56,996 nt of DNA from an uncultured virus (IMG/VR IMGVR_UViG_3300044843_001102) (Duplodnaviria > Heunggongvirae > Uroviricota > Caudoviricetes), in the IMG/VR virus record IMGVR_UViG_3300044843_001102; one strand, written 5' to 3'. Made by a program: the position numbers and the translations under genes. The notes under the pieces were generated by a model. It was not told the origin of the DNA and ran no database searches. It saw only the letters and a list, made by a program, of their open reading frames with translations. Of the stretch, positions 1 through 56,996 are shown piece by piece. Position 1 is the stretch's first letter. Every line of letters begins with the position of its first letter.

Positions 1-1232
1 GTCATCGCTTGAAATGTATTTTCTGCGCTTTCTTTATTCATTGTTGAAAAATATGAGTTCATGCTTGATAGCACTTCTTGGTTGTCCTTAAGAATTTGAT
101 TCATTTTACCAACAAGAGTTTTTTGATACTCATTTGAAATTTGTTGCAATCTTTCGTCTGATAAATTAAATTCTCCTATTAAAGCTTCGGATCCTTTTAT
201 GTTTGCATCGATAACACCTTTTGATATACTAAATTGAGTTTCTAGTGAAAAAGAATCAGCATTTGTAAATAAGTCTTTGTTGTCTTCTATAAATTGTAGA
301 TTCCTAAACCTATCGACCATTGCCTCTCCGGCATTTCTGTAAGTGTTGTTCTCATATCCTGATTGTATTCTGCTCAAAATAGCATCAGATTCTCTTTCTG
401 TTAAAACCGGGAAGTGTAAATAATAAACATTTTGATTCGAAGAAATCTTTAGACTTAGTCCTTCTTTCTGTATTAATTTGTTAATTGCATTTAAATCTAC
501 GCCATCTTTAAAAATAAAATTACCATTGTTTCCACCAGCCTCAAGAAAACCTTTTGGATAAGTTATTTGCGTAAAAAAGTTTTCATATGGTAAGACCCAT
601 TCATAAAATCTATAAATACCATTTTTAACATCTTTTGTGATAATTAAATACTCATATTCTTCGTTTCTATCAAGATTAGCAAATTTCTTACAGAGATTTA
701 AAAAACTACCTTTGATTTTTAAACTGGTTGCTGATAAAGTTTTTATTGAATAATCTCTCACAAATTCTTCTCCGCCGGAAGACTTTTGAACTTTAATAAC
801 GTCAACAATTGAGTTATTTGCTAATTTTGAACCTTGAATGATTTGTGCAATAATTGTTTCCATTTGGAAACCGGCAGAACTTGCCTCTAGTTTTTCAAGC
901 GCTTCTTTAAGTTCTTGAATTAACAATATCGATGAAAACGCAACATTAATTGGAAAACTCTTTACCTGTGCTTTGTCAGCGGTTAAGAAACTATTAACGG
1001 TTGATAAACGATCAGATAATAACTCACCTTGACCTTTAAACAATCCGGAGAATAATGATTGCAATTCTCTATATGCTTCTGTATCTGGATCTCCTGATAA
1101 TAGATTTATTCTTGATTTTGAATAAATTGGACCAAATGCTTGCTCATTCAATTTTGATTCAATCATTTCAATTAACAATTCGTTTCCTTTTTTTGGAGCG
1201 AAATGTTTTTCAATTAACTTCTCAAGATTCAT
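1..1232 (-). CDS. Hypothetical protein with LxE leader and possible PD-(D/E)XK nuclease-like motif; runs off the left edge
   Basis: Absent from the ORF track because it is truncated. Manual translation from ATG 1232 (SD GAGG upstream) gives MNLEKLIEKHFAPKKGNELLIEMIESKLNE...SSAGFQMETIIAQII...IVDVI...YSIKTLS, and the same frame is open at the left edge. Confidence 0.6.
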   Translation of the reverse strand, partial: MNLEKLIEKHFAPKKGNELLIEMIESKLNEQAFGPIYSKSRINLLSGDPDTEAYRELQSLFSGLFKGQGELLSDRLSTVNSFLTADKAQVKSFPINVAFSSILLIQELKEALEKLEASSAGFQMETIIAQIIQGSKLANNSIVDVIKVQKSSGGEEFVRDYSIKTLSATSLKIKGSFLNLCKKFANLDRNEEYEYLIITKDVKNGIYRFYEWVLPYENFFTQITYPKGFLEAGGNNGNFIFKDGVDLNAINKLIQKEGLSLKISSNQNVYYLHFPVLTERESDAILSRIQSGYENNTYRNAGEAMVDRFRNLQFIEDNKDLFTNADSFSLETQFSISKGVIDANIKGSEALIGEFNLSDERLQQISNEYQKTLVGKMNQILKDNQEVLSSMNSYFSTMNKESAENTFQAM

Positions 1233-1269
1233 TGTTTTACCTCTGGAGTAATTAGGTTCTTAATAAAGA

Positions 1270-1297
1270 TGAAGCCCAGTTTTTAGGCTGGGCTTCA
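1270..1297 (-). terminator. Stem-loop, probable intrinsic terminator
   Basis: tgaagcccag...ctgggcttca inverted repeat just downstream of the 1326 stop. Confidence 0.6.
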
Positions 1298-1325
1298 CTT
1301 GATTTCTTGGAGATTGCTTACCTGC

Positions 1326-2264
1326 TTATTTCTTCTTAGCCATTGCTGCTTTCTTTTTCTTCATCATCATTTCTTTTTTCTTGGCAGCTTCTTCTTTCTC
1401 TTTTTTCTTTGCAGCCATTTGCTTTTCTTTCATCATTTTCTTAGCTTTTGCTGCAGCTTTTGGATCTTTCTTTGCTTCCATTAAACGAGCCTTAACTCTG
1501 AGAGCAACTTTATTAACTAGGCGGTCAATTGCCTCTTGTAGAGCGGCTGGTGGTGGAGGTGATGCGCCTGCTGGTTCTTCGCCCTCTCCGCCTTCTGCTG
1601 GCTCCATTTCTTCTTCACCTTCTTCCTCAACCTTAACTTCCACGCCTAGTGTTTCTTGTACTAATTCACCAAGTTTCTTTACGAACTCTTTAATCTTTGC
1701 TTCCATTTGATCTCCACCTTCCATTGCTGGTGGTGGTTCTGCTGCTGGTGGTGGTGGCGCATCGGTTTCTGCTTGTTCTAGAAGTCTCTTTAATCTACTC
1801 ATGCTTCTACGAATACTTTCCTTCATCGCCCCACAATCTCCTTCGTGGATTTTATGGCAGTGTGGGCATTTTTCTTTTTTCTTTGCTTCTTCTAGATCTT
1901 CGTCTTCTTCATAATCATCACTATCATCACCATCGCCATGTGGTTTTTTCTTTGCTTCTTCTAGGTCTTCTTCGCCTTCATAGAGATTTTCTTCCATCTC
2001 TTCTTCGTATGATTCTTCCATCATTGAGTCTTCTTCGCCATACATTTCATCTAGCTCTTCACCTTCTTCCATCATGTCAACATCGCCCATGTCATCCATG
2101 TCACCCATGTCGTCCATATCAAAGTCAACACTATTTGGATCCTCTGCTGTATCTACATTCGCGCCTTCTCTCAAAAACGGATTTGCTAGGGAACCAATAC
2201 CAGCAAGTCCCATCATTCTCATTGTTGTTGATTCTGTTAAAAGTAAATCTTTACGTTTCGCCAT
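1326..2264 (-). CDS. Acidic/basic low-complexity putative prohead core or internal head protein
   Basis: Many LxE sites, duplicated EDLEEAKKK, N-terminal RMMGLAGI, Lys-rich C-terminus; ACTATTTA motif at 2291-2299 and AGGAG SD. Confidence 0.55.
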   Translation of the reverse strand: MAKRKDLLLTESTTMRMMGLAGIGSLANPFLREGANVDTAEDPNSVDFDMDDMGDMDDMGDVDMMEEGEELDEMYGEEDSMMEESYEEEMEENLYEGEEDLEEAKKKPHGDGDDSDDYEEDEDLEEAKKKEKCPHCHKIHEGDCGAMKESIRRSMSRLKRLLEQAETDAPPPPAAEPPPAMEGGDQMEAKIKEFVKKLGELVQETLGVEVKVEEEGEEEMEPAEGGEGEEPAGASPPPPAALQEAIDRLVNKVALRVKARLMEAKKDPKAAAKAKKMMKEKQMAAKKKEKEEAAKKKEMMMKKKKAAMAKKK

Positions 2265-2308
2265 TATAGTTTCTCCTTAAGAAATCATAATAAATAGTAT
2301 CGAAAAAA

Positions 2309-2551
2309 CTAAATGACCTCATCACAATTTCGCACATTTGATTTTATCTTTGACATTGCCTTTTCTTCAATCTGCTTTATGCGAACATAAGATACTCCGA
2401 GTCGTTTAGAAACTTCTTCAAGAGTTAAAGGTCCGTTTTTTCTTGTACAAACCAATACACAATTTAGATCATCTTTATAATCTATATAGTTTCTACAATC
2501 AGATATATCACAGGGAGTATTTGTTTTCTCACAGATTTCGTCGCAATTCAT
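2309..2551 (-). CDS. Stand-alone sigma-70 region 4 HTH protein with Cys-rich N-terminus
   Basis: LTLEEVSKRLGVSYVRIKQIEEKAMSKI matches the sigma 4.2 pattern (TLEEVG..FGVTRERIRQIE.KAL.KL). Confidence 0.75.
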   Translation of the reverse strand: MNCDEICEKTNTPCDISDCRNYIDYKDDLNCVLVCTRKNGPLTLEEVSKRLGVSYVRIKQIEEKAMSKIKSNVRNCDEVI

Positions 2552-2557
2552 TATACC

Positions 2558-2896
2558 TCAGTCTGGAAAGTCTTCGTCAAGCAGATCATAAATATCATCT
2601 ATGTCATCTTCACTTAGATTATATAACTTTTCGGTATTCTTGGCAAGCGTCTCTTGTTTAATAATATAATCTTTTTTTGCTCTACCAGCAATTTTATTTT
2701 TTTGTTTATAACTTTCTACAATACTTCTAACGTCTTTGTCTCCCGCTAAATAAAGTTCTATGAAGAAGCGAACTAATTTAGCGGGATGATTAACGTTTTC
2801 ATATTTAAGATTTGCCATAAACTCTCCGTATTCATATTCAGAGAGATTAACAACAATTCTTTTCTGGTAATTTTCTGATAGTTTTTTATTTTCCAT
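2558..2896 (-). CDS. Hypothetical protein, possibly ribbon-helix-helix-like
   Basis: In-operon ORF; RIVVNLS beta-strand followed by helices. Confidence 0.45.
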   Translation of the reverse strand: MENKKLSENYQKRIVVNLSEYEYGEFMANLKYENVNHPAKLVRFFIELYLAGDKDVRSIVESYKQKNKIAGRAKKDYIIKQETLAKNTEKLYNLSEDDIDDIYDLLDEDFPD

Positions 2897-3215
2897 TTAA
2901 AATATCTTTGATAACTGAGGTTAGAGAATCTTTGTCAAATCCATTTTGAGGATATGGTAATTCTTTGAAGTGTTTTCCTTTAATGTAATAAAGTGTCGGA
3001 ACTCCGTCTTCAATAAAAAGATCTGCTAGGTCTTCCTCTTCGTTTATATCTACGTCGTAGAAGCCTAACTGTGGGAATGATTGAGCAACTGCTTGGAAAT
3101 CTGGTTCAAGATCAACACAGATTGGACAACCATCGCTCTTGAACTTTACAATAAATGGAATGTTTTTATCAACTTTGCTTTTAAATCTAAGCAGATCAAG
3201 TTTCTTCGTTTTCAT
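2886..3215 (-). CDS. Thioredoxin-family protein
   Basis: CPIC active site, cis-Pro motif GVPT, about 109 aa. Confidence 0.85.
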   Translation of the reverse strand: MKTKKLDLLRFKSKVDKNIPFIVKFKSDGCPICVDLEPDFQAVAQSFPQLGFYDVDINEEEDLADLFIEDGVPTLYYIKGKHFKELPYPQNGFDKDSLTSVIKDILNGK

Positions 3216-3465
3216 CTGGTAAAAACTCCTTTACTTTGTCTATACATTCAGGACAGAACAACCTAACTAGTTTCTGTTCACTGCGAACTACCACCACCCA
3301 AGTCTGCGCCATCTCTTTTGACTTTTTATCAAAAGGTTTTTGGCAGGCAGAACATTCATCAGGCAGTCTTCCAAACATACCAATCTTGCTGGTAAGTTCT
3401 TTTTCCACCTCTTTCTTTGCTTCAACTGCTTTTTGTCTTTGTATTTTCCTTGTTGCGTTGCTCAT
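3196..3465 (-). CDS. Small Zn-ribbon hypothetical protein
   Basis: CSAC...CPEC Cys pairs; translationally coupled to neighbours. Confidence 0.55.
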   Translation of the reverse strand: MSNATRKIQRQKAVEAKKEVEKELTSKIGMFGRLPDECSACQKPFDKKSKEMAQTWVVVVRSEQKLVRLFCPECIDKVKEFLPDENEET

Positions 3466-3923
3466 TATTTATTTCCTGTTGATCCAAACCCACATTCACC
3501 TCTACTGGATACAGTTGGGGTATGAAGATAAAGATCTACTTCGCTTGGTAAACATTCAAATGTTGGTAGATTGACTTGATAAAAAATAAGTTGGGCAATT
3601 TTCTCAAAAGGATCAATTGTTCTTACTTCTCTTCCGATATTGTGAAGATTGATTTTAACTTCTCCAGAATATCCAGAGTCAATTACGCACGAACCAACAA
3701 CCAAACTTTTCTTGTATGCCATACCAGACCTGTTTTTAACTTCACATACATAACCAATTGGTGTTGCGACTTGTAGACCAGTCCCAAGCAATACAGACTC
3801 TCCAGGAGCGATCGTCAGCGGTTCGTGACTGCAAAAATAAACATCTGCTCCAGCATCAGAAGGGTTTGCTCTTGTTGGTAAGATTGCTTCTGGTTTTAGT
3901 TTCTTAACATAAATCTTGTCCAT
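3465..3923 (-). CDS. dut: Trimeric dUTPase
   Basis: AGADV, RSG, VIDSGYSGE, KIAQL and RGECGFGSTG motifs; start moved to ATG 3923, which follows a GGAGG SD. Confidence 0.93.
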   Translation of the reverse strand: MDKIYVKKLKPEAILPTRANPSDAGADVYFCSHEPLTIAPGESVLLGTGLQVATPIGYVCEVKNRSGMAYKKSLVVGSCVIDSGYSGEVKINLHNIGREVRTIDPFEKIAQLIFYQVNLPTFECLPSEVDLYLHTPTVSSRGECGFGSTGNK

Positions 3924-3952
3924 AAATGAATAACCTCCATAGTTGTCTATGG

Positions 3953-3981
3953 AGGTTATCATAAGAGAACTAATTTGTCAA
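3953..3981 (-). promoter_or_regulatory. Sigma70-type promoter for dut, overlapping an RBS-containing hairpin
   Basis: TTGACA (3976-3981), 17 bp, extended TGn-TAACCT (3953-3958); perfect 13-bp stem at 3930-3959. Confidence 0.6.
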
Positions 3982-3985
3982 CTAA

Positions 3986-4801
3986 TTACGCATAAGTGCC
4001 AGAAGAGATTGCCACAAATACGCCAGCAACTGGTGTAGTTGATGTTCTGGCAGAGGACGAGAATTCTAGTATAAATCCTTGTGCGGTATTTATTGAGGCT
4101 TTTGTAAGGAAAAAGGCTTTTCTATATGAATAACCGCTTAATTCTGAACCAGATACAATCGTTGGACTAGTTGAGCCAGTTGTAATGTTTGTACCTATCA
4201 TATATGGCACTGTTCCGTACAACGAACCATCAGACGCCTTCATAATTCTAATTCTATCAGACGCTTCTAACTCTCCGCCAACATAAACAATAACGTGAGT
4301 TGCAGAACCAGCGCCGGTGATTTGAGAACCGAATTTAATTGAACTAGTTGCAGTACTACCACCTAAATAATAAGGAACATAACCTGCTTGCGGACCATCA
4401 TTAGAATAAACAATAACTGGAGCCGATACACCGTTTGCGCCAGATAAGTTTGTTTGTAATCCTCCAACAGCTGGAAAATAATAATGTTTAGTTGTAGCTG
4501 TTATACCAACCGCTCCACTCAACGATGTTCCGAGGAAAACCCCAGTATTTGTTGATTCGCCAGTTAATCCTGCTTTTGTCCAAGCACCATCTGCATTTGC
4601 TACAACATTATTTAATAATGTAGTAGAACCAGCTGTAAAAGTAGGGGTAACTCCATCCCTTGAGTAAGTTGCTATGTTAATGAGATTATTTTGATTAGTT
4701 GTGTTTCCACGATCTGCTTCGGATACATTTGTTAATCCTGCTGGATTTAAAACATCAAGTCTTAATGCGGCTGCTTTTCTTTTTCTGTGTCCACTTGCCA
4801 T
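3986..4801 (-). CDS. G/S/T-rich hypothetical protein, probably a late or virion protein
   Basis: Beta-rich composition like the structural genes; ACTATTTA motif at 4832-4840. Confidence 0.5.
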   Translation of the reverse strand: MASGHRKRKAAALRLDVLNPAGLTNVSEADRGNTTNQNNLINIATYSRDGVTPTFTAGSTTLLNNVVANADGAWTKAGLTGESTNTGVFLGTSLSGAVGITATTKHYYFPAVGGLQTNLSGANGVSAPVIVYSNDGPQAGYVPYYLGGSTATSSIKFGSQITGAGSATHVIVYVGGELEASDRIRIMKASDGSLYGTVPYMIGTNITTGSTSPTIVSGSELSGYSYRKAFFLTKASINTAQGFILEFSSSARTSTTPVAGVFVAISSGTYA

Positions 4802-4857
4802 GTATTAGTTCTCCTCGAAAAGATTCACTAATAAATAGTATGTAGATTTCTTAAATA

Positions 4858-7800
4858 CTATCCAACCATCTTCCAACTCTTAGAAATTCCTATGCAAGAA
4901 AATCCACCAAAGTTTTCATCGTAATTAAGTTTTGCAACATAAGGACGATTGAGATAAATCACATCTTTCTCTGTATCAACAGACCAGCACTTAACCTCAG
5001 TTGTCTTTCCGGTGTCATCAACAACATCTACAACATAATAGTTTTTATCATTCTTAGATCTTTTTGTTTCAAACGAGATTGGAACAAACCAGCATACTTG
5101 TAGTTCTGAATCATACTTTGAGATAGATGGAACATTGCTGTCCTCTAATCTTTTGTATAACTGAGGACTCATAACCATCGTCACTGGAAAGAATCCGAGA
5201 AGTTCAACACAATTGTTGATCACTTCATTTCTTGAGAAGTCACCCTCTCCTTTGAACTGCTCAATATAAGCATCAAACTTCTTCTTTGTTTTTGGTCGTT
5301 CATCGCAGAAAGACATCCAGAAATGTTTACGACCAGTGAAGCGATTATCCATTAGATCATCTAGCGCTCCACATCTAGCAAGAGCATCCAAACCTTTTTT
5401 GTTGAGTTTGGTGTAAGCAATTTTATCGTTAAAAAGTAAGTCATCAATTGTTTTAAATGGGCGATTATTAATTACCTGTTCAATCGCTTTCTCACCAAGA
5501 CCTTTGATTGAACTCAAAGGTTGATAGAAAGTTTTGCCATTGCTTGAGCATTCCCATTGATCGCCAGAGTTATTTACATTTGGTGGTTCAACTTCATATC
5601 CAAGCGACTTAACGATTGAGATTGCTTTTGATTTACCATCATCCTTTTCGTCGTCTAGGTATGAAGCAATCCACTCATTTGAATAATAAGTAAGAAGCCA
5701 TGCACACTGATAAGAAAGAATGCTATAGCAAACGGCGTGAGACTTATTAAAACCGTAACCGGAAAAGAACTCAAATGTCTGCCAAAGGTTTTGAGCATCT
5801 TCTTGTTGAATACCTTTTTCGAGACAGCCTTCAATAAACTTTGTGTGAATCTCATCTTTAACCTCGTGTCCTTTACCTGTGCCTTTCTTGGTTAGGACTT
5901 TACGCAGTAAGTTACCTTCATCCAAAGTTAGATCTTTGCCCAACTTGTGAGCAATCAAAGCAATTTGTTCTTGGAATATTAGGAACCCTGCGGTTTCTTC
6001 TGTGATTTCCTTAACGATTGGATGTAGATATTTGATTGAACTCGGATCTTCCTTAGCCGTGACATAATTTTCGTCCACTTTTGCCGACAATGGACCTGGG
6101 CGATAAATAGAAGTAATAGCAGAAAGATCAATAATACTACGAGGCTTTGCACGTTTACAAAACTCTTGAGCGCCCTTCTCAGCGAACTGAAAGATCGCCG
6201 CCCATCGTCCTTCATGGAATACATGTTCATAGACCTTTTGATCGTCAAAGTTTATTGTTGACGGGTGGAGATTCTGTTCGTAGAAGGTTTTGATGTCTTT
6301 GAAGGTGGGGTTTGCATTACCTTGTTTAATGAGGACTCTACGGATCGTATTCTCAATAATACGAAGAGTTGCGAGGCCAAGAATATCAAACTTAATAAAC
6401 CCAAGAGGTTCCAAGTGTCTAACATTCTGTCCCTCGCTCCAAGGTGTTTGAGTTACTCCACCACTATTAATTAGTGGCATGAAGTGTGAAATGTTCTCCG
6501 ATACAATAACTCCACCCGCATGTCTTGATGCGGATCTTACTTGACCTTGTAATGCTTTAATATGCTTGCCGACCTCTGGATATTTGGCAAGAAATTTCTG
6601 TAAGGTTGTTGAGAACTCCAAACACTCTTCAAATGTTGGAGTGTAAACACCAGCAGTAATACCATGTCTTTCTTTGGCAGGAGCAGTTGCTTCCTTAACC
6701 ATGACAGAAGTTGTATCATTTACCTCCGTGAATGGAATACCATAAAGCTTGCCAACATCTTTAATTAGAGAACGAAGTTGTAGAGTATTCCAATTTGAGA
6801 TTGGAACAACCGAATCTTGACCCCACTCTTCAATCAACATTTGTTTCAGCGTCATTGGATCGCTTGTGTCATAGTCAATATCTGGGTAATCCTTGGCATT
6901 CTTTTGCAGGAAGCGACTAAACAGAAGACCATACTTGATTGGGTCAATCTGAGTAATATTCAGAAGATAAGATACAAGAGAACCCGCCGCCGAACCACGA
7001 CCAGCACCAACAAGTTGATTCTCAACGGCTTTATCAGCGATCGCTTTCATCGTCAAGAAATACTTACAGAAACCACGGTCTTTAATAACAGTGAGTTCTT
7101 CTTTAAGTCTTTCGATGTATTCGCGGTTTTTGTCCAAGCCTTTCTTTCTCATAGAGGAGGAACATAATTCAATCAAAGCCTGAACGTCTGTCTTACCCTC
7201 TGGAACAACGAAAGAAGGTAGACGAACCGTTGTATCCGGTAGAAACTCCTCAATCTGTTCGTGAGCAATCTTCCAAGTATTCTCGAACGACTCGCGAACA
7301 AGATCGTCATCATACTCGTTAAATGTCTGAGTGGAATACTTTTTATAAGCGTCCCACATCTGCTGTCCATTCTTAGGATAGAGTTCAGACATCAGTTCTT
7401 CACGCTTTGATGGAAGAGAATCCAAAGACATATTCTTTGAACCCAACCATCCAAGCATCTTGTAGATTTCTCGCTCTTTCCACAGATCAGGACGAGGATA
7501 GTGAGAGTCGCAAGTGGAAACAAGTTTAACACCGTTTTCTTTGGCAACCTTGATTACCAATTTGTTAATCTCATGTTGCTCATGATAAGCATTCCACTGT
7601 AGTTCACAATAGAAACGATCACCAAGAATTGCCTTGAAGTTCTTGACAACTTTGGTCATTTCTTCCAGAACCTTTTCTTCGCCTTCGTCTTTGTGTTGCC
7701 AGAAGCATTTAGACAAAGGACCGCCCATGCAAGCAGTCAGGGCAATAACACCCTCGCTGTGTTGCTTAAGCATTTCATAATCTAGACGAGGAAACCGATA

Positions 7801-8262
7801 AAAGTTTCCTGGATTGTAAGACTTGGAAACCAACTGAAAAATATTTGATAGACCTTTCTGGTTTTGAGCAAGAAGAACCAAGTGAGCACGAAAGTTAATG
7901 AAACTCTTTTCATCCTTCTTTGATTCTTCTTCATCTTCTACGACAATTCCGGATTCTTCATCGTCGTTTTTCTTTGACTTCTTTTCTTCTTTGTATTTAT
8001 CGTATGCCTCTTTCCATTCTGGAATGGATGGAATGAAGTATGACTCGACACCAAAGATTGGTTTAAAGTTCTTTCCTTCTGCCTTCATCTTCTTCGTGTG
8101 AAGAACTTGATAAGACAAACCATTCATGTTGCCGTGATCGGTCAACGCAAGAGCATCTGCTCCATTACCATAAGCAAAATCAATGTGTTCATTCGGGAAA
8201 CCAAGTCCATCGAACACACTGAAACAACTATGGCCGTGTAAATTTACAAACTTGATTCCCAT
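4858..8262 (-). CDS. dnaE: DNA polymerase III alpha subunit (family C)
   Basis: PHP domain (HGHSCFSVFDG, TDHGNM, DSHY), GRGSAAGSLV, catalytic PDIDYD, HAGG, KFDILGL, YGFNKSHA. Confidence 0.96.
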   Translation of the reverse strand: MGIKFVNLHGHSCFSVFDGLGFPNEHIDFAYGNGADALALTDHGNMNGLSYQVLHTKKMKAEGKNFKPIFGVESYFIPSIPEWKEAYDKYKEEKKSKKNDDEESGIVVEDEEESKKDEKSFINFRAHLVLLAQNQKGLSNIFQLVSKSYNPGNFYRFPRLDYEMLKQHSEGVIALTACMGGPLSKCFWQHKDEGEEKVLEEMTKVVKNFKAILGDRFYCELQWNAYHEQHEINKLVIKVAKENGVKLVSTCDSHYPRPDLWKEREIYKMLGWLGSKNMSLDSLPSKREELMSELYPKNGQQMWDAYKKYSTQTFNEYDDDLVRESFENTWKIAHEQIEEFLPDTTVRLPSFVVPEGKTDVQALIELCSSSMRKKGLDKNREYIERLKEELTVIKDRGFCKYFLTMKAIADKAVENQLVGAGRGSAAGSLVSYLLNITQIDPIKYGLLFSRFLQKNAKDYPDIDYDTSDPMTLKQMLIEEWGQDSVVPISNWNTLQLRSLIKDVGKLYGIPFTEVNDTTSVMVKEATAPAKERHGITAGVYTPTFEECLEFSTTLQKFLAKYPEVGKHIKALQGQVRSASRHAGGVIVSENISHFMPLINSGGVTQTPWSEGQNVRHLEPLGFIKFDILGLATLRIIENTIRRVLIKQGNANPTFKDIKTFYEQNLHPSTINFDDQKVYEHVFHEGRWAAIFQFAEKGAQEFCKRAKPRSIIDLSAITSIYRPGPLSAKVDENYVTAKEDPSSIKYLHPIVKEITEETAGFLIFQEQIALIAHKLGKDLTLDEGNLLRKVLTKKGTGKGHEVKDEIHTKFIEGCLEKGIQQEDAQNLWQTFEFFSGYGFNKSHAVCYSILSYQCAWLLTYYSNEWIASYLDDEKDDGKSKAISIVKSLGYEVEPPNVNNSGDQWECSSNGKTFYQPLSSIKGLGEKAIEQVINNRPFKTIDDLLFNDKIAYTKLNKKGLDALARCGALDDLMDNRFTGRKHFWMSFCDERPKTKKKFDAYIEQFKGEGDFSRNEVINNCVELLGFFPVTMVMSPQLYKRLEDSNVPSISKYDSELQVCWFVPISFETKRSKNDKNYYVVDVVDDTGKTTEVKCWSVDTEKDVIYLNRPYVAKLNYDENFGGFSCIGISKSWKMVG

Positions 8263-8270
8263 AAAACTCC

Positions 8271-8573
8271 TTAAAACTTACAAATCTTTACATTCATACG
8301 GTGAATAATATCTTCTACCGTTTCTCCGCCGGTAAATCCTAATTCTCTTTCTACTTCGTTGATAAATTCAGACTCTAGTTTCGGATCTAGTTCTTCTCTG
8401 AAACTCTGCTCCGCCAAAGAGAAGAAGTTCATAAACAACTCTTTCTGGCGAGTGGAGAGCAAATCAAATACATCAGGTAGGTCTAGTTCTTGTAGATCTC
8501 CTGACGATAAATGACTATAAGTTTCTTTCGCTATTGCATACATTTCATCTTTAGTTCTGGTCATCGTGTTCAT
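8271..8573 (-). CDS. Hypothetical protein
   Basis: In-operon ORF. Confidence 0.5.
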   Translation of the reverse strand: MNTMTRTKDEMYAIAKETYSHLSSGDLQELDLPDVFDLLSTRQKELFMNFFSLAEQSFREELDPKLESEFINEVERELGFTGGETVEDIIHRMNVKICKF

Positions 8574-9471
8574 AATCCCCTGTTTGTATTGGTCTTTCTT
8601 CTAGGTTTTTCATTTTATTATACCTGAAATACTTGACTTTCTTTGGCATTTTGTAGAAGTGTCCTTTTGTAAGATACTTAACATATCCATCCCAAGTTGA
8701 GATATTGGAATAAACTATGAGTTCTCTAAGGACTGACCCCTCTAGTGTAGCAGACCTGAATATTTCGTCAAGGGTGAGTTTAGAGGCCAAATTCCTCTCT
8801 TCTATTGGTCTTCGTCTAAGATCTTTGAGTGTCTCTCCCATCCACGATCCTTGATCTCTCGATTTAAAATCGAGTTTGTATCTGTCAAAATCTTCTTTAA
8901 ACATTGTGAATCCAAGAGGCAATCCATCTTTTATTGATTTACCTTCATGGGTGATAAAGAAATTTTTATCTGAACTCTTAATCTTCTTTCTATCTTTTTG
9001 TAGAACCCAGGGAGAATAGACAGACTCGGGGAAAGAAACATAAAACTTTCCTGGTTTTAGGTTTTCACTTAAACCATTTGCCACTCTTGTTGCATACTCT
9101 GCTCCCGCTAAGATTGTTCTTCCATAACATTCTCTTCGCTTTAAATCTCTGACTGGTAACGAAGTATACCATATTGGAATCCTCATTGAGAAATTATCTT
9201 TGAACTCTACAGGTAATTGAGCAAGAATTGGATCTTCAACATAACAACCAACAACTGCTTTCATAAGTGGTATATATCTTTTTTCAGTTATTACCCAGAT
9301 AGAAGAACAACCCGCCATTGCGCACTCAAGAACACTACGATGAAGGGCAGTATAGTTGTTGTATAATGGTGTTAAACATTTTGGCCAAGGGAGTCCATCA
9401 TTCGTTGGACCATTCTGGATCGGAACGATCCCAACCATGTGTGATATGTATTTATTTTGCGATCCTTCCAT
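8551..9471 (-). CDS. Nucleotidyltransferase-like (GT-A fold) protein
   Basis: VGIVP...LPWPKCLTPL...ECAMAGCSSIWVI resembles the N-terminus of sugar-phosphate nucleotidyltransferases; start codon uncertain. Confidence 0.55.
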   Translation of the reverse strand: MEGSQNKYISHMVGIVPIQNGPTNDGLPWPKCLTPLYNNYTALHRSVLECAMAGCSSIWVITEKRYIPLMKAVVGCYVEDPILAQLPVEFKDNFSMRIPIWYTSLPVRDLKRRECYGRTILAGAEYATRVANGLSENLKPGKFYVSFPESVYSPWVLQKDRKKIKSSDKNFFITHEGKSIKDGLPLGFTMFKEDFDRYKLDFKSRDQGSWMGETLKDLRRRPIEERNLASKLTLDEIFRSATLEGSVLRELIVYSNISTWDGYVKYLTKGHFYKMPKKVKYFRYNKMKNLEERPIQTGDYEHDDQN

Positions 9472-10241
9472 ACTTCTTCTTCGTCCCTCTGGTCTATGAT
9501 CAACCAATCTTTCTCTTCGTAGGTGTCTTTATCTTTATCCTCGTAGTGTCTCTTAACCCATTCCAACTTTGCTTTGATTCCATGATTCTCTAATTCTCTC
9601 TCTGTTGATTTCTGAATAAAGAAAGAAGAGAAGTCTGGTAAAGCCATTTCTCCGGGAGTTAATAAAGAGTGAGACATTAATCGTTTCTTATCGGAAGAAA
9701 TATAAATGTTTCTCGGAAAGTCCCCGCCTCTTTGGATTACATGATAAAACTTATCGTTCTTCATTTTAATCTTGAACTCGTCTAATACATAATGCTTCTC
9801 TATTGATTCCCCGATTGGTTGTAAGAACTCCAACCCTCTTGTATCGAACACTCTTAGTTTATTAAATTTGTAACGGAATAGTCGTTGATTCTTTGTGGTA
9901 ATCTTTAAGATCTTTTCTTCTTCATCGACTCTTAAATCTGCTACATCTTTGATCGGTATGTTTCCGCATAGAGACTGAATCATATATAAATGATCCATAA
10001 CTCTCTTCTTCGAGTAGGACTTAACAAGTTTTCCTTTTGGAAAGTTAAGTTGTTTGTTCTCTTTCAGCAAACCAGTTTTGGTAAGATTAACAGAGTTGTC
10101 GATAAACTCAAAGAATCTTGGGGTGGTTTTATGTTTATAGACAATAGGAAGATTAAAGATGTAAGAATACAAAAGAGAAGTGGTTGTTAAACCAACCACC
10201 ACCTCGTCAAACTGATAAATATGATTCTTAAGACTCTCCAT
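9372..10241 (-). CDS. Hypothetical protein with degenerate Rossmann/FAD-binding-like N-terminus
   Basis: FDEVVVGLTTTSLLY resembles a dinucleotide-binding beta-alpha start but lacks an intact GxGxxG. Confidence 0.4.
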   Translation of the reverse strand: MESLKNHIYQFDEVVVGLTTTSLLYSYIFNLPIVYKHKTTPRFFEFIDNSVNLTKTGLLKENKQLNFPKGKLVKSYSKKRVMDHLYMIQSLCGNIPIKDVADLRVDEEEKILKITTKNQRLFRYKFNKLRVFDTRGLEFLQPIGESIEKHYVLDEFKIKMKNDKFYHVIQRGGDFPRNIYISSDKKRLMSHSLLTPGEMALPDFSSFFIQKSTERELENHGIKAKLEWVKRHYEDKDKDTYEEKDWLIIDQRDEEEVWKDRKINTYHTWLGSFRSRMVQRMMDSLGQNV

Positions 10242-10422
10242 CTTGTCTGTATGCTACGAGTCGAAAACCAACCAACTCTGTTCCTCCGCTTCCTAATACA
10301 TTAAATACTGGAATGATTTTTAATTCTTCCATTTTAACATCGGACGGAACATTTTTTAAAAGTTCTGTTAGACTTGTGGTTGTTAGAATTACATTACCTT
10401 CATAGATCTTTTTATATTTCAT
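10228..10422 (-). CDS. Hypothetical protein
   Basis: Small coupled ORF. Confidence 0.45.
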   Translation of the reverse strand: MKYKKIYEGNVILTTTSLTELLKNVPSDVKMEELKIIPVFNVLGSGGTELVGFRLVAYRQDGES

Positions 10423-11107
10423 TTTTTAATTCCTCTGATACCGGGAATATTTCTGCAATAATCTTCGCTATTTCGTTTGCTACCAACATATGCTCTTTTT
10501 GTGTTCCTGAACCTTCCCCACGAACCTCTAGGTAGTGAATCCAGGATCTTAATGAACCCTTCATATACATACGAGATTTGGTTAAACCTTCTGGTAGAAC
10601 TTTACGAGCAACTTCTTTTGCTACTCCATGTTTAATTGCCCAAACATAAGCCTCTTGAGATACTCTCATAACTTCTTTCTGATACATAATCCAAGTATTC
10701 TTTAATGCTTGATCGTCTGTCTCAACACTATTCTGTCTGTTCTTTGTATCTTGAAGTCTTAACTCTGAATAATCAAAGAAGGAATCAAATTCTTTGCTAT
10801 CTCCCAAATGAGATACATCGGAGTATCTCTGTGAGAACTCTTGGAAAGAGAATGATCGGTGGCGAAGAATCTGACGAGCAATATCTCTTGTTGTTTCAAT
10901 CTCTATTGTAGCATCAACCATTTCCAACGGAGACCAGTGTTTATTCTTGATTAGATACTTAATCAACTTCTCGGAAGTTGCGGAGTTCATTTGATTTGTT
11001 GGGTTTGATACGCGAGCACAATATGCCACCAGATCAGTAGGGGTGGTTATATCTGTATCTTCTAATATACCTGCTGGTTTTGTATAGGAAACTAAACTAA
11101 CTTTCAT
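10412..11107 (-). CDS. thyX: Flavin-dependent thymidylate synthase
   Basis: HWSPLE and the RHRSFSFQEFSQRY ThyX signature. Confidence 0.95.
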   Translation of the reverse strand: MKVSLVSYTKPAGILEDTDITTPTDLVAYCARVSNPTNQMNSATSEKLIKYLIKNKHWSPLEMVDATIEIETTRDIARQILRHRSFSFQEFSQRYSDVSHLGDSKEFDSFFDYSELRLQDTKNRQNSVETDDQALKNTWIMYQKEVMRVSQEAYVWAIKHGVAKEVARKVLPEGLTKSRMYMKGSLRSWIHYLEVRGEGSGTQKEHMLVANEIAKIIAEIFPVSEELKNEI

Positions 11108-11130
11108 AAGACCTCTCTAAGTTTGGGTCT

Positions 11131-11159
11131 ATGATACGACAAGTTATTGTTGTTGTCAA
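11131..11159 (-). promoter_or_regulatory. Sigma70-type promoter upstream of thyX
   Basis: TTGACA (11154-11159), 17 bp, TATCAT (11131-11136). Confidence 0.7.
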
Positions 11160-11500
11160 TGTCTTCTCTTTTTTCTTCTTCTAACAGGAGTTCCAAAAGC
11201 ATTACCAGCAAAACCCTGAACTGCTCCGCCGGACATGGCAGACATTTCTTCTAGTGGTTCATTTTCTTCTACGGAGTTTATTGCTTTATTTACACCAGCG
11301 CCAGATGGTTCATTAATTACGGCTTCTTCAAATTCTTCCCATTCATTTACATCATCTTCTTCGGAAACAATTAATTCTTTCTTTTTGCCTTTTTTATCTT
11401 TAACTTTTTCTTTCTTATCTTTTTTGACAAGTTTATCTTCTTTGAAAGCATTTTCAGTCAAGAAGGATTTCCATTTGTCGTTTATATCTTTAAAGTTCAT
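11156..11500 (-). CDS. Putative internal head protein
   Basis: Leader MNFKDINDKWKSFLTE; LEEMSAMSGGAVQGF module; basic C-terminus. Confidence 0.5.
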   Translation of the reverse strand: MNFKDINDKWKSFLTENAFKEDKLVKKDKKEKVKDKKGKKKELIVSEEDDVNEWEEFEEAVINEPSGAGVNKAINSVEENEPLEEMSAMSGGAVQGFAGNAFGTPVRRRKKRRH

Positions 11501-11502
11501 TT

Positions 11503-12357
11503 TTACATTCCTGCAAATTTTTTTGCTTTATTAACAACTCTCTCTGGAAGTTTATCTTCAAGACTTGCTACTATATTATTTAGTTCCGAAAATACATCCG
11601 TTCCTGTAATGTCTTTGTCTCTGTTGTTTTTAAATTCTGGTTTTTCAGGATCATTTGGATTCCAGAACGGAGATTCGCTTGAAATTCCAAAATAACTAAG
11701 TTGATATTTCTCAGCGGGATCAGATTTAGAAATAAAAATAATCAGAGGATTATCTGGTTTATGATAAACCTCATAATACTTTCTTGTCAACACACCAGTA
11801 CACCATTTTGCTCTGGTTGATTTACCCTTGATTCCGTCTGGGTTTGGTCCACGACATAGGGCAACAGATGCTCCTTTGGTTTCTGGAAGATATACTTTCC
11901 AATTATCATCTTCATAAACAAGATTTTGACCTTCACCAGATGTACTTTCTTCTTTTCTACTCTTCTCTTTTTCTCCAAGAGATCCTTCAGCATTATAGAC
12001 GATCTCTTCAAATTCTTCAACAGAGTTTATATCTGAGATGTTAATTTTGTTAAGGAGTTTCTTCTTGCCTTCGTCAGACTTAATCTCATAATATCTTTTG
12101 ACGATTTCAGCAGATGGACCTTCATATTTACCAGTCTTGATAAAGGTTGAGATTCTCCAATCCAGATAATTTGCTTTTTCTTGAACATCAAAGTTCTCTG
12201 GTACAGTTTCTAATATCTTTTGCTTTGCCTCTTCTGGGTCAACTTGATTAAATTCGGAAGATTTAAGAAACTTTGAACTACCAAATCTTTCCATAACTTG
12301 GCGGTACGAAGCTTCTTTTAAGATAAATCTATTCCAATTTTCAAGAAGTTGTTTCAT
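11503..12357 (-). CDS. Phage protein with LxE leader and a PcfJ-like domain
   Basis: Leader MKQLLENWNRFILKE; VYEDDNWKVYLP..ASV....KWCT..YY motif. Confidence 0.5.
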   Translation of the reverse strand: MKQLLENWNRFILKEASYRQVMERFGSSKFLKSSEFNQVDPEEAKQKILETVPENFDVQEKANYLDWRISTFIKTGKYEGPSAEIVKRYYEIKSDEGKKKLLNKINISDINSVEEFEEIVYNAEGSLGEKEKSRKEESTSGEGQNLVYEDDNWKVYLPETKGASVALCRGPNPDGIKGKSTRAKWCTGVLTRKYYEVYHKPDNPLIIFISKSDPAEKYQLSYFGISSESPFWNPNDPEKPEFKNNRDKDITGTDVFSELNNIVASLEDKLPERVVNKAKKFAGM

Positions 12358-13250
12358 TACTCCTCGCCTTCAACCTTCTTTCCTGCTCTCCATTGATAGC
12401 AAGACCAATATCTCGCTGTACAACGATCTTTTCCTGCTGGTTGATCACACTTATGTCTTGCTCTAAAGTTCTTTCTACGGGCAGCAGAATCTCTTTTAAT
12501 TGATAATCCTGGATCACCGAATGAGATCTTCTTTACTCTTCCGCCACATTTAACGTAGACGTGAAACTTTTTTTTTGAGCCGGATGGATTACGAGTTACT
12601 TTACCAAGTCGTGGTTGTTTTTTCTTAACCTCTGCTTCGGTTAGATATTCTTCCATATCATTTTCATCATCTAAATCCATATCATCATCATCTTCAACTT
12701 CTTCGTCCTCCATATCATCATCATCTTCAAAATCATCTTCGTCTTCGTAATCTTCTTCTTCCTCTTCTTCATAGTCATCTTCTTCGGTGTATTTATCTGC
12801 AAAATTTTTTGATTTTTGAGCAAATTTTCTCATACTTTCTTCGCCATAATCACCAAAGTCTTCTTCACCATAGGATGGCAGATCATCAGCATCAAAATCA
12901 TCATCGTCGTCTTCAATATCAGGGTGTTTATCTTCTCCATATTCTTGAAGATCGTGTTGTTCAAAAAGAATTTTTTCTAGTCTCTCAATTGCTTCATCAA
13001 GTTTGTTTTTCTTTTTCTTGATGTGCATTTTTAGTTGAGGAGGGATCTTGCCTTTTCCTTTCTTGGATTTTGTTTCTTTTTTACCACCCGACTCTTTTGA
13101 TGCCTTCTTCATTGGTTCAGAAGTATCACCGTCTTTATCTAAATCAAGAAAATCTGGCTTTGAACCTTTCGATTTGCTTGCTTTTTCTTCTTTTTCCTTC
13201 TTTTCTGTTAGAAGGCGGTGCATCAAAATATCCCATTTCTCAACTCTCAT
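12357..13250 (-). CDS. Modular putative internal head protein
   Basis: LLTE leader, KPDFLDLDKDGD (DxDxDG) module, acidic tract, LTE site, then basic FGDPG...RRKNFRARHKC...ARYWSC module; motif at 13273-13281. Confidence 0.55.
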   Translation of the reverse strand: MRVEKWDILMHRLLTEKKEKEEKASKSKGSKPDFLDLDKDGDTSEPMKKASKESGGKKETKSKKGKGKIPPQLKMHIKKKKNKLDEAIERLEKILFEQHDLQEYGEDKHPDIEDDDDDFDADDLPSYGEEDFGDYGEESMRKFAQKSKNFADKYTEEDDYEEEEEEDYEDEDDFEDDDDMEDEEVEDDDDMDLDDENDMEEYLTEAEVKKKQPRLGKVTRNPSGSKKKFHVYVKCGGRVKKISFGDPGLSIKRDSAARRKNFRARHKCDQPAGKDRCTARYWSCYQWRAGKKVEGEE

Positions 13251-13283
13251 TGTTACTCTCCTACAATTATACTAAATAGTTTA

Positions 13284-13922
13284 TTAATAATACCAATCCT
13301 CATCACCATATAAATTATTATCTATCTGTTTCCATTCTTCTAACCACTTGATGTCTTCTGCGACGCTCCAAGGCGGGATTGAATATAAAGAATCTTCTGT
13401 GGACAAGCTCGCTTCTAGCCATTTAATTCTATTATTTGGATAAACAGCTATTTGACCATTGTGTAATCTTATTACATTTCCTTCTTTATGTTCTTCCAAC
13501 ACAGAGGAACAACCAACATCATAATAGCCTGATCCTCTTTTTTCTGGAATAAAATCTATGGTAAACCAGTAATGTCCCTTGGTGAATGTTTTATTTTCTA
13601 TTCTGATTGCAACTTCACATTCTTTTAAAAGCTCTTTTCTCCAAAACTCTATTTCACCAGAAATAGATTCCCACATTTGTAGTTCACTCATTCTATAATG
13701 TCTAACTCCAAGTTCTGGTAGTTTCCAGTATAAACACTGAATAGGTATTTTATCATAGCAAGCAGAGTATCTTGGAACAAACACTTGGAAGCATAAAGGT
13801 CCACCTCTCAATGCTCTAACCGAAACAAGCCAAGCTTCATCAAACTCTTCCTTTGAGTTTCCCCACGCATCGCCACGAATCCAAACTTTTGTTTGAGGTA
13901 AATTTATGTTTGAAGAAGACAT
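13284..13922 (-). CDS. Conserved-looking phage hypothetical protein
   Basis: TAATG coupling with the sod stop; LQMW...YWFTIDF...EHK...NGQIAVYPNNRI motif. Confidence 0.55.
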   Translation of the reverse strand: MSSSNINLPQTKVWIRGDAWGNSKEEFDEAWLVSVRALRGGPLCFQVFVPRYSACYDKIPIQCLYWKLPELGVRHYRMSELQMWESISGEIEFWRKELLKECEVAIRIENKTFTKGHYWFTIDFIPEKRGSGYYDVGCSSVLEEHKEGNVIRLHNGQIAVYPNNRIKWLEASLSTEDSLYSIPPWSVAEDIKWLEEWKQIDNNLYGDEDWYY

Positions 13923-14458
13923 TATTTCTCCGTCGCTAAACGAGCATTTATAACATTCCAATCAATAACTTTGTAAATGTTGTCTAAATACTCTTCTTTA
14001 TCTGCCTGATAATCTAATGCCCAAGCGTGTTCCCACCAATCAATTAATAAGATAATGTCTGGTTTTATTTCGTGGTTTGCAATGGTCTTTATATTGCCGT
14101 TCTTATCCGTGTAAACCCAACCAGAACCTTGAATTTTCATTGCGACTTCTTTGAGTTCTTTTTGAAAAGAAGCATAAGAACCATATTTTCTATTTACAAG
14201 CTCAAGAAATAAACCGTCTGGTTTTTGATTTGATGGTTTCTTGAACTGAGAGAACCAAATGTTGTGAAGAAAAGCTCCTGCTTTTTGAAACTCACCACCT
14301 ACACCTTTGTTAGCTTTATCGACATAACCTTTGTAAAGCGAACCATAGTGGTAATCAATTGTGTCAGAAGACATAACAGGCTCAAGATCTGTCTTTTTTA
14401 CAGGTAGAGGAACTTGGACATATTTCTTTTTTGATTCAAGTATTATTTTTATCATCAT
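13922..14458 (-). CDS. sod: Fe/Mn superoxide dismutase with short N-terminal extension
   Basis: LEP.MS..T..YHY, GAFLHNIWF, GSGW and DWWEHAW; all four metal ligands identifiable. Confidence 0.92.
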   Translation of the reverse strand: MMIKIILESKKKYVQVPLPVKKTDLEPVMSSDTIDYHYGSLYKGYVDKANKGVGGEFQKAGAFLHNIWFSQFKKPSNQKPDGLFLELVNRKYGSYASFQKELKEVAMKIQGSGWVYTDKNGNIKTIANHEIKPDIILLIDWWEHAWALDYQADKEEYLDNIYKVIDWNVINARLATEK

Positions 14459-17226
14459 TCCTCTTTTTGAAGATTATCGCCTCTTCTCTTATAGCCCTTG
14501 CACTGTGAAGGTGTTGGACGGCAACGAGGGTATTTGCTTCTTTTTTCACCTTCTTGTCTGCCACATGGCTTACATTTTCCATCACGACAAGTGTTACAAT
14601 CTACCCAGCCACCGCCTTTTCCGGGGGCACCTTTTCTTTTAAACCAATCGCCTAAATTGGTTTCGCTGGAAGGTTTGCCAAGTTTACGCTCATCAAGCTC
14701 TTTCATTGCTTCTGTCTTTTTCTTGGATGCCTCTTTTCTTTTTTCAGCATAATCAAGAGCAATTTTCAATCTGGACTTAACCTCTGGATCTTTAGCGTTC
14801 TCGTAAGCAGCACGAACTCTTTGGTGAATAAGATTAATAATTTGTGATTGACGAGCATGTGGTTTTGATTTAAAAGACTCTTTTGATAAAGTATCTCTTA
14901 TATCTTCTGCTGTAGAAAATTTTACACTTACAGTATCTTTTGGATTTTCGTCAGTGTATAAGCGACGATCAGAACCTTCTGGTTTTTTACCTGTTCCAAC
15001 TTTTGGATCTTTTGCTTCGTTTGTTTTCTTTACACAGTTTGGATATTTTTTTCCAAACATTGTTTTCATGCCTTTTTGAGTATAACCTTCCCAGCATTTT
15101 TCATTTAGCTGAATTTCTTCATTTTTCTTTTGACCTTCTTTCGATTTTGTTCTTTGATTCTTGCAGAACTGCTTCATTGTGAAGCCTTTTGGATTGGAAC
15201 AGTTTGCTTTTCTCTTCTTTCTCTCAGAATCAGACCACTCTTCTTTTATTTCATCTTTAGATGTAGAAGCTTTTTTTACTGGTTTTGTTGCATCTGGCGG
15301 AGGGGTTGTCGCAGTTGAACCAGCAAGCCACAATGCTAACGCTTTCTTCGCGACGTGTTTTGCTTTTTTCTTTGTCTCGTCTAATTCTTCCTCTTCTTTT
15401 ATGTTCTTCCAGATCTTGCCTTGACGACATTTAACAACAGCACCAGAAGCATAAGCAGAAGGCCAAGCATCATATTTGCTCTTTGCTATACGAGTACAAC
15501 GATCTTCTTTACCTTTTGTCTTGCCCTCTGTTAATTGTTGACCAAACTTGATTGTAATTTTTTTAGATTCAGTTAAATTAGACATTTCAAGAACTTGTGA
15601 AACAGAATTGGCTCTGTTTCTGCATTTAATCAATCTATTTTTAGGAACTTCTAAACTGTAACAAAAATTATAAGTTATATCTTCAACAGAATTTTCTAAG
15701 TTTTTCTTATCAAATCCTTTTCTTTTTATATAATTTATCATTGTTGAAATACTTTTTTCTGGGTCTTTTATATCTTCTATTGACATACCATTTCCAGTAG
15801 CTCTACAGCCTCCCATACCTCCGCAAGAATGAATGCCAAACAATCCTCCTCCACATGGAGATTTTGGACCTTCTTTTTCTTCAACTTGTCTAGCACAACG
15901 CCCATCAACTTTCTCGGCGCGATCCCCAGTTACACTTGGGTTTAAACTAGACTCATAATAAGAATTTACAATAGCAGCTAGTGCTAAATTTTTTGACAAT
16001 CCTGCTTCAATAAATCTCTTTTCAATTAAACCTGCCATCTCTCTTTGCCTTCTGCTTAAAGAATTTTTTACAACTGCGCTTGTGGTTTTAATACCTTGCT
16101 TTTCTGGCGGTATGCTTGGTTTTTCAGCAAAAATATCCTGTATGAATCTTTTTGTTCCAAGAGCATTATGATTCATGTGTATTCCGTCCGAAAAATCATT
16201 TGAGTGACCATACGGAATATAAACTTTTACTACTCCTCCGAATCTCTGGAGGATTCCTTCTTTGTTTGCTTTGTTTCTAGATCCTATGTCGGCAACTTTA
16301 TATTTGTCTATATTCGTAGGAGGAAGCACAATTGACGTTTTTTCTGGACCAAACAAATTAATCATAGAAGAAATCAAATCTACTTTTGGAATATATGGAG
16401 AATTTCCACCCACAAACAAATATACTTTATCATATTGTTTTGGATCTCCAGCGTCACCTATCTCTCTCAATAATCGACTGTCATTTGCACTATTTTTAAT
16501 AACAAGATTTACATCATAACCAACGGATTTGAGTGCAGACTTAAGACCAAGACCAACTCCTCCGGCTTGACTATGACCATATATTAATGCTTTTTTGCCT
16601 TTGTTTTTATTTTTTTCTTTTTGTATATAATCTTTTAATTCTTGTTCTATTTGCTTTTCATTTTTTTCTGCAGTCTCAACTTCTTCCTTCGTATCTAGTT
16701 TAGAAGTAAGAAAACCTAAAATTCCTTTCTTTTCTTTTTCATCGCTAACTCCAAGAAGAGAAAACAATTTGTCTTTTACCCAAGTAGATCCTGATCCTAT
16801 GGCATCAACAACCATATCTAAGAATCCTTCTTCTAAAAGAGTTTGATATAATTCTTCGTTAATAATTTCATTATGTTGATTTTCTTTGAGATGTTTAAAA
16901 TATTGAACCTGTTTCTCTCTTTTCATTGCTCCTGCCCTTGTTGGATAACAACCTAAATTTCTGTTTGTTTTTTTAGAAAACAAACAATACTTTCCATCTT
17001 TCTTTCTGATAACTTCATCAAGTTGTTCTGCTTCTTCTAATGAACCACCAAATCCAGGAGGGGCAGACTTTGCTCTATTATAATCTGGTTTTTTACTATA
17101 TGGTCCACCACCACTATCGGCTTTTTGACCGCCTTTTGATAGTAAGCGAATCTTCCATTTTCTATGATTTTTTCTTGCTATTTTCTGGAATTTGCTGTCC
17201 GCTTTTGGGACTTGTTGGTTATCCAT
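14455..17226 (-). CDS. Multi-module putative polyprotein: SGNH-hydrolase-like domain, tail-lysozyme-like domain, several small basic Cys-containing modules
   Basis: YGHSQ / GGNS / DGIH; AAIVNSYYESSLNP...GLFG...FCYSLEVP; modules bounded by LDE, LTE, IKE, LNE sites. Confidence 0.6.
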   Translation of the reverse strand: MDNQQVPKADSKFQKIARKNHRKWKIRLLSKGGQKADSGGGPYSKKPDYNRAKSAPPGFGGSLEEAEQLDEVIRKKDGKYCLFSKKTNRNLGCYPTRAGAMKREKQVQYFKHLKENQHNEIINEELYQTLLEEGFLDMVVDAIGSGSTWVKDKLFSLLGVSDEKEKKGILGFLTSKLDTKEEVETAEKNEKQIEQELKDYIQKEKNKNKGKKALIYGHSQAGGVGLGLKSALKSVGYDVNLVIKNSANDSRLLREIGDAGDPKQYDKVYLFVGGNSPYIPKVDLISSMINLFGPEKTSIVLPPTNIDKYKVADIGSRNKANKEGILQRFGGVVKVYIPYGHSNDFSDGIHMNHNALGTKRFIQDIFAEKPSIPPEKQGIKTTSAVVKNSLSRRQREMAGLIEKRFIEAGLSKNLALAAIVNSYYESSLNPSVTGDRAEKVDGRCARQVEEKEGPKSPCGGGLFGIHSCGGMGGCRATGNGMSIEDIKDPEKSISTMINYIKRKGFDKKNLENSVEDITYNFCYSLEVPKNRLIKCRNRANSVSQVLEMSNLTESKKITIKFGQQLTEGKTKGKEDRCTRIAKSKYDAWPSAYASGAVVKCRQGKIWKNIKEEEELDETKKKAKHVAKKALALWLAGSTATTPPPDATKPVKKASTSKDEIKEEWSDSERKKRKANCSNPKGFTMKQFCKNQRTKSKEGQKKNEEIQLNEKCWEGYTQKGMKTMFGKKYPNCVKKTNEAKDPKVGTGKKPEGSDRRLYTDENPKDTVSVKFSTAEDIRDTLSKESFKSKPHARQSQIINLIHQRVRAAYENAKDPEVKSRLKIALDYAEKRKEASKKKTEAMKELDERKLGKPSSETNLGDWFKRKGAPGKGGGWVDCNTCRDGKCKPCGRQEGEKRSKYPRCRPTPSQCKGYKRRGDNLQKEE

Positions 17227-17229
17227 TAT

Positions 17230-17580
17230 TTATCCTCTGTAATTTTTCCAAGCGTACTTTTTTCTCTTAATTAAATAGGTTGGATCAGTGTCATTGGCAT
17301 AAGCCTCTTTTTCAAATGGGTTCTCTCTATAAGCTTTATATCTATCTTTGTGCTTGTAAAGACAAACGAGATAATAATAAGCATACAAAATCCATTGACC
17401 AACAAAGAATAACTCTTTTTGTTGTCTGTAATGAATCATTTCATGTCGCCAAGTTTTTTCAATTATCTTTCCACGAAAGAAAATAAAGATTGCGAAAGAG
17501 TTAGCAATAAAATTTGCATTGGCAAATTTGGATAGAAAACCAGGGACCCAAGAATCTTCAATAACAATAGGTAGTTTCAT
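17230..17580 (-). CDS. Small zincin-like (HExxH) protein
   Basis: RHEMIHYRQ...NPFEKEAY. Confidence 0.6.
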   Translation of the reverse strand: MKLPIVIEDSWVPGFLSKFANANFIANSFAIFIFFRGKIIEKTWRHEMIHYRQQKELFFVGQWILYAYYYLVCLYKHKDRYKAYRENPFEKEAYANDTDPTYLIKRKKYAWKNYRG

Positions 17581-17634
17581 TTAGGATCCTCCAAAGCAAA
17601 AAGCCACCAAACTAAATAGTTTTATAAAAAAACA

Positions 17635-17667
17635 AAAACCCTATACACATTTTGTGTATAGGGTTTT
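17635..17667 (-). terminator. Intrinsic terminator
   Basis: aaaaccctatacac/gtgtatagggtttt stem with U-tract on the minus strand. Confidence 0.75.
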
Positions 17668-17687
17668 AGTATTATCAAAAGTATATA

Positions 17688-17963
17688 TTAAGGAATTTTT
17701 TTACCAGTTTCTGGATTATACCCAGCTTGTCCTGCAGATTGTTTATTTAACATTTGTTCATATTGTGGATATGCTTTCCTAATAAGACTGTCGATTGCAG
17801 ACAATACACCACTTGCTCTCGGATCTGATTTAAGTCTATCTCTTAGATATTTAGCACCTTGTACAAGGGTTTGTAGATTAGCATTTACATCCGATTCGCT
17901 TTGCTCATTTAACAAATTTTTTATTTCATTTAAAATTATTTTTTTGAGTTGATTGTCTGTCAT
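17688..17963 (-). CDS. Small putative internal head protein
   Basis: Leader MTDNQLKKIILNEIKNLLNE; AGGAG SD. Confidence 0.55.
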   Translation of the reverse strand: MTDNQLKKIILNEIKNLLNEQSESDVNANLQTLVQGAKYLRDRLKSDPRASGVLSAIDSLIRKAYPQYEQMLNKQSAGQAGYNPETGKKIP

Positions 17964-18021
17964 TTTTTGTCTCCTTTCTGACTAAAATATATAGTTTGTA
18001 TTTTATCAAAAAGTAGATTAA

Positions 18022-18534
18022 TCATACAATTACAAAGGGAATTTTTCGTCTTGCCGTAAACCAATCTGGAATTTTATCTTTTGGATACCTCATTTTATCT
18101 TTGGTAGAATAAAAATCTCGATAAGATTTAACTGGATTGAGTGATTTAAATTCTTCCGGCATAGCAAGTTTAAGAGGAGTTGGCGAAGAAGTTGGGAACT
18201 TCTTTAGGTCTACCTTACTCTGCATCTCCAGCAGACGAGGTTTGCATTTATGTTCTTTACCAAATCGCTCCTCGTATTCTTGATTGAGCGCCATAGCATG
18301 AATGTAGAGATTCACCCAGTTGTCCGAACTCTCTGCTGTCCATAGTGTGGAAGGATGCTTGGCATGATTAAGTTTGTAGCATCCTTCCATACCATTTAGG
18401 TGCATGGCAGAAGAAAGTAGTTGTGTGCTTTCAAGAAGCATTTTAACTGTTCGCAGATTATCCTGTGTTCTACCGGACATATACCAATCAATGTGTCCGG
18501 TTTTTTCATCACCTTCAATTGCAAAGATATTCAT
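18022..18534 (-). CDS. Pyrimidine-dimer DNA glycosylase / endonuclease V-like protein
   Basis: MNIF...VKMLLESTQLLS...YK..H.KHPSTLW...Y..RFGKEH...AMP pattern. Confidence 0.7.
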   Translation of the reverse strand: MNIFAIEGDEKTGHIDWYMSGRTQDNLRTVKMLLESTQLLSSAMHLNGMEGCYKLNHAKHPSTLWTAESSDNWVNLYIHAMALNQEYEERFGKEHKCKPRLLEMQSKVDLKKFPTSSPTPLKLAMPEEFKSLNPVKSYRDFYSTKDKMRYPKDKIPDWFTARRKIPFVIV

Positions 18535-18797
18535 TATTCCTCGTGGATTTTGCCGATTACTGCCGTTGATGGACAGATTTTAAATTTGTTCTTCTTGTAT
18601 TCAAACTCTTGAATCATTGTTGTAATAACGATTACAGTATCACCATTTATATATGTCCTTGTCTTTGGATCGCTTGCGAGAACTTTTACAGCAGTCAAAT
18701 CTCCGCTTGGTCTTCCCCAAGCAAAGTTGCCGTTTACCTCTTCTTCCTCTTGTGATTCTTTAATATAAATGTATCCTTCTGCTGGCGTGAACTCCAT
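18534..18797 (-). CDS. GroES-like co-chaperonin
   Basis: FTPAEGYIYIK...V..GDTVIV...EFEY...VIGKI matches Cpn10 topology; 87 aa. Confidence 0.55.
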   Translation of the reverse strand: MEFTPAEGYIYIKESQEEEEVNGNFAWGRPSGDLTAVKVLASDPKTRTYINGDTVIVITTMIQEFEYKKNKFKICPSTAVIGKIHEE

Positions 18798-19039
18798 TAA
18801 TCCTCCTCGTCTGGCATCATGTCAAACATTTGATTTAATTCATCAATATCAGTTTTGTCTTTGCGAAGACGATATGCTTTAAGAGCAGTCTTGATTTCAT
18901 CTTTGGTCAACCACTTGTTTTCTAGATAAGACTTGCGTAATTCTGCCTTCTGCTCTTTATAAGGTTTCATAGCATCGTCTAACGCGGCGACAGACATAAC
19001 ATAATCAACAATTCTTTCTTCTTTTGTTTTCTCACTCAT
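18797..19039 (-). CDS. T4 DsbA / GapR-like small DNA-binding protein
   Basis: Helical 80 aa with YKEQKAELRK...K.ALKAYRLRK...MFD; GGAGG SD before ATG 19039. Confidence 0.5.
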   Translation of the reverse strand: MSEKTKEERIVDYVMSVAALDDAMKPYKEQKAELRKSYLENKWLTKDEIKTALKAYRLRKDKTDIDELNQMFDMMPDEED

Positions 19040-19057
19040 ACTTCCTCCAAATGAAAA

Positions 19058-19104
19058 GAGCCACAATGTAGAGTCATTGTAGCTCGGGGAGGTATTGCTG
19101 TCAA
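19058..19104 (-). promoter_or_regulatory. Sigma70 promoter overlapping a terminator hairpin
   Basis: TTGACA (19099-19104), 17 bp, TACAAT (19076-19081); stem 19058-19085 followed by UUUU. Confidence 0.65.
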
Positions 19105-19108
19105 GTGG

Positions 19109-19309
19109 TTAATTGTCTTCGTTGTCTAAATGAAATACTTTCTTTTCAAGGCGGTCAATTCTTTTTTCTAACTTAGCAACATCTTCAAATCTTGTTGCCA
19201 ACCTTTCTAGTGTTATTTTGATTGTAGATATTTCCGTATGAAGTTTCCAGGAAGTTCCCAATATTGTTAGAATAAAGGAACCAAGCATAAAAAGGTCTCT
19301 CATTTCCAT
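19109..19309 (-). CDS. Small membrane protein (one TM helix plus coiled coil), possibly holin-like
   Basis: LFMLGSFILTILGTSW hydrophobic helix then heptads; motif at 19333-19341. Confidence 0.45.
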   Translation of the reverse strand: MEMRDLFMLGSFILTILGTSWKLHTEISTIKITLERLATRFEDVAKLEKRIDRLEKKVFHLDNEDN

Positions 19310-19339
19310 CGCATTTCTCCACTTACTTGTAGTAAATAG

Positions 19340-21196
19340 TTATTTAATTTCGCAAGCGCCACCAGCACAAGCTAATTCTGCTTGTAAGTTTGTTTCGTCA
19401 TCTGTCTCAAAAATCTGCGATAGATCAACGTTTTTGAGTGATTCAAACAATCTATCAAAAGTTTCTTTATCACAATCCTCAAACGGAGCTTGCTTATAAG
19501 TACCACCATCGTAAGGAAGGACGCTTAGACCTGTATAAGAATCTCTATTCTCCCACATCCAATCTCCAACTTCTTGCCACTCTTCTTGACGAACTGAAAC
19601 TGTTGCAGAAACATTGTGAGTATTTTGACCTTTAATGTGTCCTGGTTTTACCCAGCGACTATGAATGTCCTTAACTCTTTCAAGCATTTCTAGGGCGGTT
19701 TCCGTTCGCATAGTAGCACCTTCTGGAGCCTTTTGTGGAACAGAAATTACTGCTGTATCATGTGGGCGGAAGTATTCATCTTCTACCAACTCTGGATGAT
19801 TTTGTAGTAGGTAGGAGTAGATAGCTTCATTCTTACCGACACGGATACGACGAATGTAATAGTCGTTGTGCCAAGCATGGACACCACTACTAGTACCCAA
19901 GATCAAAGAAGTAGTACCACTAGGCTTTACTGTAGTTACGCGAGCAGCGGGATTAATACCTAGTATGCCAGCAACACGCTTGTTTTCTTCTACGGCAACC
20001 TTTGCAGCCTTTTTCATGTCAAGCTTTTGAACTTTATTAGATGCAATACCAGTCATGCCAATGCCAAGTAGAGCTTCTTTTTCTGTTGTACGACGCCAAA
20101 CATCGCGCAGATAGTGAAAATCAGTATAAGTTGCCTGAAGTGTTCCAATAAATGCGGCAGCTTTGACTCTTGCCTCGTAATCTTCTTGGGATTCAAGATC
20201 GCTAACATTTACCTCGCATAGATTACAGAACTGATTACTACGAAGAGCGATCTCGGCGCATGGATTAGTTCCCCATTCTTTATCGTTTGTAAAGAATATT
20301 CCTGGTTCACCCGCTCCAGATGCTTTAATTCTTGCCCATAGATCCATAAAGTAATCTTTGGTTACTCTGTGTCTTAGAATAACTGCTGAGTTATTTGCTC
20401 TACCTCTTTGTGGAGCAGTTTCCCACCAGTGACCAGACTTGGATGAAATCATTTCGTCATCATCTGCGCTAAATAAACAGATAAGAGCAGAACGACGGAT
20501 TCCTCCTGCCAATACTGCATCTGCGATGTGGCAGACAATATCGTGTACTTCAATTGGTTCAAGTTTATCTCCATCTTGTTTACTCTCCAAAATACCTTCT
20601 ACTTTAAGTAGGCATTCTCTAAGTGGTTGAGGACCAGGTGCTTTACCGCCAGCAGTAACTAGTCTTGCTCCTTTTGGACGAATATCACTGAAGTCAAATA
20701 CGACCTTTGATCCTCCTTCGAAATATGATCTCATTAAAGCCTTGATTGAATCTGCCCAACCTTCAATGCTATCGCCAATCAAAAAACGACGAGTTCTCTT
20801 TGGATTTGGTTTATGAAGTTCTGGTAGTTTCTCAACATGGTGTTTTTGAACTGAATATCCAACACCAGTTCCACCAAGAAGAAGGAACATGACTTCATTA
20901 AATGCTCTTACATCATCAATCGCAACGAAAGCACAATTGAAAATTCTTGTTGGATTAACTTCAATTGGTCTTCCGCCAAATTGCATTGATCTCATTGAGG
21001 GAAGAACTTTGCGATCAAATACAAATTCGTATGCTTGTCTAATTTCTTGCTCTAGTTGTGGATGCTTCTTAATATGCATCTCCATATTTCTTTTAACTGT
21101 ATCTTCGTATTGCTCTCTTCTAAACTCATCTTTCATAAAGCGAGCATACTTCATGTGATGAGTGATATCGCTTAAAATTTTTTGTGAAACATCCAT
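19340..21196 (-). CDS. nrdJ: Class II (B12-dependent) ribonucleotide reductase
   Basis: FNC, TNPCAEI, FCNL, VKPSGT, C-terminal CAGGACEI; no ATP cone. Confidence 0.92.
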   Translation of the reverse strand: MDVSQKILSDITHHMKYARFMKDEFRREQYEDTVKRNMEMHIKKHPQLEQEIRQAYEFVFDRKVLPSMRSMQFGGRPIEVNPTRIFNCAFVAIDDVRAFNEVMFLLLGGTGVGYSVQKHHVEKLPELHKPNPKRTRRFLIGDSIEGWADSIKALMRSYFEGGSKVVFDFSDIRPKGARLVTAGGKAPGPQPLRECLLKVEGILESKQDGDKLEPIEVHDIVCHIADAVLAGGIRRSALICLFSADDDEMISSKSGHWWETAPQRGRANNSAVILRHRVTKDYFMDLWARIKASGAGEPGIFFTNDKEWGTNPCAEIALRSNQFCNLCEVNVSDLESQEDYEARVKAAAFIGTLQATYTDFHYLRDVWRRTTEKEALLGIGMTGIASNKVQKLDMKKAAKVAVEENKRVAGILGINPAARVTTVKPSGTTSLILGTSSGVHAWHNDYYIRRIRVGKNEAIYSYLLQNHPELVEDEYFRPHDTAVISVPQKAPEGATMRTETALEMLERVKDIHSRWVKPGHIKGQNTHNVSATVSVRQEEWQEVGDWMWENRDSYTGLSVLPYDGGTYKQAPFEDCDKETFDRLFESLKNVDLSQIFETDDETNLQAELACAGGACEIK

Positions 21197-21223
21197 TAAG
21201 ACCTCTGTTGTGTAGTGTCAGTT

Positions 21224-21252
21224 AGTATAATTTAATTGTAATTGATTGTCAA
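21224..21252 (-). promoter_or_regulatory. Sigma70-type promoter upstream of nrdJ
   Basis: TTGACA (21247-21252), 17 bp, TATACT (21224-21229). Confidence 0.75.
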
Positions 21253-21253
21253 G

Positions 21254-21982
21254 TTAGAGTTTTTTGAGAAGTTTGCTGATTGCTCTAACTAATGCTTCTT
21301 GTTTCATTGGATCTTGTAAGTTAACTTTAATATCTTCTTCTTCTCCTTTTTTAGGACCAGTATCTTTTAATGCATCAGGGTCTCTGGTAAATCCTTTTTT
21401 TGGTCCAATCATTTTATCCATTGTTTCTTTATCGGTGAACGGTACATAAACATCATCAGGAGATTTTGGTAGACCTGAATCATTAGTGGGCATTGGTGAA
21501 TCGGCGGTAATTTCTGTATCTTTACCCATTCCAGCAGAAGCACTTGCTCTTCGTTGCTCCGCTGCAGCAACTGCTTTATCAAGAATTTGATCAAAAGTTT
21601 CTCCAGCTATTGATGTACCACCTCTTTGAACTCTCTGTTCGAAAACCGCAGATAAAGCTCTGAAATTTGTAATTTTATCAAGGTTTAATCTTGGATAAAG
21701 TATTTTTATAAGTCTGCTTGTACGCTTATCTAGTTTACCATTAACCTGGGGCCAAGAACTTCTATATTCTTCTCCCATTATTTTTCTTAAAGCTCTTTGA
21801 ATTTTCATAATTTCTACTGCGTTTCGACTAATCGCTGGTCTCGACGTTCTAGATGTCGCACCTTTTTGATAAGGACTCTTTGTTTGTCCCGGTTCTGATC
21901 CTGGAATATCTGGGTAATCAACTTCTTTTAAAACTTTTTTTAGTTCTTCTAAAATAATTTTTCTTAAAAACTTAGCTTCCAT
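21254..21982 (-). CDS. Putative internal head protein with a degenerate peptidoglycan-binding-like segment
   Basis: Leader MEAKFLRKIILEELKKVLKE; IMKIQRAL...VNGKLDKRT; motif at 22005-22013. Confidence 0.5.
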   Translation of the reverse strand: MEAKFLRKIILEELKKVLKEVDYPDIPGSEPGQTKSPYQKGATSRTSRPAISRNAVEIMKIQRALRKIMGEEYRSSWPQVNGKLDKRTSRLIKILYPRLNLDKITNFRALSAVFEQRVQRGGTSIAGETFDQILDKAVAAAEQRRASASAGMGKDTEITADSPMPTNDSGLPKSPDDVYVPFTDKETMDKMIGPKKGFTRDPDALKDTGPKKGEEEDIKVNLQDPMKQEALVRAISKLLKKL

Positions 21983-22018
21983 AGATTTCTCCTCAATGTA
22001 CTAGTAAATAGTATCAAA

Positions 22019-23383
22019 TCATTTTGGAGTCCTGAACTTCTCAAAAATTTCCTGTTTCTTGTTTCTTGGTTTTTTGATTTTTGTTTGGATTACATCTTCC
22101 TCCTTTTGATCTTCGAGCACTTCCATCTTAACAATCGCAGTATCCATATAAAGTGGCATTACAATTCCGTCTGGGCCATTACGGTTCTTTGCAATAAAGA
22201 TACGACCAGAGTTAGTTTTCTTATCATCTACTGTTCTTGATACAGAGAAGATAAAGTCGGCTACGAAACACTTGTTAAATGCCTCCGAGATTGATTCCAT
22301 TGTAACAACTTCTGCATTTAAACCAGAACGATTTGTTTGTGAAGCAGTCCACACTGGGCAGATAAATTCCATTGCGATTGCTCGTAATTCTTCGTAGATA
22401 GTTTCCAGTTCTGTTCTTTTTTCTTTGTAGCGCACAGTCGGATTGAGAAGATCGCCATAGTCAACAATAATCATATCAACCTTTTGTCCTGCCGATACAA
22501 CACGCTTTAGATGATTCTTAATTACAGAAGTGCTTGCTGACTTTGTTGGATATTCTTTAATGATTAGTTTACCTTTGACATTCTTAACTTCTTCAAGAAT
22601 ATATTCTTTTTGATCCATTAGATCTTTAAGTGGTACTCCAGTTAAGCAAGAATCATATCGACTTGCCACAACTGTATCGGAGAGTTCAAGAGTGTAATGA
22701 ACGACTTGTAAGCCAGCTTTAACTGCCATAGCTCCAAGATGAACCAAGGCCATAGACTTACCAGCGCCAGTTGGAGCAATAACAACACCCAACTCTCCTC
22801 TTCCAAGCCCACCTTGAGTAATCTTGTCCACTCTTTCCCATCCAGTAGAAACTGGATTGCGCTCTTTGAGCATGAATCTTTTTTCAAAATCAAGTTTGTA
22901 ATCATACCCATAGTTGTTGTCCGTACCAAGTTTAAGAGCGGAGGTTACAATGACACCAATCTCATCAAGAGTGTTCGACTTATTCATAAGTCCAGCAGAC
23001 TTAACAAGGGCTTCCTTAATTTTTTGACGACGGCAGAAATCAAGTGAAGTGTCCTTGATATAATCTTCATCATCAATTTCTGGTGATGCCGTGATACGAG
23101 CAAAGTAATCTCTTACTTGCTTATTTAGAGCATCATTGTCGTCTTCCAGTTCTGTCCGCAAGATTGTGGACATAATGTTGGCTGACGGATACATATCATA
23201 CTTGTCTCTGTAATCAAATAACTTCTTACAGAACAACTGCAAATACTTTAACTCAAAGAAGTTCAGGTCAAGAACCTCTCTGAGTTGATCAGCAAATTGC
23301 CGATCTGAAAACATCAATTGTGCGAGTTTCTCTTGGAAAGATTTACCAAACTTTGAGAAGTCTAATTGATTATTGTTGCTCAT
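22019..23383 (-). CDS. dnaB: Replicative DNA helicase (DnaB/gp41-like)
   Basis: STGW..VD, APTGAGKS, IIVDYGDLL, WTASQTNR, AKNRNG. Confidence 0.92.
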   Translation of the reverse strand: MSNNNQLDFSKFGKSFQEKLAQLMFSDRQFADQLREVLDLNFFELKYLQLFCKKLFDYRDKYDMYPSANIMSTILRTELEDDNDALNKQVRDYFARITASPEIDDEDYIKDTSLDFCRRQKIKEALVKSAGLMNKSNTLDEIGVIVTSALKLGTDNNYGYDYKLDFEKRFMLKERNPVSTGWERVDKITQGGLGRGELGVVIAPTGAGKSMALVHLGAMAVKAGLQVVHYTLELSDTVVASRYDSCLTGVPLKDLMDQKEYILEEVKNVKGKLIIKEYPTKSASTSVIKNHLKRVVSAGQKVDMIIVDYGDLLNPTVRYKEKRTELETIYEELRAIAMEFICPVWTASQTNRSGLNAEVVTMESISEAFNKCFVADFIFSVSRTVDDKKTNSGRIFIAKNRNGPDGIVMPLYMDTAIVKMEVLEDQKEEDVIQTKIKKPRNKKQEIFEKFRTPK

Positions 23384-24341
23384 TCTTTACCTTCGATGTT
23401 ATTGAAATCATATTTAGATTTGAAAACAATTCTGTCCAAGAGAAATTACCAGTTCCATCTTGCATCATCATCATGCGAAGATTGGTTTTATTAAACCCAA
23501 CAGGATACTCATCAATGATGCCACGAATTTTCTCTCTCACATCAATAGAAAGAGAGGGAGCATAAAGTTGCATCATATCATAGTTGTCTTTAATAAGTTT
23601 CTCTGATTCCAGAATTGATTCGTGAATCTTCATTGGCTTTGGGTCATTCTTACACATGTCGAAGATTTCCGTCAACATCACAGACTTTTCTTCTTTAAGT
23701 TGTGGAAACTTCTTTGCCATTGTTTTTAGACCAACACCTTTTGCTCCCGGTAAATTATCCGAGGCATCTCCAACAACTGCTCTTGCTAAAGCAAAATTTG
23801 TTGGATGAATATCATATTCGCCTACTACTTTTTCTACATCGTAAATTTCTTCTTTACATGGACGATATAGAAAGGTATTTGGATCTAAGAGTTGCAAGAA
23901 GTCTTTGTCGTTAGACACGATTGTCTTTTTATCTGCCGACAATTCACGGCAGAGAACCGAAATAGCATCGTCTGCTTCTACAAAATCAAGATAGATCTGA
24001 GCGATCGGCATTTGGTTCAAATATTCTACTACTCTACCGTATTGCCAATAACGATTTTGCTTCTCATCTTCTTCGGTGAGATCACCAAAATTTCTATTTA
24101 GACGAATAGGTTTTCGCCCTTCCTTATAGTTGCTGTTTACTGCTCGCCTACGAATTGCTGACTTAGGGCCATCCCAGCAGAAATAAATCTTGTCAGGATT
24201 GTTTTCCCGAATAAGTTTCTGCATCATTTTAAATGTACCTTTAATTCCTCCCGTTGGTTGACCATTTGGACCAAGTGAGGGATCCATCATATATGCTCGG
24301 AAAAATAGATTTAATCCATCAATTATTAATATATTACTCAT
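23370..24341 (-). CDS. 5'-3' exonuclease / flap endonuclease (Pol I N-terminal, T4 RNase H family)
   Basis: IIDGLN, YKEGR, EADD, SNDKDFLQL, GDASDNLPG.KGVG.KT. Confidence 0.92.
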   Translation of the reverse strand: MSNILIIDGLNLFFRAYMMDPSLGPNGQPTGGIKGTFKMMQKLIRENNPDKIYFCWDGPKSAIRRRAVNSNYKEGRKPIRLNRNFGDLTEEDEKQNRYWQYGRVVEYLNQMPIAQIYLDFVEADDAISVLCRELSADKKTIVSNDKDFLQLLDPNTFLYRPCKEEIYDVEKVVGEYDIHPTNFALARAVVGDASDNLPGAKGVGLKTMAKKFPQLKEEKSVMLTEIFDMCKNDPKPMKIHESILESEKLIKDNYDMMQLYAPSLSIDVREKIRGIIDEYPVGFNKTNLRMMMMQDGTGNFSWTELFSNLNMISITSKVKNEQQ

Positions 24342-24609
24342 TATTATCCTTTGGAAGAGACCACAGAAAATCAGGGTCTTGTTCGTTCTTTCTGCTTTCT
24401 TTTACCATTGCTTCTCCAACAGCAGAGATCATTGTTTGCTCAAAGTGTTTCTGATCCCATTCTGCCAGATGATAAAGTTCATTGTAAGACCTTATGAAGT
24501 CTTCACTAACACTGAAAGTGATCTTTGCTGATCCATCTTTCTTTTCTTTAATCTTTGTAACTTTTATGCTTCCAAGATTTTCAAGTTGTTTTCGGTGTAT
24601 ATCGGACAT
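24334..24609 (-). CDS. Hypothetical protein
   Basis: ATG 24609 preceded by AGGAG. Confidence 0.5.
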   Translation of the reverse strand: MSDIHRKQLENLGSIKVTKIKEKKDGSAKITFSVSEDFIRSYNELYHLAEWDQKHFEQTMISAVGEAMVKESRKNEQDPDFLWSLPKDNNE

Positions 24610-24628
24610 GTCAACTCCTAATAAAAAA

Positions 24629-24672
24629 CCCAAGGTGGAACCATTATAGTCCAACCTTGGGCTTCTTGTCAA
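24629..24672 (-). promoter_or_regulatory. Consensus sigma70 promoter with -10 in a terminator loop
   Basis: TTGACA (24667-24672), 18 bp, TATAAT (24643-24648); stem 24629-24661 then U6. Confidence 0.7.
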
Positions 24673-24678
24673 GCAAGA

Positions 24679-25833
24679 TTATTCTTCATCAAGTTCTACT
24701 TCTTCTTCATCCTCTCCGTCGATATTGTAGAAGTTCTTAGCATTTCCTTCTCTTGAATCGAACTTCTGGATTACTTCTTTATCCATCAATCTTAATACTT
24801 GTTCTCTAAACTCTTTGTCTTTTAACTTGTCAATCCAATCTTTTGATTGGAACTTAACTTCTTTTCCGTCTTCAAATACCAAAGTATACCAAGCACCAGA
24901 TTGTTTTAGTTTGTCAGAGTTTTTAATTGCCTCAAACCAAGATTCTTCATCTTGAATCGCAATGTCGTCACCACCCCAAAGAATTTTGAATGTACATTCT
25001 CGACCTTGTGTACCAAATCTGGACTTCTCAATCTTTGCTTTGACCTCATTACCAATTCTGAACCCAGCATCATTAAGAATGAAACTTGCCTTTCCTTTTC
25101 TCGCTGTGAGCCAAATGCGAAGAGAATAAGCATAAGCCAAGGCTTTACCGCCTGGAGTAAAATACGGGTTTAGAAGGGCCTCTTGCGGGCTTCTGGTGAT
25201 GTTTGTTTTCAACTGGTTGAGGCAGAGCAGGGTGCTGCCGCTATTTGCCAAAGGTTGAATCAGTTTCGAGAATGCTTTTGATAAAATTCTCGGTTTGACT
25301 GCCATTGATGATTGTGGATCGAAGTCTCCCTCTACGTCTGTCTCTGTTGGTGTAAATGCAATCGAGTCCCAAATAAACAACATCTTATTTTGGTTGTTTG
25401 CGAGAAGTTCTTCAATTGTTTCTAACACAAACTCAACTGATCTTGCCTGAACATAAAGTAGAGTGGATAGATCACAACCAACCTTCTCCATGAAGTCTGA
25501 AGCGATTGCAGACTCTGAATCGAAATAGACTACGTCAATACCCTTTTGTTGTGCATGTGCTGCGATTTGTGCTGCCATATAAGATTTACCTGCTGCTTCC
25601 AAACCAGCAAGTTCAACAATCTTGCCCATTGGAATACCAGAGATCTTACCTTTACAGATAATAGAATCTAACCATCGAGAACCTGTCGGAATCCATTCAT
25701 CTACATCAGTTGGATTAGACTCTTCTAGACTGTATGCGACCACCGCGCCAGCCTTTTTGTTGAGAATATCTCTCATTTGTTGAATAGACACTCTGCCTTT
25801 TGTTTCTTTATCTTTCTTTTTTACGTTTGCCAT
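24679..25833 (-). CDS. recA: RecA/UvsX recombinase
   Basis: IPTGS, GLEAAGKS Walker A, WDSIA Walker B, TPGGKAL. Confidence 0.93.
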   Translation of the reverse strand: MANVKKKDKETKGRVSIQQMRDILNKKAGAVVAYSLEESNPTDVDEWIPTGSRWLDSIICKGKISGIPMGKIVELAGLEAAGKSYMAAQIAAHAQQKGIDVVYFDSESAIASDFMEKVGCDLSTLLYVQARSVEFVLETIEELLANNQNKMLFIWDSIAFTPTETDVEGDFDPQSSMAVKPRILSKAFSKLIQPLANSGSTLLCLNQLKTNITRSPQEALLNPYFTPGGKALAYAYSLRIWLTARKGKASFILNDAGFRIGNEVKAKIEKSRFGTQGRECTFKILWGGDDIAIQDEESWFEAIKNSDKLKQSGAWYTLVFEDGKEVKFQSKDWIDKLKDKEFREQVLRLMDKEVIQKFDSREGNAKNFYNIDGEDEEEVELDEE

Positions 25834-25850
25834 TTTGTCTCCAAATAAAA

Positions 25851-25890
25851 AGGGTTGGTAGATTTTACCCTACCAACCCCAATTAGTCAA
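25851..25890 (-). promoter_or_regulatory. Sigma70 promoter with -10 in a terminator loop, upstream of recA
   Basis: TTGACT (25885-25890), 17 bp, TAAAAT (25862-25867); stem 25851-25880 then U-tract. Confidence 0.65.
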
Positions 25891-25893
25891 GTG

Positions 25894-26643
25894 CTAAACA
25901 TTAAGATCTTTAAGGGCGGAATCTAAATCTTGACCGCCATCGTCCGTAGCATTGGTGGGATCACCTCCTTCATCGCTCGGTCCATTAAGGAATTCATCAA
26001 GGATCTCGGCAACTTGACTTGCTGTTTTTCGCTCGAACAACGAGTCGAAATCAGTTCCATGATTAACTAGTTCGGTAATTGTCTCTTTCTTGTCAGCAAG
26101 AGGAGAAGATTTACGTTTTGGTGTCAAACTGGTCTCGGGATAGAGTTTACCTGACTTTTTAGACACAGACACAACCAAGTCCAAACCTTCGTCAGTGTCA
26201 GTAATATCGCCATACTCAGGGTTGAGCATCAACTTGAGTAGTTCTTCGTAGATGGTCTTGGAGTATCCCCAGATTTGGGCACCCTTCTCAACTTCACCGC
26301 GAACGATGATTGGAGAGAAAAATCTCTGCTTGGCAGTCATATCCTTGGCGAGCTTACGACTTTCCTCGTCGCCCTCTTTGTAGAGTTTGGAAACGAGATC
26401 ACACATTGGACAGTTCTCACCAAAGTTCTTCTTTGGACATAGAACACTCTGAAACTTCTTCTCGGTGCGAAGATAATGGAAATAGAACTCCTTTAGAGGA
26501 TCACCGTCATCAGTTGGAAGAATACGGATGGTTGAATCCGCACCATCAACTGGTTTCCAGTATTGTGTGGTCTTACCTTTTGCGCCACTTTTGTTATTGA
26601 GGTTATTTAGTTTTTCACGCATTTTTTTAATGTCAATAGCCAT
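25894..26643 (-). CDS. gp32-type single-stranded DNA-binding protein
   Basis: IRILP, FHY..CP...CPMC Zn site, YGDITD...G.D, acidic C-terminal tail. Confidence 0.85.
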   Translation of the reverse strand: MAIDIKKMREKLNNLNNKSGAKGKTTQYWKPVDGADSTIRILPTDDGDPLKEFYFHYLRTEKKFQSVLCPKKNFGENCPMCDLVSKLYKEGDEESRKLAKDMTAKQRFFSPIIVRGEVEKGAQIWGYSKTIYEELLKLMLNPEYGDITDTDEGLDLVVSVSKKSGKLYPETSLTPKRKSSPLADKKETITELVNHGTDFDSLFERKTASQVAEILDEFLNGPSDEGGDPTNATDDGGQDLDSALKDLNV

Positions 26644-26654
26644 TGTTTTTTCCT

Positions 26655-27479
26655 TTATTGTTGTATAATGTTGGTATTTGAAATAATGTAAACAAAATTG
26701 GATTCATAGTTTGTCGTTGTGATTTTGTATGAAATATCCAATTCTGTACCAGAGTACGAACTTTTCGTCTGCTGTTGAATCATCTTAATCAACTCTTTGT
26801 TTGTTGTCAAGTCACTCTCTTTAATAGCATAGAGAAATATTTTTTGCCTTGGTGAATCAAGGTTATATAAATAACTCTCTGTTCCGTCTTCGTTGTTTAC
26901 GATGCCAATAGTAGAAATTCTGTCCAAGTCTCTTTCCGCTGACATCTTACCAAAGACATTATTTGCTGTCAAGAGGTAATTTGTCATGTGGAGAGTCGAA
27001 ACAATTACCTTGTTTAGACTATCATAATATTCCATTACCGATAATCCACCAAGTAGATTTTCAACCTGAGAATTTGAGATCAGAATCATTTTCTTAAATA
27101 AGCTACTCCTGGTAAATTCCTGTAGAATGCCAAAAGTAACTTTATCTTTCATTGCTATTTCTGCCGAGATAAGGTTCGGATCTGGACGAATATAAAGAAT
27201 TGTTATTTCTGTATGTTTTACCTGCTCTAGTAGTTTTAGGGTTGCTCCTGATACATTTCCGCCACCACAAATAACAAATAGAGTCTCTCCTTTTAACTTT
27301 GAGAGTTGTTTAAACTCTGGTAGTTTCTCTTCATATTGTTCGATCGAAGAACATTGTGGAATTGTAAGACAATTTTTACCTTTTATTCCAGCATCTGCTT
27401 TGAAAACCTTGTACTCTGGATACTGAGAGAACAAATCAGCGATAGAACAACCGCCTTTACCAAGTCCAAGAACATTCAT
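26655..27479 (-). CDS. Tubulin/FtsZ-family GTPase (PhuZ/TubZ-like)
   Basis: VLGLGKGGCSIA first loop, degenerate signature GGGNVSG, IRP, ISN, and N..I segment. Confidence 0.75.
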   Translation of the reverse strand: MNVLGLGKGGCSIADLFSQYPEYKVFKADAGIKGKNCLTIPQCSSIEQYEEKLPEFKQLSKLKGETLFVICGGGNVSGATLKLLEQVKHTEITILYIRPDPNLISAEIAMKDKVTFGILQEFTRSSLFKKMILISNSQVENLLGGLSVMEYYDSLNKVIVSTLHMTNYLLTANNVFGKMSAERDLDRISTIGIVNNEDGTESYLYNLDSPRQKIFLYAIKESDLTTNKELIKMIQQQTKSSYSGTELDISYKITTTNYESNFVYIISNTNIIQQ

Positions 27480-28654
27480 AGTTTTTTCATATCTCCATAA
27501 TTTTTACCAATCTTTTTTGTAATCATAAATTTACCAAAGTCTGTGTTCGAGAACACATTACATATATCTTTTACAAGATTCTTTTCTTCTACAGACATAT
27601 CAATCACAACTGAGTCGTGAATCAAGAATTTAACAAAGGATTTCTTACCTTTTAAGAGATTATTTACCTCAACCATTCTCCGCAAGAAGCAGTCAGAAGC
27701 GGTGCTCTGTATGATGTAATTTAAGGCGTGTTCTTTGTCTGCTTTTATTTCTCTGCCGTAATGGTTTTTAACCAAGCAACCATCATAGTATTTACTCTTT
27801 ACAAGATTTTTATCATAGAAAAATTTGATCTTCTTCTCTTGTAGAGGGGGTAGTGTAGTAGTACCTCTCTCATCATACATCCATGCTAGGAACTTCTTCT
27901 TTGCTCCGTCTCTGCTGGTTCCAATTAAGATATTGTCCTTGTTCCATTCGTGTAGATCCGTATTTGGTTGTTTTTTTCCGTTGAGGGCAAGAAGAATTCT
28001 TGGTTCAAAAGCATTAAAATCAAGTTCCAGCAAGAAATCATTGTTCGGCTCAACAATGCAACGAAGATTCTTGTTCATTGTTAGAATTGGAAAACTATCC
28101 TGTTCTGTCGAAAGACGACCGGTAATTGTTCCAAACATGTTGTATTTAACTTTCTTCTTCATTTTGCTTGCATTGCGGATCTCTCCAATGACAGGCAAAT
28201 TTTTCATCTCAATCTTTATCTCCTTTTCAGAGATTTCATAAATCATCTTGTTAAGATTGTAGAGAAAGTCATAATTATCTGGTCTTTTCTTTGTTTCAAA
28301 TATCTCTTTCATAATCAAAGAGCGGACAGAAAAAAGTTCATGAACAAAAGTAATTGGAACAAGATCAAAGAAGCAATTTTCTTTTAAATTTACTTGTGCT
28401 GTAATAAAAGACTTCATAAATGCTTTCAAACGAGATCTAAGAGACAAGTATCTTTCTCTAAGTTCGTGAGAGCAAGCATCTTCAATATTCTTTGTGCCAG
28501 CATAAAGGCAGGCAAGTTCCATTTGTCTGTTCTCAAATGTTGGTGAATAATCCCAAGTATGCGTTGGATTTTCTAAAGAAGCATAGTCGCTGATATTTCC
28601 ATCAACGAAGCAACTATTACAATTCTGTTTTGAGTCAACTAGTTCAAAAAGCAT
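27476..28654 (-). CDS. Minimal family A DNA polymerase domain
   Basis: TGRLS, motif A DFNAFEPR, motif B RDGAKKKFLAWMY, NYIIQSTASD, motif C IHDS. Confidence 0.85.
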   Translation of the reverse strand: MLFELVDSKQNCNSCFVDGNISDYASLENPTHTWDYSPTFENRQMELACLYAGTKNIEDACSHELRERYLSLRSRLKAFMKSFITAQVNLKENCFFDLVPITFVHELFSVRSLIMKEIFETKKRPDNYDFLYNLNKMIYEISEKEIKIEMKNLPVIGEIRNASKMKKKVKYNMFGTITGRLSTEQDSFPILTMNKNLRCIVEPNNDFLLELDFNAFEPRILLALNGKKQPNTDLHEWNKDNILIGTSRDGAKKKFLAWMYDERGTTTLPPLQEKKIKFFYDKNLVKSKYYDGCLVKNHYGREIKADKEHALNYIIQSTASDCFLRRMVEVNNLLKGKKSFVKFLIHDSVVIDMSVEEKNLVKDICNVFSNTDFGKFMITKKIGKNYGDMKKL

Positions 28655-28663
28655 GGCACCATC

Positions 28664-29992
28664 TTAGGGCATCTTTTCTTTCTCGTCAAGTTCGTAGAGC
28701 GAAGGGTTGCGATAAGCAAGGGTTCCAATGTTGTCTGTATAATATTTAACAGCAAAAATAACTGAATTTTGTAAACCCTGTTCTTTTTCTAAACTTTTGT
28801 ATAATTCAATAGATTGCTTTGTAAGTTCCTGTAGTTTTTCTTTATTAACAGAATATTTCAACTCTATATTTCTCATTCTTAAGTATAGTTCTAGGTATTT
28901 ATCTACACTTAAAGTAGGCATTAAACCTCTTTGAATCTCTTTTACTGTTGCTTTTCCACACTCATTTATAGAATAAAATTTAAAAGTTGGGAAACTTTCT
29001 ATAAAAGATTTATAAAAAGAATTGATTAGGTTTATAAATTCTTGAAAATAAACAAAAGAAACTTCATCGTATGGTATTGCTCTTGCATAATAGAAGTCAA
29101 AGAAGTCTTGAATATTTTTATAGTGTGGCAAATACTGTGTTATGCTACTTTGAAAGTTAGATATATTAAATTTATTATTAAAATTATTTCTATTTGGAGT
29201 GGTTCTAACGTCAACGTAAACTCTCCAGGGTTTTTCTCTGTCTAACTTAAGATTATTTCTTGCACATAGTTCAATAAAAGATGGGAAGTTTACATCATTA
29301 ACAAATTCTTCTCTTAATGGATCATTTGAAGAATCTCCATTATATATTTCAACTGCTAAACCAGAATGTAGCAAAGAATAATCAGTTGATTCAACATATC
29401 CTGCTCTTGTAAAATATAAATTATTAAAAGAAATATAGTTTTCTAATTCATTAATAAAATCGTCAAAATTTTTAATTTTGTTAGATGCGTTTGTTGACCA
29501 CAGTTTTGATAATTTTGAATTTTGACTTACAACCTCGTAATTAAAAAATTGATTATATAACTGTTTTACTTTATTATAATATTCAACATCTCCATCAATA
29601 TGTCCTTTTACTGGTGGTATTGTCTTTTTAAAGAATTTTGAATTTTTATTTATTGCTCCGAGAGCATAATAATCCTCATATTGTTCTCTAAAAGAATTAT
29701 AAAAATTTATTGCTGGTTGAACTAAAAAAACTCTATTTGGGTCTTTCGTATAAGAACAAAAAGTAACCAAACCCATTTTTGGCATAATGGGTATGCCAAG
29801 AGTATCTACTTTGCCATAAAGAGGAATTACGTTCCAAGAGTCTATAAAGTATTCTGCGTATAAGGATGGCAAATCTGGATCTGAATAAGAAAATTTAGGA
29901 CGCTCACCTCCATCTTTTGAAAATCCTAACCAAGATGGACCATAAACATCATAATCTTTTCTTGCATTAAATTTATCTTTTAACTGACCCAA
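28664..29992 (-). CDS. Hypothetical protein at the end of the baseplate operon
   Basis: Long AT-rich ORF with TTG start 3 nt after the upstream stop. Confidence 0.55.
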   Translation of the reverse strand: MGQLKDKFNARKDYDVYGPSWLGFSKDGGERPKFSYSDPDLPSLYAEYFIDSWNVIPLYGKVDTLGIPIMPKMGLVTFCSYTKDPNRVFLVQPAINFYNSFREQYEDYYALGAINKNSKFFKKTIPPVKGHIDGDVEYYNKVKQLYNQFFNYEVVSQNSKLSKLWSTNASNKIKNFDDFINELENYISFNNLYFTRAGYVESTDYSLLHSGLAVEIYNGDSSNDPLREEFVNDVNFPSFIELCARNNLKLDREKPWRVYVDVRTTPNRNNFNNKFNISNFQSSITQYLPHYKNIQDFFDFYYARAIPYDEVSFVYFQEFINLINSFYKSFIESFPTFKFYSINECGKATVKEIQRGLMPTLSVDKYLELYLRMRNIELKYSVNKEKLQELTKQSIELYKSLEKEQGLQNSVIFAVKYYTDNIGTLAYRNPSLYELDEKEKMP

Positions 29993-29995
29993 CTT

Positions 29996-32572
29996 TTATT
30001 CTCCTGATTTTTTAGAAGTTTTATCATCTTTTTTCGCTAACTGACCATTAGTTGGAACTCCATTGCTTGTCGCGGAATCTGTTGTATCACTCATTAACTT
30101 GTTAATATATTCTATCGGACTATTCACATTTACATCTAGTTGACCTGTGATTTTACCATTATCACTTGGATTTGGAGTAACTTGATTTTTAACTTTATTT
30201 ATTTCTGGTGAATATGTCCAAACACACTCTGCAGTTGTATCATATGTTAAATCTTGACTAATTTGATCAGTTGTAGAGAGAACTCTATAGTAACCTGCGA
30301 TTCCCGGATCTGTTTCTGTGGTTTCGAGACCAAGAGCTTTAAGTGGTACGCAGACATAAGAGTTATATGAAAAAGTGTTATTACCAATCATATTTATGCT
30401 CATTCGATAATAATATATTAATACTTTTGAAACACTATTTGCTAATGATTCATAATAATACGCGCTAGCTATTTTTGAATTATCTGTAGCAGAAAAATCT
30501 GCATTTTTTATTAATCCACCATCTGCTCCAAATTTTATATGTAAAATACCTTTTTTATTATCTTTTATTTCATCATAAAAAAATTGTGATGAATTATTGT
30601 TTATTGTTGGAGCCTGCAAGTTAGAACTAAAACTGTTTATTTGAGTGATATAAATTAAAGCATTAGGATTGTTTTCTGATACTTGTGGTGTTATTTTAGA
30701 ACAAAATGTTCTTAATGTTTCATCTGAATCTTTAAAATATAAATCATCTTTTAAACTTTGTTGTATGTCGTTTGTTAAGAAGAAATTCTTAAAAAGAACT
30801 GTAGATGCTGAATTGGTATTTATTAATTTGTTTCTATGTAAAATTCTTGGAATTAGATCATTTACTATATCACTAACGAATGCTCCAAATGAATACTCTC
30901 TTTTGTCTTTACTTAAACAATTTTCATAATACCATTTTTTAAAAGTCTCCGCTTCTACTAAAAGATCTCCAATGTTTATTGAAGCAGTTTTATTATTTAT
31001 GGTTGTATATGAATTTCCTAAAAGTATATAAGGGACATCTCTTTTTTCTTCTTCACATAAAAAAGAATAAGCAGCTGCTATCAAAGATCTAAGAGGAAAA
31101 AATTGAAATTGTCCAAATATTTTATTTCCATCACCTGTATTAGAATTTCCAGGAGTATTGGTTATTTTATTAAATAATTCTTGTTTTTTTGGAAAATCTT
31201 TAAAATCATCTAAATTATATACGCTTTCATATTCTCGTAGTTCTAACAGACTCCCGTCAGTTGGTTTAACTAAACTCAAATTACAAGTAACGGTTGTTAG
31301 ATTCTTATCTTTCTTGGACTTAAATTTAATAGAAAATAATTGTCCTTGTTCTTTTATTTTATCTAAAAATATTGTTGTAAAATTGTTTCTAAGTTCTATT
31401 CTTAAATTTTCTAGTTTTACATTAATTTCAGAAAGAGTTTCTTTATTCCTTTCTCTAAGTTCTTTTAATTGTTGATTTTTACCACTATCTTTCAGTTCAT
31501 ATTCTTTTGCTAGTATTTCTAAATTTTTTTCATTTGCTAGTCTTTTTTGATTATGATAATTCTCTAAAAGTGTTTTATAATTTTCAGTACTCGTTACTTT
31601 TGAAGAATCACAAGGTATATAAACTGTATTTGGTTTAAGCAATCTTGCTCTACCTATATCAAGATAAGTTACAGAAAGACCTATTCTTCCATCGCTGTTA
31701 AAGTTAAAATTATGATTAATTTTGTTTAAATAAAGAACTTTTTTTTCTTTCTTTTCTATAATATCTTTTAAATCTTTATCTTTTACATAATCATTAAATC
31801 CGTCTGAAACTTTTTTACCGTATTCAAGTTTAACAATTTCTCTGGAAATATCAAAACTTGTAAAAAGTTTCATAAAATTAAAACCAAAAGGAAAAGTTTG
31901 CTTATTCACTTCTTCGTTTTCTGCAACAGAACCATTTTCTTTCATTTCTCTGGTTAATATTTTCATATTACCAAAAAAGAAATTAATAGTAACTTTTGAG
32001 TTTACATGAGTAACTACATTAAATTCGTTTGATACGTTTATAGATTTGATACCACTTCCTTCTGTTCTTGGAAAGCCAGATTTATTTTCTCCTAAAATAA
32101 AATCTTTATCAAATATTTGAGTAAAAGGAAAATCTATAAATGTATAATTTTCTTCTTTTGCATTTCTCTTAAATCCGTAAGACAATCTCATGTAACTTTG
32201 TATAAACGCTAATTCATATGGTTTAGCAGAGGACATAAATCTTAAATATTTTTCATGTTCTGCTTGAGTTAATGTAGAGTCTGATAAAGTTTGATCTAAA
32301 TCTATTTTATCAAGATGATTTGCATTTATAGATATTATTTTTTCTTCATCTACGTAATTTCTTCTAGATAAAAAATTATTAAACTCTGCTATATTGTTAA
32401 ATTTTTGTTCTAGCAATTTATAGGTTTTCTCTGAAAACTTTTTATCATAAAACAAATTTGCTTCTATAGATCTCTTCGGAGTTCTTGGAATAAAAGGAGT
32501 AATAAAGTCCGTTAACCAACCTTGATGATTTAAATTACCTACTGGAAAATATATGTTAAGGGAATTGCTCAT
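29996..32572 (-). CDS. Putative baseplate hub (gp27/GpD-like)
   Basis: Position after the LysM/gp53-like gene; C-terminal MIGN...GIAGYY.V....DQI...YDT pattern. Confidence 0.55.
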   Translation of the reverse strand: MSNSLNIYFPVGNLNHQGWLTDFITPFIPRTPKRSIEANLFYDKKFSEKTYKLLEQKFNNIAEFNNFLSRRNYVDEEKIISINANHLDKIDLDQTLSDSTLTQAEHEKYLRFMSSAKPYELAFIQSYMRLSYGFKRNAKEENYTFIDFPFTQIFDKDFILGENKSGFPRTEGSGIKSINVSNEFNVVTHVNSKVTINFFFGNMKILTREMKENGSVAENEEVNKQTFPFGFNFMKLFTSFDISREIVKLEYGKKVSDGFNDYVKDKDLKDIIEKKEKKVLYLNKINHNFNFNSDGRIGLSVTYLDIGRARLLKPNTVYIPCDSSKVTSTENYKTLLENYHNQKRLANEKNLEILAKEYELKDSGKNQQLKELRERNKETLSEINVKLENLRIELRNNFTTIFLDKIKEQGQLFSIKFKSKKDKNLTTVTCNLSLVKPTDGSLLELREYESVYNLDDFKDFPKKQELFNKITNTPGNSNTGDGNKIFGQFQFFPLRSLIAAAYSFLCEEEKRDVPYILLGNSYTTINNKTASINIGDLLVEAETFKKWYYENCLSKDKREYSFGAFVSDIVNDLIPRILHRNKLINTNSASTVLFKNFFLTNDIQQSLKDDLYFKDSDETLRTFCSKITPQVSENNPNALIYITQINSFSSNLQAPTINNNSSQFFYDEIKDNKKGILHIKFGADGGLIKNADFSATDNSKIASAYYYESLANSVSKVLIYYYRMSINMIGNNTFSYNSYVCVPLKALGLETTETDPGIAGYYRVLSTTDQISQDLTYDTTAECVWTYSPEINKVKNQVTPNPSDNGKITGQLDVNVNSPIEYINKLMSDTTDSATSNGVPTNGQLAKKDDKTSKKSGE

Positions 32573-32574
32573 AT

Positions 32575-32919
32575 TTAAAATCCATATAAATTTAATACGA
32601 TATCAAGTGGTAAAGGTATATTGACAGTATCACCAACTTTTAAATCTGCTTCTGTTCCTAATTTATTAAACAATGCTATTAACCACCAATATTGTGAGTC
32701 ACCATAATATTTAAATGAAAGCTTGTATAATCTTTTACCTAACGCCCATGTTTCTGTTGCATAAGTAACGTTTAATAATTCTTCATCAGTTGGTTGTTTT
32801 ATTGTGGTTGTCGTATATTGAACAAGACCAGTTGGACCAAATCTACTAGAAAAAACTTTCTTATAGTCTTCATCGATATTTTTTGTTTTATCTGTTTTTC
32901 TATATCTAGATATTGCCAT
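32575..32919 (-). CDS. Baseplate wedge protein, gp53/LysM-like
   Basis: RLYKLSFKYYGDSQYWWLIALFN...LKVGD.VNIP. Confidence 0.8.
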   Translation of the reverse strand: MAISRYRKTDKTKNIDEDYKKVFSSRFGPTGLVQYTTTTIKQPTDEELLNVTYATETWALGKRLYKLSFKYYGDSQYWWLIALFNKLGTEADLKVGDTVNIPLPLDIVLNLYGF

Positions 32920-33593
32920 TATCTAACCGCCTGTAATATATTAATGGGATTTGTTACGGGTTCGTTTCCGTTTGCTGATTTAACATAGCCTGGTAAAAAA
33001 CTGTGTAAAACTGTCAACGAAAAATTAAGAGAATAAAGTTTCGGATATACTTCAAATCCATTTCCTCTAGCAAAAACACCTTTTGTTAAATCGTGTGATA
33101 TTGACAAACCTCTTTCAAAATAACCCAACAAATAAGTTTTATCCTTTGAATCGTATATCAGATTAGAGAAAAAAACTGCAACTAATGGAGGAGATGCTAT
33201 TATATTTGTTGTATCACTATATTTCTGATATATTGGATATGTATTTTTAACTAATATATTTAATTTTTTTGCAATTTCCTGGGAGTGAGCAAGGCCATTT
33301 GATGGGATTGAAAGATCAAATGATATTGTTCTTGATGTTCCTTGGTATACTGGTATTGGATCCATTCTACCGTAAACTTTTTCCGAATTAAAATTGGTAT
33401 TGTAACTATCGTCTACTTTGCTGGTATAAGCAGGGAATGATACAGAATTTTCTTCAGGATTATTATTGTTTGGAAATTTAAAAACAATGTTATATCCGAG
33501 CATTTTATTCCGAATATTATTTTCATAATTTGGAGCAAATTTGCTGGATGTATCTTGACCTATTATTTTTTCTATATCAAATTCTAATGCCAT
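32919..33593 (-). CDS. Tail-tube initiator / baseplate tube-like protein
   Basis: YGRMDPIPVYQGTSRTISFDL, PPLV; follows the tape measure gene. Confidence 0.65.
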   Translation of the reverse strand: MALEFDIEKIIGQDTSSKFAPNYENNIRNKMLGYNIVFKFPNNNNPEENSVSFPAYTSKVDDSYNTNFNSEKVYGRMDPIPVYQGTSRTISFDLSIPSNGLAHSQEIAKKLNILVKNTYPIYQKYSDTTNIIASPPLVAVFFSNLIYDSKDKTYLLGYFERGLSISHDLTKGVFARGNGFEVYPKLYSLNFSLTVLHSFLPGYVKSANGNEPVTNPINILQAVR

Positions 33594-33605
33594 ATATTTT
33601 TATCC

Positions 33606-35312
33606 TTATTGACCTGTTGTTGCGCTTTGAACGCTTTCACCCGCGAGAATTTTACCAAGCTTAGGTAGCATATTTGCAACAACTTCGCTTGCTTTGGCGG
33701 ACATTTTTGTTGCATCAGTCATATCTCTAATAGGAGTATTTAACACATCTCCCACTGCACTACCAAATGCCTTTATGGATTCACCTGATATTTTTGCAAC
33801 TCCTTCAACATTTCTCCTTGCAATTTTGTCTAAAAGTCCATCTAAACCACCTATCATTTTATATACTTGAGAAACTTGGTTAATATTCATCTGTTGTTCT
33901 CTTCTCATTCCGTCTGCCAAATACTTAACTGCTTCAGTTGTCTCGAATAAAGCATCTCTTACCTCTTGTAGGTCTTTTGTTGTGGATAGACTTACTGCTA
34001 ATTTTTGTCTATCTTCTGACGTATAAGATTCTAATGTTGGTTTTGTCTCCAAAGCAGCTGTTTTTGCTCTAATATATTCCTGATTACCTGATAAAGTTGC
34101 AGCCGCGTCTTGAACTGACGTTCCTAGAAGACCAGCAAATTGAGATGCTATTTGTCTTTTTGCTGTTTCTGACGTAAATGTTCCATAAGTTTCTCCCGCT
34201 TTTGCCATTGCTTCTGATAGTAATTTTTGTTTTTCTTCTGGACTTGCTTCAAGAAACGCTTGTGGATCTATTGAAGCGCCAAATTGCATAAGAAGTCTAT
34301 TTATTTTTCCTATCTTTTCATAACCAGATGCAATGTCATCAAACTCTTGCATGTTGCTTATTACTTTTGAATATTCAACACCAGTTCTTTTTGCATATGC
34401 TTCTAAACTAGAAAAGGCTTGCAATGCTCTCTCTGAGGACATTGTTGCAAAATAATCTAATTGACCATTAAACGCTTGAAAAACCTTGCTTGCATCTTGC
34501 CCTGTTTTCTGGGCAAATCTAATAATAGAATCAGAAAATTTATTTGCTCCGACAACTCCTTCTCCAAAAGCGTCATTAACTAAATTAACAACCTTTGCTG
34601 ATTCTCCCATCTCAATTCCAAATTTTTTATTAAATGCCAACAATTCTTGGATAGACTTTCTATTATTATCAAAAGAAGTTGTAGATTCCTGATTTACTTT
34701 TATAGATGAATTAATTTGAGCCACAGCTTCCGCTGCTGCATCTTTAAGCGACGTATAAGAAATCCCCATCATTTTTAATTCATCTGCTTGTTTTCTAAGG
34801 TTTGTAATTACTTGTTCTTCTTGACCAAGTTTGTTCATTCTGACTTCAAACTCTTGAGCAGATTGAGCAGCGGCAGTCATGAGGGGAGCAAGATTTTTAA
34901 ACGCAGTTCCAAATTTACCAGTTACCAGTTCACCTAATGATGCAATAATTTTTGTTTCTTTTTCTGTAACAGCCGCTAAAGTATTGATTCCTGCGCTTAA
35001 ATTTCTAATTTCTAAAGCAGCTTCTTTTCCAAACTTTGGTAAATTAGTCTCAACAGCATCTGCAAATAATTTTAATTTTAAAGTTGTTGTAGCAAGACTT
35101 ATCGCTCCGGCGTTGCTTGCTTCACTAAATTTTTCAAGAGCATCTGTTAATGGTATAAGTGTTTGAGCGCCCGCACCTGCTTTTTGTATAGCATCACCAT
35201 ATCCTTCTGTTGCAGTTACAGTAGCTTTACTAAGAACGCTTTTAACAAAATCAACAATTGTATCTGCTAATTCACTACCGGTTGCTGGTGGAGTTGCTGG
35301 TGGAGTTGCCAT
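33606..35312 (-). CDS. Tape measure protein
   Basis: Ala-rich helical sequence in the canonical position after the tail chaperones. Confidence 0.65.
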   Translation of the reverse strand: MATPPATPPATGSELADTIVDFVKSVLSKATVTATEGYGDAIQKAGAGAQTLIPLTDALEKFSEASNAGAISLATTTLKLKLFADAVETNLPKFGKEAALEIRNLSAGINTLAAVTEKETKIIASLGELVTGKFGTAFKNLAPLMTAAAQSAQEFEVRMNKLGQEEQVITNLRKQADELKMMGISYTSLKDAAAEAVAQINSSIKVNQESTTSFDNNRKSIQELLAFNKKFGIEMGESAKVVNLVNDAFGEGVVGANKFSDSIIRFAQKTGQDASKVFQAFNGQLDYFATMSSERALQAFSSLEAYAKRTGVEYSKVISNMQEFDDIASGYEKIGKINRLLMQFGASIDPQAFLEASPEEKQKLLSEAMAKAGETYGTFTSETAKRQIASQFAGLLGTSVQDAAATLSGNQEYIRAKTAALETKPTLESYTSEDRQKLAVSLSTTKDLQEVRDALFETTEAVKYLADGMRREQQMNINQVSQVYKMIGGLDGLLDKIARRNVEGVAKISGESIKAFGSAVGDVLNTPIRDMTDATKMSAKASEVVANMLPKLGKILAGESVQSATTGQ

Positions 35313-35333
35313 TATTTATCCCTCTATTATTAA

Positions 35334-35501
35334 TTATTCTCTTTCTAAATTTTTTGATTTTTCTTCTATCCATTTTTGAAAAAACCAATTTCTAAGAACA
35401 ATTGGTAAAATATATACTTCTTCAAAAGACCAATTCATATATGTTTTCATATAATAAATTTTTTCATAGAGAGCATTTATATATTCAGTAGGAAGATACA
35501 T
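35334..35501 (-). CDS. Small tail/baseplate assembly chaperone (gp51/GT-like)
   Basis: YEKIYYMK..MNWSFEEVY.LPI..RNWF motif; the frame is also open upstream through a T7 run. Confidence 0.6.
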   Translation of the reverse strand: MYLPTEYINALYEKIYYMKTYMNWSFEEVYILPIVLRNWFFQKWIEEKSKNLERE

Positions 35502-35505
35502 AAAA

Positions 35506-36336
35506 TCATAAGTCCGGCCAAAAAAAGTTCGCCAAAATAGGCACTTCTCCTTCATTCAGAGTAGAACATTCTGAACAATGTTTTGAATATTTAAATTCAA
35601 CATCTGGAGTTAACATTACATATCTTTTCTTTAGGAAAGCAGAGTCTGCAATTGGCATATTTGCAATAAAACTAACAATAAATTCTATGTCCGTATCTCC
35701 ATTTACAGATACAAACATCTGGCGATATCTTGTTAACAGGGATTCTGGTGGTAGATTATTTTTTGATCTTTTTTCTATCGCCTTGGTAATCATTTGCTCG
35801 TCTTCGCTCGTTAAAATTTTTAATTCAACTGTAGCTTTAGACTTTGGAAGAGTTATTAAAATTGTTCCATTTTCTGTAATTTTGCTAAATTCATCTTCTT
35901 TTATTTCTTTAGATTTAACATTCTCTAAGGATTCTTCTTGTTCGTTTAAGTGACCACATTTTGTACAAACAAACGGAAATTTGTATTCTGCTCCATAAGC
36001 ATTCTTTCTTGCATTAATTAATATTGCTGTTTTATCTCCAACTAATAAATCATTTGTTCTAATATTTTTATCTACTAATAATGATTCTATTACTCTATCA
36101 ATAGCAACCCCTTCTTTTTTTAACGATGGAGAAACCAATAAATCTTCTTCTCTCGCTGTCATATATTTAATTTCTAATTTTTCTAAACCGTACAAAGGAG
36201 AATCTTTTGAATAAAATTTTCCCTGAGATGGTAGTTCTACAAAATCAGTTGGAACTTGGTAGAACCCGGCTGGTCTTGAAAAAGGTTGCTGATTACCAAA
36301 GTTATTTGGTAATCCAAATTTATTCACATTACTCAT
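35506..36336 (-). CDS. Baseplate hub assembly / tail assembly chaperone (gp26-like)
   Basis: VELPSQG.FY, MTAREEDLL, GD..AILI.AR..AYG, CTKC/CSEC, C-terminal NFFWP. Confidence 0.75.
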   Translation of the reverse strand: MSNVNKFGLPNNFGNQQPFSRPAGFYQVPTDFVELPSQGKFYSKDSPLYGLEKLEIKYMTAREEDLLVSPSLKKEGVAIDRVIESLLVDKNIRTNDLLVGDKTAILINARKNAYGAEYKFPFVCTKCGHLNEQEESLENVKSKEIKEDEFSKITENGTILITLPKSKATVELKILTSEDEQMITKAIEKRSKNNLPPESLLTRYRQMFVSVNGDTDIEFIVSFIANMPIADSAFLKKRYVMLTPDVEFKYSKHCSECSTLNEGEVPILANFFWPDL

Positions 36337-36348
36337 TTTTACCTCTTA

Positions 36349-37041
36349 TTAGAATACCCCTAGTATTCTTGAAACAGCATCTTCTTCGGCATAAACACCT
36401 CTAAAGCCATAGGATGCCCAATCATAACTTACTTTCACAGAAATTTTAGATATTGTTTCACTGCCGTAACTAAAATTATCTGGTGTAACACTTGTTATGA
36501 ATGCATTATTTAATTTCCAACTTTCATAAGTTTTTCCTTCTGTATCCAATGATCTTATTTCAACAGTTCCCAAAGAATAAGAAAGTTTTTGTTTTGATAA
36601 ATCTAATACAGTTCCTTCCGATGGTCTTCTAGAATAACCATTATTTGGACCATTATTAGCAAAGTTGGAAATATTTTCTCTTATAGTAAATAATGCATTT
36701 GGAAGAACTAGATCTCTATCCCCAGTTCCTATGCCCATCGGACTTGCATAGTAACTTGAATTATATATCTTCTGCATAAAATATCCAAGAGTGGAAGTTA
36801 TTAAATCATCATCAATAATTTGTATTATGTTAAATGTAACTTCACCATTCCAATCTAGTTTAGTTGGATACTTGAATTTATACTCTAACATACTAACAGT
36901 TTCTGTTCCAATTGAAAAGGATGGAGCAGTAACATCTTGTATTAAAGCAGCATCAATGCCTTTTATTCTCAACAAAAAACGATATACTTGTTGAGCCTGT
37001 TTACCATTTGTTAATGAACTTTTATTAGAAAATAGGGGCAT
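36349..37041 (-). CDS. Second tail-tube-fold protein (gp19/gp54-like)
   Basis: YRFLL, P.F, YP..L.W, E.W.L.NAFI, YDWA, all shared with the adjacent tube gene. Confidence 0.7.
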   Translation of the reverse strand: MPLFSNKSSLTNGKQAQQVYRFLLRIKGIDAALIQDVTAPSFSIGTETVSMLEYKFKYPTKLDWNGEVTFNIIQIIDDDLITSTLGYFMQKIYNSSYYASPMGIGTGDRDLVLPNALFTIRENISNFANNGPNNGYSRRPSEGTVLDLSKQKLSYSLGTVEIRSLDTEGKTYESWKLNNAFITSVTPDNFSYGSETISKISVKVSYDWASYGFRGVYAEEDAVSRILGVF

Positions 37042-37053
37042 TCTTACCTCCTA

Positions 37054-37629
37054 TTATTTTGGGAATGCTGGTGGGTTTCCTGAATCGCCTTCTCTTAGTT
37101 CTGCCCAGTCATACTTAAAGGTTACAGAAACTTCGAGTAGTTTTTCGTCATCATAACTTGCAGTTCCAAAATCAACTTTAGAAATCCAAGGATTATTAAG
37201 AACCCATGTTTCAAAAGTTGAACCCTCGGAATTTAATCTTTGTATTTTAATTTGCTTGAAGGGAAACTTTGCTTTTGAAATTGTTTTCTTATAGAATTCT
37301 GGACTCGTTGATGATTCACTGAAATTAGATGGATAAACATAACCAGCTTTTCTAATGTGATCGATGAACTTTTGAGCCATGTTATAGTCAATTGTATCAA
37401 CCAACTTAATTGTAATATCACCTTCCCATTTCACACCACCAGGAAACTTAAATTCATGTCCAAGGAACTTATGTGTTCCACCATCATTAATTGTTAAAGA
37501 TGGAACTCCTGTTGATTTTACAAAATAAGATGGAATTTCATTTAGATATAAAATAAATCTATATGATCTTTTTGGATCAAGACCTGATGCATCTGCTGCC
37601 CAAATTGGTTTAACTGGTGGCTGTGCCAT
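37054..37629 (-). CDS. Tail tube protein (gp19-like)
   Basis: PKRSYRFIL, FPGGVKW, ETWVL.NPWI..VDFG...Y, YDWA; directly after the sheath gene. Confidence 0.85.
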   Translation of the reverse strand: MAQPPVKPIWAADASGLDPKRSYRFILYLNEIPSYFVKSTGVPSLTINDGGTHKFLGHEFKFPGGVKWEGDITIKLVDTIDYNMAQKFIDHIRKAGYVYPSNFSESSTSPEFYKKTISKAKFPFKQIKIQRLNSEGSTFETWVLNNPWISKVDFGTASYDDEKLLEVSVTFKYDWAELREGDSGNPPAFPK

Positions 37630-37643
37630 ATATTACTCTCCTA

Positions 37644-40583
37644 TTAAATATTGAATGAAGCTCCTGATTTTGTAATAAAGAAGTCAACTGCAATGAATTC
37701 GATTGCTTTTGTTGGTTTCAAGAAAATCTTTGCATACAAGATATTTTGATCGATTAAATCTGGAGTTGTTGTTGTCTCATCTAGAATTAATCTATAATCC
37801 GTCAAACCGAATCTTGCTTTTACATCTGCAAGGAATGGTTCTGCTTGATCTTTAAAGTTGTTCCAAGTATCTTGAACATTTGGTTCAAATAGAACTCTTG
37901 TTGAGATTATGTTAATTCCTCTCTTGATGTAGAGCATTAATCTACGAACATTAATTCTGTCCAGAGCAGATGGAGTTGCCTGTAGTGTCTTCTGTCCAAA
38001 GATTACAATTCCTTCATTTGGGAATGATGCGATTGGATTAACGTTGACTGGATAGAGTTGATCTCTTTCTGCAGATGTTAATTTCTTAACAATGTTAACA
38101 ACGTTTACGCCTGCATTGCCGGTTGATAAACCACCACGATTAAATCCTGCTGGAGCAAACCAAGGGGCTTGAACACTATCATTGTAGGACATTGCGCCGA
38201 GAGCAACAACTGATGATGGAATTGGAACAATCTTACCCGTTACAGAATCAGAAATTTGAACCCAAGGATAATATGTTGCAGCATAACTTGTATTTAAATT
38301 TCTAGCTTTCATTCTTGTAACAACATCACTAACAGGAGCAACTCTTGGAGTTGCTGTTCCTTGTGCGTTGTCACTTTTTTCTTGTTTGGTTACATAAGAA
38401 GCTAAATTGGCTCCTACTCCAGACGCATCAATAATTGCCATTACATCTGCTCTACTTTCTGCCATTTGTGCAGCATATAGAGTTAATGGCTCATAAGCTA
38501 ATCCTGGAATGGTAAAGAGATTGCCTTGAACAAATTCTGGATCTCTTACCGTATCAATTGCTCTTCTGTATGTATTGTAGATATAGCTGTTTTGATCTGT
38601 TGAAGATCCGACTGTCATTGCAGAATTTCTTAGTGGCTCACCTTCCATAACGTTAAATCCATCAGTACCACCTTGGAAAGTGGTTGTGAAAGAATTTACA
38701 CCTTCGGTGTTTAAAAGTTGTGCAAATGTACCACTAACAGCAGTATAAGAACCATTTATACCAGAATTTGTTTTTGACCCAGCAGTCCAAATAAAATATT
38801 TATTTTGCCAAGTGCTTCCTGTAAGCTGTGAACCGGTTACGCGAACATCGTCTAAGCTAAATGCCCAAGCATAAGATAAGCCACCACCTTCCATACCAGT
38901 ATAAAATCCAGACCCAGTCAATGGTAATCTTAAAATATCATTAACGCCTTCATTATAAAGAATAGAAGAAGCAGCTCTTGTGGTGGCAGCTCCCCAATCA
39001 GCTAATTTGTAAGTTGTTAAAGAATCTTCTGATGAAGACACTCTTGTTCTTAATGATGGAAAATTAAATCTAAATGCTTGATCTGATGGACCACCACTGG
39101 CAGTTAAATTGACTGATGAAGTTTGTGCGAAACAACTTGAAGTTCCGTAAACAAATCCAACACCATTTGTAACGTTCGCCTGAGAAGCGAAAGTAGCAAT
39201 GTCATATTTTAGCGGACCTAATACGCCGAACGGAATATCTCCTGCATTTGATACATAGTCAGGAGCCATTTCGACTCTGATAAATTGAGAATTGTTTGGA
39301 TTCTCCCCAACTTCAGATAATATTCTATTAGATTCATCCCAACTGTAATATGTATCTCCAATTTTTCTTGCGATATAACTAGGAGAATCAGGATCTAGTG
39401 TACAACCGACAAAACTTTCTACAATAATTTTATTTGCATCAGTGTCATACACTCTTCGAACTTCAACATCAAATGTTCCATATTTTTGCGCATCATTTTG
39501 TGGAGCAATAATATTATTGATTGTTACTTTTAAATTGTTTCTTGTCCAATCACCATAATCAAGAGAAATAAATCTAAATAATTTCTTCTGATTTTTGGCT
39601 GAAAAGTCAGCTACAACTCCAGAAGATCCCTGACCAATGATCCAGCCTGTTCTAGCTGCATTGCTTTCATTTGCTTGTTTGTCTAATCTATTTTCAAATT
39701 TAATTGGTAAAATTATACCAACAGAATTTGTTAATACGCCATTAACCCCGTTTAGCGGATAAGAAGAAGACCCCGATATAACCATAAATGGTAATTCATT
39801 TTCAAAAGTTTCTCCTAACCAATATCCATAAAAAGAAGTACTTGTATTTGAAGGACCAGAGGTAGAATCTGTATTTGCATTTTGTGGATTTGTGTTAAAC
39901 ACTTTTCTAACAAATTTATCACTTGTTGGGCTAAAATCGAAATACTTAACAGTATTTGTATCAACTCCTTGACCAGAAGTTCCACTCATATATACAGAAA
40001 AAAGACCACTAGTACTATTAATCATAATACCATTATTTTGTTTTGGAGATGACGTACCATACAAAGTACCAGAGAGCACTGGAACAGTACCAGAGCAATA
40101 CCAAACAGCAGCTAAACAACCAGCCATTATAACAGAAGATTCAGATGATGAAGGAAAAACAAATAATCCATAAGCACCTTTAGGGGCAGAAGGCGTTGGG
40201 CTTCCAACTGTCCATCCTGCTTTCCCTTGATTATTTAAACTTGTAGATTCTGGATTATCAGCTTGTGTTCCTAATAATCTTACGAATGTAACTGTTGGGT
40301 TGTTTGCCAACCAAGCTTGAGCAGCATAACCACCATATGTTGGACCAGAAGGAATACCACTTCTCCAAACATCTCCAGAAGAATCTCCACCAGCAACCGG
40401 TTCACCAAACGTTTGTACAAACTCATCGTAAGAAGCAACTGTAACAGGACGCATTGCTGGCCCTCTTTCTGCTCTACCAATGATGATTGGTCCAACTGAT
40501 GCAGGAGATTCTGCAACTTGTGATTGATCTATTTCATTTAAAAAGATGCCTGGGGATGCAAACTTGAAAGCTTTTACTGCCAT
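37644..40583 (-). CDS. Contractile tail sheath (gp18-like)
   Basis: SPGIF..EID, YYPWV, WFAPAG..RG, GQKTLQ...SALDRINVRRL, EFIAVDF. Confidence 0.95.
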   Translation of the reverse strand: MAVKAFKFASPGIFLNEIDQSQVAESPASVGPIIIGRAERGPAMRPVTVASYDEFVQTFGEPVAGGDSSGDVWRSGIPSGPTYGGYAAQAWLANNPTVTFVRLLGTQADNPESTSLNNQGKAGWTVGSPTPSAPKGAYGLFVFPSSSESSVIMAGCLAAVWYCSGTVPVLSGTLYGTSSPKQNNGIMINSTSGLFSVYMSGTSGQGVDTNTVKYFDFSPTSDKFVRKVFNTNPQNANTDSTSGPSNTSTSFYGYWLGETFENELPFMVISGSSSYPLNGVNGVLTNSVGIILPIKFENRLDKQANESNAARTGWIIGQGSSGVVADFSAKNQKKLFRFISLDYGDWTRNNLKVTINNIIAPQNDAQKYGTFDVEVRRVYDTDANKIIVESFVGCTLDPDSPSYIARKIGDTYYSWDESNRILSEVGENPNNSQFIRVEMAPDYVSNAGDIPFGVLGPLKYDIATFASQANVTNGVGFVYGTSSCFAQTSSVNLTASGGPSDQAFRFNFPSLRTRVSSSEDSLTTYKLADWGAATTRAASSILYNEGVNDILRLPLTGSGFYTGMEGGGLSYAWAFSLDDVRVTGSQLTGSTWQNKYFIWTAGSKTNSGINGSYTAVSGTFAQLLNTEGVNSFTTTFQGGTDGFNVMEGEPLRNSAMTVGSSTDQNSYIYNTYRRAIDTVRDPEFVQGNLFTIPGLAYEPLTLYAAQMAESRADVMAIIDASGVGANLASYVTKQEKSDNAQGTATPRVAPVSDVVTRMKARNLNTSYAATYYPWVQISDSVTGKIVPIPSSVVALGAMSYNDSVQAPWFAPAGFNRGGLSTGNAGVNVVNIVKKLTSAERDQLYPVNVNPIASFPNEGIVIFGQKTLQATPSALDRINVRRLMLYIKRGINIISTRVLFEPNVQDTWNNFKDQAEPFLADVKARFGLTDYRLILDETTTTPDLIDQNILYAKIFLKPTKAIEFIAVDFFITKSGASFNI

Positions 40584-40611
40584 TTACTTTTCTCCTATGA
40601 GTAACTCCTAA

Positions 40612-40620
40612 TAAATAGTT
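40612..40620 (-). promoter_or_regulatory. Putative late-promoter motif ACTATTTA (representative copy)
   Basis: Same motif upstream of at least 14 genes; see findings. Confidence 0.65.
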
Positions 40621-40635
40621 TTAAGAATCTCAAAA

Positions 40636-41481
40636 TCATTCTCTATATGGAGTATCTGGATCACCATTTGTATTTATATCTCCCAAAATAGTTCTCTCAC
40701 GATTGATCCTGACTTTTGCCGGAGTCTCTCTGTAAACAGTATTTGGAGTTGTCTGATTAGTATCACTCGTCGTTGTAAACCCTAAAACTTTAACTGTAAA
40801 TTTGGATTCATAAATTTTTTCTGCCTCTCCTATGTCTGGAGAGTTTGTTGTAAAATTCATTGCTTTATCAACAAAGGCTTCATACTTAAAACCTCCATAC
40901 CTCAACATAAATACACCAGCATTATATGGAACAATAATTCTTTGTAGCGGAGCCATCATTTCATTAATTTGCTGTATATAAATTGACTTCATTGACACTT
41001 CGTAAGTTATGTCATAATATGATGGATATGGAGTAAATACCCATTCATATACAATTTCATTATTATTAAACTTAAAATTTGGTTGACCATAGACTCTTTG
41101 TGATTTAGCATTAGCGAAGTTTTTTGTTTTATCTTGTTGTACTTTTCTCCAGAATCCAAACTGATTATTTTTATAATCTATGCCTTTTCTAAATATCCCT
41201 GGTAATGGACTTTCTGCTTTTGTTGTTAATGCCATTGTAGTTCTTGCTAATTGAATTTGTGGAAAATCTAAAAATCCATTATTATCTCTATTATCTCTTT
41301 CTTCTTTAATTTGAAATGCTCTTTCTCTTGTAAACCAAACAACAGGAACTTTCTTAATACCTTCGTTCGTTGTGGCATGAACATCAAGAGTTTCATTTAA
41401 CCAAGTAAACATTGCCATATCAATTGTTTCAAAAGTAGAAACTGGTGTTGGATTGTCTTGTTGTTTATATGATGTGTCCAT
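40636..41481 (-). CDS. Tail terminator / sheath stabiliser (gp15-like)
   Basis: Between neck and sheath; VPVVW...ER, P.I...R, PSYYDITY. Confidence 0.65.
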   Translation of the reverse strand: MDTSYKQQDNPTPVSTFETIDMAMFTWLNETLDVHATTNEGIKKVPVVWFTRERAFQIKEERDNRDNNGFLDFPQIQLARTTMALTTKAESPLPGIFRKGIDYKNNQFGFWRKVQQDKTKNFANAKSQRVYGQPNFKFNNNEIVYEWVFTPYPSYYDITYEVSMKSIYIQQINEMMAPLQRIIVPYNAGVFMLRYGGFKYEAFVDKAMNFTTNSPDIGEAEKIYESKFTVKVLGFTTTSDTNQTTPNTVYRETPAKVRINRERTILGDINTNGDPDTPYRE

Positions 41482-41491
41482 TTATATACCT

Positions 41492-41989
41492 TTATTGTGC
41501 GTTGAATAGACCCTTTCTGCTCTTAATACATGTTGCTGTTATTTCTACTCTGTTCTCTGTTTGACCATAAGGAGAAGGTGGTTCGGATAATTTTACAATC
41601 TCGTAGAGAACTCCATTGTGTAGAATAAAATCACCTTCTCTAACATAAAGATCCTGATCTTCTGTTAATCTTCTCTTGTGGAAATGAACTGTCATCGTTG
41701 TATCTTTTTCTAAACCAAACTTATCTACTTTTGTTTCTATGTACTTGCCAGAAAATTCAACAAAGGCGTATACTCTAACTGGTGGAAGAAATGTCTTTGT
41801 TATTGCTTCACCATAAAGAGGATGAAAATCTGTTGAATCAATATCAATTGGATAATAAAGAATAGGTTGACCACTAACTCTTTCAGCGACCTCTGTAACT
41901 ATTTGTTTATTAAAGTCTCTCTCCGGTTGGTTAATAAACATCGGAGGCGGAGGAGCTGCTGGTTGTGTAAACTGATTCTTTTTTGCCAT
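41492..41989 (-). CDS. Neck / head-closure protein (gp14-like)
   Basis: GQPILYY, HPLYGEA, REGDF....LYEI. Confidence 0.75.
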   Translation of the reverse strand: MAKKNQFTQPAAPPPPMFINQPERDFNKQIVTEVAERVSGQPILYYPIDIDSTDFHPLYGEAITKTFLPPVRVYAFVEFSGKYIETKVDKFGLEKDTTMTVHFHKRRLTEDQDLYVREGDFILHNGVLYEIVKLSEPPSPYGQTENRVEITATCIKSRKGLFNAQ

Positions 41990-41993
41990 TTAA

Positions 41994-43244
41994 TTATCCT
42001 ACAAAGATTGGTAGTGGTGCGTATTTCATTGTTTCCGCAGCATTCTTGGCTATGCTGGCTTGTGTTTCTGTAATCTTGGTATATGTTAATTCATCAAGAA
42101 CTTTAACCAATTCATCTCTTAATGCAGTCTTTTCTTTCTCGGCTTCACCTAATAAAGCGGTTGCATTAAGAGTGATTGTAACTCCTGGAGATGGAACATT
42201 TCCTCCAAACTTACCACGAATTTGACCAAGCATTTCTTTTGACAAAGCTAATGCATATCTTCTGATCCATTGCTTTCCTATGCTATTGATGTTAGTATAG
42301 GGTATATTCTCGAAAGGTAGAGTGTTTAGGTTATTGATGCCACCAATACCATCATTTGAAGTTCCTGCTTCCCAAGCGTCGGGAACGATGTAAAATCTAA
42401 AATACATCTTTGTTACGTCTGTAACTGCTGGCACTGGATATAGTCTTAATTTGTTGTCCACAATCTCATAAGAGTGATGAGAAGTTCTTGTATAGATTGA
42501 ATCCTCATACATCATAGCTTGAAGCTTATTCTGCCAAGTGGGAACGACTTCAAACGTAGAATCATCGGTATACATACCATAGGTTGTCATATTACCAATG
42601 ACATTAATACCACCGTAATAAGCAAAGAATCTCCACATAGCTCTTGGAGTTACATAATAAACTTTTGTTACAACTGCTCTTTTGCCAACTAAATTTGATT
42701 TTCCAGCAGCAGTTAATGCTTCGTCTGCTGCTGCTTGTAAATCATAATCTTGAACACTTGAGGTTAAATTAATTGATGCTGAATAAACAGGAACATCACC
42801 GCCAACCCCAACAGAGGCTCCAAAACCTTTGGCAACATTTCTTGGTAGTTGTGCTTGGAATCTTGGAAACTTTAATGCAACGTTTGAGCCGGTTGGACCA
42901 GACAAAAGAGAACCCTTATGATCAAAAGTTCCTGTTGTTGCACCAAGCATATTTGGTAGAGAGTTCTTTGCTTGATGAATGTTTACAAGGTAGGAATATT
43001 CCATACAAGCGGCTTGGTAAGCAGAAAATACATTTTGATTTCTTAATTCAATATCTAATACATCGCCGCCTAACATTTTATAAACAAAGGCAACTTGCTC
43101 CGCCGCTCCAGTCAAGAAGTATTGATCTGTTGTGTATATGCTGAACGGATAGTTTGAAGCGGTTGAAGCTTCTGTTGCTGTTGCGGAAGATGATAATCTT
43201 ACCGTTGTTGTCGTTGATGCCGGGGTGATTGTTGGTAATGCCAT
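41994..43244 (-). CDS. Neck / adaptor protein (gp13-like)
   Basis: LGGDVLDIEL, WIRRYALALSKEMLGQIRGKF, TLN...L. Confidence 0.8.
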   Translation of the reverse strand: MALPTITPASTTTTVRLSSSATATEASTASNYPFSIYTTDQYFLTGAAEQVAFVYKMLGGDVLDIELRNQNVFSAYQAACMEYSYLVNIHQAKNSLPNMLGATTGTFDHKGSLLSGPTGSNVALKFPRFQAQLPRNVAKGFGASVGVGGDVPVYSASINLTSSVQDYDLQAAADEALTAAGKSNLVGKRAVVTKVYYVTPRAMWRFFAYYGGINVIGNMTTYGMYTDDSTFEVVPTWQNKLQAMMYEDSIYTRTSHHSYEIVDNKLRLYPVPAVTDVTKMYFRFYIVPDAWEAGTSNDGIGGINNLNTLPFENIPYTNINSIGKQWIRRYALALSKEMLGQIRGKFGGNVPSPGVTITLNATALLGEAEKEKTALRDELVKVLDELTYTKITETQASIAKNAAETMKYAPLPIFVG

Positions 43245-43714
43245 AATTTATTTCTCCACTTAACTAAATAGTGTTTATTGTCGAAATAATAATTAATAAT
43301 ATTTCCCATAATAAAACAACTTTCGGGATTCTTTCTCTTACGAACAAGATTTCTATTTAAAACGGCGCTGGCATATCCAGAACCGCAAGTGGTATTTAAT
43401 CCAGCATATCCACAATTATAGGCCGCAAGAGCATGATTCATATCACCTCTCGCCTGCTTATGCCAATATCGAAGCATTCGCACGCCAATGATTCGATTGA
43501 GATAAGGAATTTTTAAATAAGGTTTTTGTATTGGAGAATATCTTCTATCTATCTGCATTAACCCAACACAATAACCATTATCTCTTACAGAAGCTACACC
43601 TCTCGATTCCTGAAACTCAACTGAATCAATTATTTTGTTGCTTATTACTGGATCTACTGGTCTACAAGAGAACAATAAGCTGATCCAGAAACTCAGCTTA
43701 AAAATAACTAACAT
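43199..43714 (-). CDS. Lytic transglycosylase (SLT-like), likely lipoprotein
   Basis: Catalytic QES, GLMQI, ALAAYNCG; hydrophobic N-terminus ending LLFSC. Confidence 0.8.
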   Translation of the reverse strand: MLVIFKLSFWISLLFSCRPVDPVISNKIIDSVEFQESRGVASVRDNGYCVGLMQIDRRYSPIQKPYLKIPYLNRIIGVRMLRYWHKQARGDMNHALAAYNCGYAGLNTTCGSGYASAVLNRNLVRKRKNPESCFIMGNIINYYFDNKHYLVKWRNKLWHYQQSPRHQRQQR

Positions 43715-43730
43715 TACTATAAATAGTTTG

Positions 43731-45794
43731 TTAAATCAGTTTGGACTTCGCCGTTATAGATTTTAGAGTTGGAGCAACCTTTTTATCTTTTGTTGTCAAC
43801 TGTATTTCAACTTGTAGCATGTTGCCGATAATATTTGCCTTGGTAAGATCATAAGGAAATACTTCTGGCGGAAAATCAATAGGCTCAGACCATTTAGCAT
43901 TTTCTAGTTCTACTTTTGTATTGCCCGCTCTTAATCTAAACCTCAATGCTGTCCCTTCTGGAAGATCCGCTTCTGCTGAAATTGACTGCCACACTTGTTT
44001 CATTGTGGAAGTTGTTATTGGGTTTGATGATACACTTCCAAAGAATACTGTGCTGTATTGACCTTTTGGCGCAGTAAAGTAGTTTAGAGTATAACCAGTC
44101 ATGTCTGAGTATGTGTATGGAGATGAACCAACTGAAACAGTTCCTACCGCAGACATTGTATTTGGATCCATCTTTGTTGCGCTTGAACCACCTTGATTTA
44201 CGACCCAAACAAAACCATCATAGTCAATAGCAGCACCGACAGGGCTTCCTGCTCCCTTGATAAAACCTTCTACTTGTGGTGGATCAACATTGCCATTTAT
44301 TTTTACTGCCCCGCCTGAACCATCTACGGCGACATAAGTATAACCATCATTTGATGTAGCAACACCACGACCACCACCCCAGTTCATGTTAACGACCTTC
44401 CATTGTAATGTCTTGGGATCATAAACAGATGCTTTGTTGCCCGAAGCAACCCACAAACGACCATACTTATCTACATTAAGCCCGTAAGCACTAGCAGGGA
44501 ACTTTAGTTGTGGTAAGGTATTATTCTTTGTAACGACTTGTGTCAAAGGGTCTATCATGACCAGCGTGTTGAACTCACCTTGCGCCCAGATCATTCCCTT
44601 TTGGTCAATTACTAAACCATAGGGCGATACACCCAATGGAATTTCCGTCATCGTTGCGCCAGTGTTGGCATTAAGACGAACCATTGTTTTTTGGTTCCAA
44701 TAACCTATCCATACATGATTTTCTTTATCTACAGCGGCACCTCTAGCATAAGATCCTTTGCCGGGGTTTACAATAAACTTGATACACTCATCATTGCCTA
44801 TTGGCTGTGAGCTTGTCGATGTTTCAATAATACCATTGCCGTTTTTATCAGCACATTTTGTTTTATCTGCGATAATTTTTGTTACGGCACCATCGCCACG
44901 GCAAGCAACCCAAACATTTCCCTCAAGGTCAACAGAAGTTCTTGAAGGGTCTGAGCAAACTTGGAATCTACCAACTTCTGTAATGGTCTTACAATCAACT
45001 TTGGATACAGTGTTATTTGGTGAGTTTGCGATCCAAATAAACTTCAAGTTGAGCGAGATCGCTGATAAATCAAGAGTTACATTACCTTGTGGATCCAAAC
45101 CAAGCCCTGTAGCATTTTCACTATTTAGATTCCATCCTTTACCACCAGAACCAATAGTTTGTTGATTACAAGTTAGATCACAATTACCACAAGTTGATTT
45201 TACGCCCTCGTCTGTTTCGCCATCGCAGTCGTTGTCTTTGAAGTCGCAGAGTTCTGGTGCTGGTCCAATGCTCCCGCTACATGCTTTCCAGAAGCCGTCT
45301 GTACATAATTGCTGACCTTTTTTACACAAGCCTTTTCCTACTGTCGCTGGATCGTATTCATAACACGATAAAGGCTTGCCAGAACAAGTACAGCCTATAG
45401 TTCCAGCCTTTGAGCAATCTGGGCATACATCTCCAAAGTTTGGATTGAAGTCATCGCAATCAATACCAAAGTTGCAGTTTTCACCAAACCCATCGCCGTC
45501 TTCATCAATACATTCAGGCTCTTCTGTGTCCTCTACAGGAGGCTCAACATCTTCGACCGCATCTTCTTCTACTTCTATTATTTCCGTATTTTCTAGGTCA
45601 TTTTCCGCGTCTTCTACCTGTGTATCTTCCACTGGTTCTGTGTCTGATTCAATAACATCTGGTTGTTCTATATCTTTAACAATGATGGTGGTGTCTTGCT
45701 GTATGTCAAAGCCAATGCCCCCTTGAATAGTGGGCGCTGCTGTCTCTTGCGAACAGGAGACTAAAAATAAAAGCGGTATTATTTTCTTTAACAT
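43731..45794 (-). CDS. Lipoprotein with Cys-rich putative metal-binding repeats and a beta-propeller
   Basis: Lipobox LVSC; DEDGDG, DCDD, ELCDFKDNDCDGETDE; IWIANS, SRTSVD..GNVWV, YTYSDMTG. Confidence 0.75.
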   Translation of the reverse strand: MLKKIIPLLFLVSCSQETAAPTIQGGIGFDIQQDTTIIVKDIEQPDVIESDTEPVEDTQVEDAENDLENTEIIEVEEDAVEDVEPPVEDTEEPECIDEDGDGFGENCNFGIDCDDFNPNFGDVCPDCSKAGTIGCTCSGKPLSCYEYDPATVGKGLCKKGQQLCTDGFWKACSGSIGPAPELCDFKDNDCDGETDEGVKSTCGNCDLTCNQQTIGSGGKGWNLNSENATGLGLDPQGNVTLDLSAISLNLKFIWIANSPNNTVSKVDCKTITEVGRFQVCSDPSRTSVDLEGNVWVACRGDGAVTKIIADKTKCADKNGNGIIETSTSSQPIGNDECIKFIVNPGKGSYARGAAVDKENHVWIGYWNQKTMVRLNANTGATMTEIPLGVSPYGLVIDQKGMIWAQGEFNTLVMIDPLTQVVTKNNTLPQLKFPASAYGLNVDKYGRLWVASGNKASVYDPKTLQWKVVNMNWGGGRGVATSNDGYTYVAVDGSGGAVKINGNVDPPQVEGFIKGAGSPVGAAIDYDGFVWVVNQGGSSATKMDPNTMSAVGTVSVGSSPYTYSDMTGYTLNYFTAPKGQYSTVFFGSVSSNPITTSTMKQVWQSISAEADLPEGTALRFRLRAGNTKVELENAKWSEPIDFPPEVFPYDLTKANIIGNMLQVEIQLTTKDKKVAPTLKSITAKSKLI

Positions 45795-45800
45795 ATTATC

Positions 45801-46751
45801 CTACTTTTTGAGAATTTCTATTCTTATGCCTTTTGTTTCAAGCGTGTTTGTTAGAACAATATCTTCTTTACTTACTCCACGCTCTGCAAACCAAGTTGCT
45901 AATTTTTCTGCCTTTTCTTTAAGAATCTTATCTTCACTATAAATTATTTTAATGGATGATTTTAATACTTTATGAACCTTTAATATGTTTTCCAAGTATC
46001 CTTTTGACTCAACATTTAATTGAGGTTCTACTTTAGTTTCCTCAACTTTAACTGGTGGATCTGGTTGCTTAACTGGGGTTGCTGGTTCTGGAAGTTTAAT
46101 AGGTTCAACAACTGGTTCTGGTGTTTTCACTGCTGGCTTTACTTCTACTGGTTTCTCCACAACGGGAGCAGGAACCTTCTTTGGCGAAAAGATTTTTTCA
46201 AAGCCCAAAGTTAAACTATACGATGGAACAAAAGAATTCTTTGATTCTACAGAGGGAGAGAATAAAACCTGTGGCTCAAAAAAAAATCTTGCTGATGAAA
46301 ATAGATCCGTTGAAAATCTTAAGGACGAAGAGAAACCTGTGTCAGAGTCAATTTTATCTGTGTATCCAGCGGTTAGAGTATTGACAACAAAGCCGGGCTT
46401 TACAGAAACTCTAAAATCATAAATTTGATACTGAACATTTAGAGAGGTAATAATAGTTTGATTTTGCAAACTTGTTCCAAACCTTTCATTTACTTGGGCA
46501 GACAACCAGCCGTATCCAAGCATTAAATCTGGACCAATTCTAAAAGAAGGGCTGGCATCAAACAGAAATGATCCATTCAATGCCAACCCACCTGAAAATT
46601 CTGGAATTAAACTTTCATGTTTTGAAACTGCTCCTAACTGATCCTTTTCGTCAAAAATCCTACCATAGCCACCAAGCCCAACTGTTGCTTCCCAAGCATT
46701 GGCAGTATTTGATAATAGTAATAAAAAGAGAGTTAAGAGCAGTTTTTTCAT
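45801..46751 (-). CDS. OmpA-like outer-membrane protein
   Basis: Signal peptide ANA, amphipathic beta-strands, Pro-rich linker, truncated OmpA_C-like end (KAEKLATWFAERGV...I...RIEI). Confidence 0.6.
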   Translation of the reverse strand: MKKLLLTLFLLLLSNTANAWEATVGLGGYGRIFDEKDQLGAVSKHESLIPEFSGGLALNGSFLFDASPSFRIGPDLMLGYGWLSAQVNERFGTSLQNQTIITSLNVQYQIYDFRVSVKPGFVVNTLTAGYTDKIDSDTGFSSSLRFSTDLFSSARFFFEPQVLFSPSVESKNSFVPSYSLTLGFEKIFSPKKVPAPVVEKPVEVKPAVKTPEPVVEPIKLPEPATPVKQPDPPVKVEETKVEPQLNVESKGYLENILKVHKVLKSSIKIIYSEDKILKEKAEKLATWFAERGVSKEDIVLTNTLETKGIRIEILKK

Positions 46752-46753
46752 TG

Positions 46754-48625
46754 TTATAAATCCTTACAAATTAATTCTTGACCAGTACAATCTGGTGTTG
46801 CAGTAGCACAATACATAGTCAAAGCATCTTGCCCACAACCAGCTCTTGTCTCAAAATAACGAGCAATTGTTTTTTCTGGGCATAATACTTCTTGATCAAC
46901 ACCTGAGCCTAGTGTTCCTTCTACATTTAAAACTTCTGTCTCGCCAGTTGGTTTGCCAGCAACATCGAGTTTACCACAAACAACTTTTACAGAATTGAAT
47001 AGAGTGCCTCCGGGTTTTTTGCCTTTAATACCAACAACAGCCCAACCACTCTTGCAAACTACAAGCGGAGTTGGAGTTGAAGGATCCCAACCAAAACATC
47101 CAGAACCACCTGATTTTTGTGTAGTTGTTTGAGTTGTTATGACAGTTCCATTTTGTTCAATTGTAACTTTACCACAAACGGCAGTTGTTCTAGTGGCTGT
47201 TTTTTGACCATTACTGAAATCAAAACCTAAACCGATTAAAACATCAGTAGCAGGGCAACCCATCTTTGGACCGACACCACCACCCATTCCTCCTAACATA
47301 CCAGCAGTCACATCGCCAGTATATACGAAGGCAGGCAAAGCACAGCCAAACCCGCTTACACAAGCACAAGAGCCGTCTTTACAGACGCCTTCAGCACATT
47401 TTGTACCATCAACAGCATTTACGGAAGCACATCCATTTACAGCATCACATGAATCAACGGTGCAAAGATTAGCGTCATCACAAACCTTTTGAGCGCCAGC
47501 AATACATGATCCTGCCTCACACTTATCGTCAATGCTACAAACATTATTATCGCTACAAACATTTGTGTTATTCTCAAAATAACAACCTGATTCTGACTTG
47601 CATAGATCAGTTGTACATTCATTATTATCTGCACAACTTAATACTAATCCAGATTTACAAACAGTTTCGGAGCATAAATCATTCACAGTACAAGCGTCAT
47701 TGTCGGTACAAGTTGCTACATTTGCTAAATAAACACAACCATTTGCTGGATCGCAAGTATTGTCTGTACAAACATTATTATCATCACAAATAGCAACTGC
47801 TTTTGATTTGCAAACAACACCCTCACAGGCATCATCTAATGTGCAAACATCGTTGTCTGTACAAGTCGCTTGATTTGGCAAATGATTACAAACATGAATT
47901 TCATCCTTACCAAATGTCTCGCAAGTATCATCTGTGCAAACATTTCCATCATCGCAATTAAATGGTTTACCGCCTACACATTTACCATCTTTGCAAATAT
48001 CTTCTGCGGTGCAACCATCTCCATCGACACAAGTTGCATCAACTGGCAAATGTACGCAACCTTTATCTGCCTCGCAAGAATCTAATGTGCAAGATTCTAG
48101 ATCGTCACAATTAATTTGAATACCAGCAACACATACACCAAGTTGGCATTGATCGCCTGCCGTACATTCATTATTATCGGAACATGGTGTATCAAATGGA
48201 ACTTTAACACACTTACCTTCTTGGCAATCTGGTGCCACACAAGGCAAAGCTATAACGACACAATCGGTCGCCGTAACACATTCTGGTGGTGGAGCAACGT
48301 CCTGAGTTACATCTTCTGGTACATCTTGTGCATCTTGCGTATCTTCTGTGTCCGTTCCTGTAACGCCATCAGGGACAGAAACGTCAGCGTCATCGCTCCC
48401 ACTGTCAGCGAGAACGTCACTTTGGGTACTGTCAGCAACATCGCTAACAACTTCTTCTGTTCCAGATTGCTCATCTTTTGTCTCCGTTACGTCTTGACAT
48501 AAATTACAAACACCGCTGTCTCCAACAACTGCATCAGCACAATCGTGTTTTGTTTCTTTGTGTTCCCAACCTAAATCGTCGCCACATGCAGTCAACAATA
48601 ATAAAGATAATAAAAGTTTTTTCAT
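46754..48625 (-). CDS. Cys-rich repeat lipoprotein
   Basis: Lipobox LTAC (start 48625 with AGGAG SD); repeated C.D.N.CT.D.C units; C-terminal GG.GG lectin-like domain. Confidence 0.75.
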   Translation of the reverse strand: MKKLLLSLLLLTACGDDLGWEHKETKHDCADAVVGDSGVCNLCQDVTETKDEQSGTEEVVSDVADSTQSDVLADSGSDDADVSVPDGVTGTDTEDTQDAQDVPEDVTQDVAPPPECVTATDCVVIALPCVAPDCQEGKCVKVPFDTPCSDNNECTAGDQCQLGVCVAGIQINCDDLESCTLDSCEADKGCVHLPVDATCVDGDGCTAEDICKDGKCVGGKPFNCDDGNVCTDDTCETFGKDEIHVCNHLPNQATCTDNDVCTLDDACEGVVCKSKAVAICDDNNVCTDNTCDPANGCVYLANVATCTDNDACTVNDLCSETVCKSGLVLSCADNNECTTDLCKSESGCYFENNTNVCSDNNVCSIDDKCEAGSCIAGAQKVCDDANLCTVDSCDAVNGCASVNAVDGTKCAEGVCKDGSCACVSGFGCALPAFVYTGDVTAGMLGGMGGGVGPKMGCPATDVLIGLGFDFSNGQKTATRTTAVCGKVTIEQNGTVITTQTTTQKSGGSGCFGWDPSTPTPLVVCKSGWAVVGIKGKKPGGTLFNSVKVVCGKLDVAGKPTGETEVLNVEGTLGSGVDQEVLCPEKTIARYFETRAGCGQDALTMYCATATPDCTGQELICKDL

Positions 48626-48663
48626 AGTTTCTCCTTTTGATAAATAGTTTATCAGAAACACAA

Positions 48664-48693
48664 AACCCCTGTCAAGTTTCCCTGACAGGGGTT
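48664..48693 (-). terminator. Intrinsic terminator after the major capsid gene
   Basis: aacccctgtca/tgacaggggtt stem with U-tract on the minus strand. Confidence 0.75.
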
Positions 48694-48716
48694 CTGCTTA
48701 ATTAACCCTTAGTTGA

Positions 48717-50546
48717 TTAACCAATTAGGTCTTGGCAAACTACTAGGCCATACATGTCTGGACGAACCATCTTCTTGGCGTAGCGAGTCATTAGACCCTT
48801 TCTTGGTACAAAGTCTTCTGTACCGAAGATTGTTGGTGTAATCATTAGTGGGACGTATGGAGCGTAGACATAACCGCTTTCGAGGAATGCCTTGCCTCTA
48901 CGACCAACTAGGATTAGGTTGCGTGGGAAATATGGATCAACATAAAGATCAAACTTCTTGCTGAGGCTACCAGCCTTGACTGCGCCAACTGAACCGCCCT
49001 TTAGGTCTTCCATGCTGACATCAGCGCGGAAACCAGAGGTGAACTCTAGGAGGTTAGCAACTTCTGGTGAAGTTACGAGGAAGTTTGCACCACCACGTCT
49101 TGTCTTTCTGTGGATTTGAGCAGAAACGTCATTGATTGTTTCAATGAGTGTTTCATACCACATGCTGACATTACCTGTGAAGTCTGGTGGGGCACCAACT
49201 GATGTGATGCTTGCACCTGTGTCACGGTTGACAAACTTACCTGGTCTACGGCTCCAGTACTTAGTACCAGCTGTTGCACCCTTAACGAGATCGTTGAGGA
49301 TTTCTTGATCGATTTCAAGAGCAACGTGCTCGGAGAGGATGCTTGTTAACTCAACTTCGGCGTCAAGATTATGGTAAGCATTTAGGTCTTGACCTAATTC
49401 TGGTGACCACTTGGCCTTGAGTTTCTTGGTTTGAGCTGTTACAGCGATGCTATCAACTTTGATGTCAATCTCTGGAATTGTAAAGTTAGCCCCAGGAATA
49501 TCCTGACCATTCAATGTTGAACCAGATCCAGCGCCTTCTAGACCATATAGATCGGTAAGAACAGAACCTATAGAATTACCAGTTGTTAATGTATCCCTAA
49601 TTGCAAAAGTTGTTGATGCAATAGATGGGGCAACACCAACTTCTGAAATTGGAGCACCAGCATCTGTTTTAACAACTACATCTAAAGATTGGCTTACTGG
49701 ACCCAATTTAGTTAGTCTTCTAACCAATGAACCAGAAATTGTTGAACCAGTAATGTTGATTGCTACTAGATTATTTCTATCTAGTTGATTCCAAGTTCCC
49801 AAATCAAAGAATAGTCTTAATTTTTGGTATGTTAAAGCAGAAGTGTCTGCAAGAACATCTGGATCGTATGCGACGAACGCTGCATCTGTTGAGCCAGTTA
49901 ATGAACTACCTGTAGCAGTTGATAGACCAACGTCTGTCCAGCTGGAAGTTTGGTAAACAACAACCGTAGAAGATGCACCAGCCTTACCAGCGTTGCCATA
50001 ATTCCAAGAATGATTAAGCACTCTTGAGCCAGTTACGCTTGAGAAACCGTTATTTAAAGAGTAGAAGCTCTTTTCTAGGTTTTGTACGCCACTTGCATCA
50101 ACACCAGTTAAGCTAACACCACCAGTGATTTGGCTAGCTACAACGTTACCGCCGTAAATAGATTGGCCACCGACTGCACCAGCGAATGTTTTGTTTCCTG
50201 TGTCATTGCTATAGGTAAAATCAAGGAAGAAGATTAGACCGCTTGGGAGGCTCATTGGTTGAACTGCAACGAGTTCATTTGCAATTAGACCACCGAATAC
50301 GCGTCTAACAATTGGGAATGCAACTGCTGCGAAACCTTCAACGTCACCTGCGGACATTGTGGAAGCTTCGCGGAGTAGTTCCTTTGCTTGATTTTCGAGA
50401 AGACGAGACATGGTTGTCTTTGTCATCTCACTATCGATTCCTTCTAGAAGACCTGTTCTTTCCCATTTCTTTGAGAGGGCAGCGCCTTCACGAAGGAGAT
50501 TTCTTTCAACAATATTTTCTGTTAATCTTTCGACTATACTTGCCAT
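48717..50546 (-). CDS. Major capsid protein (T4 gp23 family)
   Basis: KWERTGLLEG, LLENQ, VQPM..PSGLIF, KLKAKWSPEL.QDL.AYH.LDAE.EL, YAPYVPL, G.MTRY. Confidence 0.96.
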   Translation of the reverse strand: MASIVERLTENIVERNLLREGAALSKKWERTGLLEGIDSEMTKTTMSRLLENQAKELLREASTMSAGDVEGFAAVAFPIVRRVFGGLIANELVAVQPMSLPSGLIFFLDFTYSNDTGNKTFAGAVGGQSIYGGNVVASQITGGVSLTGVDASGVQNLEKSFYSLNNGFSSVTGSRVLNHSWNYGNAGKAGASSTVVVYQTSSWTDVGLSTATGSSLTGSTDAAFVAYDPDVLADTSALTYQKLRLFFDLGTWNQLDRNNLVAINITGSTISGSLVRRLTKLGPVSQSLDVVVKTDAGAPISEVGVAPSIASTTFAIRDTLTTGNSIGSVLTDLYGLEGAGSGSTLNGQDIPGANFTIPEIDIKVDSIAVTAQTKKLKAKWSPELGQDLNAYHNLDAEVELTSILSEHVALEIDQEILNDLVKGATAGTKYWSRRPGKFVNRDTGASITSVGAPPDFTGNVSMWYETLIETINDVSAQIHRKTRRGGANFLVTSPEVANLLEFTSGFRADVSMEDLKGGSVGAVKAGSLSKKFDLYVDPYFPRNLILVGRRGKAFLESGYVYAPYVPLMITPTIFGTEDFVPRKGLMTRYAKKMVRPDMYGLVVCQDLIG

Positions 50547-50577
50547 TGTGTTTTCTCCTTTGTTAAAGTTAAGTTAA

Positions 50578-52386
50578 TTATAAACCTGCTAACCGTTTCA
50601 TACGTTCAGCAAAATCATCTTGCTTCTTAGGCTCCGCACGAGAGCCTCTTAGCAAAAGTGAAGAAGAACGTCTTTCAACTGCCTCGCTCAATGATTTGGG
50701 TGTACTTCTACTGGTTCCATCCCGCATTGTGCTTTTTAATGTTTCATAAAGCAATTTTACTTCTTCAGCTGTCTTGGCACCGTCAATAGATTCAGCAATT
50801 TTATTTTTTTGCTGTCCATTTAGGGAACTATCTGATAGCGCCTTATTAGTATATAGTAGCTTATAATTCAATAATCTTGATTCGTGCAATTTTTGTTCAT
50901 ATTTTTTAACTTTATCAGTTAAATTTTCAACAAGATTAATTGACTCTTTTAAACCACTTTTTAGTTTTTTATTAGATTCTTGAAGTTCTTCGACTTCTTG
51001 TTCTAATGCTTCAATTTGTGCTTGAACTTGCTCTAGCATGTAATCATGCTCTGCCTCTTCTTTAAACATACCGGTGAATGGAGATCTTTGACCAGATCTC
51101 TTCCAATCAAGTTTAATAGCTTCTTGTAGTTCTTCTTTATCCGAACCCTTAAGAGAATCTAGTAGATCTTTTAGTTGACGAGCAGAAGCATCAACCATAT
51201 TCTTTGCACTACCTTTTTCGATAGACTTAGAGGCTCTCTCTAATCTTGAAATAATATCGTCAAGTTTAGACTTTTCTTTATCTGTTAAATCTCTTGCTTC
51301 ATCTAAATCTTCTTCCTCGTCCTCTGATTCTTCCTCATCGTCCTCTTCGGAATCTTCTTCGTCTTCCTCAGAATCTTCCTCTTCGTCGTCATAATAATAT
51401 TCTTCGTCCTCTTCGTCTTCCTCGGAGTCCTCTTCTTCTTCGTCTACATCTTCTTCTGACTCTTCATCTTCAAAATCTTCTACGTCAGCGTCTGGATTAT
51501 AGTCTTCTTCGGATTCTTCATCCTCTTCGTCTGTATCGTAATCAACGTGGAATCCTACATCGTCTTCTGTGCCATAAAGATCTTCATCTTCCATATCTTC
51601 GTCGTCTGTAAACTCTTCGTCTTCAATATCAATGTCCATATCGGATTCTTCGTCTTCTAGGTCAACACTACCTTCATCATTATAATCTTGTAAATCTGCT
51701 AATTCATCCGAATCGGATTCCATATCTTTATCTTCAAAATCTTCATCGTCCATTTCTAATTCGTCTTCATCTTCGAATTCTTCGTCGTCTAGTTCTTCGT
51801 CTTCTTCTGATTCTTCTTCATTCTCATCATCTTCTTCTTCTGAGTCTTCATATGGAAAAGAATCTGAATCGAAATCATAATCATCGTCATCATTCATTTC
51901 TTCTTCAATCTGCTCTCTAAGAGAAAGGTTTTTAAGTTCTTGTAACGCCATTTGTTCTGGTGTTTTTTTATTATCTTCAAAACTAAATTCTGACAAAGAA
52001 TCTAAATCTACCTCAACAAGTCCTGTTGGGAAAATTTTATCTTCAATTACTTCTCCGTCTTTAAAAGCATAATTTAGTTTATCAAACATTGAAGATTTAT
52101 TATCTGAGTCTGACTTTGCTTTTTCTGGATCAACAGGAGCAGATCCTGGCATGGTCATACCGGGCATAGGAGCAGCCGCAGGAGCAGCACCAAGACCGGC
52201 CATTGGATCAGCAGCGGGAGCAGCCGCAGCGGGATCAGCTGGAGCAGCGGCTTGTTCTAGTAGTTTTTCTATCTCACCTTCAAATTCATTAGAGTATTTC
52301 TCGATAATGGACTGTTGGGCGTTTTTAATTGCTGCTTCTTTTAATTCTTTAGCATCTAGAATTGCTTGCTCTAACATTGAACTCAT
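50578..52386 (-). CDS. Prohead scaffolding/core protein with long acidic tract
   Basis: Directly upstream of the capsid gene; coiled coil, D/E tract, C-terminal RMKRLAGL. Confidence 0.8.
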   Translation of the reverse strand: MSSMLEQAILDAKELKEAAIKNAQQSIIEKYSNEFEGEIEKLLEQAAAPADPAAAAPAADPMAGLGAAPAAAPMPGMTMPGSAPVDPEKAKSDSDNKSSMFDKLNYAFKDGEVIEDKIFPTGLVEVDLDSLSEFSFEDNKKTPEQMALQELKNLSLREQIEEEMNDDDDYDFDSDSFPYEDSEEEDDENEEESEEDEELDDEEFEDEDELEMDDEDFEDKDMESDSDELADLQDYNDEGSVDLEDEESDMDIDIEDEEFTDDEDMEDEDLYGTEDDVGFHVDYDTDEEDEESEEDYNPDADVEDFEDEESEEDVDEEEEDSEEDEEDEEYYYDDEEEDSEEDEEDSEEDDEEESEDEEEDLDEARDLTDKEKSKLDDIISRLERASKSIEKGSAKNMVDASARQLKDLLDSLKGSDKEELQEAIKLDWKRSGQRSPFTGMFKEEAEHDYMLEQVQAQIEALEQEVEELQESNKKLKSGLKESINLVENLTDKVKKYEQKLHESRLLNYKLLYTNKALSDSSLNGQQKNKIAESIDGAKTAEEVKLLYETLKSTMRDGTSRSTPKSLSEAVERRSSSLLLRGSRAEPKKQDDFAERMKRLAGL

Positions 52387-52425
52387 ATATGTTTCTCCAC
52401 TTATTGTATAATAAATAGTATTATA

Positions 52426-52854
52426 CTATCCAACTCCCAACGAACCAGACCAATTTGCTCCATTTGGTCCAGATGCTTGTAACTCGGATGTTTGTATTCC
52501 AGTTAATGCTGCATAAACAGAACCTGTTAAAATGTCTGCACTATCACTCAATAAAAAAACAGAGGAACACTTTACATCAAAAGTCACTATTGGATCAGAA
52601 GGAGAATTGCTGTCAATTACAAAATAATTTGTTCCAGAACCAGTAACTCCGTTTTGACTAAAACCTACTCTTAATTTTTTATTTTTATTTAAAAGGTGAA
52701 TTGTTACATTCTTTGTTACATAAGGAAAGCTAATTTGCAAAGGAGCTGTGCCAAGAGCAGGAATTGCATTACTGCTTGTTGCAAATGGAATACCACTTAC
52801 TTGATAAGACGGGGCATTTCCAAGCCCAGCATAAGGCCACTGTATATTTGACAT
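52426..52854 (-). CDS. Hypothetical structural protein
   Basis: YQVSGIPF, FPYVT; motif at 52877-52885. Confidence 0.5.
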   Translation of the reverse strand: MSNIQWPYAGLGNAPSYQVSGIPFATSSNAIPALGTAPLQISFPYVTKNVTIHLLNKNKKLRVGFSQNGVTGSGTNYFVIDSNSPSDPIVTFDVKCSSVFLLSDSADILTGSVYAALTGIQTSELQASGPNGANWSGSLGVG

Positions 52855-52884
52855 ATTTTAATCTCCTAGTTTCCAATAAATAGT

Positions 52885-53127
52885 TTAATCTTTCTTTTCT
52901 TTTGGTCTGTCGATTGCTTCTCTTTCTCTACGAAGTTTAGCAAGTACTTTCTTTCTACGATTCTTCAATCTTGATCTTTTTGCTGTTGGAGTTTCATAAT
53001 ATCTTCTATTTTGTAACTCTTCAACAATCTTTTCTTTCTTAACTTTATTAAGAAATCTTTTGATCATTTTATCTTGATGTTCGCCTAGTCTTAGTTTAAC
53101 TTCGACATTAACTCTCTTGTTTGCCAT
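52885..53127 (-). CDS. rpsU: Phage-encoded 30S ribosomal protein bS21
   Basis: VKLR.GE..DKMIKRF..KVKKEKIVEEL..RRYYETPT.KR matches the bS21 pattern; 80 aa, highly basic. Confidence 0.8.
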   Translation of the reverse strand: MANKRVNVEVKLRLGEHQDKMIKRFLNKVKKEKIVEELQNRRYYETPTAKRSRLKNRRKKVLAKLRREREAIDRPKEKKD

Positions 53128-53133
53128 AACGCC

Positions 53134-53508
53134 TCATTTAAATCCCTTTAATCCAGGGATGTTACTAAGGACTGATAAATCCAGTCCTGGATCTCCATTA
53201 TCTCCTCCAAGATTACTTGGACTTGGTGCTGGTTCGATTCCTTCGAAGACATTCGCATATGCTCCATTTCCTATGGAGTCTGCTAATTTTCTTCTAACTT
53301 CGTTTATTTGTGGTTTTGCTTGTGGTTTAACTTGCTCTCTTGGTCTTAGAGGAGTTGGATCTCTTCTAGAAGATTCAGAGAAGGTAGTTTTATTACCTTT
53401 ATTTACTTCACTAATAAGATTTGATAATAAACCTTCTTCTAAAAGCATCTCTTGGAGACATTCTTTTACAAGTGGTTTCATAATTTTTTTCATTTCACTT
53501 TTTGTCAT
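53134..53508 (-). CDS. Putative prohead core protein
   Basis: MTKSEMKKIMKPLVKECLQEMLLEEG leader; located in the head module. Confidence 0.5.
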   Translation of the reverse strand: MTKSEMKKIMKPLVKECLQEMLLEEGLLSNLISEVNKGNKTTFSESSRRDPTPLRPREQVKPQAKPQINEVRRKLADSIGNGAYANVFEGIEPAPSPSNLGGDNGDPGLDLSVLSNIPGLKGFK

Positions 53509-53509
53509 A

Positions 53510-54367
53510 TTAACCTTCTAATAAATTTTTTCTCAAAACACTATATAAATAGTTTTCATAAATCTGTTGATCTTTAAAATGCTTTAAATATTTTCTTATT
53601 TTCTTTTGTAATTTGCCTGTAAATCTTTCTTGTGGATGGTCTATATAATATTCTCTAAGATTATCGCCAAAATCTATATCTTTTGCTACTTTTTGTAGTT
53701 CTGTAGAATCTGATGTGGCGACCAATTCCATCGCTTTATCTATGCCAAAATTGCGAGCAAGCAATTCAGCAAACTCATGACCAAAAGCATCTAGTTCGAT
53801 GTCTGCTCCTAAGTATTGTTTTCTATCTGTATCTGCTCCTGGTATTTGTCCCCAGTCTTCGTATTTTTGTTTTGCCTCTGGTCTTGTAATACCCATTTTC
53901 TTAGACAACCCAGTGTATTGCCTATCGTGTATTAGTTCGTGCCTAATTGCTGTTGCTATGCTGTGAATAATTTTATCTTTATTCATTAAGCTCGGATTAA
54001 AATCTTCAGAGGTTTCCGCAGTATGAAGTATCAACTGCATCTTACCTTTTTGATCTAATCCTGCTTCGGCAGCGATTAAATAATTATTTGGATGTTCGTT
54101 AGTCTGTGAGGATGGTTCCATTTTAACATCTGATGGATTTATCGTAGATACAACAACAGATAAAGGAACTTTTTTGGTTTTGAAGAATGTTTTTAATGCT
54201 TTTGATAATGCAGTAGCACTTTCTGTTTGTTCAATCTCTCCATAACCAGCAACTCTCACAGAATCAGTAAATTCATTATCTTCGTCTAGGAAATTAGAAC
54301 TTGCTAAAAATTGTTCTAACTCCTTGTAAAGTTCTTTCTGTAATATTGCTTCATTCAGCATTATCAC
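53510..54367 (-). CDS. Zincin-like (HExxH) protein
   Basis: RHELIHDRQ...Y....IELDAF. Confidence 0.6.
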   Translation of the reverse strand: MIMLNEAILQKELYKELEQFLASSNFLDEDNEFTDSVRVAGYGEIEQTESATALSKALKTFFKTKKVPLSVVVSTINPSDVKMEPSSQTNEHPNNYLIAAEAGLDQKGKMQLILHTAETSEDFNPSLMNKDKIIHSIATAIRHELIHDRQYTGLSKKMGITRPEAKQKYEDWGQIPGADTDRKQYLGADIELDAFGHEFAELLARNFGIDKAMELVATSDSTELQKVAKDIDFGDNLREYYIDHPQERFTGKLQKKIRKYLKHFKDQQIYENYLYSVLRKNLLEG

Positions 54368-54954
54368 TCTCCAATAAGAATGTCGTTTATTGCTCTATAA
54401 ATCTTATCGGATTTTGTAAAGATATTTGGTTCTTTGTGCTCTTTAAATAAGAAAGCACCAGTTGTGGATGGTTCTGAAACAAGGTCAAAGCATATTAATT
54501 GGAAGTCGTCTTGTACCATCGTAACTCCGCTTTGTTCTTTTGTTGATCCAAGACCGCGAGAAGAGACACCAAGTTTGACTCCACCTTTAATAAGATCTTT
54601 AGCGATTCTACCTGCTGGAGTATCTAATAGTCTTAGTTTGCCAACAACTTCATCGCCTTTCATCTCAATGTGTGTTACAATGTGAGAAGCATTCTTTAAT
54701 TCAATAACAGAAGAATCTGGGTGGTCTAATTCGCCTAATGCTCTTTTTTCTTGAACAAGCTTTTTATAGTTTTCCACTTCTCTTTGGAGAGTTCTCTTTG
54801 GATAAACTCTGCCGTTGCCGTTCTTAGCATCTGCTTTTTGTAAACGGCCAGCAAGAATAACATCGCCAGCTTCAATCATTCTCTTATCGTCTTCTGTTAG
54901 AAGAGAAGAATCGTTATCAAGTTCAAGAAATTCTGTTAAAACATATTTATTCAT
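54364..54954 (-). CDS. Prohead core protease (T4 gp21 family)
   Basis: NGNGRVYP, ALGELDHP, ASH, GVSSRGLGS, FDLVSEPST. Confidence 0.95.
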   Translation of the reverse strand: MNKYVLTEFLELDNDSSLLTEDDKRMIEAGDVILAGRLQKADAKNGNGRVYPKRTLQREVENYKKLVQEKRALGELDHPDSSVIELKNASHIVTHIEMKGDEVVGKLRLLDTPAGRIAKDLIKGGVKLGVSSRGLGSTKEQSGVTMVQDDFQLICFDLVSEPSTTGAFLFKEHKEPNIFTKSDKIYRAINDILIGE

Positions 54955-54955
54955 A

Positions 54956-55174
54956 TTATGGTGTTGCCTTAAATTTTGAAACAGCTGAAATTACTGCGAG
55001 AGCATTTGCTTGGTTCATCGTGGCAAATTTTCTTGCGTCATCAAGCAAACTATTTAGTTGTTTTAATGTAGAAGAATCAACAGGAGTTGGATTACCAACT
55101 TGTTCATTTAAATTTTTAAATCTAGAAACTTCTTCTTCAATAATTTCATTTAATCTTTCATATGATATTTTCAT
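54956..55174 (-). CDS. Small putative core/internal protein
   Basis: Leader MKISYERLNEIIEEEVSRFKNLNE. Confidence 0.5.
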   Translation of the reverse strand: MKISYERLNEIIEEEVSRFKNLNEQVGNPTPVDSSTLKQLNSLLDDARKFATMNQANALAVISAVSKFKATP

Positions 55175-55195
55175 AGTCAGCACCCGCCCTTACAA

Positions 55196-55543
55196 TTAGT
55201 TGGTGGTCTTTTCATCCACTTGTTTGTCCAGAGGTTGACTCCCTGATTTGATTTTAAAATTAAAGCCGTCATCGCTTACTCCCATGTTCAGTATGTAGCT
55301 TGTTCCTGAACTTAAGCACCCCAACAGGATAAAATTAATAAATGTCTGTCCAAAACTAAATAGTTCTGTATATGGCGAAATGCCACATAGGAACATTCCT
55401 ACCCAAAATCCCATACACATAGGACACTTGAATAGTTCTCCAAGTTTACCTTTTGTTGGTCTTATTGGATTTAATATACTACCATAACAAAGTATTTGGG
55501 TTAAACCGTAAGAAACGAGAATAAAATAAATTAGTTGTAGCAT
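55196..55543 (-). CDS. Membrane protein, DUF1360-like
   Basis: TM helices and GELFKCPMCMGFWVG. Confidence 0.55.
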   Translation of the reverse strand: MLQLIYFILVSYGLTQILCYGSILNPIRPTKGKLGELFKCPMCMGFWVGMFLCGISPYTELFSFGQTFINFILLGCLSSGTSYILNMGVSDDGFNFKIKSGSQPLDKQVDEKTTN

Positions 55544-55553
55544 TGTTCCTCTA

Positions 55554-55745
55554 TTAAACTGAACCAACCAATAAACTATCTTTTATTATACCTTGCAATG
55601 ATAGATGTCCTACGATTGGAGCATCTGGTGTTAAAGATGGATTATATGGTACGGTACTGTTCCAAGTTGTATTTATATTTGCTCCTACAAGTTCTACTGT
55701 TTTTGTAGTGCCGTCTGGTAATTTTATAATAACAGTTATTTCCAT
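55554..55745 (-). CDS. Hypothetical protein
   Basis: GGAG SD, in operon. Confidence 0.45.
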   Translation of the reverse strand: MEITVIIKLPDGTTKTVELVGANINTTWNSTVPYNPSLTPDAPIVGHLSLQGIIKDSLLVGSV

Positions 55746-55757
55746 TTTATTGCTCCC

Positions 55758-56996
55758 TTATTTATTCTTTGCTTGTAATTCTGCCACAGTTTGTTCCAGT
55801 TTTTCAATCTTCTCTAATAAATGTTTTATTACTGCTGTGTGATATGGGATTACTTGGTCATAAGCGATTGTAAGTTGAACTTGATCTGGGCTTACAAATC
55901 CGTCTTCGTCAATCTCTTCTTTCACCTTTTCATTTTTAATTGCTCCGACTAAATGGTCGAATCCGGCTTTATGAGTTTGTTGTGCAGAGAAACCTGTTTT
56001 TAATCCTTTATCTTCGCCGTCTTTCCAAGTAAACTTGATAGGCTTTACATTGTTTACCAAATCAATGGCTTCTTGTAGCGGAATTTCTCCTTGTATGTCT
56101 TTTAATCTTTCATCAGATGTTGCATCAAGTTCTGAACATTGAATACGATTATCGCAATATAAAGTATATGGTGCTGTTGTGCCGCTTAATGGTCCACCAG
56201 CACCACCGGCAAAAACATAACCATAACTACCTATGGTGTAAGTTTTGCTACCATACATACTTACGTATGCAGTTGCGGTTGTAGAAGAACCCATTGTGAT
56301 TGCAGTTGCTGCTGCTCCACCAGAAACGGGACTTTGATTTCCTATAATAATTGAACCACTATTCGCATTAATCCACAATGATTGTCCAGTGCCTCTAGAA
56401 TGAATGTGGAAATTTCCGTCGTCATATATTTGACTATTATTGTTATTGAATCTCAAAGAACCAGAAGTTGCATCATTGCTTACAACTGTTGCTGCTGTGG
56501 TTCCGTTTACAGAAAGATTTCCGTTGTCGGTTAAAGAAAGTAATACTTGATTATAAGCATTATTTACTATTTCAAGCGAACCACTATTATCCACTCTAAA
56601 TGTTTTAGCGGGAGTTCCTGCCCCAGAAGAAGCATTTGTAACACGCATAAAATCAAGGTATGTAGAACCACCAACAGTTCCAGAACCAAAAACACTAATT
56701 GAAGCAGTAACACCTGATGTTGGCGAAGTCATAAACGAACCACTCATCAACATTAGGTTTGTTGTGTTATATGTTAGATTGGCATTATCTGTTAATCTTC
56801 CATTTGTTGTGGCAAAAGGAACTCGACCAGATGTTAGACCTTCGCTTAAAGCAATTTCTTTTCTTGAAGGACCAGTTGTAATTGAAGCATAATACTTATC
56901 AGTTAAAAATTCAATAGCACCCGCTTCTGCTGTACCAAGTAGAGTTCCAGAGTTAAATTTCAAAGGCGCTGTGTTTGCAGTTGCCGTTCCTGCTTT
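55758..56996 (-). CDS. Tail fibre/spike with C-terminal intramolecular chaperone (peptidase S74); 5' end outside the window
   Basis: SDERLKDI...P..F.WK...GFSAQ...Y...coiled coil; G/S/T-rich shaft; frame open to the right edge. Confidence 0.85.
   Translation of the reverse strand, partial: KAGTATANTAPLKFNSGTLLGTAEAGAIEFLTDKYYASITTGPSRKEIALSEGLTSGRVPFATTNGRLTDNANLTYNTTNLMLMSGSFMTSPTSGVTASISVFGSGTVGGSTYLDFMRVTNASSGAGTPAKTFRVDNSGSLEIVNNAYNQVLLSLTDNGNLSVNGTTAATVVSNDATSGSLRFNNNNSQIYDDGNFHIHSRGTGQSLWINANSGSIIIGNQSPVSGGAAATAITMGSSTTATAYVSMYGSKTYTIGSYGYVFAGGAGGPLSGTTAPYTLYCDNRIQCSELDATSDERLKDIQGEIPLQEAIDLVNNVKPIKFTWKDGEDKGLKTGFSAQQTHKAGFDHLVGAIKNEKVKEEIDEDGFVSPDQVQLTIAYDQVIPYHTAVIKHLLEKIEKLEQTVAELQAKNK

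Follow-up and report, generated by a model that had tools for sequence, protein, structure and literature searches.

Prohead-protease-type motifs at the module seams of a mosaic protein from a marine T4-like phage: a candidate virion cargo precursor

Is a long mosaic protein of a marine T4-like phage a precursor that the phage's own prohead protease would cut into several virion products? The question is raised by an ORF at 14455..17226 (minus strand, ATG start, 923 aa) of the window, that is, the whole 56,996-nucleotide stretch of DNA analysed here. The original prediction described the ORF as a string of unrelated modules joined at L/I-x-E sites, which a gp21-like protease would resolve into two cell-envelope hydrolases and several small basic peptides. 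Translation confirmed the limits and length of the ORF, all the strings quoted from the protein were found in the stated order, and the nucleotide ranges given for the SGNH-like and lysozyme-like domains converted correctly into residues (Table 1). The SGNH-esterase-like and lysozyme-like domains are flanked by seven small basic modules, most of them bearing paired cysteines, as had been claimed for the small units. Two enzyme-like domains and seven small modules in one chain of a T4-like phage give the protein the multidomain build of the polyvalent type.

Table 1. Positions of the features discussed in the text (residues refer to the 923-aa protein)
Feature	Residues	Position	Strand	Basis or description
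M1	1-65	17032..17226	minus	net +9; helix 12-30, then disorder; end PPGFGGSLEE
M2	72-115	16882..17013	minus	small beta-sheet and helix; 2 Cys; net +10; pLDDT ~77-84
Helical region	116-205	16612..16881	minus	amphipathic/hydrophobic stretches; INE, LLE, LEE sites
SGNH/GDSL-hydrolase-like domain	~206-372	16111..16611	minus	Foldseek and motifs
Lysozyme/lytic-transglycosylase-like domain	~390-550	15577..16059	minus	Pfam Phage_lysozyme2, sub-threshold
Two-site seam		15526..15576	minus	NLTE (551-553), QLTE (565-567); segment below pLDDT 50
M6	568-611	15394..15525	minus	K-rich lead, then DRC..IAKSKYDAWPSAYASGAVVKC; 2 Cys; net +8
Linker	612-662	15241..15393	minus	ELDE and EIKE sites; K/A/P-rich stretch; mostly below pLDDT 50
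M8	663-709	15100..15240	minus	EWS..C.NPKGFTMKQFC; 2 Cys; net +6
M9	710-737	15016..15099	minus	KCWEGYTQKGMKTMFGKKYPNCVKKTNE; 2 Cys; QLNE directly before
M10	738-846	14689..15015	minus	DPKVGTGKKP..RRLYTDENP, then helical bundle; end KELDE
M11	847-923	14458..14688	minus	..DWFKRKG..GGWVDCNTCRDGKCKPCGR..YPRCRP..QC; 6 Cys; net +12
Neighbouring 297-aa protein of the same kind		12357..13250	minus	leader-like N-terminus ending LLTE
116-aa HExxH (HEMIH) protein		17230..17580	minus	3 nt upstream of the 923-aa ORF; phrog_15610 'protease', E 7e-22
ACTATTTA motif		17613..17620	minus	33 nt upstream of the gene preceding the 923-aa ORF
Intrinsic-terminator-like hairpin		17635..17667	minus	15-pair stem and T run, just upstream of ACTATTTA
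Prohead serine protease, T4 gp21 family		54364..54954	minus	Peptidase_S77 (PF03420), phrog_207

For the SGNH-like domain, SGNH hydrolases made up four of the five Foldseek matches at E <= 0.001 (E 6.4e-4 to 1e-3, TM by target 0.45-0.59), with 1yzf at E 6.4e-4 and TM 0.59, and the peptidoglycan O-acetyltransferase SGNH domains of PatB and OatA were found further down the list. Ser219 (YGHSQ), Asn275 (GGN) and Asp347/His350 (DGIH) are the putative residues of the SGNH blocks. No Pfam SGNH family matched the 923-aa protein, the nearest Pfam match being Esterase (E 0.036) upstream at residues 182-226, and the relatives P0044 and P0252 matched Lipase_GDSL_2 under its cut-off. For the second domain, Phage_lysozyme2 (PF18013) gave E 0.0047 and 17.6 bits and did not reach the curated cut-off of 28.2; orthologue P0004 (65% identity in the aligned region) passes the same model at 32 bits, P0017 scores 55.3 bits and orthologue P0005 has an SLT match. 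The putative catalytic glutamate lies in NSYYES, and we infer that both domains would be enzymatically active. The sole candidate site between them, LIE at 400-402, falls within the helix with which the lysozyme domain is predicted to begin; an [LI]xE is present at the equivalent position in all four listed relatives, including P0002, a 99% identical copy. The claim of two cell-envelope hydrolases holds insofar as two enzyme-like domains are present, while it is uncertain whether they would be released as separate hydrolases, for want of a clear linker site between them.

The modular nature of the chain was revealed by its relatives, of which 1613 were found at E <= 0.001 among 7997 candidates scored. 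The coverage map has sharp module edges near residues 65, 565, 657, 737 and 843, and in an all-against-all search the modules recur, reshuffled, in at least 3399 representative marine proteins. This recurrence shows that the modules are independently mobile, in line with the proposed string of unrelated modules, and the module-by-module search suggested earlier found them shuffled among other phage proteins, often with [LI]xE at the borders. For instance, M1 is N-terminal, internal or C-terminal in relatives, and M10, the commonest module, is often the C-terminal end of other proteins. In relative P0096 the same small modules adjoin an ART-PolyVal match that falls short of its cut-off (26.8 against 31.2 bits) and an ArdcN match at about its cut-off (24.1 against 22.6 bits). 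No Pfam family matched the small modules of the 923-aa protein. M10 is predicted with a pLDDT of ~90 or more over residues 770-840, and no specific PDB fold was found for it; the fold of M11 may be zinc-knuckle-like. Genes of this kind are also carried by cultured cyanophages and Flavobacterium phages, such as gp186 of Flavobacterium phage immuto.

The seams were counted upstream and downstream of the modules in 256 relatives. An [LI]xE lies within 8 residues downstream of PPGFGG, near the end of M1, in 34 of 36 occurrences. Upstream of the other modules it lies within 8 residues for M9 (62 of 65, one of them at the very N-terminus of a protein) and M8 (47 of 64), within 16 residues for M6 (29 of 38) and within 22 residues for M11 (39 of 51, or 49 with [LIVM]xE). 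M10 is the weakest case, as 83 of its 201 occurrences (only 41%) have a strict [LI]xE and 102 an [LIVM]xE within 8 residues upstream. In random windows of the same length the frequency of [LI]xE is 8-24%. For each module, the seam motif persists in 11-97 different flanking contexts. The composition of 363 unique seam windows predicts 83 occurrences of [LI]xE, and 257 were observed; a frequency at the borders no higher than an E-rich composition predicts would have spoken against the original prediction. In the same windows the controls Ex[LI] (83, 83 expected), [LI]xK (71, 75 expected) and [LI]xD (7, 12 expected) were not enriched. The logo of 335 seams has L (190), I (45), V (24) or M (12) at P3, E at P1 and K, G, A, R or S at P1′. 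The glutamate is missing altogether from 29 of 364 unique seams, and the relatives P0186, P0190 and P0247 have seams without the motif; despite the motif-free seams of P0190, its relatives sit in S77-positive records. The beginnings of the proteins follow the same pattern: 130 of 205 unique N-termini among the relatives have [LI]xE within the first 16 residues, and a module at the opening of a protein either starts exactly at the predicted cut, as in M-SDPKKGTGKKP, or stands behind a short leader that closes with the motif at the usual distance.

Within the single 923-aa protein the excess of [LI]xE is weak. There are 15 sites, the first at residues 63-65, against 8.48 +/- 2.56 in 2000 shuffles, of which 1.25% reach 15; the z of 2.57 is exceeded by five of the 54 other ORFs of the window, including a primase/polymerase-like one (z 3.4). 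M2 is bordered by QLDE (69-71) and HLKE (113-115), while M10, the largest small module, is preceded by TNE instead of a motif with L or I. Since the seam motif is far above chance in the relatives, the observation is stronger at the family level than in the single sequence, and the claim of L/I-x-E seams stands in this form, with a modest single-sequence excess and one deviating seam. The proposed placement in disordered linkers is weak in the AlphaFold2 model: ten of the 15 sites come within 3 residues of a segment with a pLDDT under 50 (binomial p 0.039), and only seven are strictly inside such a segment (p 0.21).

T4 gp21 cleaves after L/I-X-E (PMC9026906), and the predicted gp21 homologue of this phage was verified by Pfam Peptidase_S77 (E 2.1e-25, 89.8 bits, cut-off 27) and phrog_207 (E 1.4e-52). 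The Gp23-family capsid protein contains seven [LI]xE in its first 71 residues, ending with ELLRE/AST just ahead of the conserved core. S77 was found in 8 of 15 IMG/VR records with such module proteins, including all six estimated to be at least 57% complete, and in three of four cultured phages. In the exception, Pelagibacter phage HTVC033P (53 kb), M10 is a 96-aa gene of its own, lacking both a leader and LxE. As the modules are strung together through the motif that the phage's own head protease would cut, the 923-aa protein is probably a cleavable virion cargo precursor.

The gene sits among replication and nucleotide-metabolism genes, outside the head module. Its transcription unit, which is delimited by the hairpin at its upstream end, is headed by ACTATTTA, a motif with 16 copies against 3.80 +/- 1.88 expected (none of 100 shuffles reaches 16). 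Fourteen copies have the orientation of the genes and precede those for sheath, neck, head and scaffold-like proteins, and ACTATTTA is a probable late-type promoter element common to structural genes. Expression of the 923-aa gene is probably late, which is just as well compatible with an endolysin role. Another copy of ACTATTTA lies 23 nt upstream of the gene of the 297-aa protein, in which LLTE is followed by an acidic tract and then by YLTE/A and a basic Cys module (DUF5754-like). This module recurs in many related loci, with [LI]xE before it in six of seven unique cases.

An uncleaved multidomain virion-associated lysin or late endolysin, with small modules that bind or anchor and a motif that accompanies each cassette as linker or helix cap and is never cut, is an unlikely explanation that nevertheless deserves weight. 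A short capsid-targeting-like N-terminal leader ending in L/I-x-E is absent from the 923-aa protein and its orthologues, sites 707 and 844 are at predicted helix ends, and sites 253 and 400 are in the folded enzyme domains. Moreover, the N-terminal cassette of M1, M2 and the helical region is consistently kept upstream of SLT/lysozyme domains in orthologues P0003-P0012, P0014 and P0018, a steady pairing which suggests one working unit, and delivery without processing has been described for the ArdC-type polyvalent proteins and for the virion RNA polymerase of phage N4 (PMC5512222). It is difficult, however, to reconcile a mere linker with at least six unrelated modules that carry a common motif at their edge, at a constant distance and irrespective of the adjoining module, with the lack of enrichment of the mirror, [LI]xK and [LI]xD patterns, and with leaderless proteins that open exactly at the predicted cut. 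The same modules are also fused in relatives to kinase, HD, ParB-named, ART and cytidylyltransferase domains and therefore are not cell-wall-specific.

If the chain is cut, the prohead protease need not be the agent. The 116-aa HEMIH protein, a candidate small zincin-like peptidase which shares the transcription unit of the 923-aa ORF, might process the precursor, perhaps outside the prohead, in the manner of polyvalent-linked zincins; Iyer et al. 2017 proposed self-processing of polyvalent proteins by an in-chain zincin-like peptidase (PMC5512222). An Atlas lead connects the 116-aa protein to the eCIS_core zincin-like family through only 29% of the members of one cluster. This proposition appears improbable, as the seam motif fits the S77 specificity and is not known to fit a zincin, no Pfam or NCBIfam family matched the 116-aa protein, and the adjacency is restricted to close relatives. 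Matches of any kind occur in five of 61 loci: the homologue adjoins a module protein only in three identical copies and L021, lies 2.5 kb off in L060, and is absent from the examined flank of the 83%-identical L010. Extreme mosaicism could alternatively point to a recombination joint for in-frame cassette shuffling, the motif being an assembly by-product devoid of proteolytic role. We consider this very improbable, since a conserved unit of three residues is too short for homologous recombination, the seam codons within the gene vary (TTA, CTT, CTC, CTA and ATA for L/I; GAA and GAG for E) and no DNA repeats coincide with its seams. The varied codons and the lack of repeats mean that the conservation is at the protein level.

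Taken together, we lean towards the 923-aa protein being a precursor of virion cargo of the polyvalent type, processed by the prohead protease. The idea is not wholly new in kind, since it brings together the internal proteins of T4 with their targeting sequence, the polyvalent proteins and the head proteolysis of giant phages. T4 loads IPI, IPII, IPIII and Alt by means of a capsid targeting sequence of 10 residues, and gp21 trims them after L/I-x-E. Likewise, the present phage has a Peptidase_S77 protease, the L/I-x-E rule holds at the module edges, small and basic products are predicted, and short leaders that end in the motif occur in relatives of the protein. The T4 cargo, however, comes from separate genes with one N-terminal trim (and one C-terminal in Alt), whereas the 923-aa chain lacks the short leader and is predicted to give about ten products. 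The polyvalent proteins of phages and conjugative elements are likewise mosaic, multidomain chains of effector enzymes such as lysozymes, for which packaging and delivery during invasion have been predicted (Iyer, Burroughs, Anand, de Souza and Aravind 2017; PMC5512222). In contrast to them as presented in that paper, the joints of the 923-aa chain fit the prohead protease and there is no in-chain peptidase domain; of the polyvalent signature domains (zincin-like peptidase, ART-PolyVal, ParB, SNF2 and others) none was found in the chain, lysozyme being the only polyvalent-type domain. The terms 'marine' and 'cyanophage' are absent from the paper. In the giant phages phiKZ, 201phi2-1 and SPN3US a diverged gp21 homologue cuts many internal head and ejection proteins after a short x-x-Glu motif, with multiple cuts per chain (PMC10052503, PMC9026906). 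The SPN3US cleavages considered here are all removals of N-terminal propeptides, except for the protease's own C-terminal propeptide, and not a serial release of functional modules, and the head-protein modules are not a shuffled pool, unlike the marine cassettes. No description of such seam-motif cargo polyproteins was found in the open-access papers searched, where the listed matches dealt with T4, giant phages, other cultured phages or RNA viruses.

Presence in purified virions has been reported for a cyanophage protein with similar small modules. Table S8 of Sullivan et al. 2010 marks T4-GC119 as detected, with 13 counts ('Y'), in its first phage column, which was taken as S-SM1 from the text of that paper; T4-GC119 was not detected in Syn9 virions. 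T4-GC119 comprises the cyanophage proteins S-SM1 gp115, Syn9 gp114, the S-P4 'structural protein' and Bellamy gp123, which resemble the 923-aa protein in M6-, M9- and M11-type modules and Glu-ending seams (IQE/G and VLE/G in S-SM1 gp115). They differ from it in having no SGNH/lysozyme core and often F, T or Q at P3, and tblastn matches to them cover only 21% of the 923-aa ORF at 33% identity.

We infer packaging, cleavage, retention and ejection of the 923-aa protein. The precursor would most likely be incorporated into the prohead and cut there by the S77 protease at some or all of the hydrophobic-x-Glu seams. The virion would then retain a hydrolase of ~46 kDa, or two separate enzymes in the case of cleavage at LIE-402, as well as several small basic peptides accompanying the DNA. 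The SGNH esterase-like and lysozyme-like core may attack peptidoglycan. The small basic modules circulate as exchangeable cassettes in thousands of proteins from marine phages, and each has a hydrophobic-x-Glu site at its edge. We hold only tentatively that this is a general 'cargo polyprotein' system of marine T4-like phages, in which unrelated enzymes and small basic proteins, each with its own prohead-protease site, would be drawn from a common and rapidly reshuffled cassette pool, with one loading event, release in the capsid and delivery with the DNA.

Cleavage at the seams would mean that ocean viromes contain thousands of virion cargo precursors among their unannotated mosaic proteins, and the seam motif would give the exact mature termini of these precursors, which would make annotation and mass-spectrometry searches straightforward. 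The T4 internal-protein system would be extended from single tagged proteins to polyproteins, and the free swapping of injected enzymes and small DNA-associated proteins by these phages would be explained. A general cargo system of this kind, if true, would be for dsDNA phages what polyproteins are for RNA viruses, at the level of virion cargo.

The window derives from an uncultured marine T4-like myovirus, and its long ORFs are without exception encoded on the minus strand. Their products include DNA polymerase, helicase, ribonucleotide reductase and a UvsX-like recombinase, the sheath, tube and parts of the baseplate, and, for the head, a maturation protease and a major capsid protein of the Gp23 family. 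The ORF under study starts with ATG 3 nt past the stop of the upstream gene, and the same gene is carried by a 31-kb fragment (record G001). All strings quoted in the original prediction were found in its translation, in the order claimed. No family rose above threshold in the Pfam scan of the ORF protein: Phage_lysozyme2 at residues 401-541 (E 0.0047, 17.6 bits) stayed under the 28.2 cut-off and Esterase at residues 182-226 (E 0.036) was sub-threshold. The lysozyme-like assignment is suggested by the relatives, as the orthologue P0004 (65% identical, residues 1-724) clears the Phage_lysozyme2 threshold with 32 bits, P0017 scores 55.3 bits with the same profile, and P0005 has an SLT match at the equivalent place. 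An AlphaFold2 model of the ORF protein (60 sequences, mean pLDDT 61) contains a folded alpha/beta domain at residues ~206-372, for which SGNH hydrolases were the best Foldseek matches in the PDB (four of the five matches at E <= 0.001), among them 1yzf with E 6.4e-4 and a TM by target of 0.59. The SGNH domains of PatB and OatA, which are peptidoglycan O-acetyltransferases, stand further down the list, and YGHSQ, GGN, and DGIH appear to correspond to blocks I, III, and V of SGNH enzymes. Relative P0044 also pairs an esterase-type domain, Lipase_GDSL_2 (under cut-off), with another wall enzyme, Amidase_2. A division of labour is plausible, in which the esterase would strip O-acetyl groups and the lysozyme would then cut the glycan.

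The rest of the chain consists of seven small modules (M1, M2, M6, M8, M9, M10, and M11) with net charges of +5 to +12, five of which contain 2 or 6 cysteines, and the linkers between modules are short and acidic or Lys-rich. In PHROGs, the small modules gave two families, both of unknown function. Among PDB sequences, the ORF protein had only a chance match (E 0.59), and NCBIfam had no match for it or for six neighbours. A second AlphaFold2 model, covering M10 and M11 (residues 738-923, pLDDT 72.8), had zero Foldseek matches in the PDB at E <= 0.001, and its VIA-align matches among 48,161 chains (top Z 7.8) were all generic helical hairpins or bundles, so that no fold or function can be assigned to these two modules. 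In the Protein Atlas, M10 brought up only unnamed viral clusters, and the nearest named one, DUF5771 (0.81), is a lead at most for its identity.

The modules proved to be widely shuffled. Of 7997 candidates scored in a word-indexed search, 1613 matched at E <= 0.001, and an exhaustive search extended this to 3399 representatives, including 297 at E <= 1e-30. Only a handful of relatives are collinear with the ORF; the remainder have one to four modules in common with it, reordered and set beside different domains. A Pfam family was found in 24 of 47 scanned relatives, namely SLT, Phage_lysozyme2, CHAP, Amidase_2, Pkinase (under cut-off), HD, AAA_33, GNAT, cytidylyltransferase, several DUFs, and ART-PolyVal (under cut-off) with ArdcN.

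The borders, or seams, of these modules were counted in 256 relatives by anchoring on the conserved core of each module, leaving out a 99% identical copy and three proteins translated from GenBank loci. The putative cut motif [LI]xE stands directly upstream of M9 in 62/65, of M8 in 47/64, of M6 in 29/38, of M11 in 39/51, and of M10 in 83/201 cases (102/201 when V or M is also permitted at the first position), and directly downstream of M1 in 34/36, while random windows of equal length from the same proteins contain it in 8-24%. Each module keeps the motif in between 11 and 97 different flanking contexts. Over 363 unique seam windows, the composition of the windows themselves would predict 83 [LI]xE, whereas 257 were observed, and the control patterns Ex[LI] (83 observed, 83 expected), [LI]xK (71 observed, 75 expected), and [LI]xD (7 observed, 12 expected) showed no such excess; the objection foreseen in the original prediction, that LxE at module borders follows from Glu-rich composition, thus fails across the family. 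At P3 of 335 seams the logo gives L190, I45, V24, and M12, with a bias to hydrophobic P3 since a Glu with such a residue was picked if in the window and the last Glu otherwise; P1 is Glu and P1′ is K, G, A, R, or S. Glu is absent from 29 of 364 unique seams. A 297-aa neighbour of the ORF has a C-terminal module preceded by YLTE/A (the slash marks the predicted cut), and this module has [LI]xE ahead of it in 6/7 unique relatives.

The excess in the ORF protein taken singly is only moderate, and the family-level case is far stronger than is visible from it alone. Fifteen [LI]xE sites were counted against 8.48 ± 2.56 in 2000 shuffles, 1.25% of which reached at least 15. The corresponding z of 2.57 is exceeded by five of the 54 other ORFs in the window, among them the capsid protein (4.02), a second head protein of 124 aa (2.99), and a replication-type protein (3.40). 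As to placement, 10/15 sites lie within three residues of model segments with pLDDT <50 (p 0.039) and 7/15 strictly inside them (p 0.21), and sites 253 and 400 fall in folded enzyme domains and 122, 130, and 131 in a long helix. LIE 400-402 is the sole candidate site that could separate the SGNH domain from the lysozyme domain; it is kept in all four listed relatives as LIE, LIE, LIE, and IYE, one of them being the 99% identical copy. Since it lies within the lysozyme domain's first helix, the two hydrolases may or may not be released separately.

The capsid protein has seven [LI]xE in its first 71 residues, the last of which, ELLRE/ASTMSAGD, lies just ahead of the conserved core, at what would be the site where T4 gp23 is trimmed. 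T4 gp21 cuts after L/I-X-E (PMC9026906), and the gp21 homologue claimed for this phage is a Peptidase_S77 (S77) protein. S77 was found in 8/15 IMG/VR records holding module proteins; these eight are 33-100% complete (CheckV) and include all six at >=57%, and the seven S77-negative ones are 8-41% complete. Three of four cultured phages with module proteins have S77, the single exception being the 53-kb Pelagibacter phage HTVC033P, where M10 is a stand-alone 96-aa gene without leader and without LxE. The run of tiny basic genes in this phage may be an unfused counterpart of the modular proteins. Within the ORF gene, seam codons differ from one another and no DNA repeats were seen at the seams, so that a DNA-level linker was rejected and the conservation is at protein level. 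The motif seems tied to the seam and to no single fold, several unrelated modules carrying it at a fixed distance.

The best reading of these sequences, in which we have a little over even confidence, is that the prohead protease would cut the ORF precursor at its [LI]xE seams. Its main rival, an uncut modular lysin, appears rather unlikely to us. An intact working unit would fit the orthologues, in which a lysozyme-type domain invariably accompanies M1, M2, and the helical region, and late expression equally suits an endolysin; the seams of P0186, P0190, and P0247 are without motif, and they could not be put down to phages without S77, as relatives of P0190 occur in the S77-positive records G017 and G019. 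An uncut chain is opposed by the fixed distance of the motif on unrelated modules across so many contexts and by an excess that the mirror pattern does not share. Alternatively, and much less probably, a different protease may be at work, namely the HExxH protein encoded next to the ORF, for which the Atlas offers, as a lead only, a zincin-like eCIS_core in 29% of one cluster's members; Iyer et al. 2017 (PMC5512222) link polyvalent proteins to zincin-like peptidases. However, the HExxH gene adjoins a module protein in near relatives only (any match in 5/61 loci), for which it was rejected as a conserved partner, and the seam motif has no known fit to zincin specificity.

The relatives contribute 205 unique N-termini; in 130 of them [LI]xE occurs among residues 1-16, compared with 15% of internal windows, and these leaders are of a few recurring types akin to the T4 capsid targeting sequence. 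In proteins that open with a module, either a short leader precedes it and closes with the motif, or the module starts exactly at the predicted cut (MDILTE/KCW, MKIKIKRKLVE/KCW, MKKIIKLTESELISLVKKVINE/SDPK, MSDPKKGTGKKP). No short leader ending in [LI]xE was found at the ORF N-terminus, which opens with the 65-residue M1; elsewhere M1 is internal or C-terminal, always ending in ..PPGFGG(S/A)LEE. One might speculate that the precursor enters by attraction of its basic modules to the hyper-acidic scaffold-like proteins of the phage. Five other window proteins have leader-like N-termini (e.g., MKQLLENWNRFILKE, MEAKFLRKIILEELKKVLKE, and MAKRKDLLLTE) and are candidates for leader-tagged cargo or core proteins. 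One of them, of 312 aa, is acidic and holds 12 LxE sites where 4.5 are expected (z 4.06). The superoxide dismutase may be head cargo because its N-terminus resembles the MKIKIIKE-type leaders of module proteins.

Coordinates of the features discussed
Feature	Coordinates	Strand	Remarks
ORF under study	14455..17226	minus	923 aa
S77 prohead protease	54364-54954	minus	Peptidase_S77, E 2.1e-25 (Pfam)
HExxH protein	17230-17580	minus	116 aa, HEMIH; phrog_15610 'protease', E 7e-22; 3 nt upstream of ORF
Fe/Mn superoxide dismutase	13922-14458	minus	Sod_Fe_C, E 5.8e-21; overlaps ORF stop; MMIKIILE/S
Leader-like N-terminus	1326-2264	minus	[LI]xE-ended within 6-16 residues
Leader-like N-terminus	11156-11500	minus	same
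Leader-like N-terminus	11503-12357	minus	same
Leader-like N-terminus	17688-17963	minus	same
Leader-like N-terminus	21254-21982	minus	same
Neck-capsid protein	43731-45794	minus	lipoprotein-like signal peptide
Neck-capsid protein	45801-46751	minus	same
Neck-capsid protein	46754-48661	minus	same
Capsid protein	48717-50546	minus	Gp23 family, 609 aa; best Pfam stretch residues 352-599 only
602-aa protein	50578-52386	minus	very long Asp/Glu tract, LxE-rich ends; between head genes
75-aa ORF	54956-55183	minus	just upstream of protease; starts MKISYERLNEIIEEE; position of T4 gp67/gp68
ACTATTTA site	40612-40619	minus	
ACTATTTA site	52412-52419	minus	
ACTATTTA site	17613-17620	minus	
ACTATTTA site	13273-13280	minus	
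HTVC033P (L003) gene run	2704-3527		59, 42, 96, and 82 aa, one being M10 alone; beside amidase gene

Among the head-region genes, the 602-aa protein is likely a scaffold. The Pfam match of the capsid protein suggests an insertion of ~250 residues after its conserved N-terminal segment. The three proteins between neck and capsid genes (signal peptide, e.g., MKKLLLSLLLLTAC) have Dicty_CTDC repeats or beta-propeller-like matches.

The octamer ACTATTTA occurs 16 times in the window against 3.80 ± 1.88 expected, a number reached in 0/100 shuffles, and 14 of the 16 copies are oriented as the genes are, most of them 16-38 nt ahead of start codons. It precedes the genes for the sheath and for the scaffold-like 602-aa protein, two genes in the neck region and two small ones in the head region, the 297-aa neighbour, the LxE-rich acidic 312-aa protein, and the operon of the ORF, where it stands behind a 15-pair terminator hairpin. 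Ribonucleotide reductase and UvsX genes have TTGACA-type upstream sequences and not ACTATTTA, which is probably a late-type promoter element of this phage group. Use of the T4 late promoter was rejected: TATAAATA, which we take to be its consensus, is not enriched in the window (6 vs 4.59 expected), and ACTATTTA emerged instead. The annotated GTG start of the third gene between neck and capsid (46754-48661) is probably wrong, as an ATG 36 nt downstream follows a ACTATTTA site.

Evidence from virions comes from cyanophage cluster T4-GC119, whose genes contain M6-, M9-, and M11-type modules. Table S8 of Sullivan et al. 2010 (PMC3037559) places the cluster among structural proteins. The first phage column has it detected with 13 counts, the second has 'NP', and the third has it not detected; on the strength of the paper's text we assign the columns to S-SM1, S-PM2, and Syn9. 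A protein from the module pool is thus present in a purified virion, its location and cutting being outside the table's data. Taken as a whole, the observation in the original prediction is confirmed and its interpretation partly supported, the seam motif being much stronger in the family than in this single sequence.

The T4 internal proteins are similar in protease family, cut rule, and small basic products (predicted for the ORF), whereas the ORF protein is without the short N-terminal targeting sequence, one of the features that define that class, and its chain would give many products. It fits the broad definition of polyvalent proteins but is without their signature domains and their proposed self-processing peptidase; in the text of Iyer et al. 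2017 (PMC5512222) the terms 'marine' and 'cyanophage' have 0 occurrences. Many head proteins of giant phages are cut after Glu, each chain having several such sites, but in the text examined the cuts reported for SPN3US remove propeptides (PMC10052503). The open-access literature searched yielded no paper that describes cargo polyproteins jointed by protease sites, or the motifs of these modules. As proposed here, the ORF protein would combine features of known kinds in a new form.
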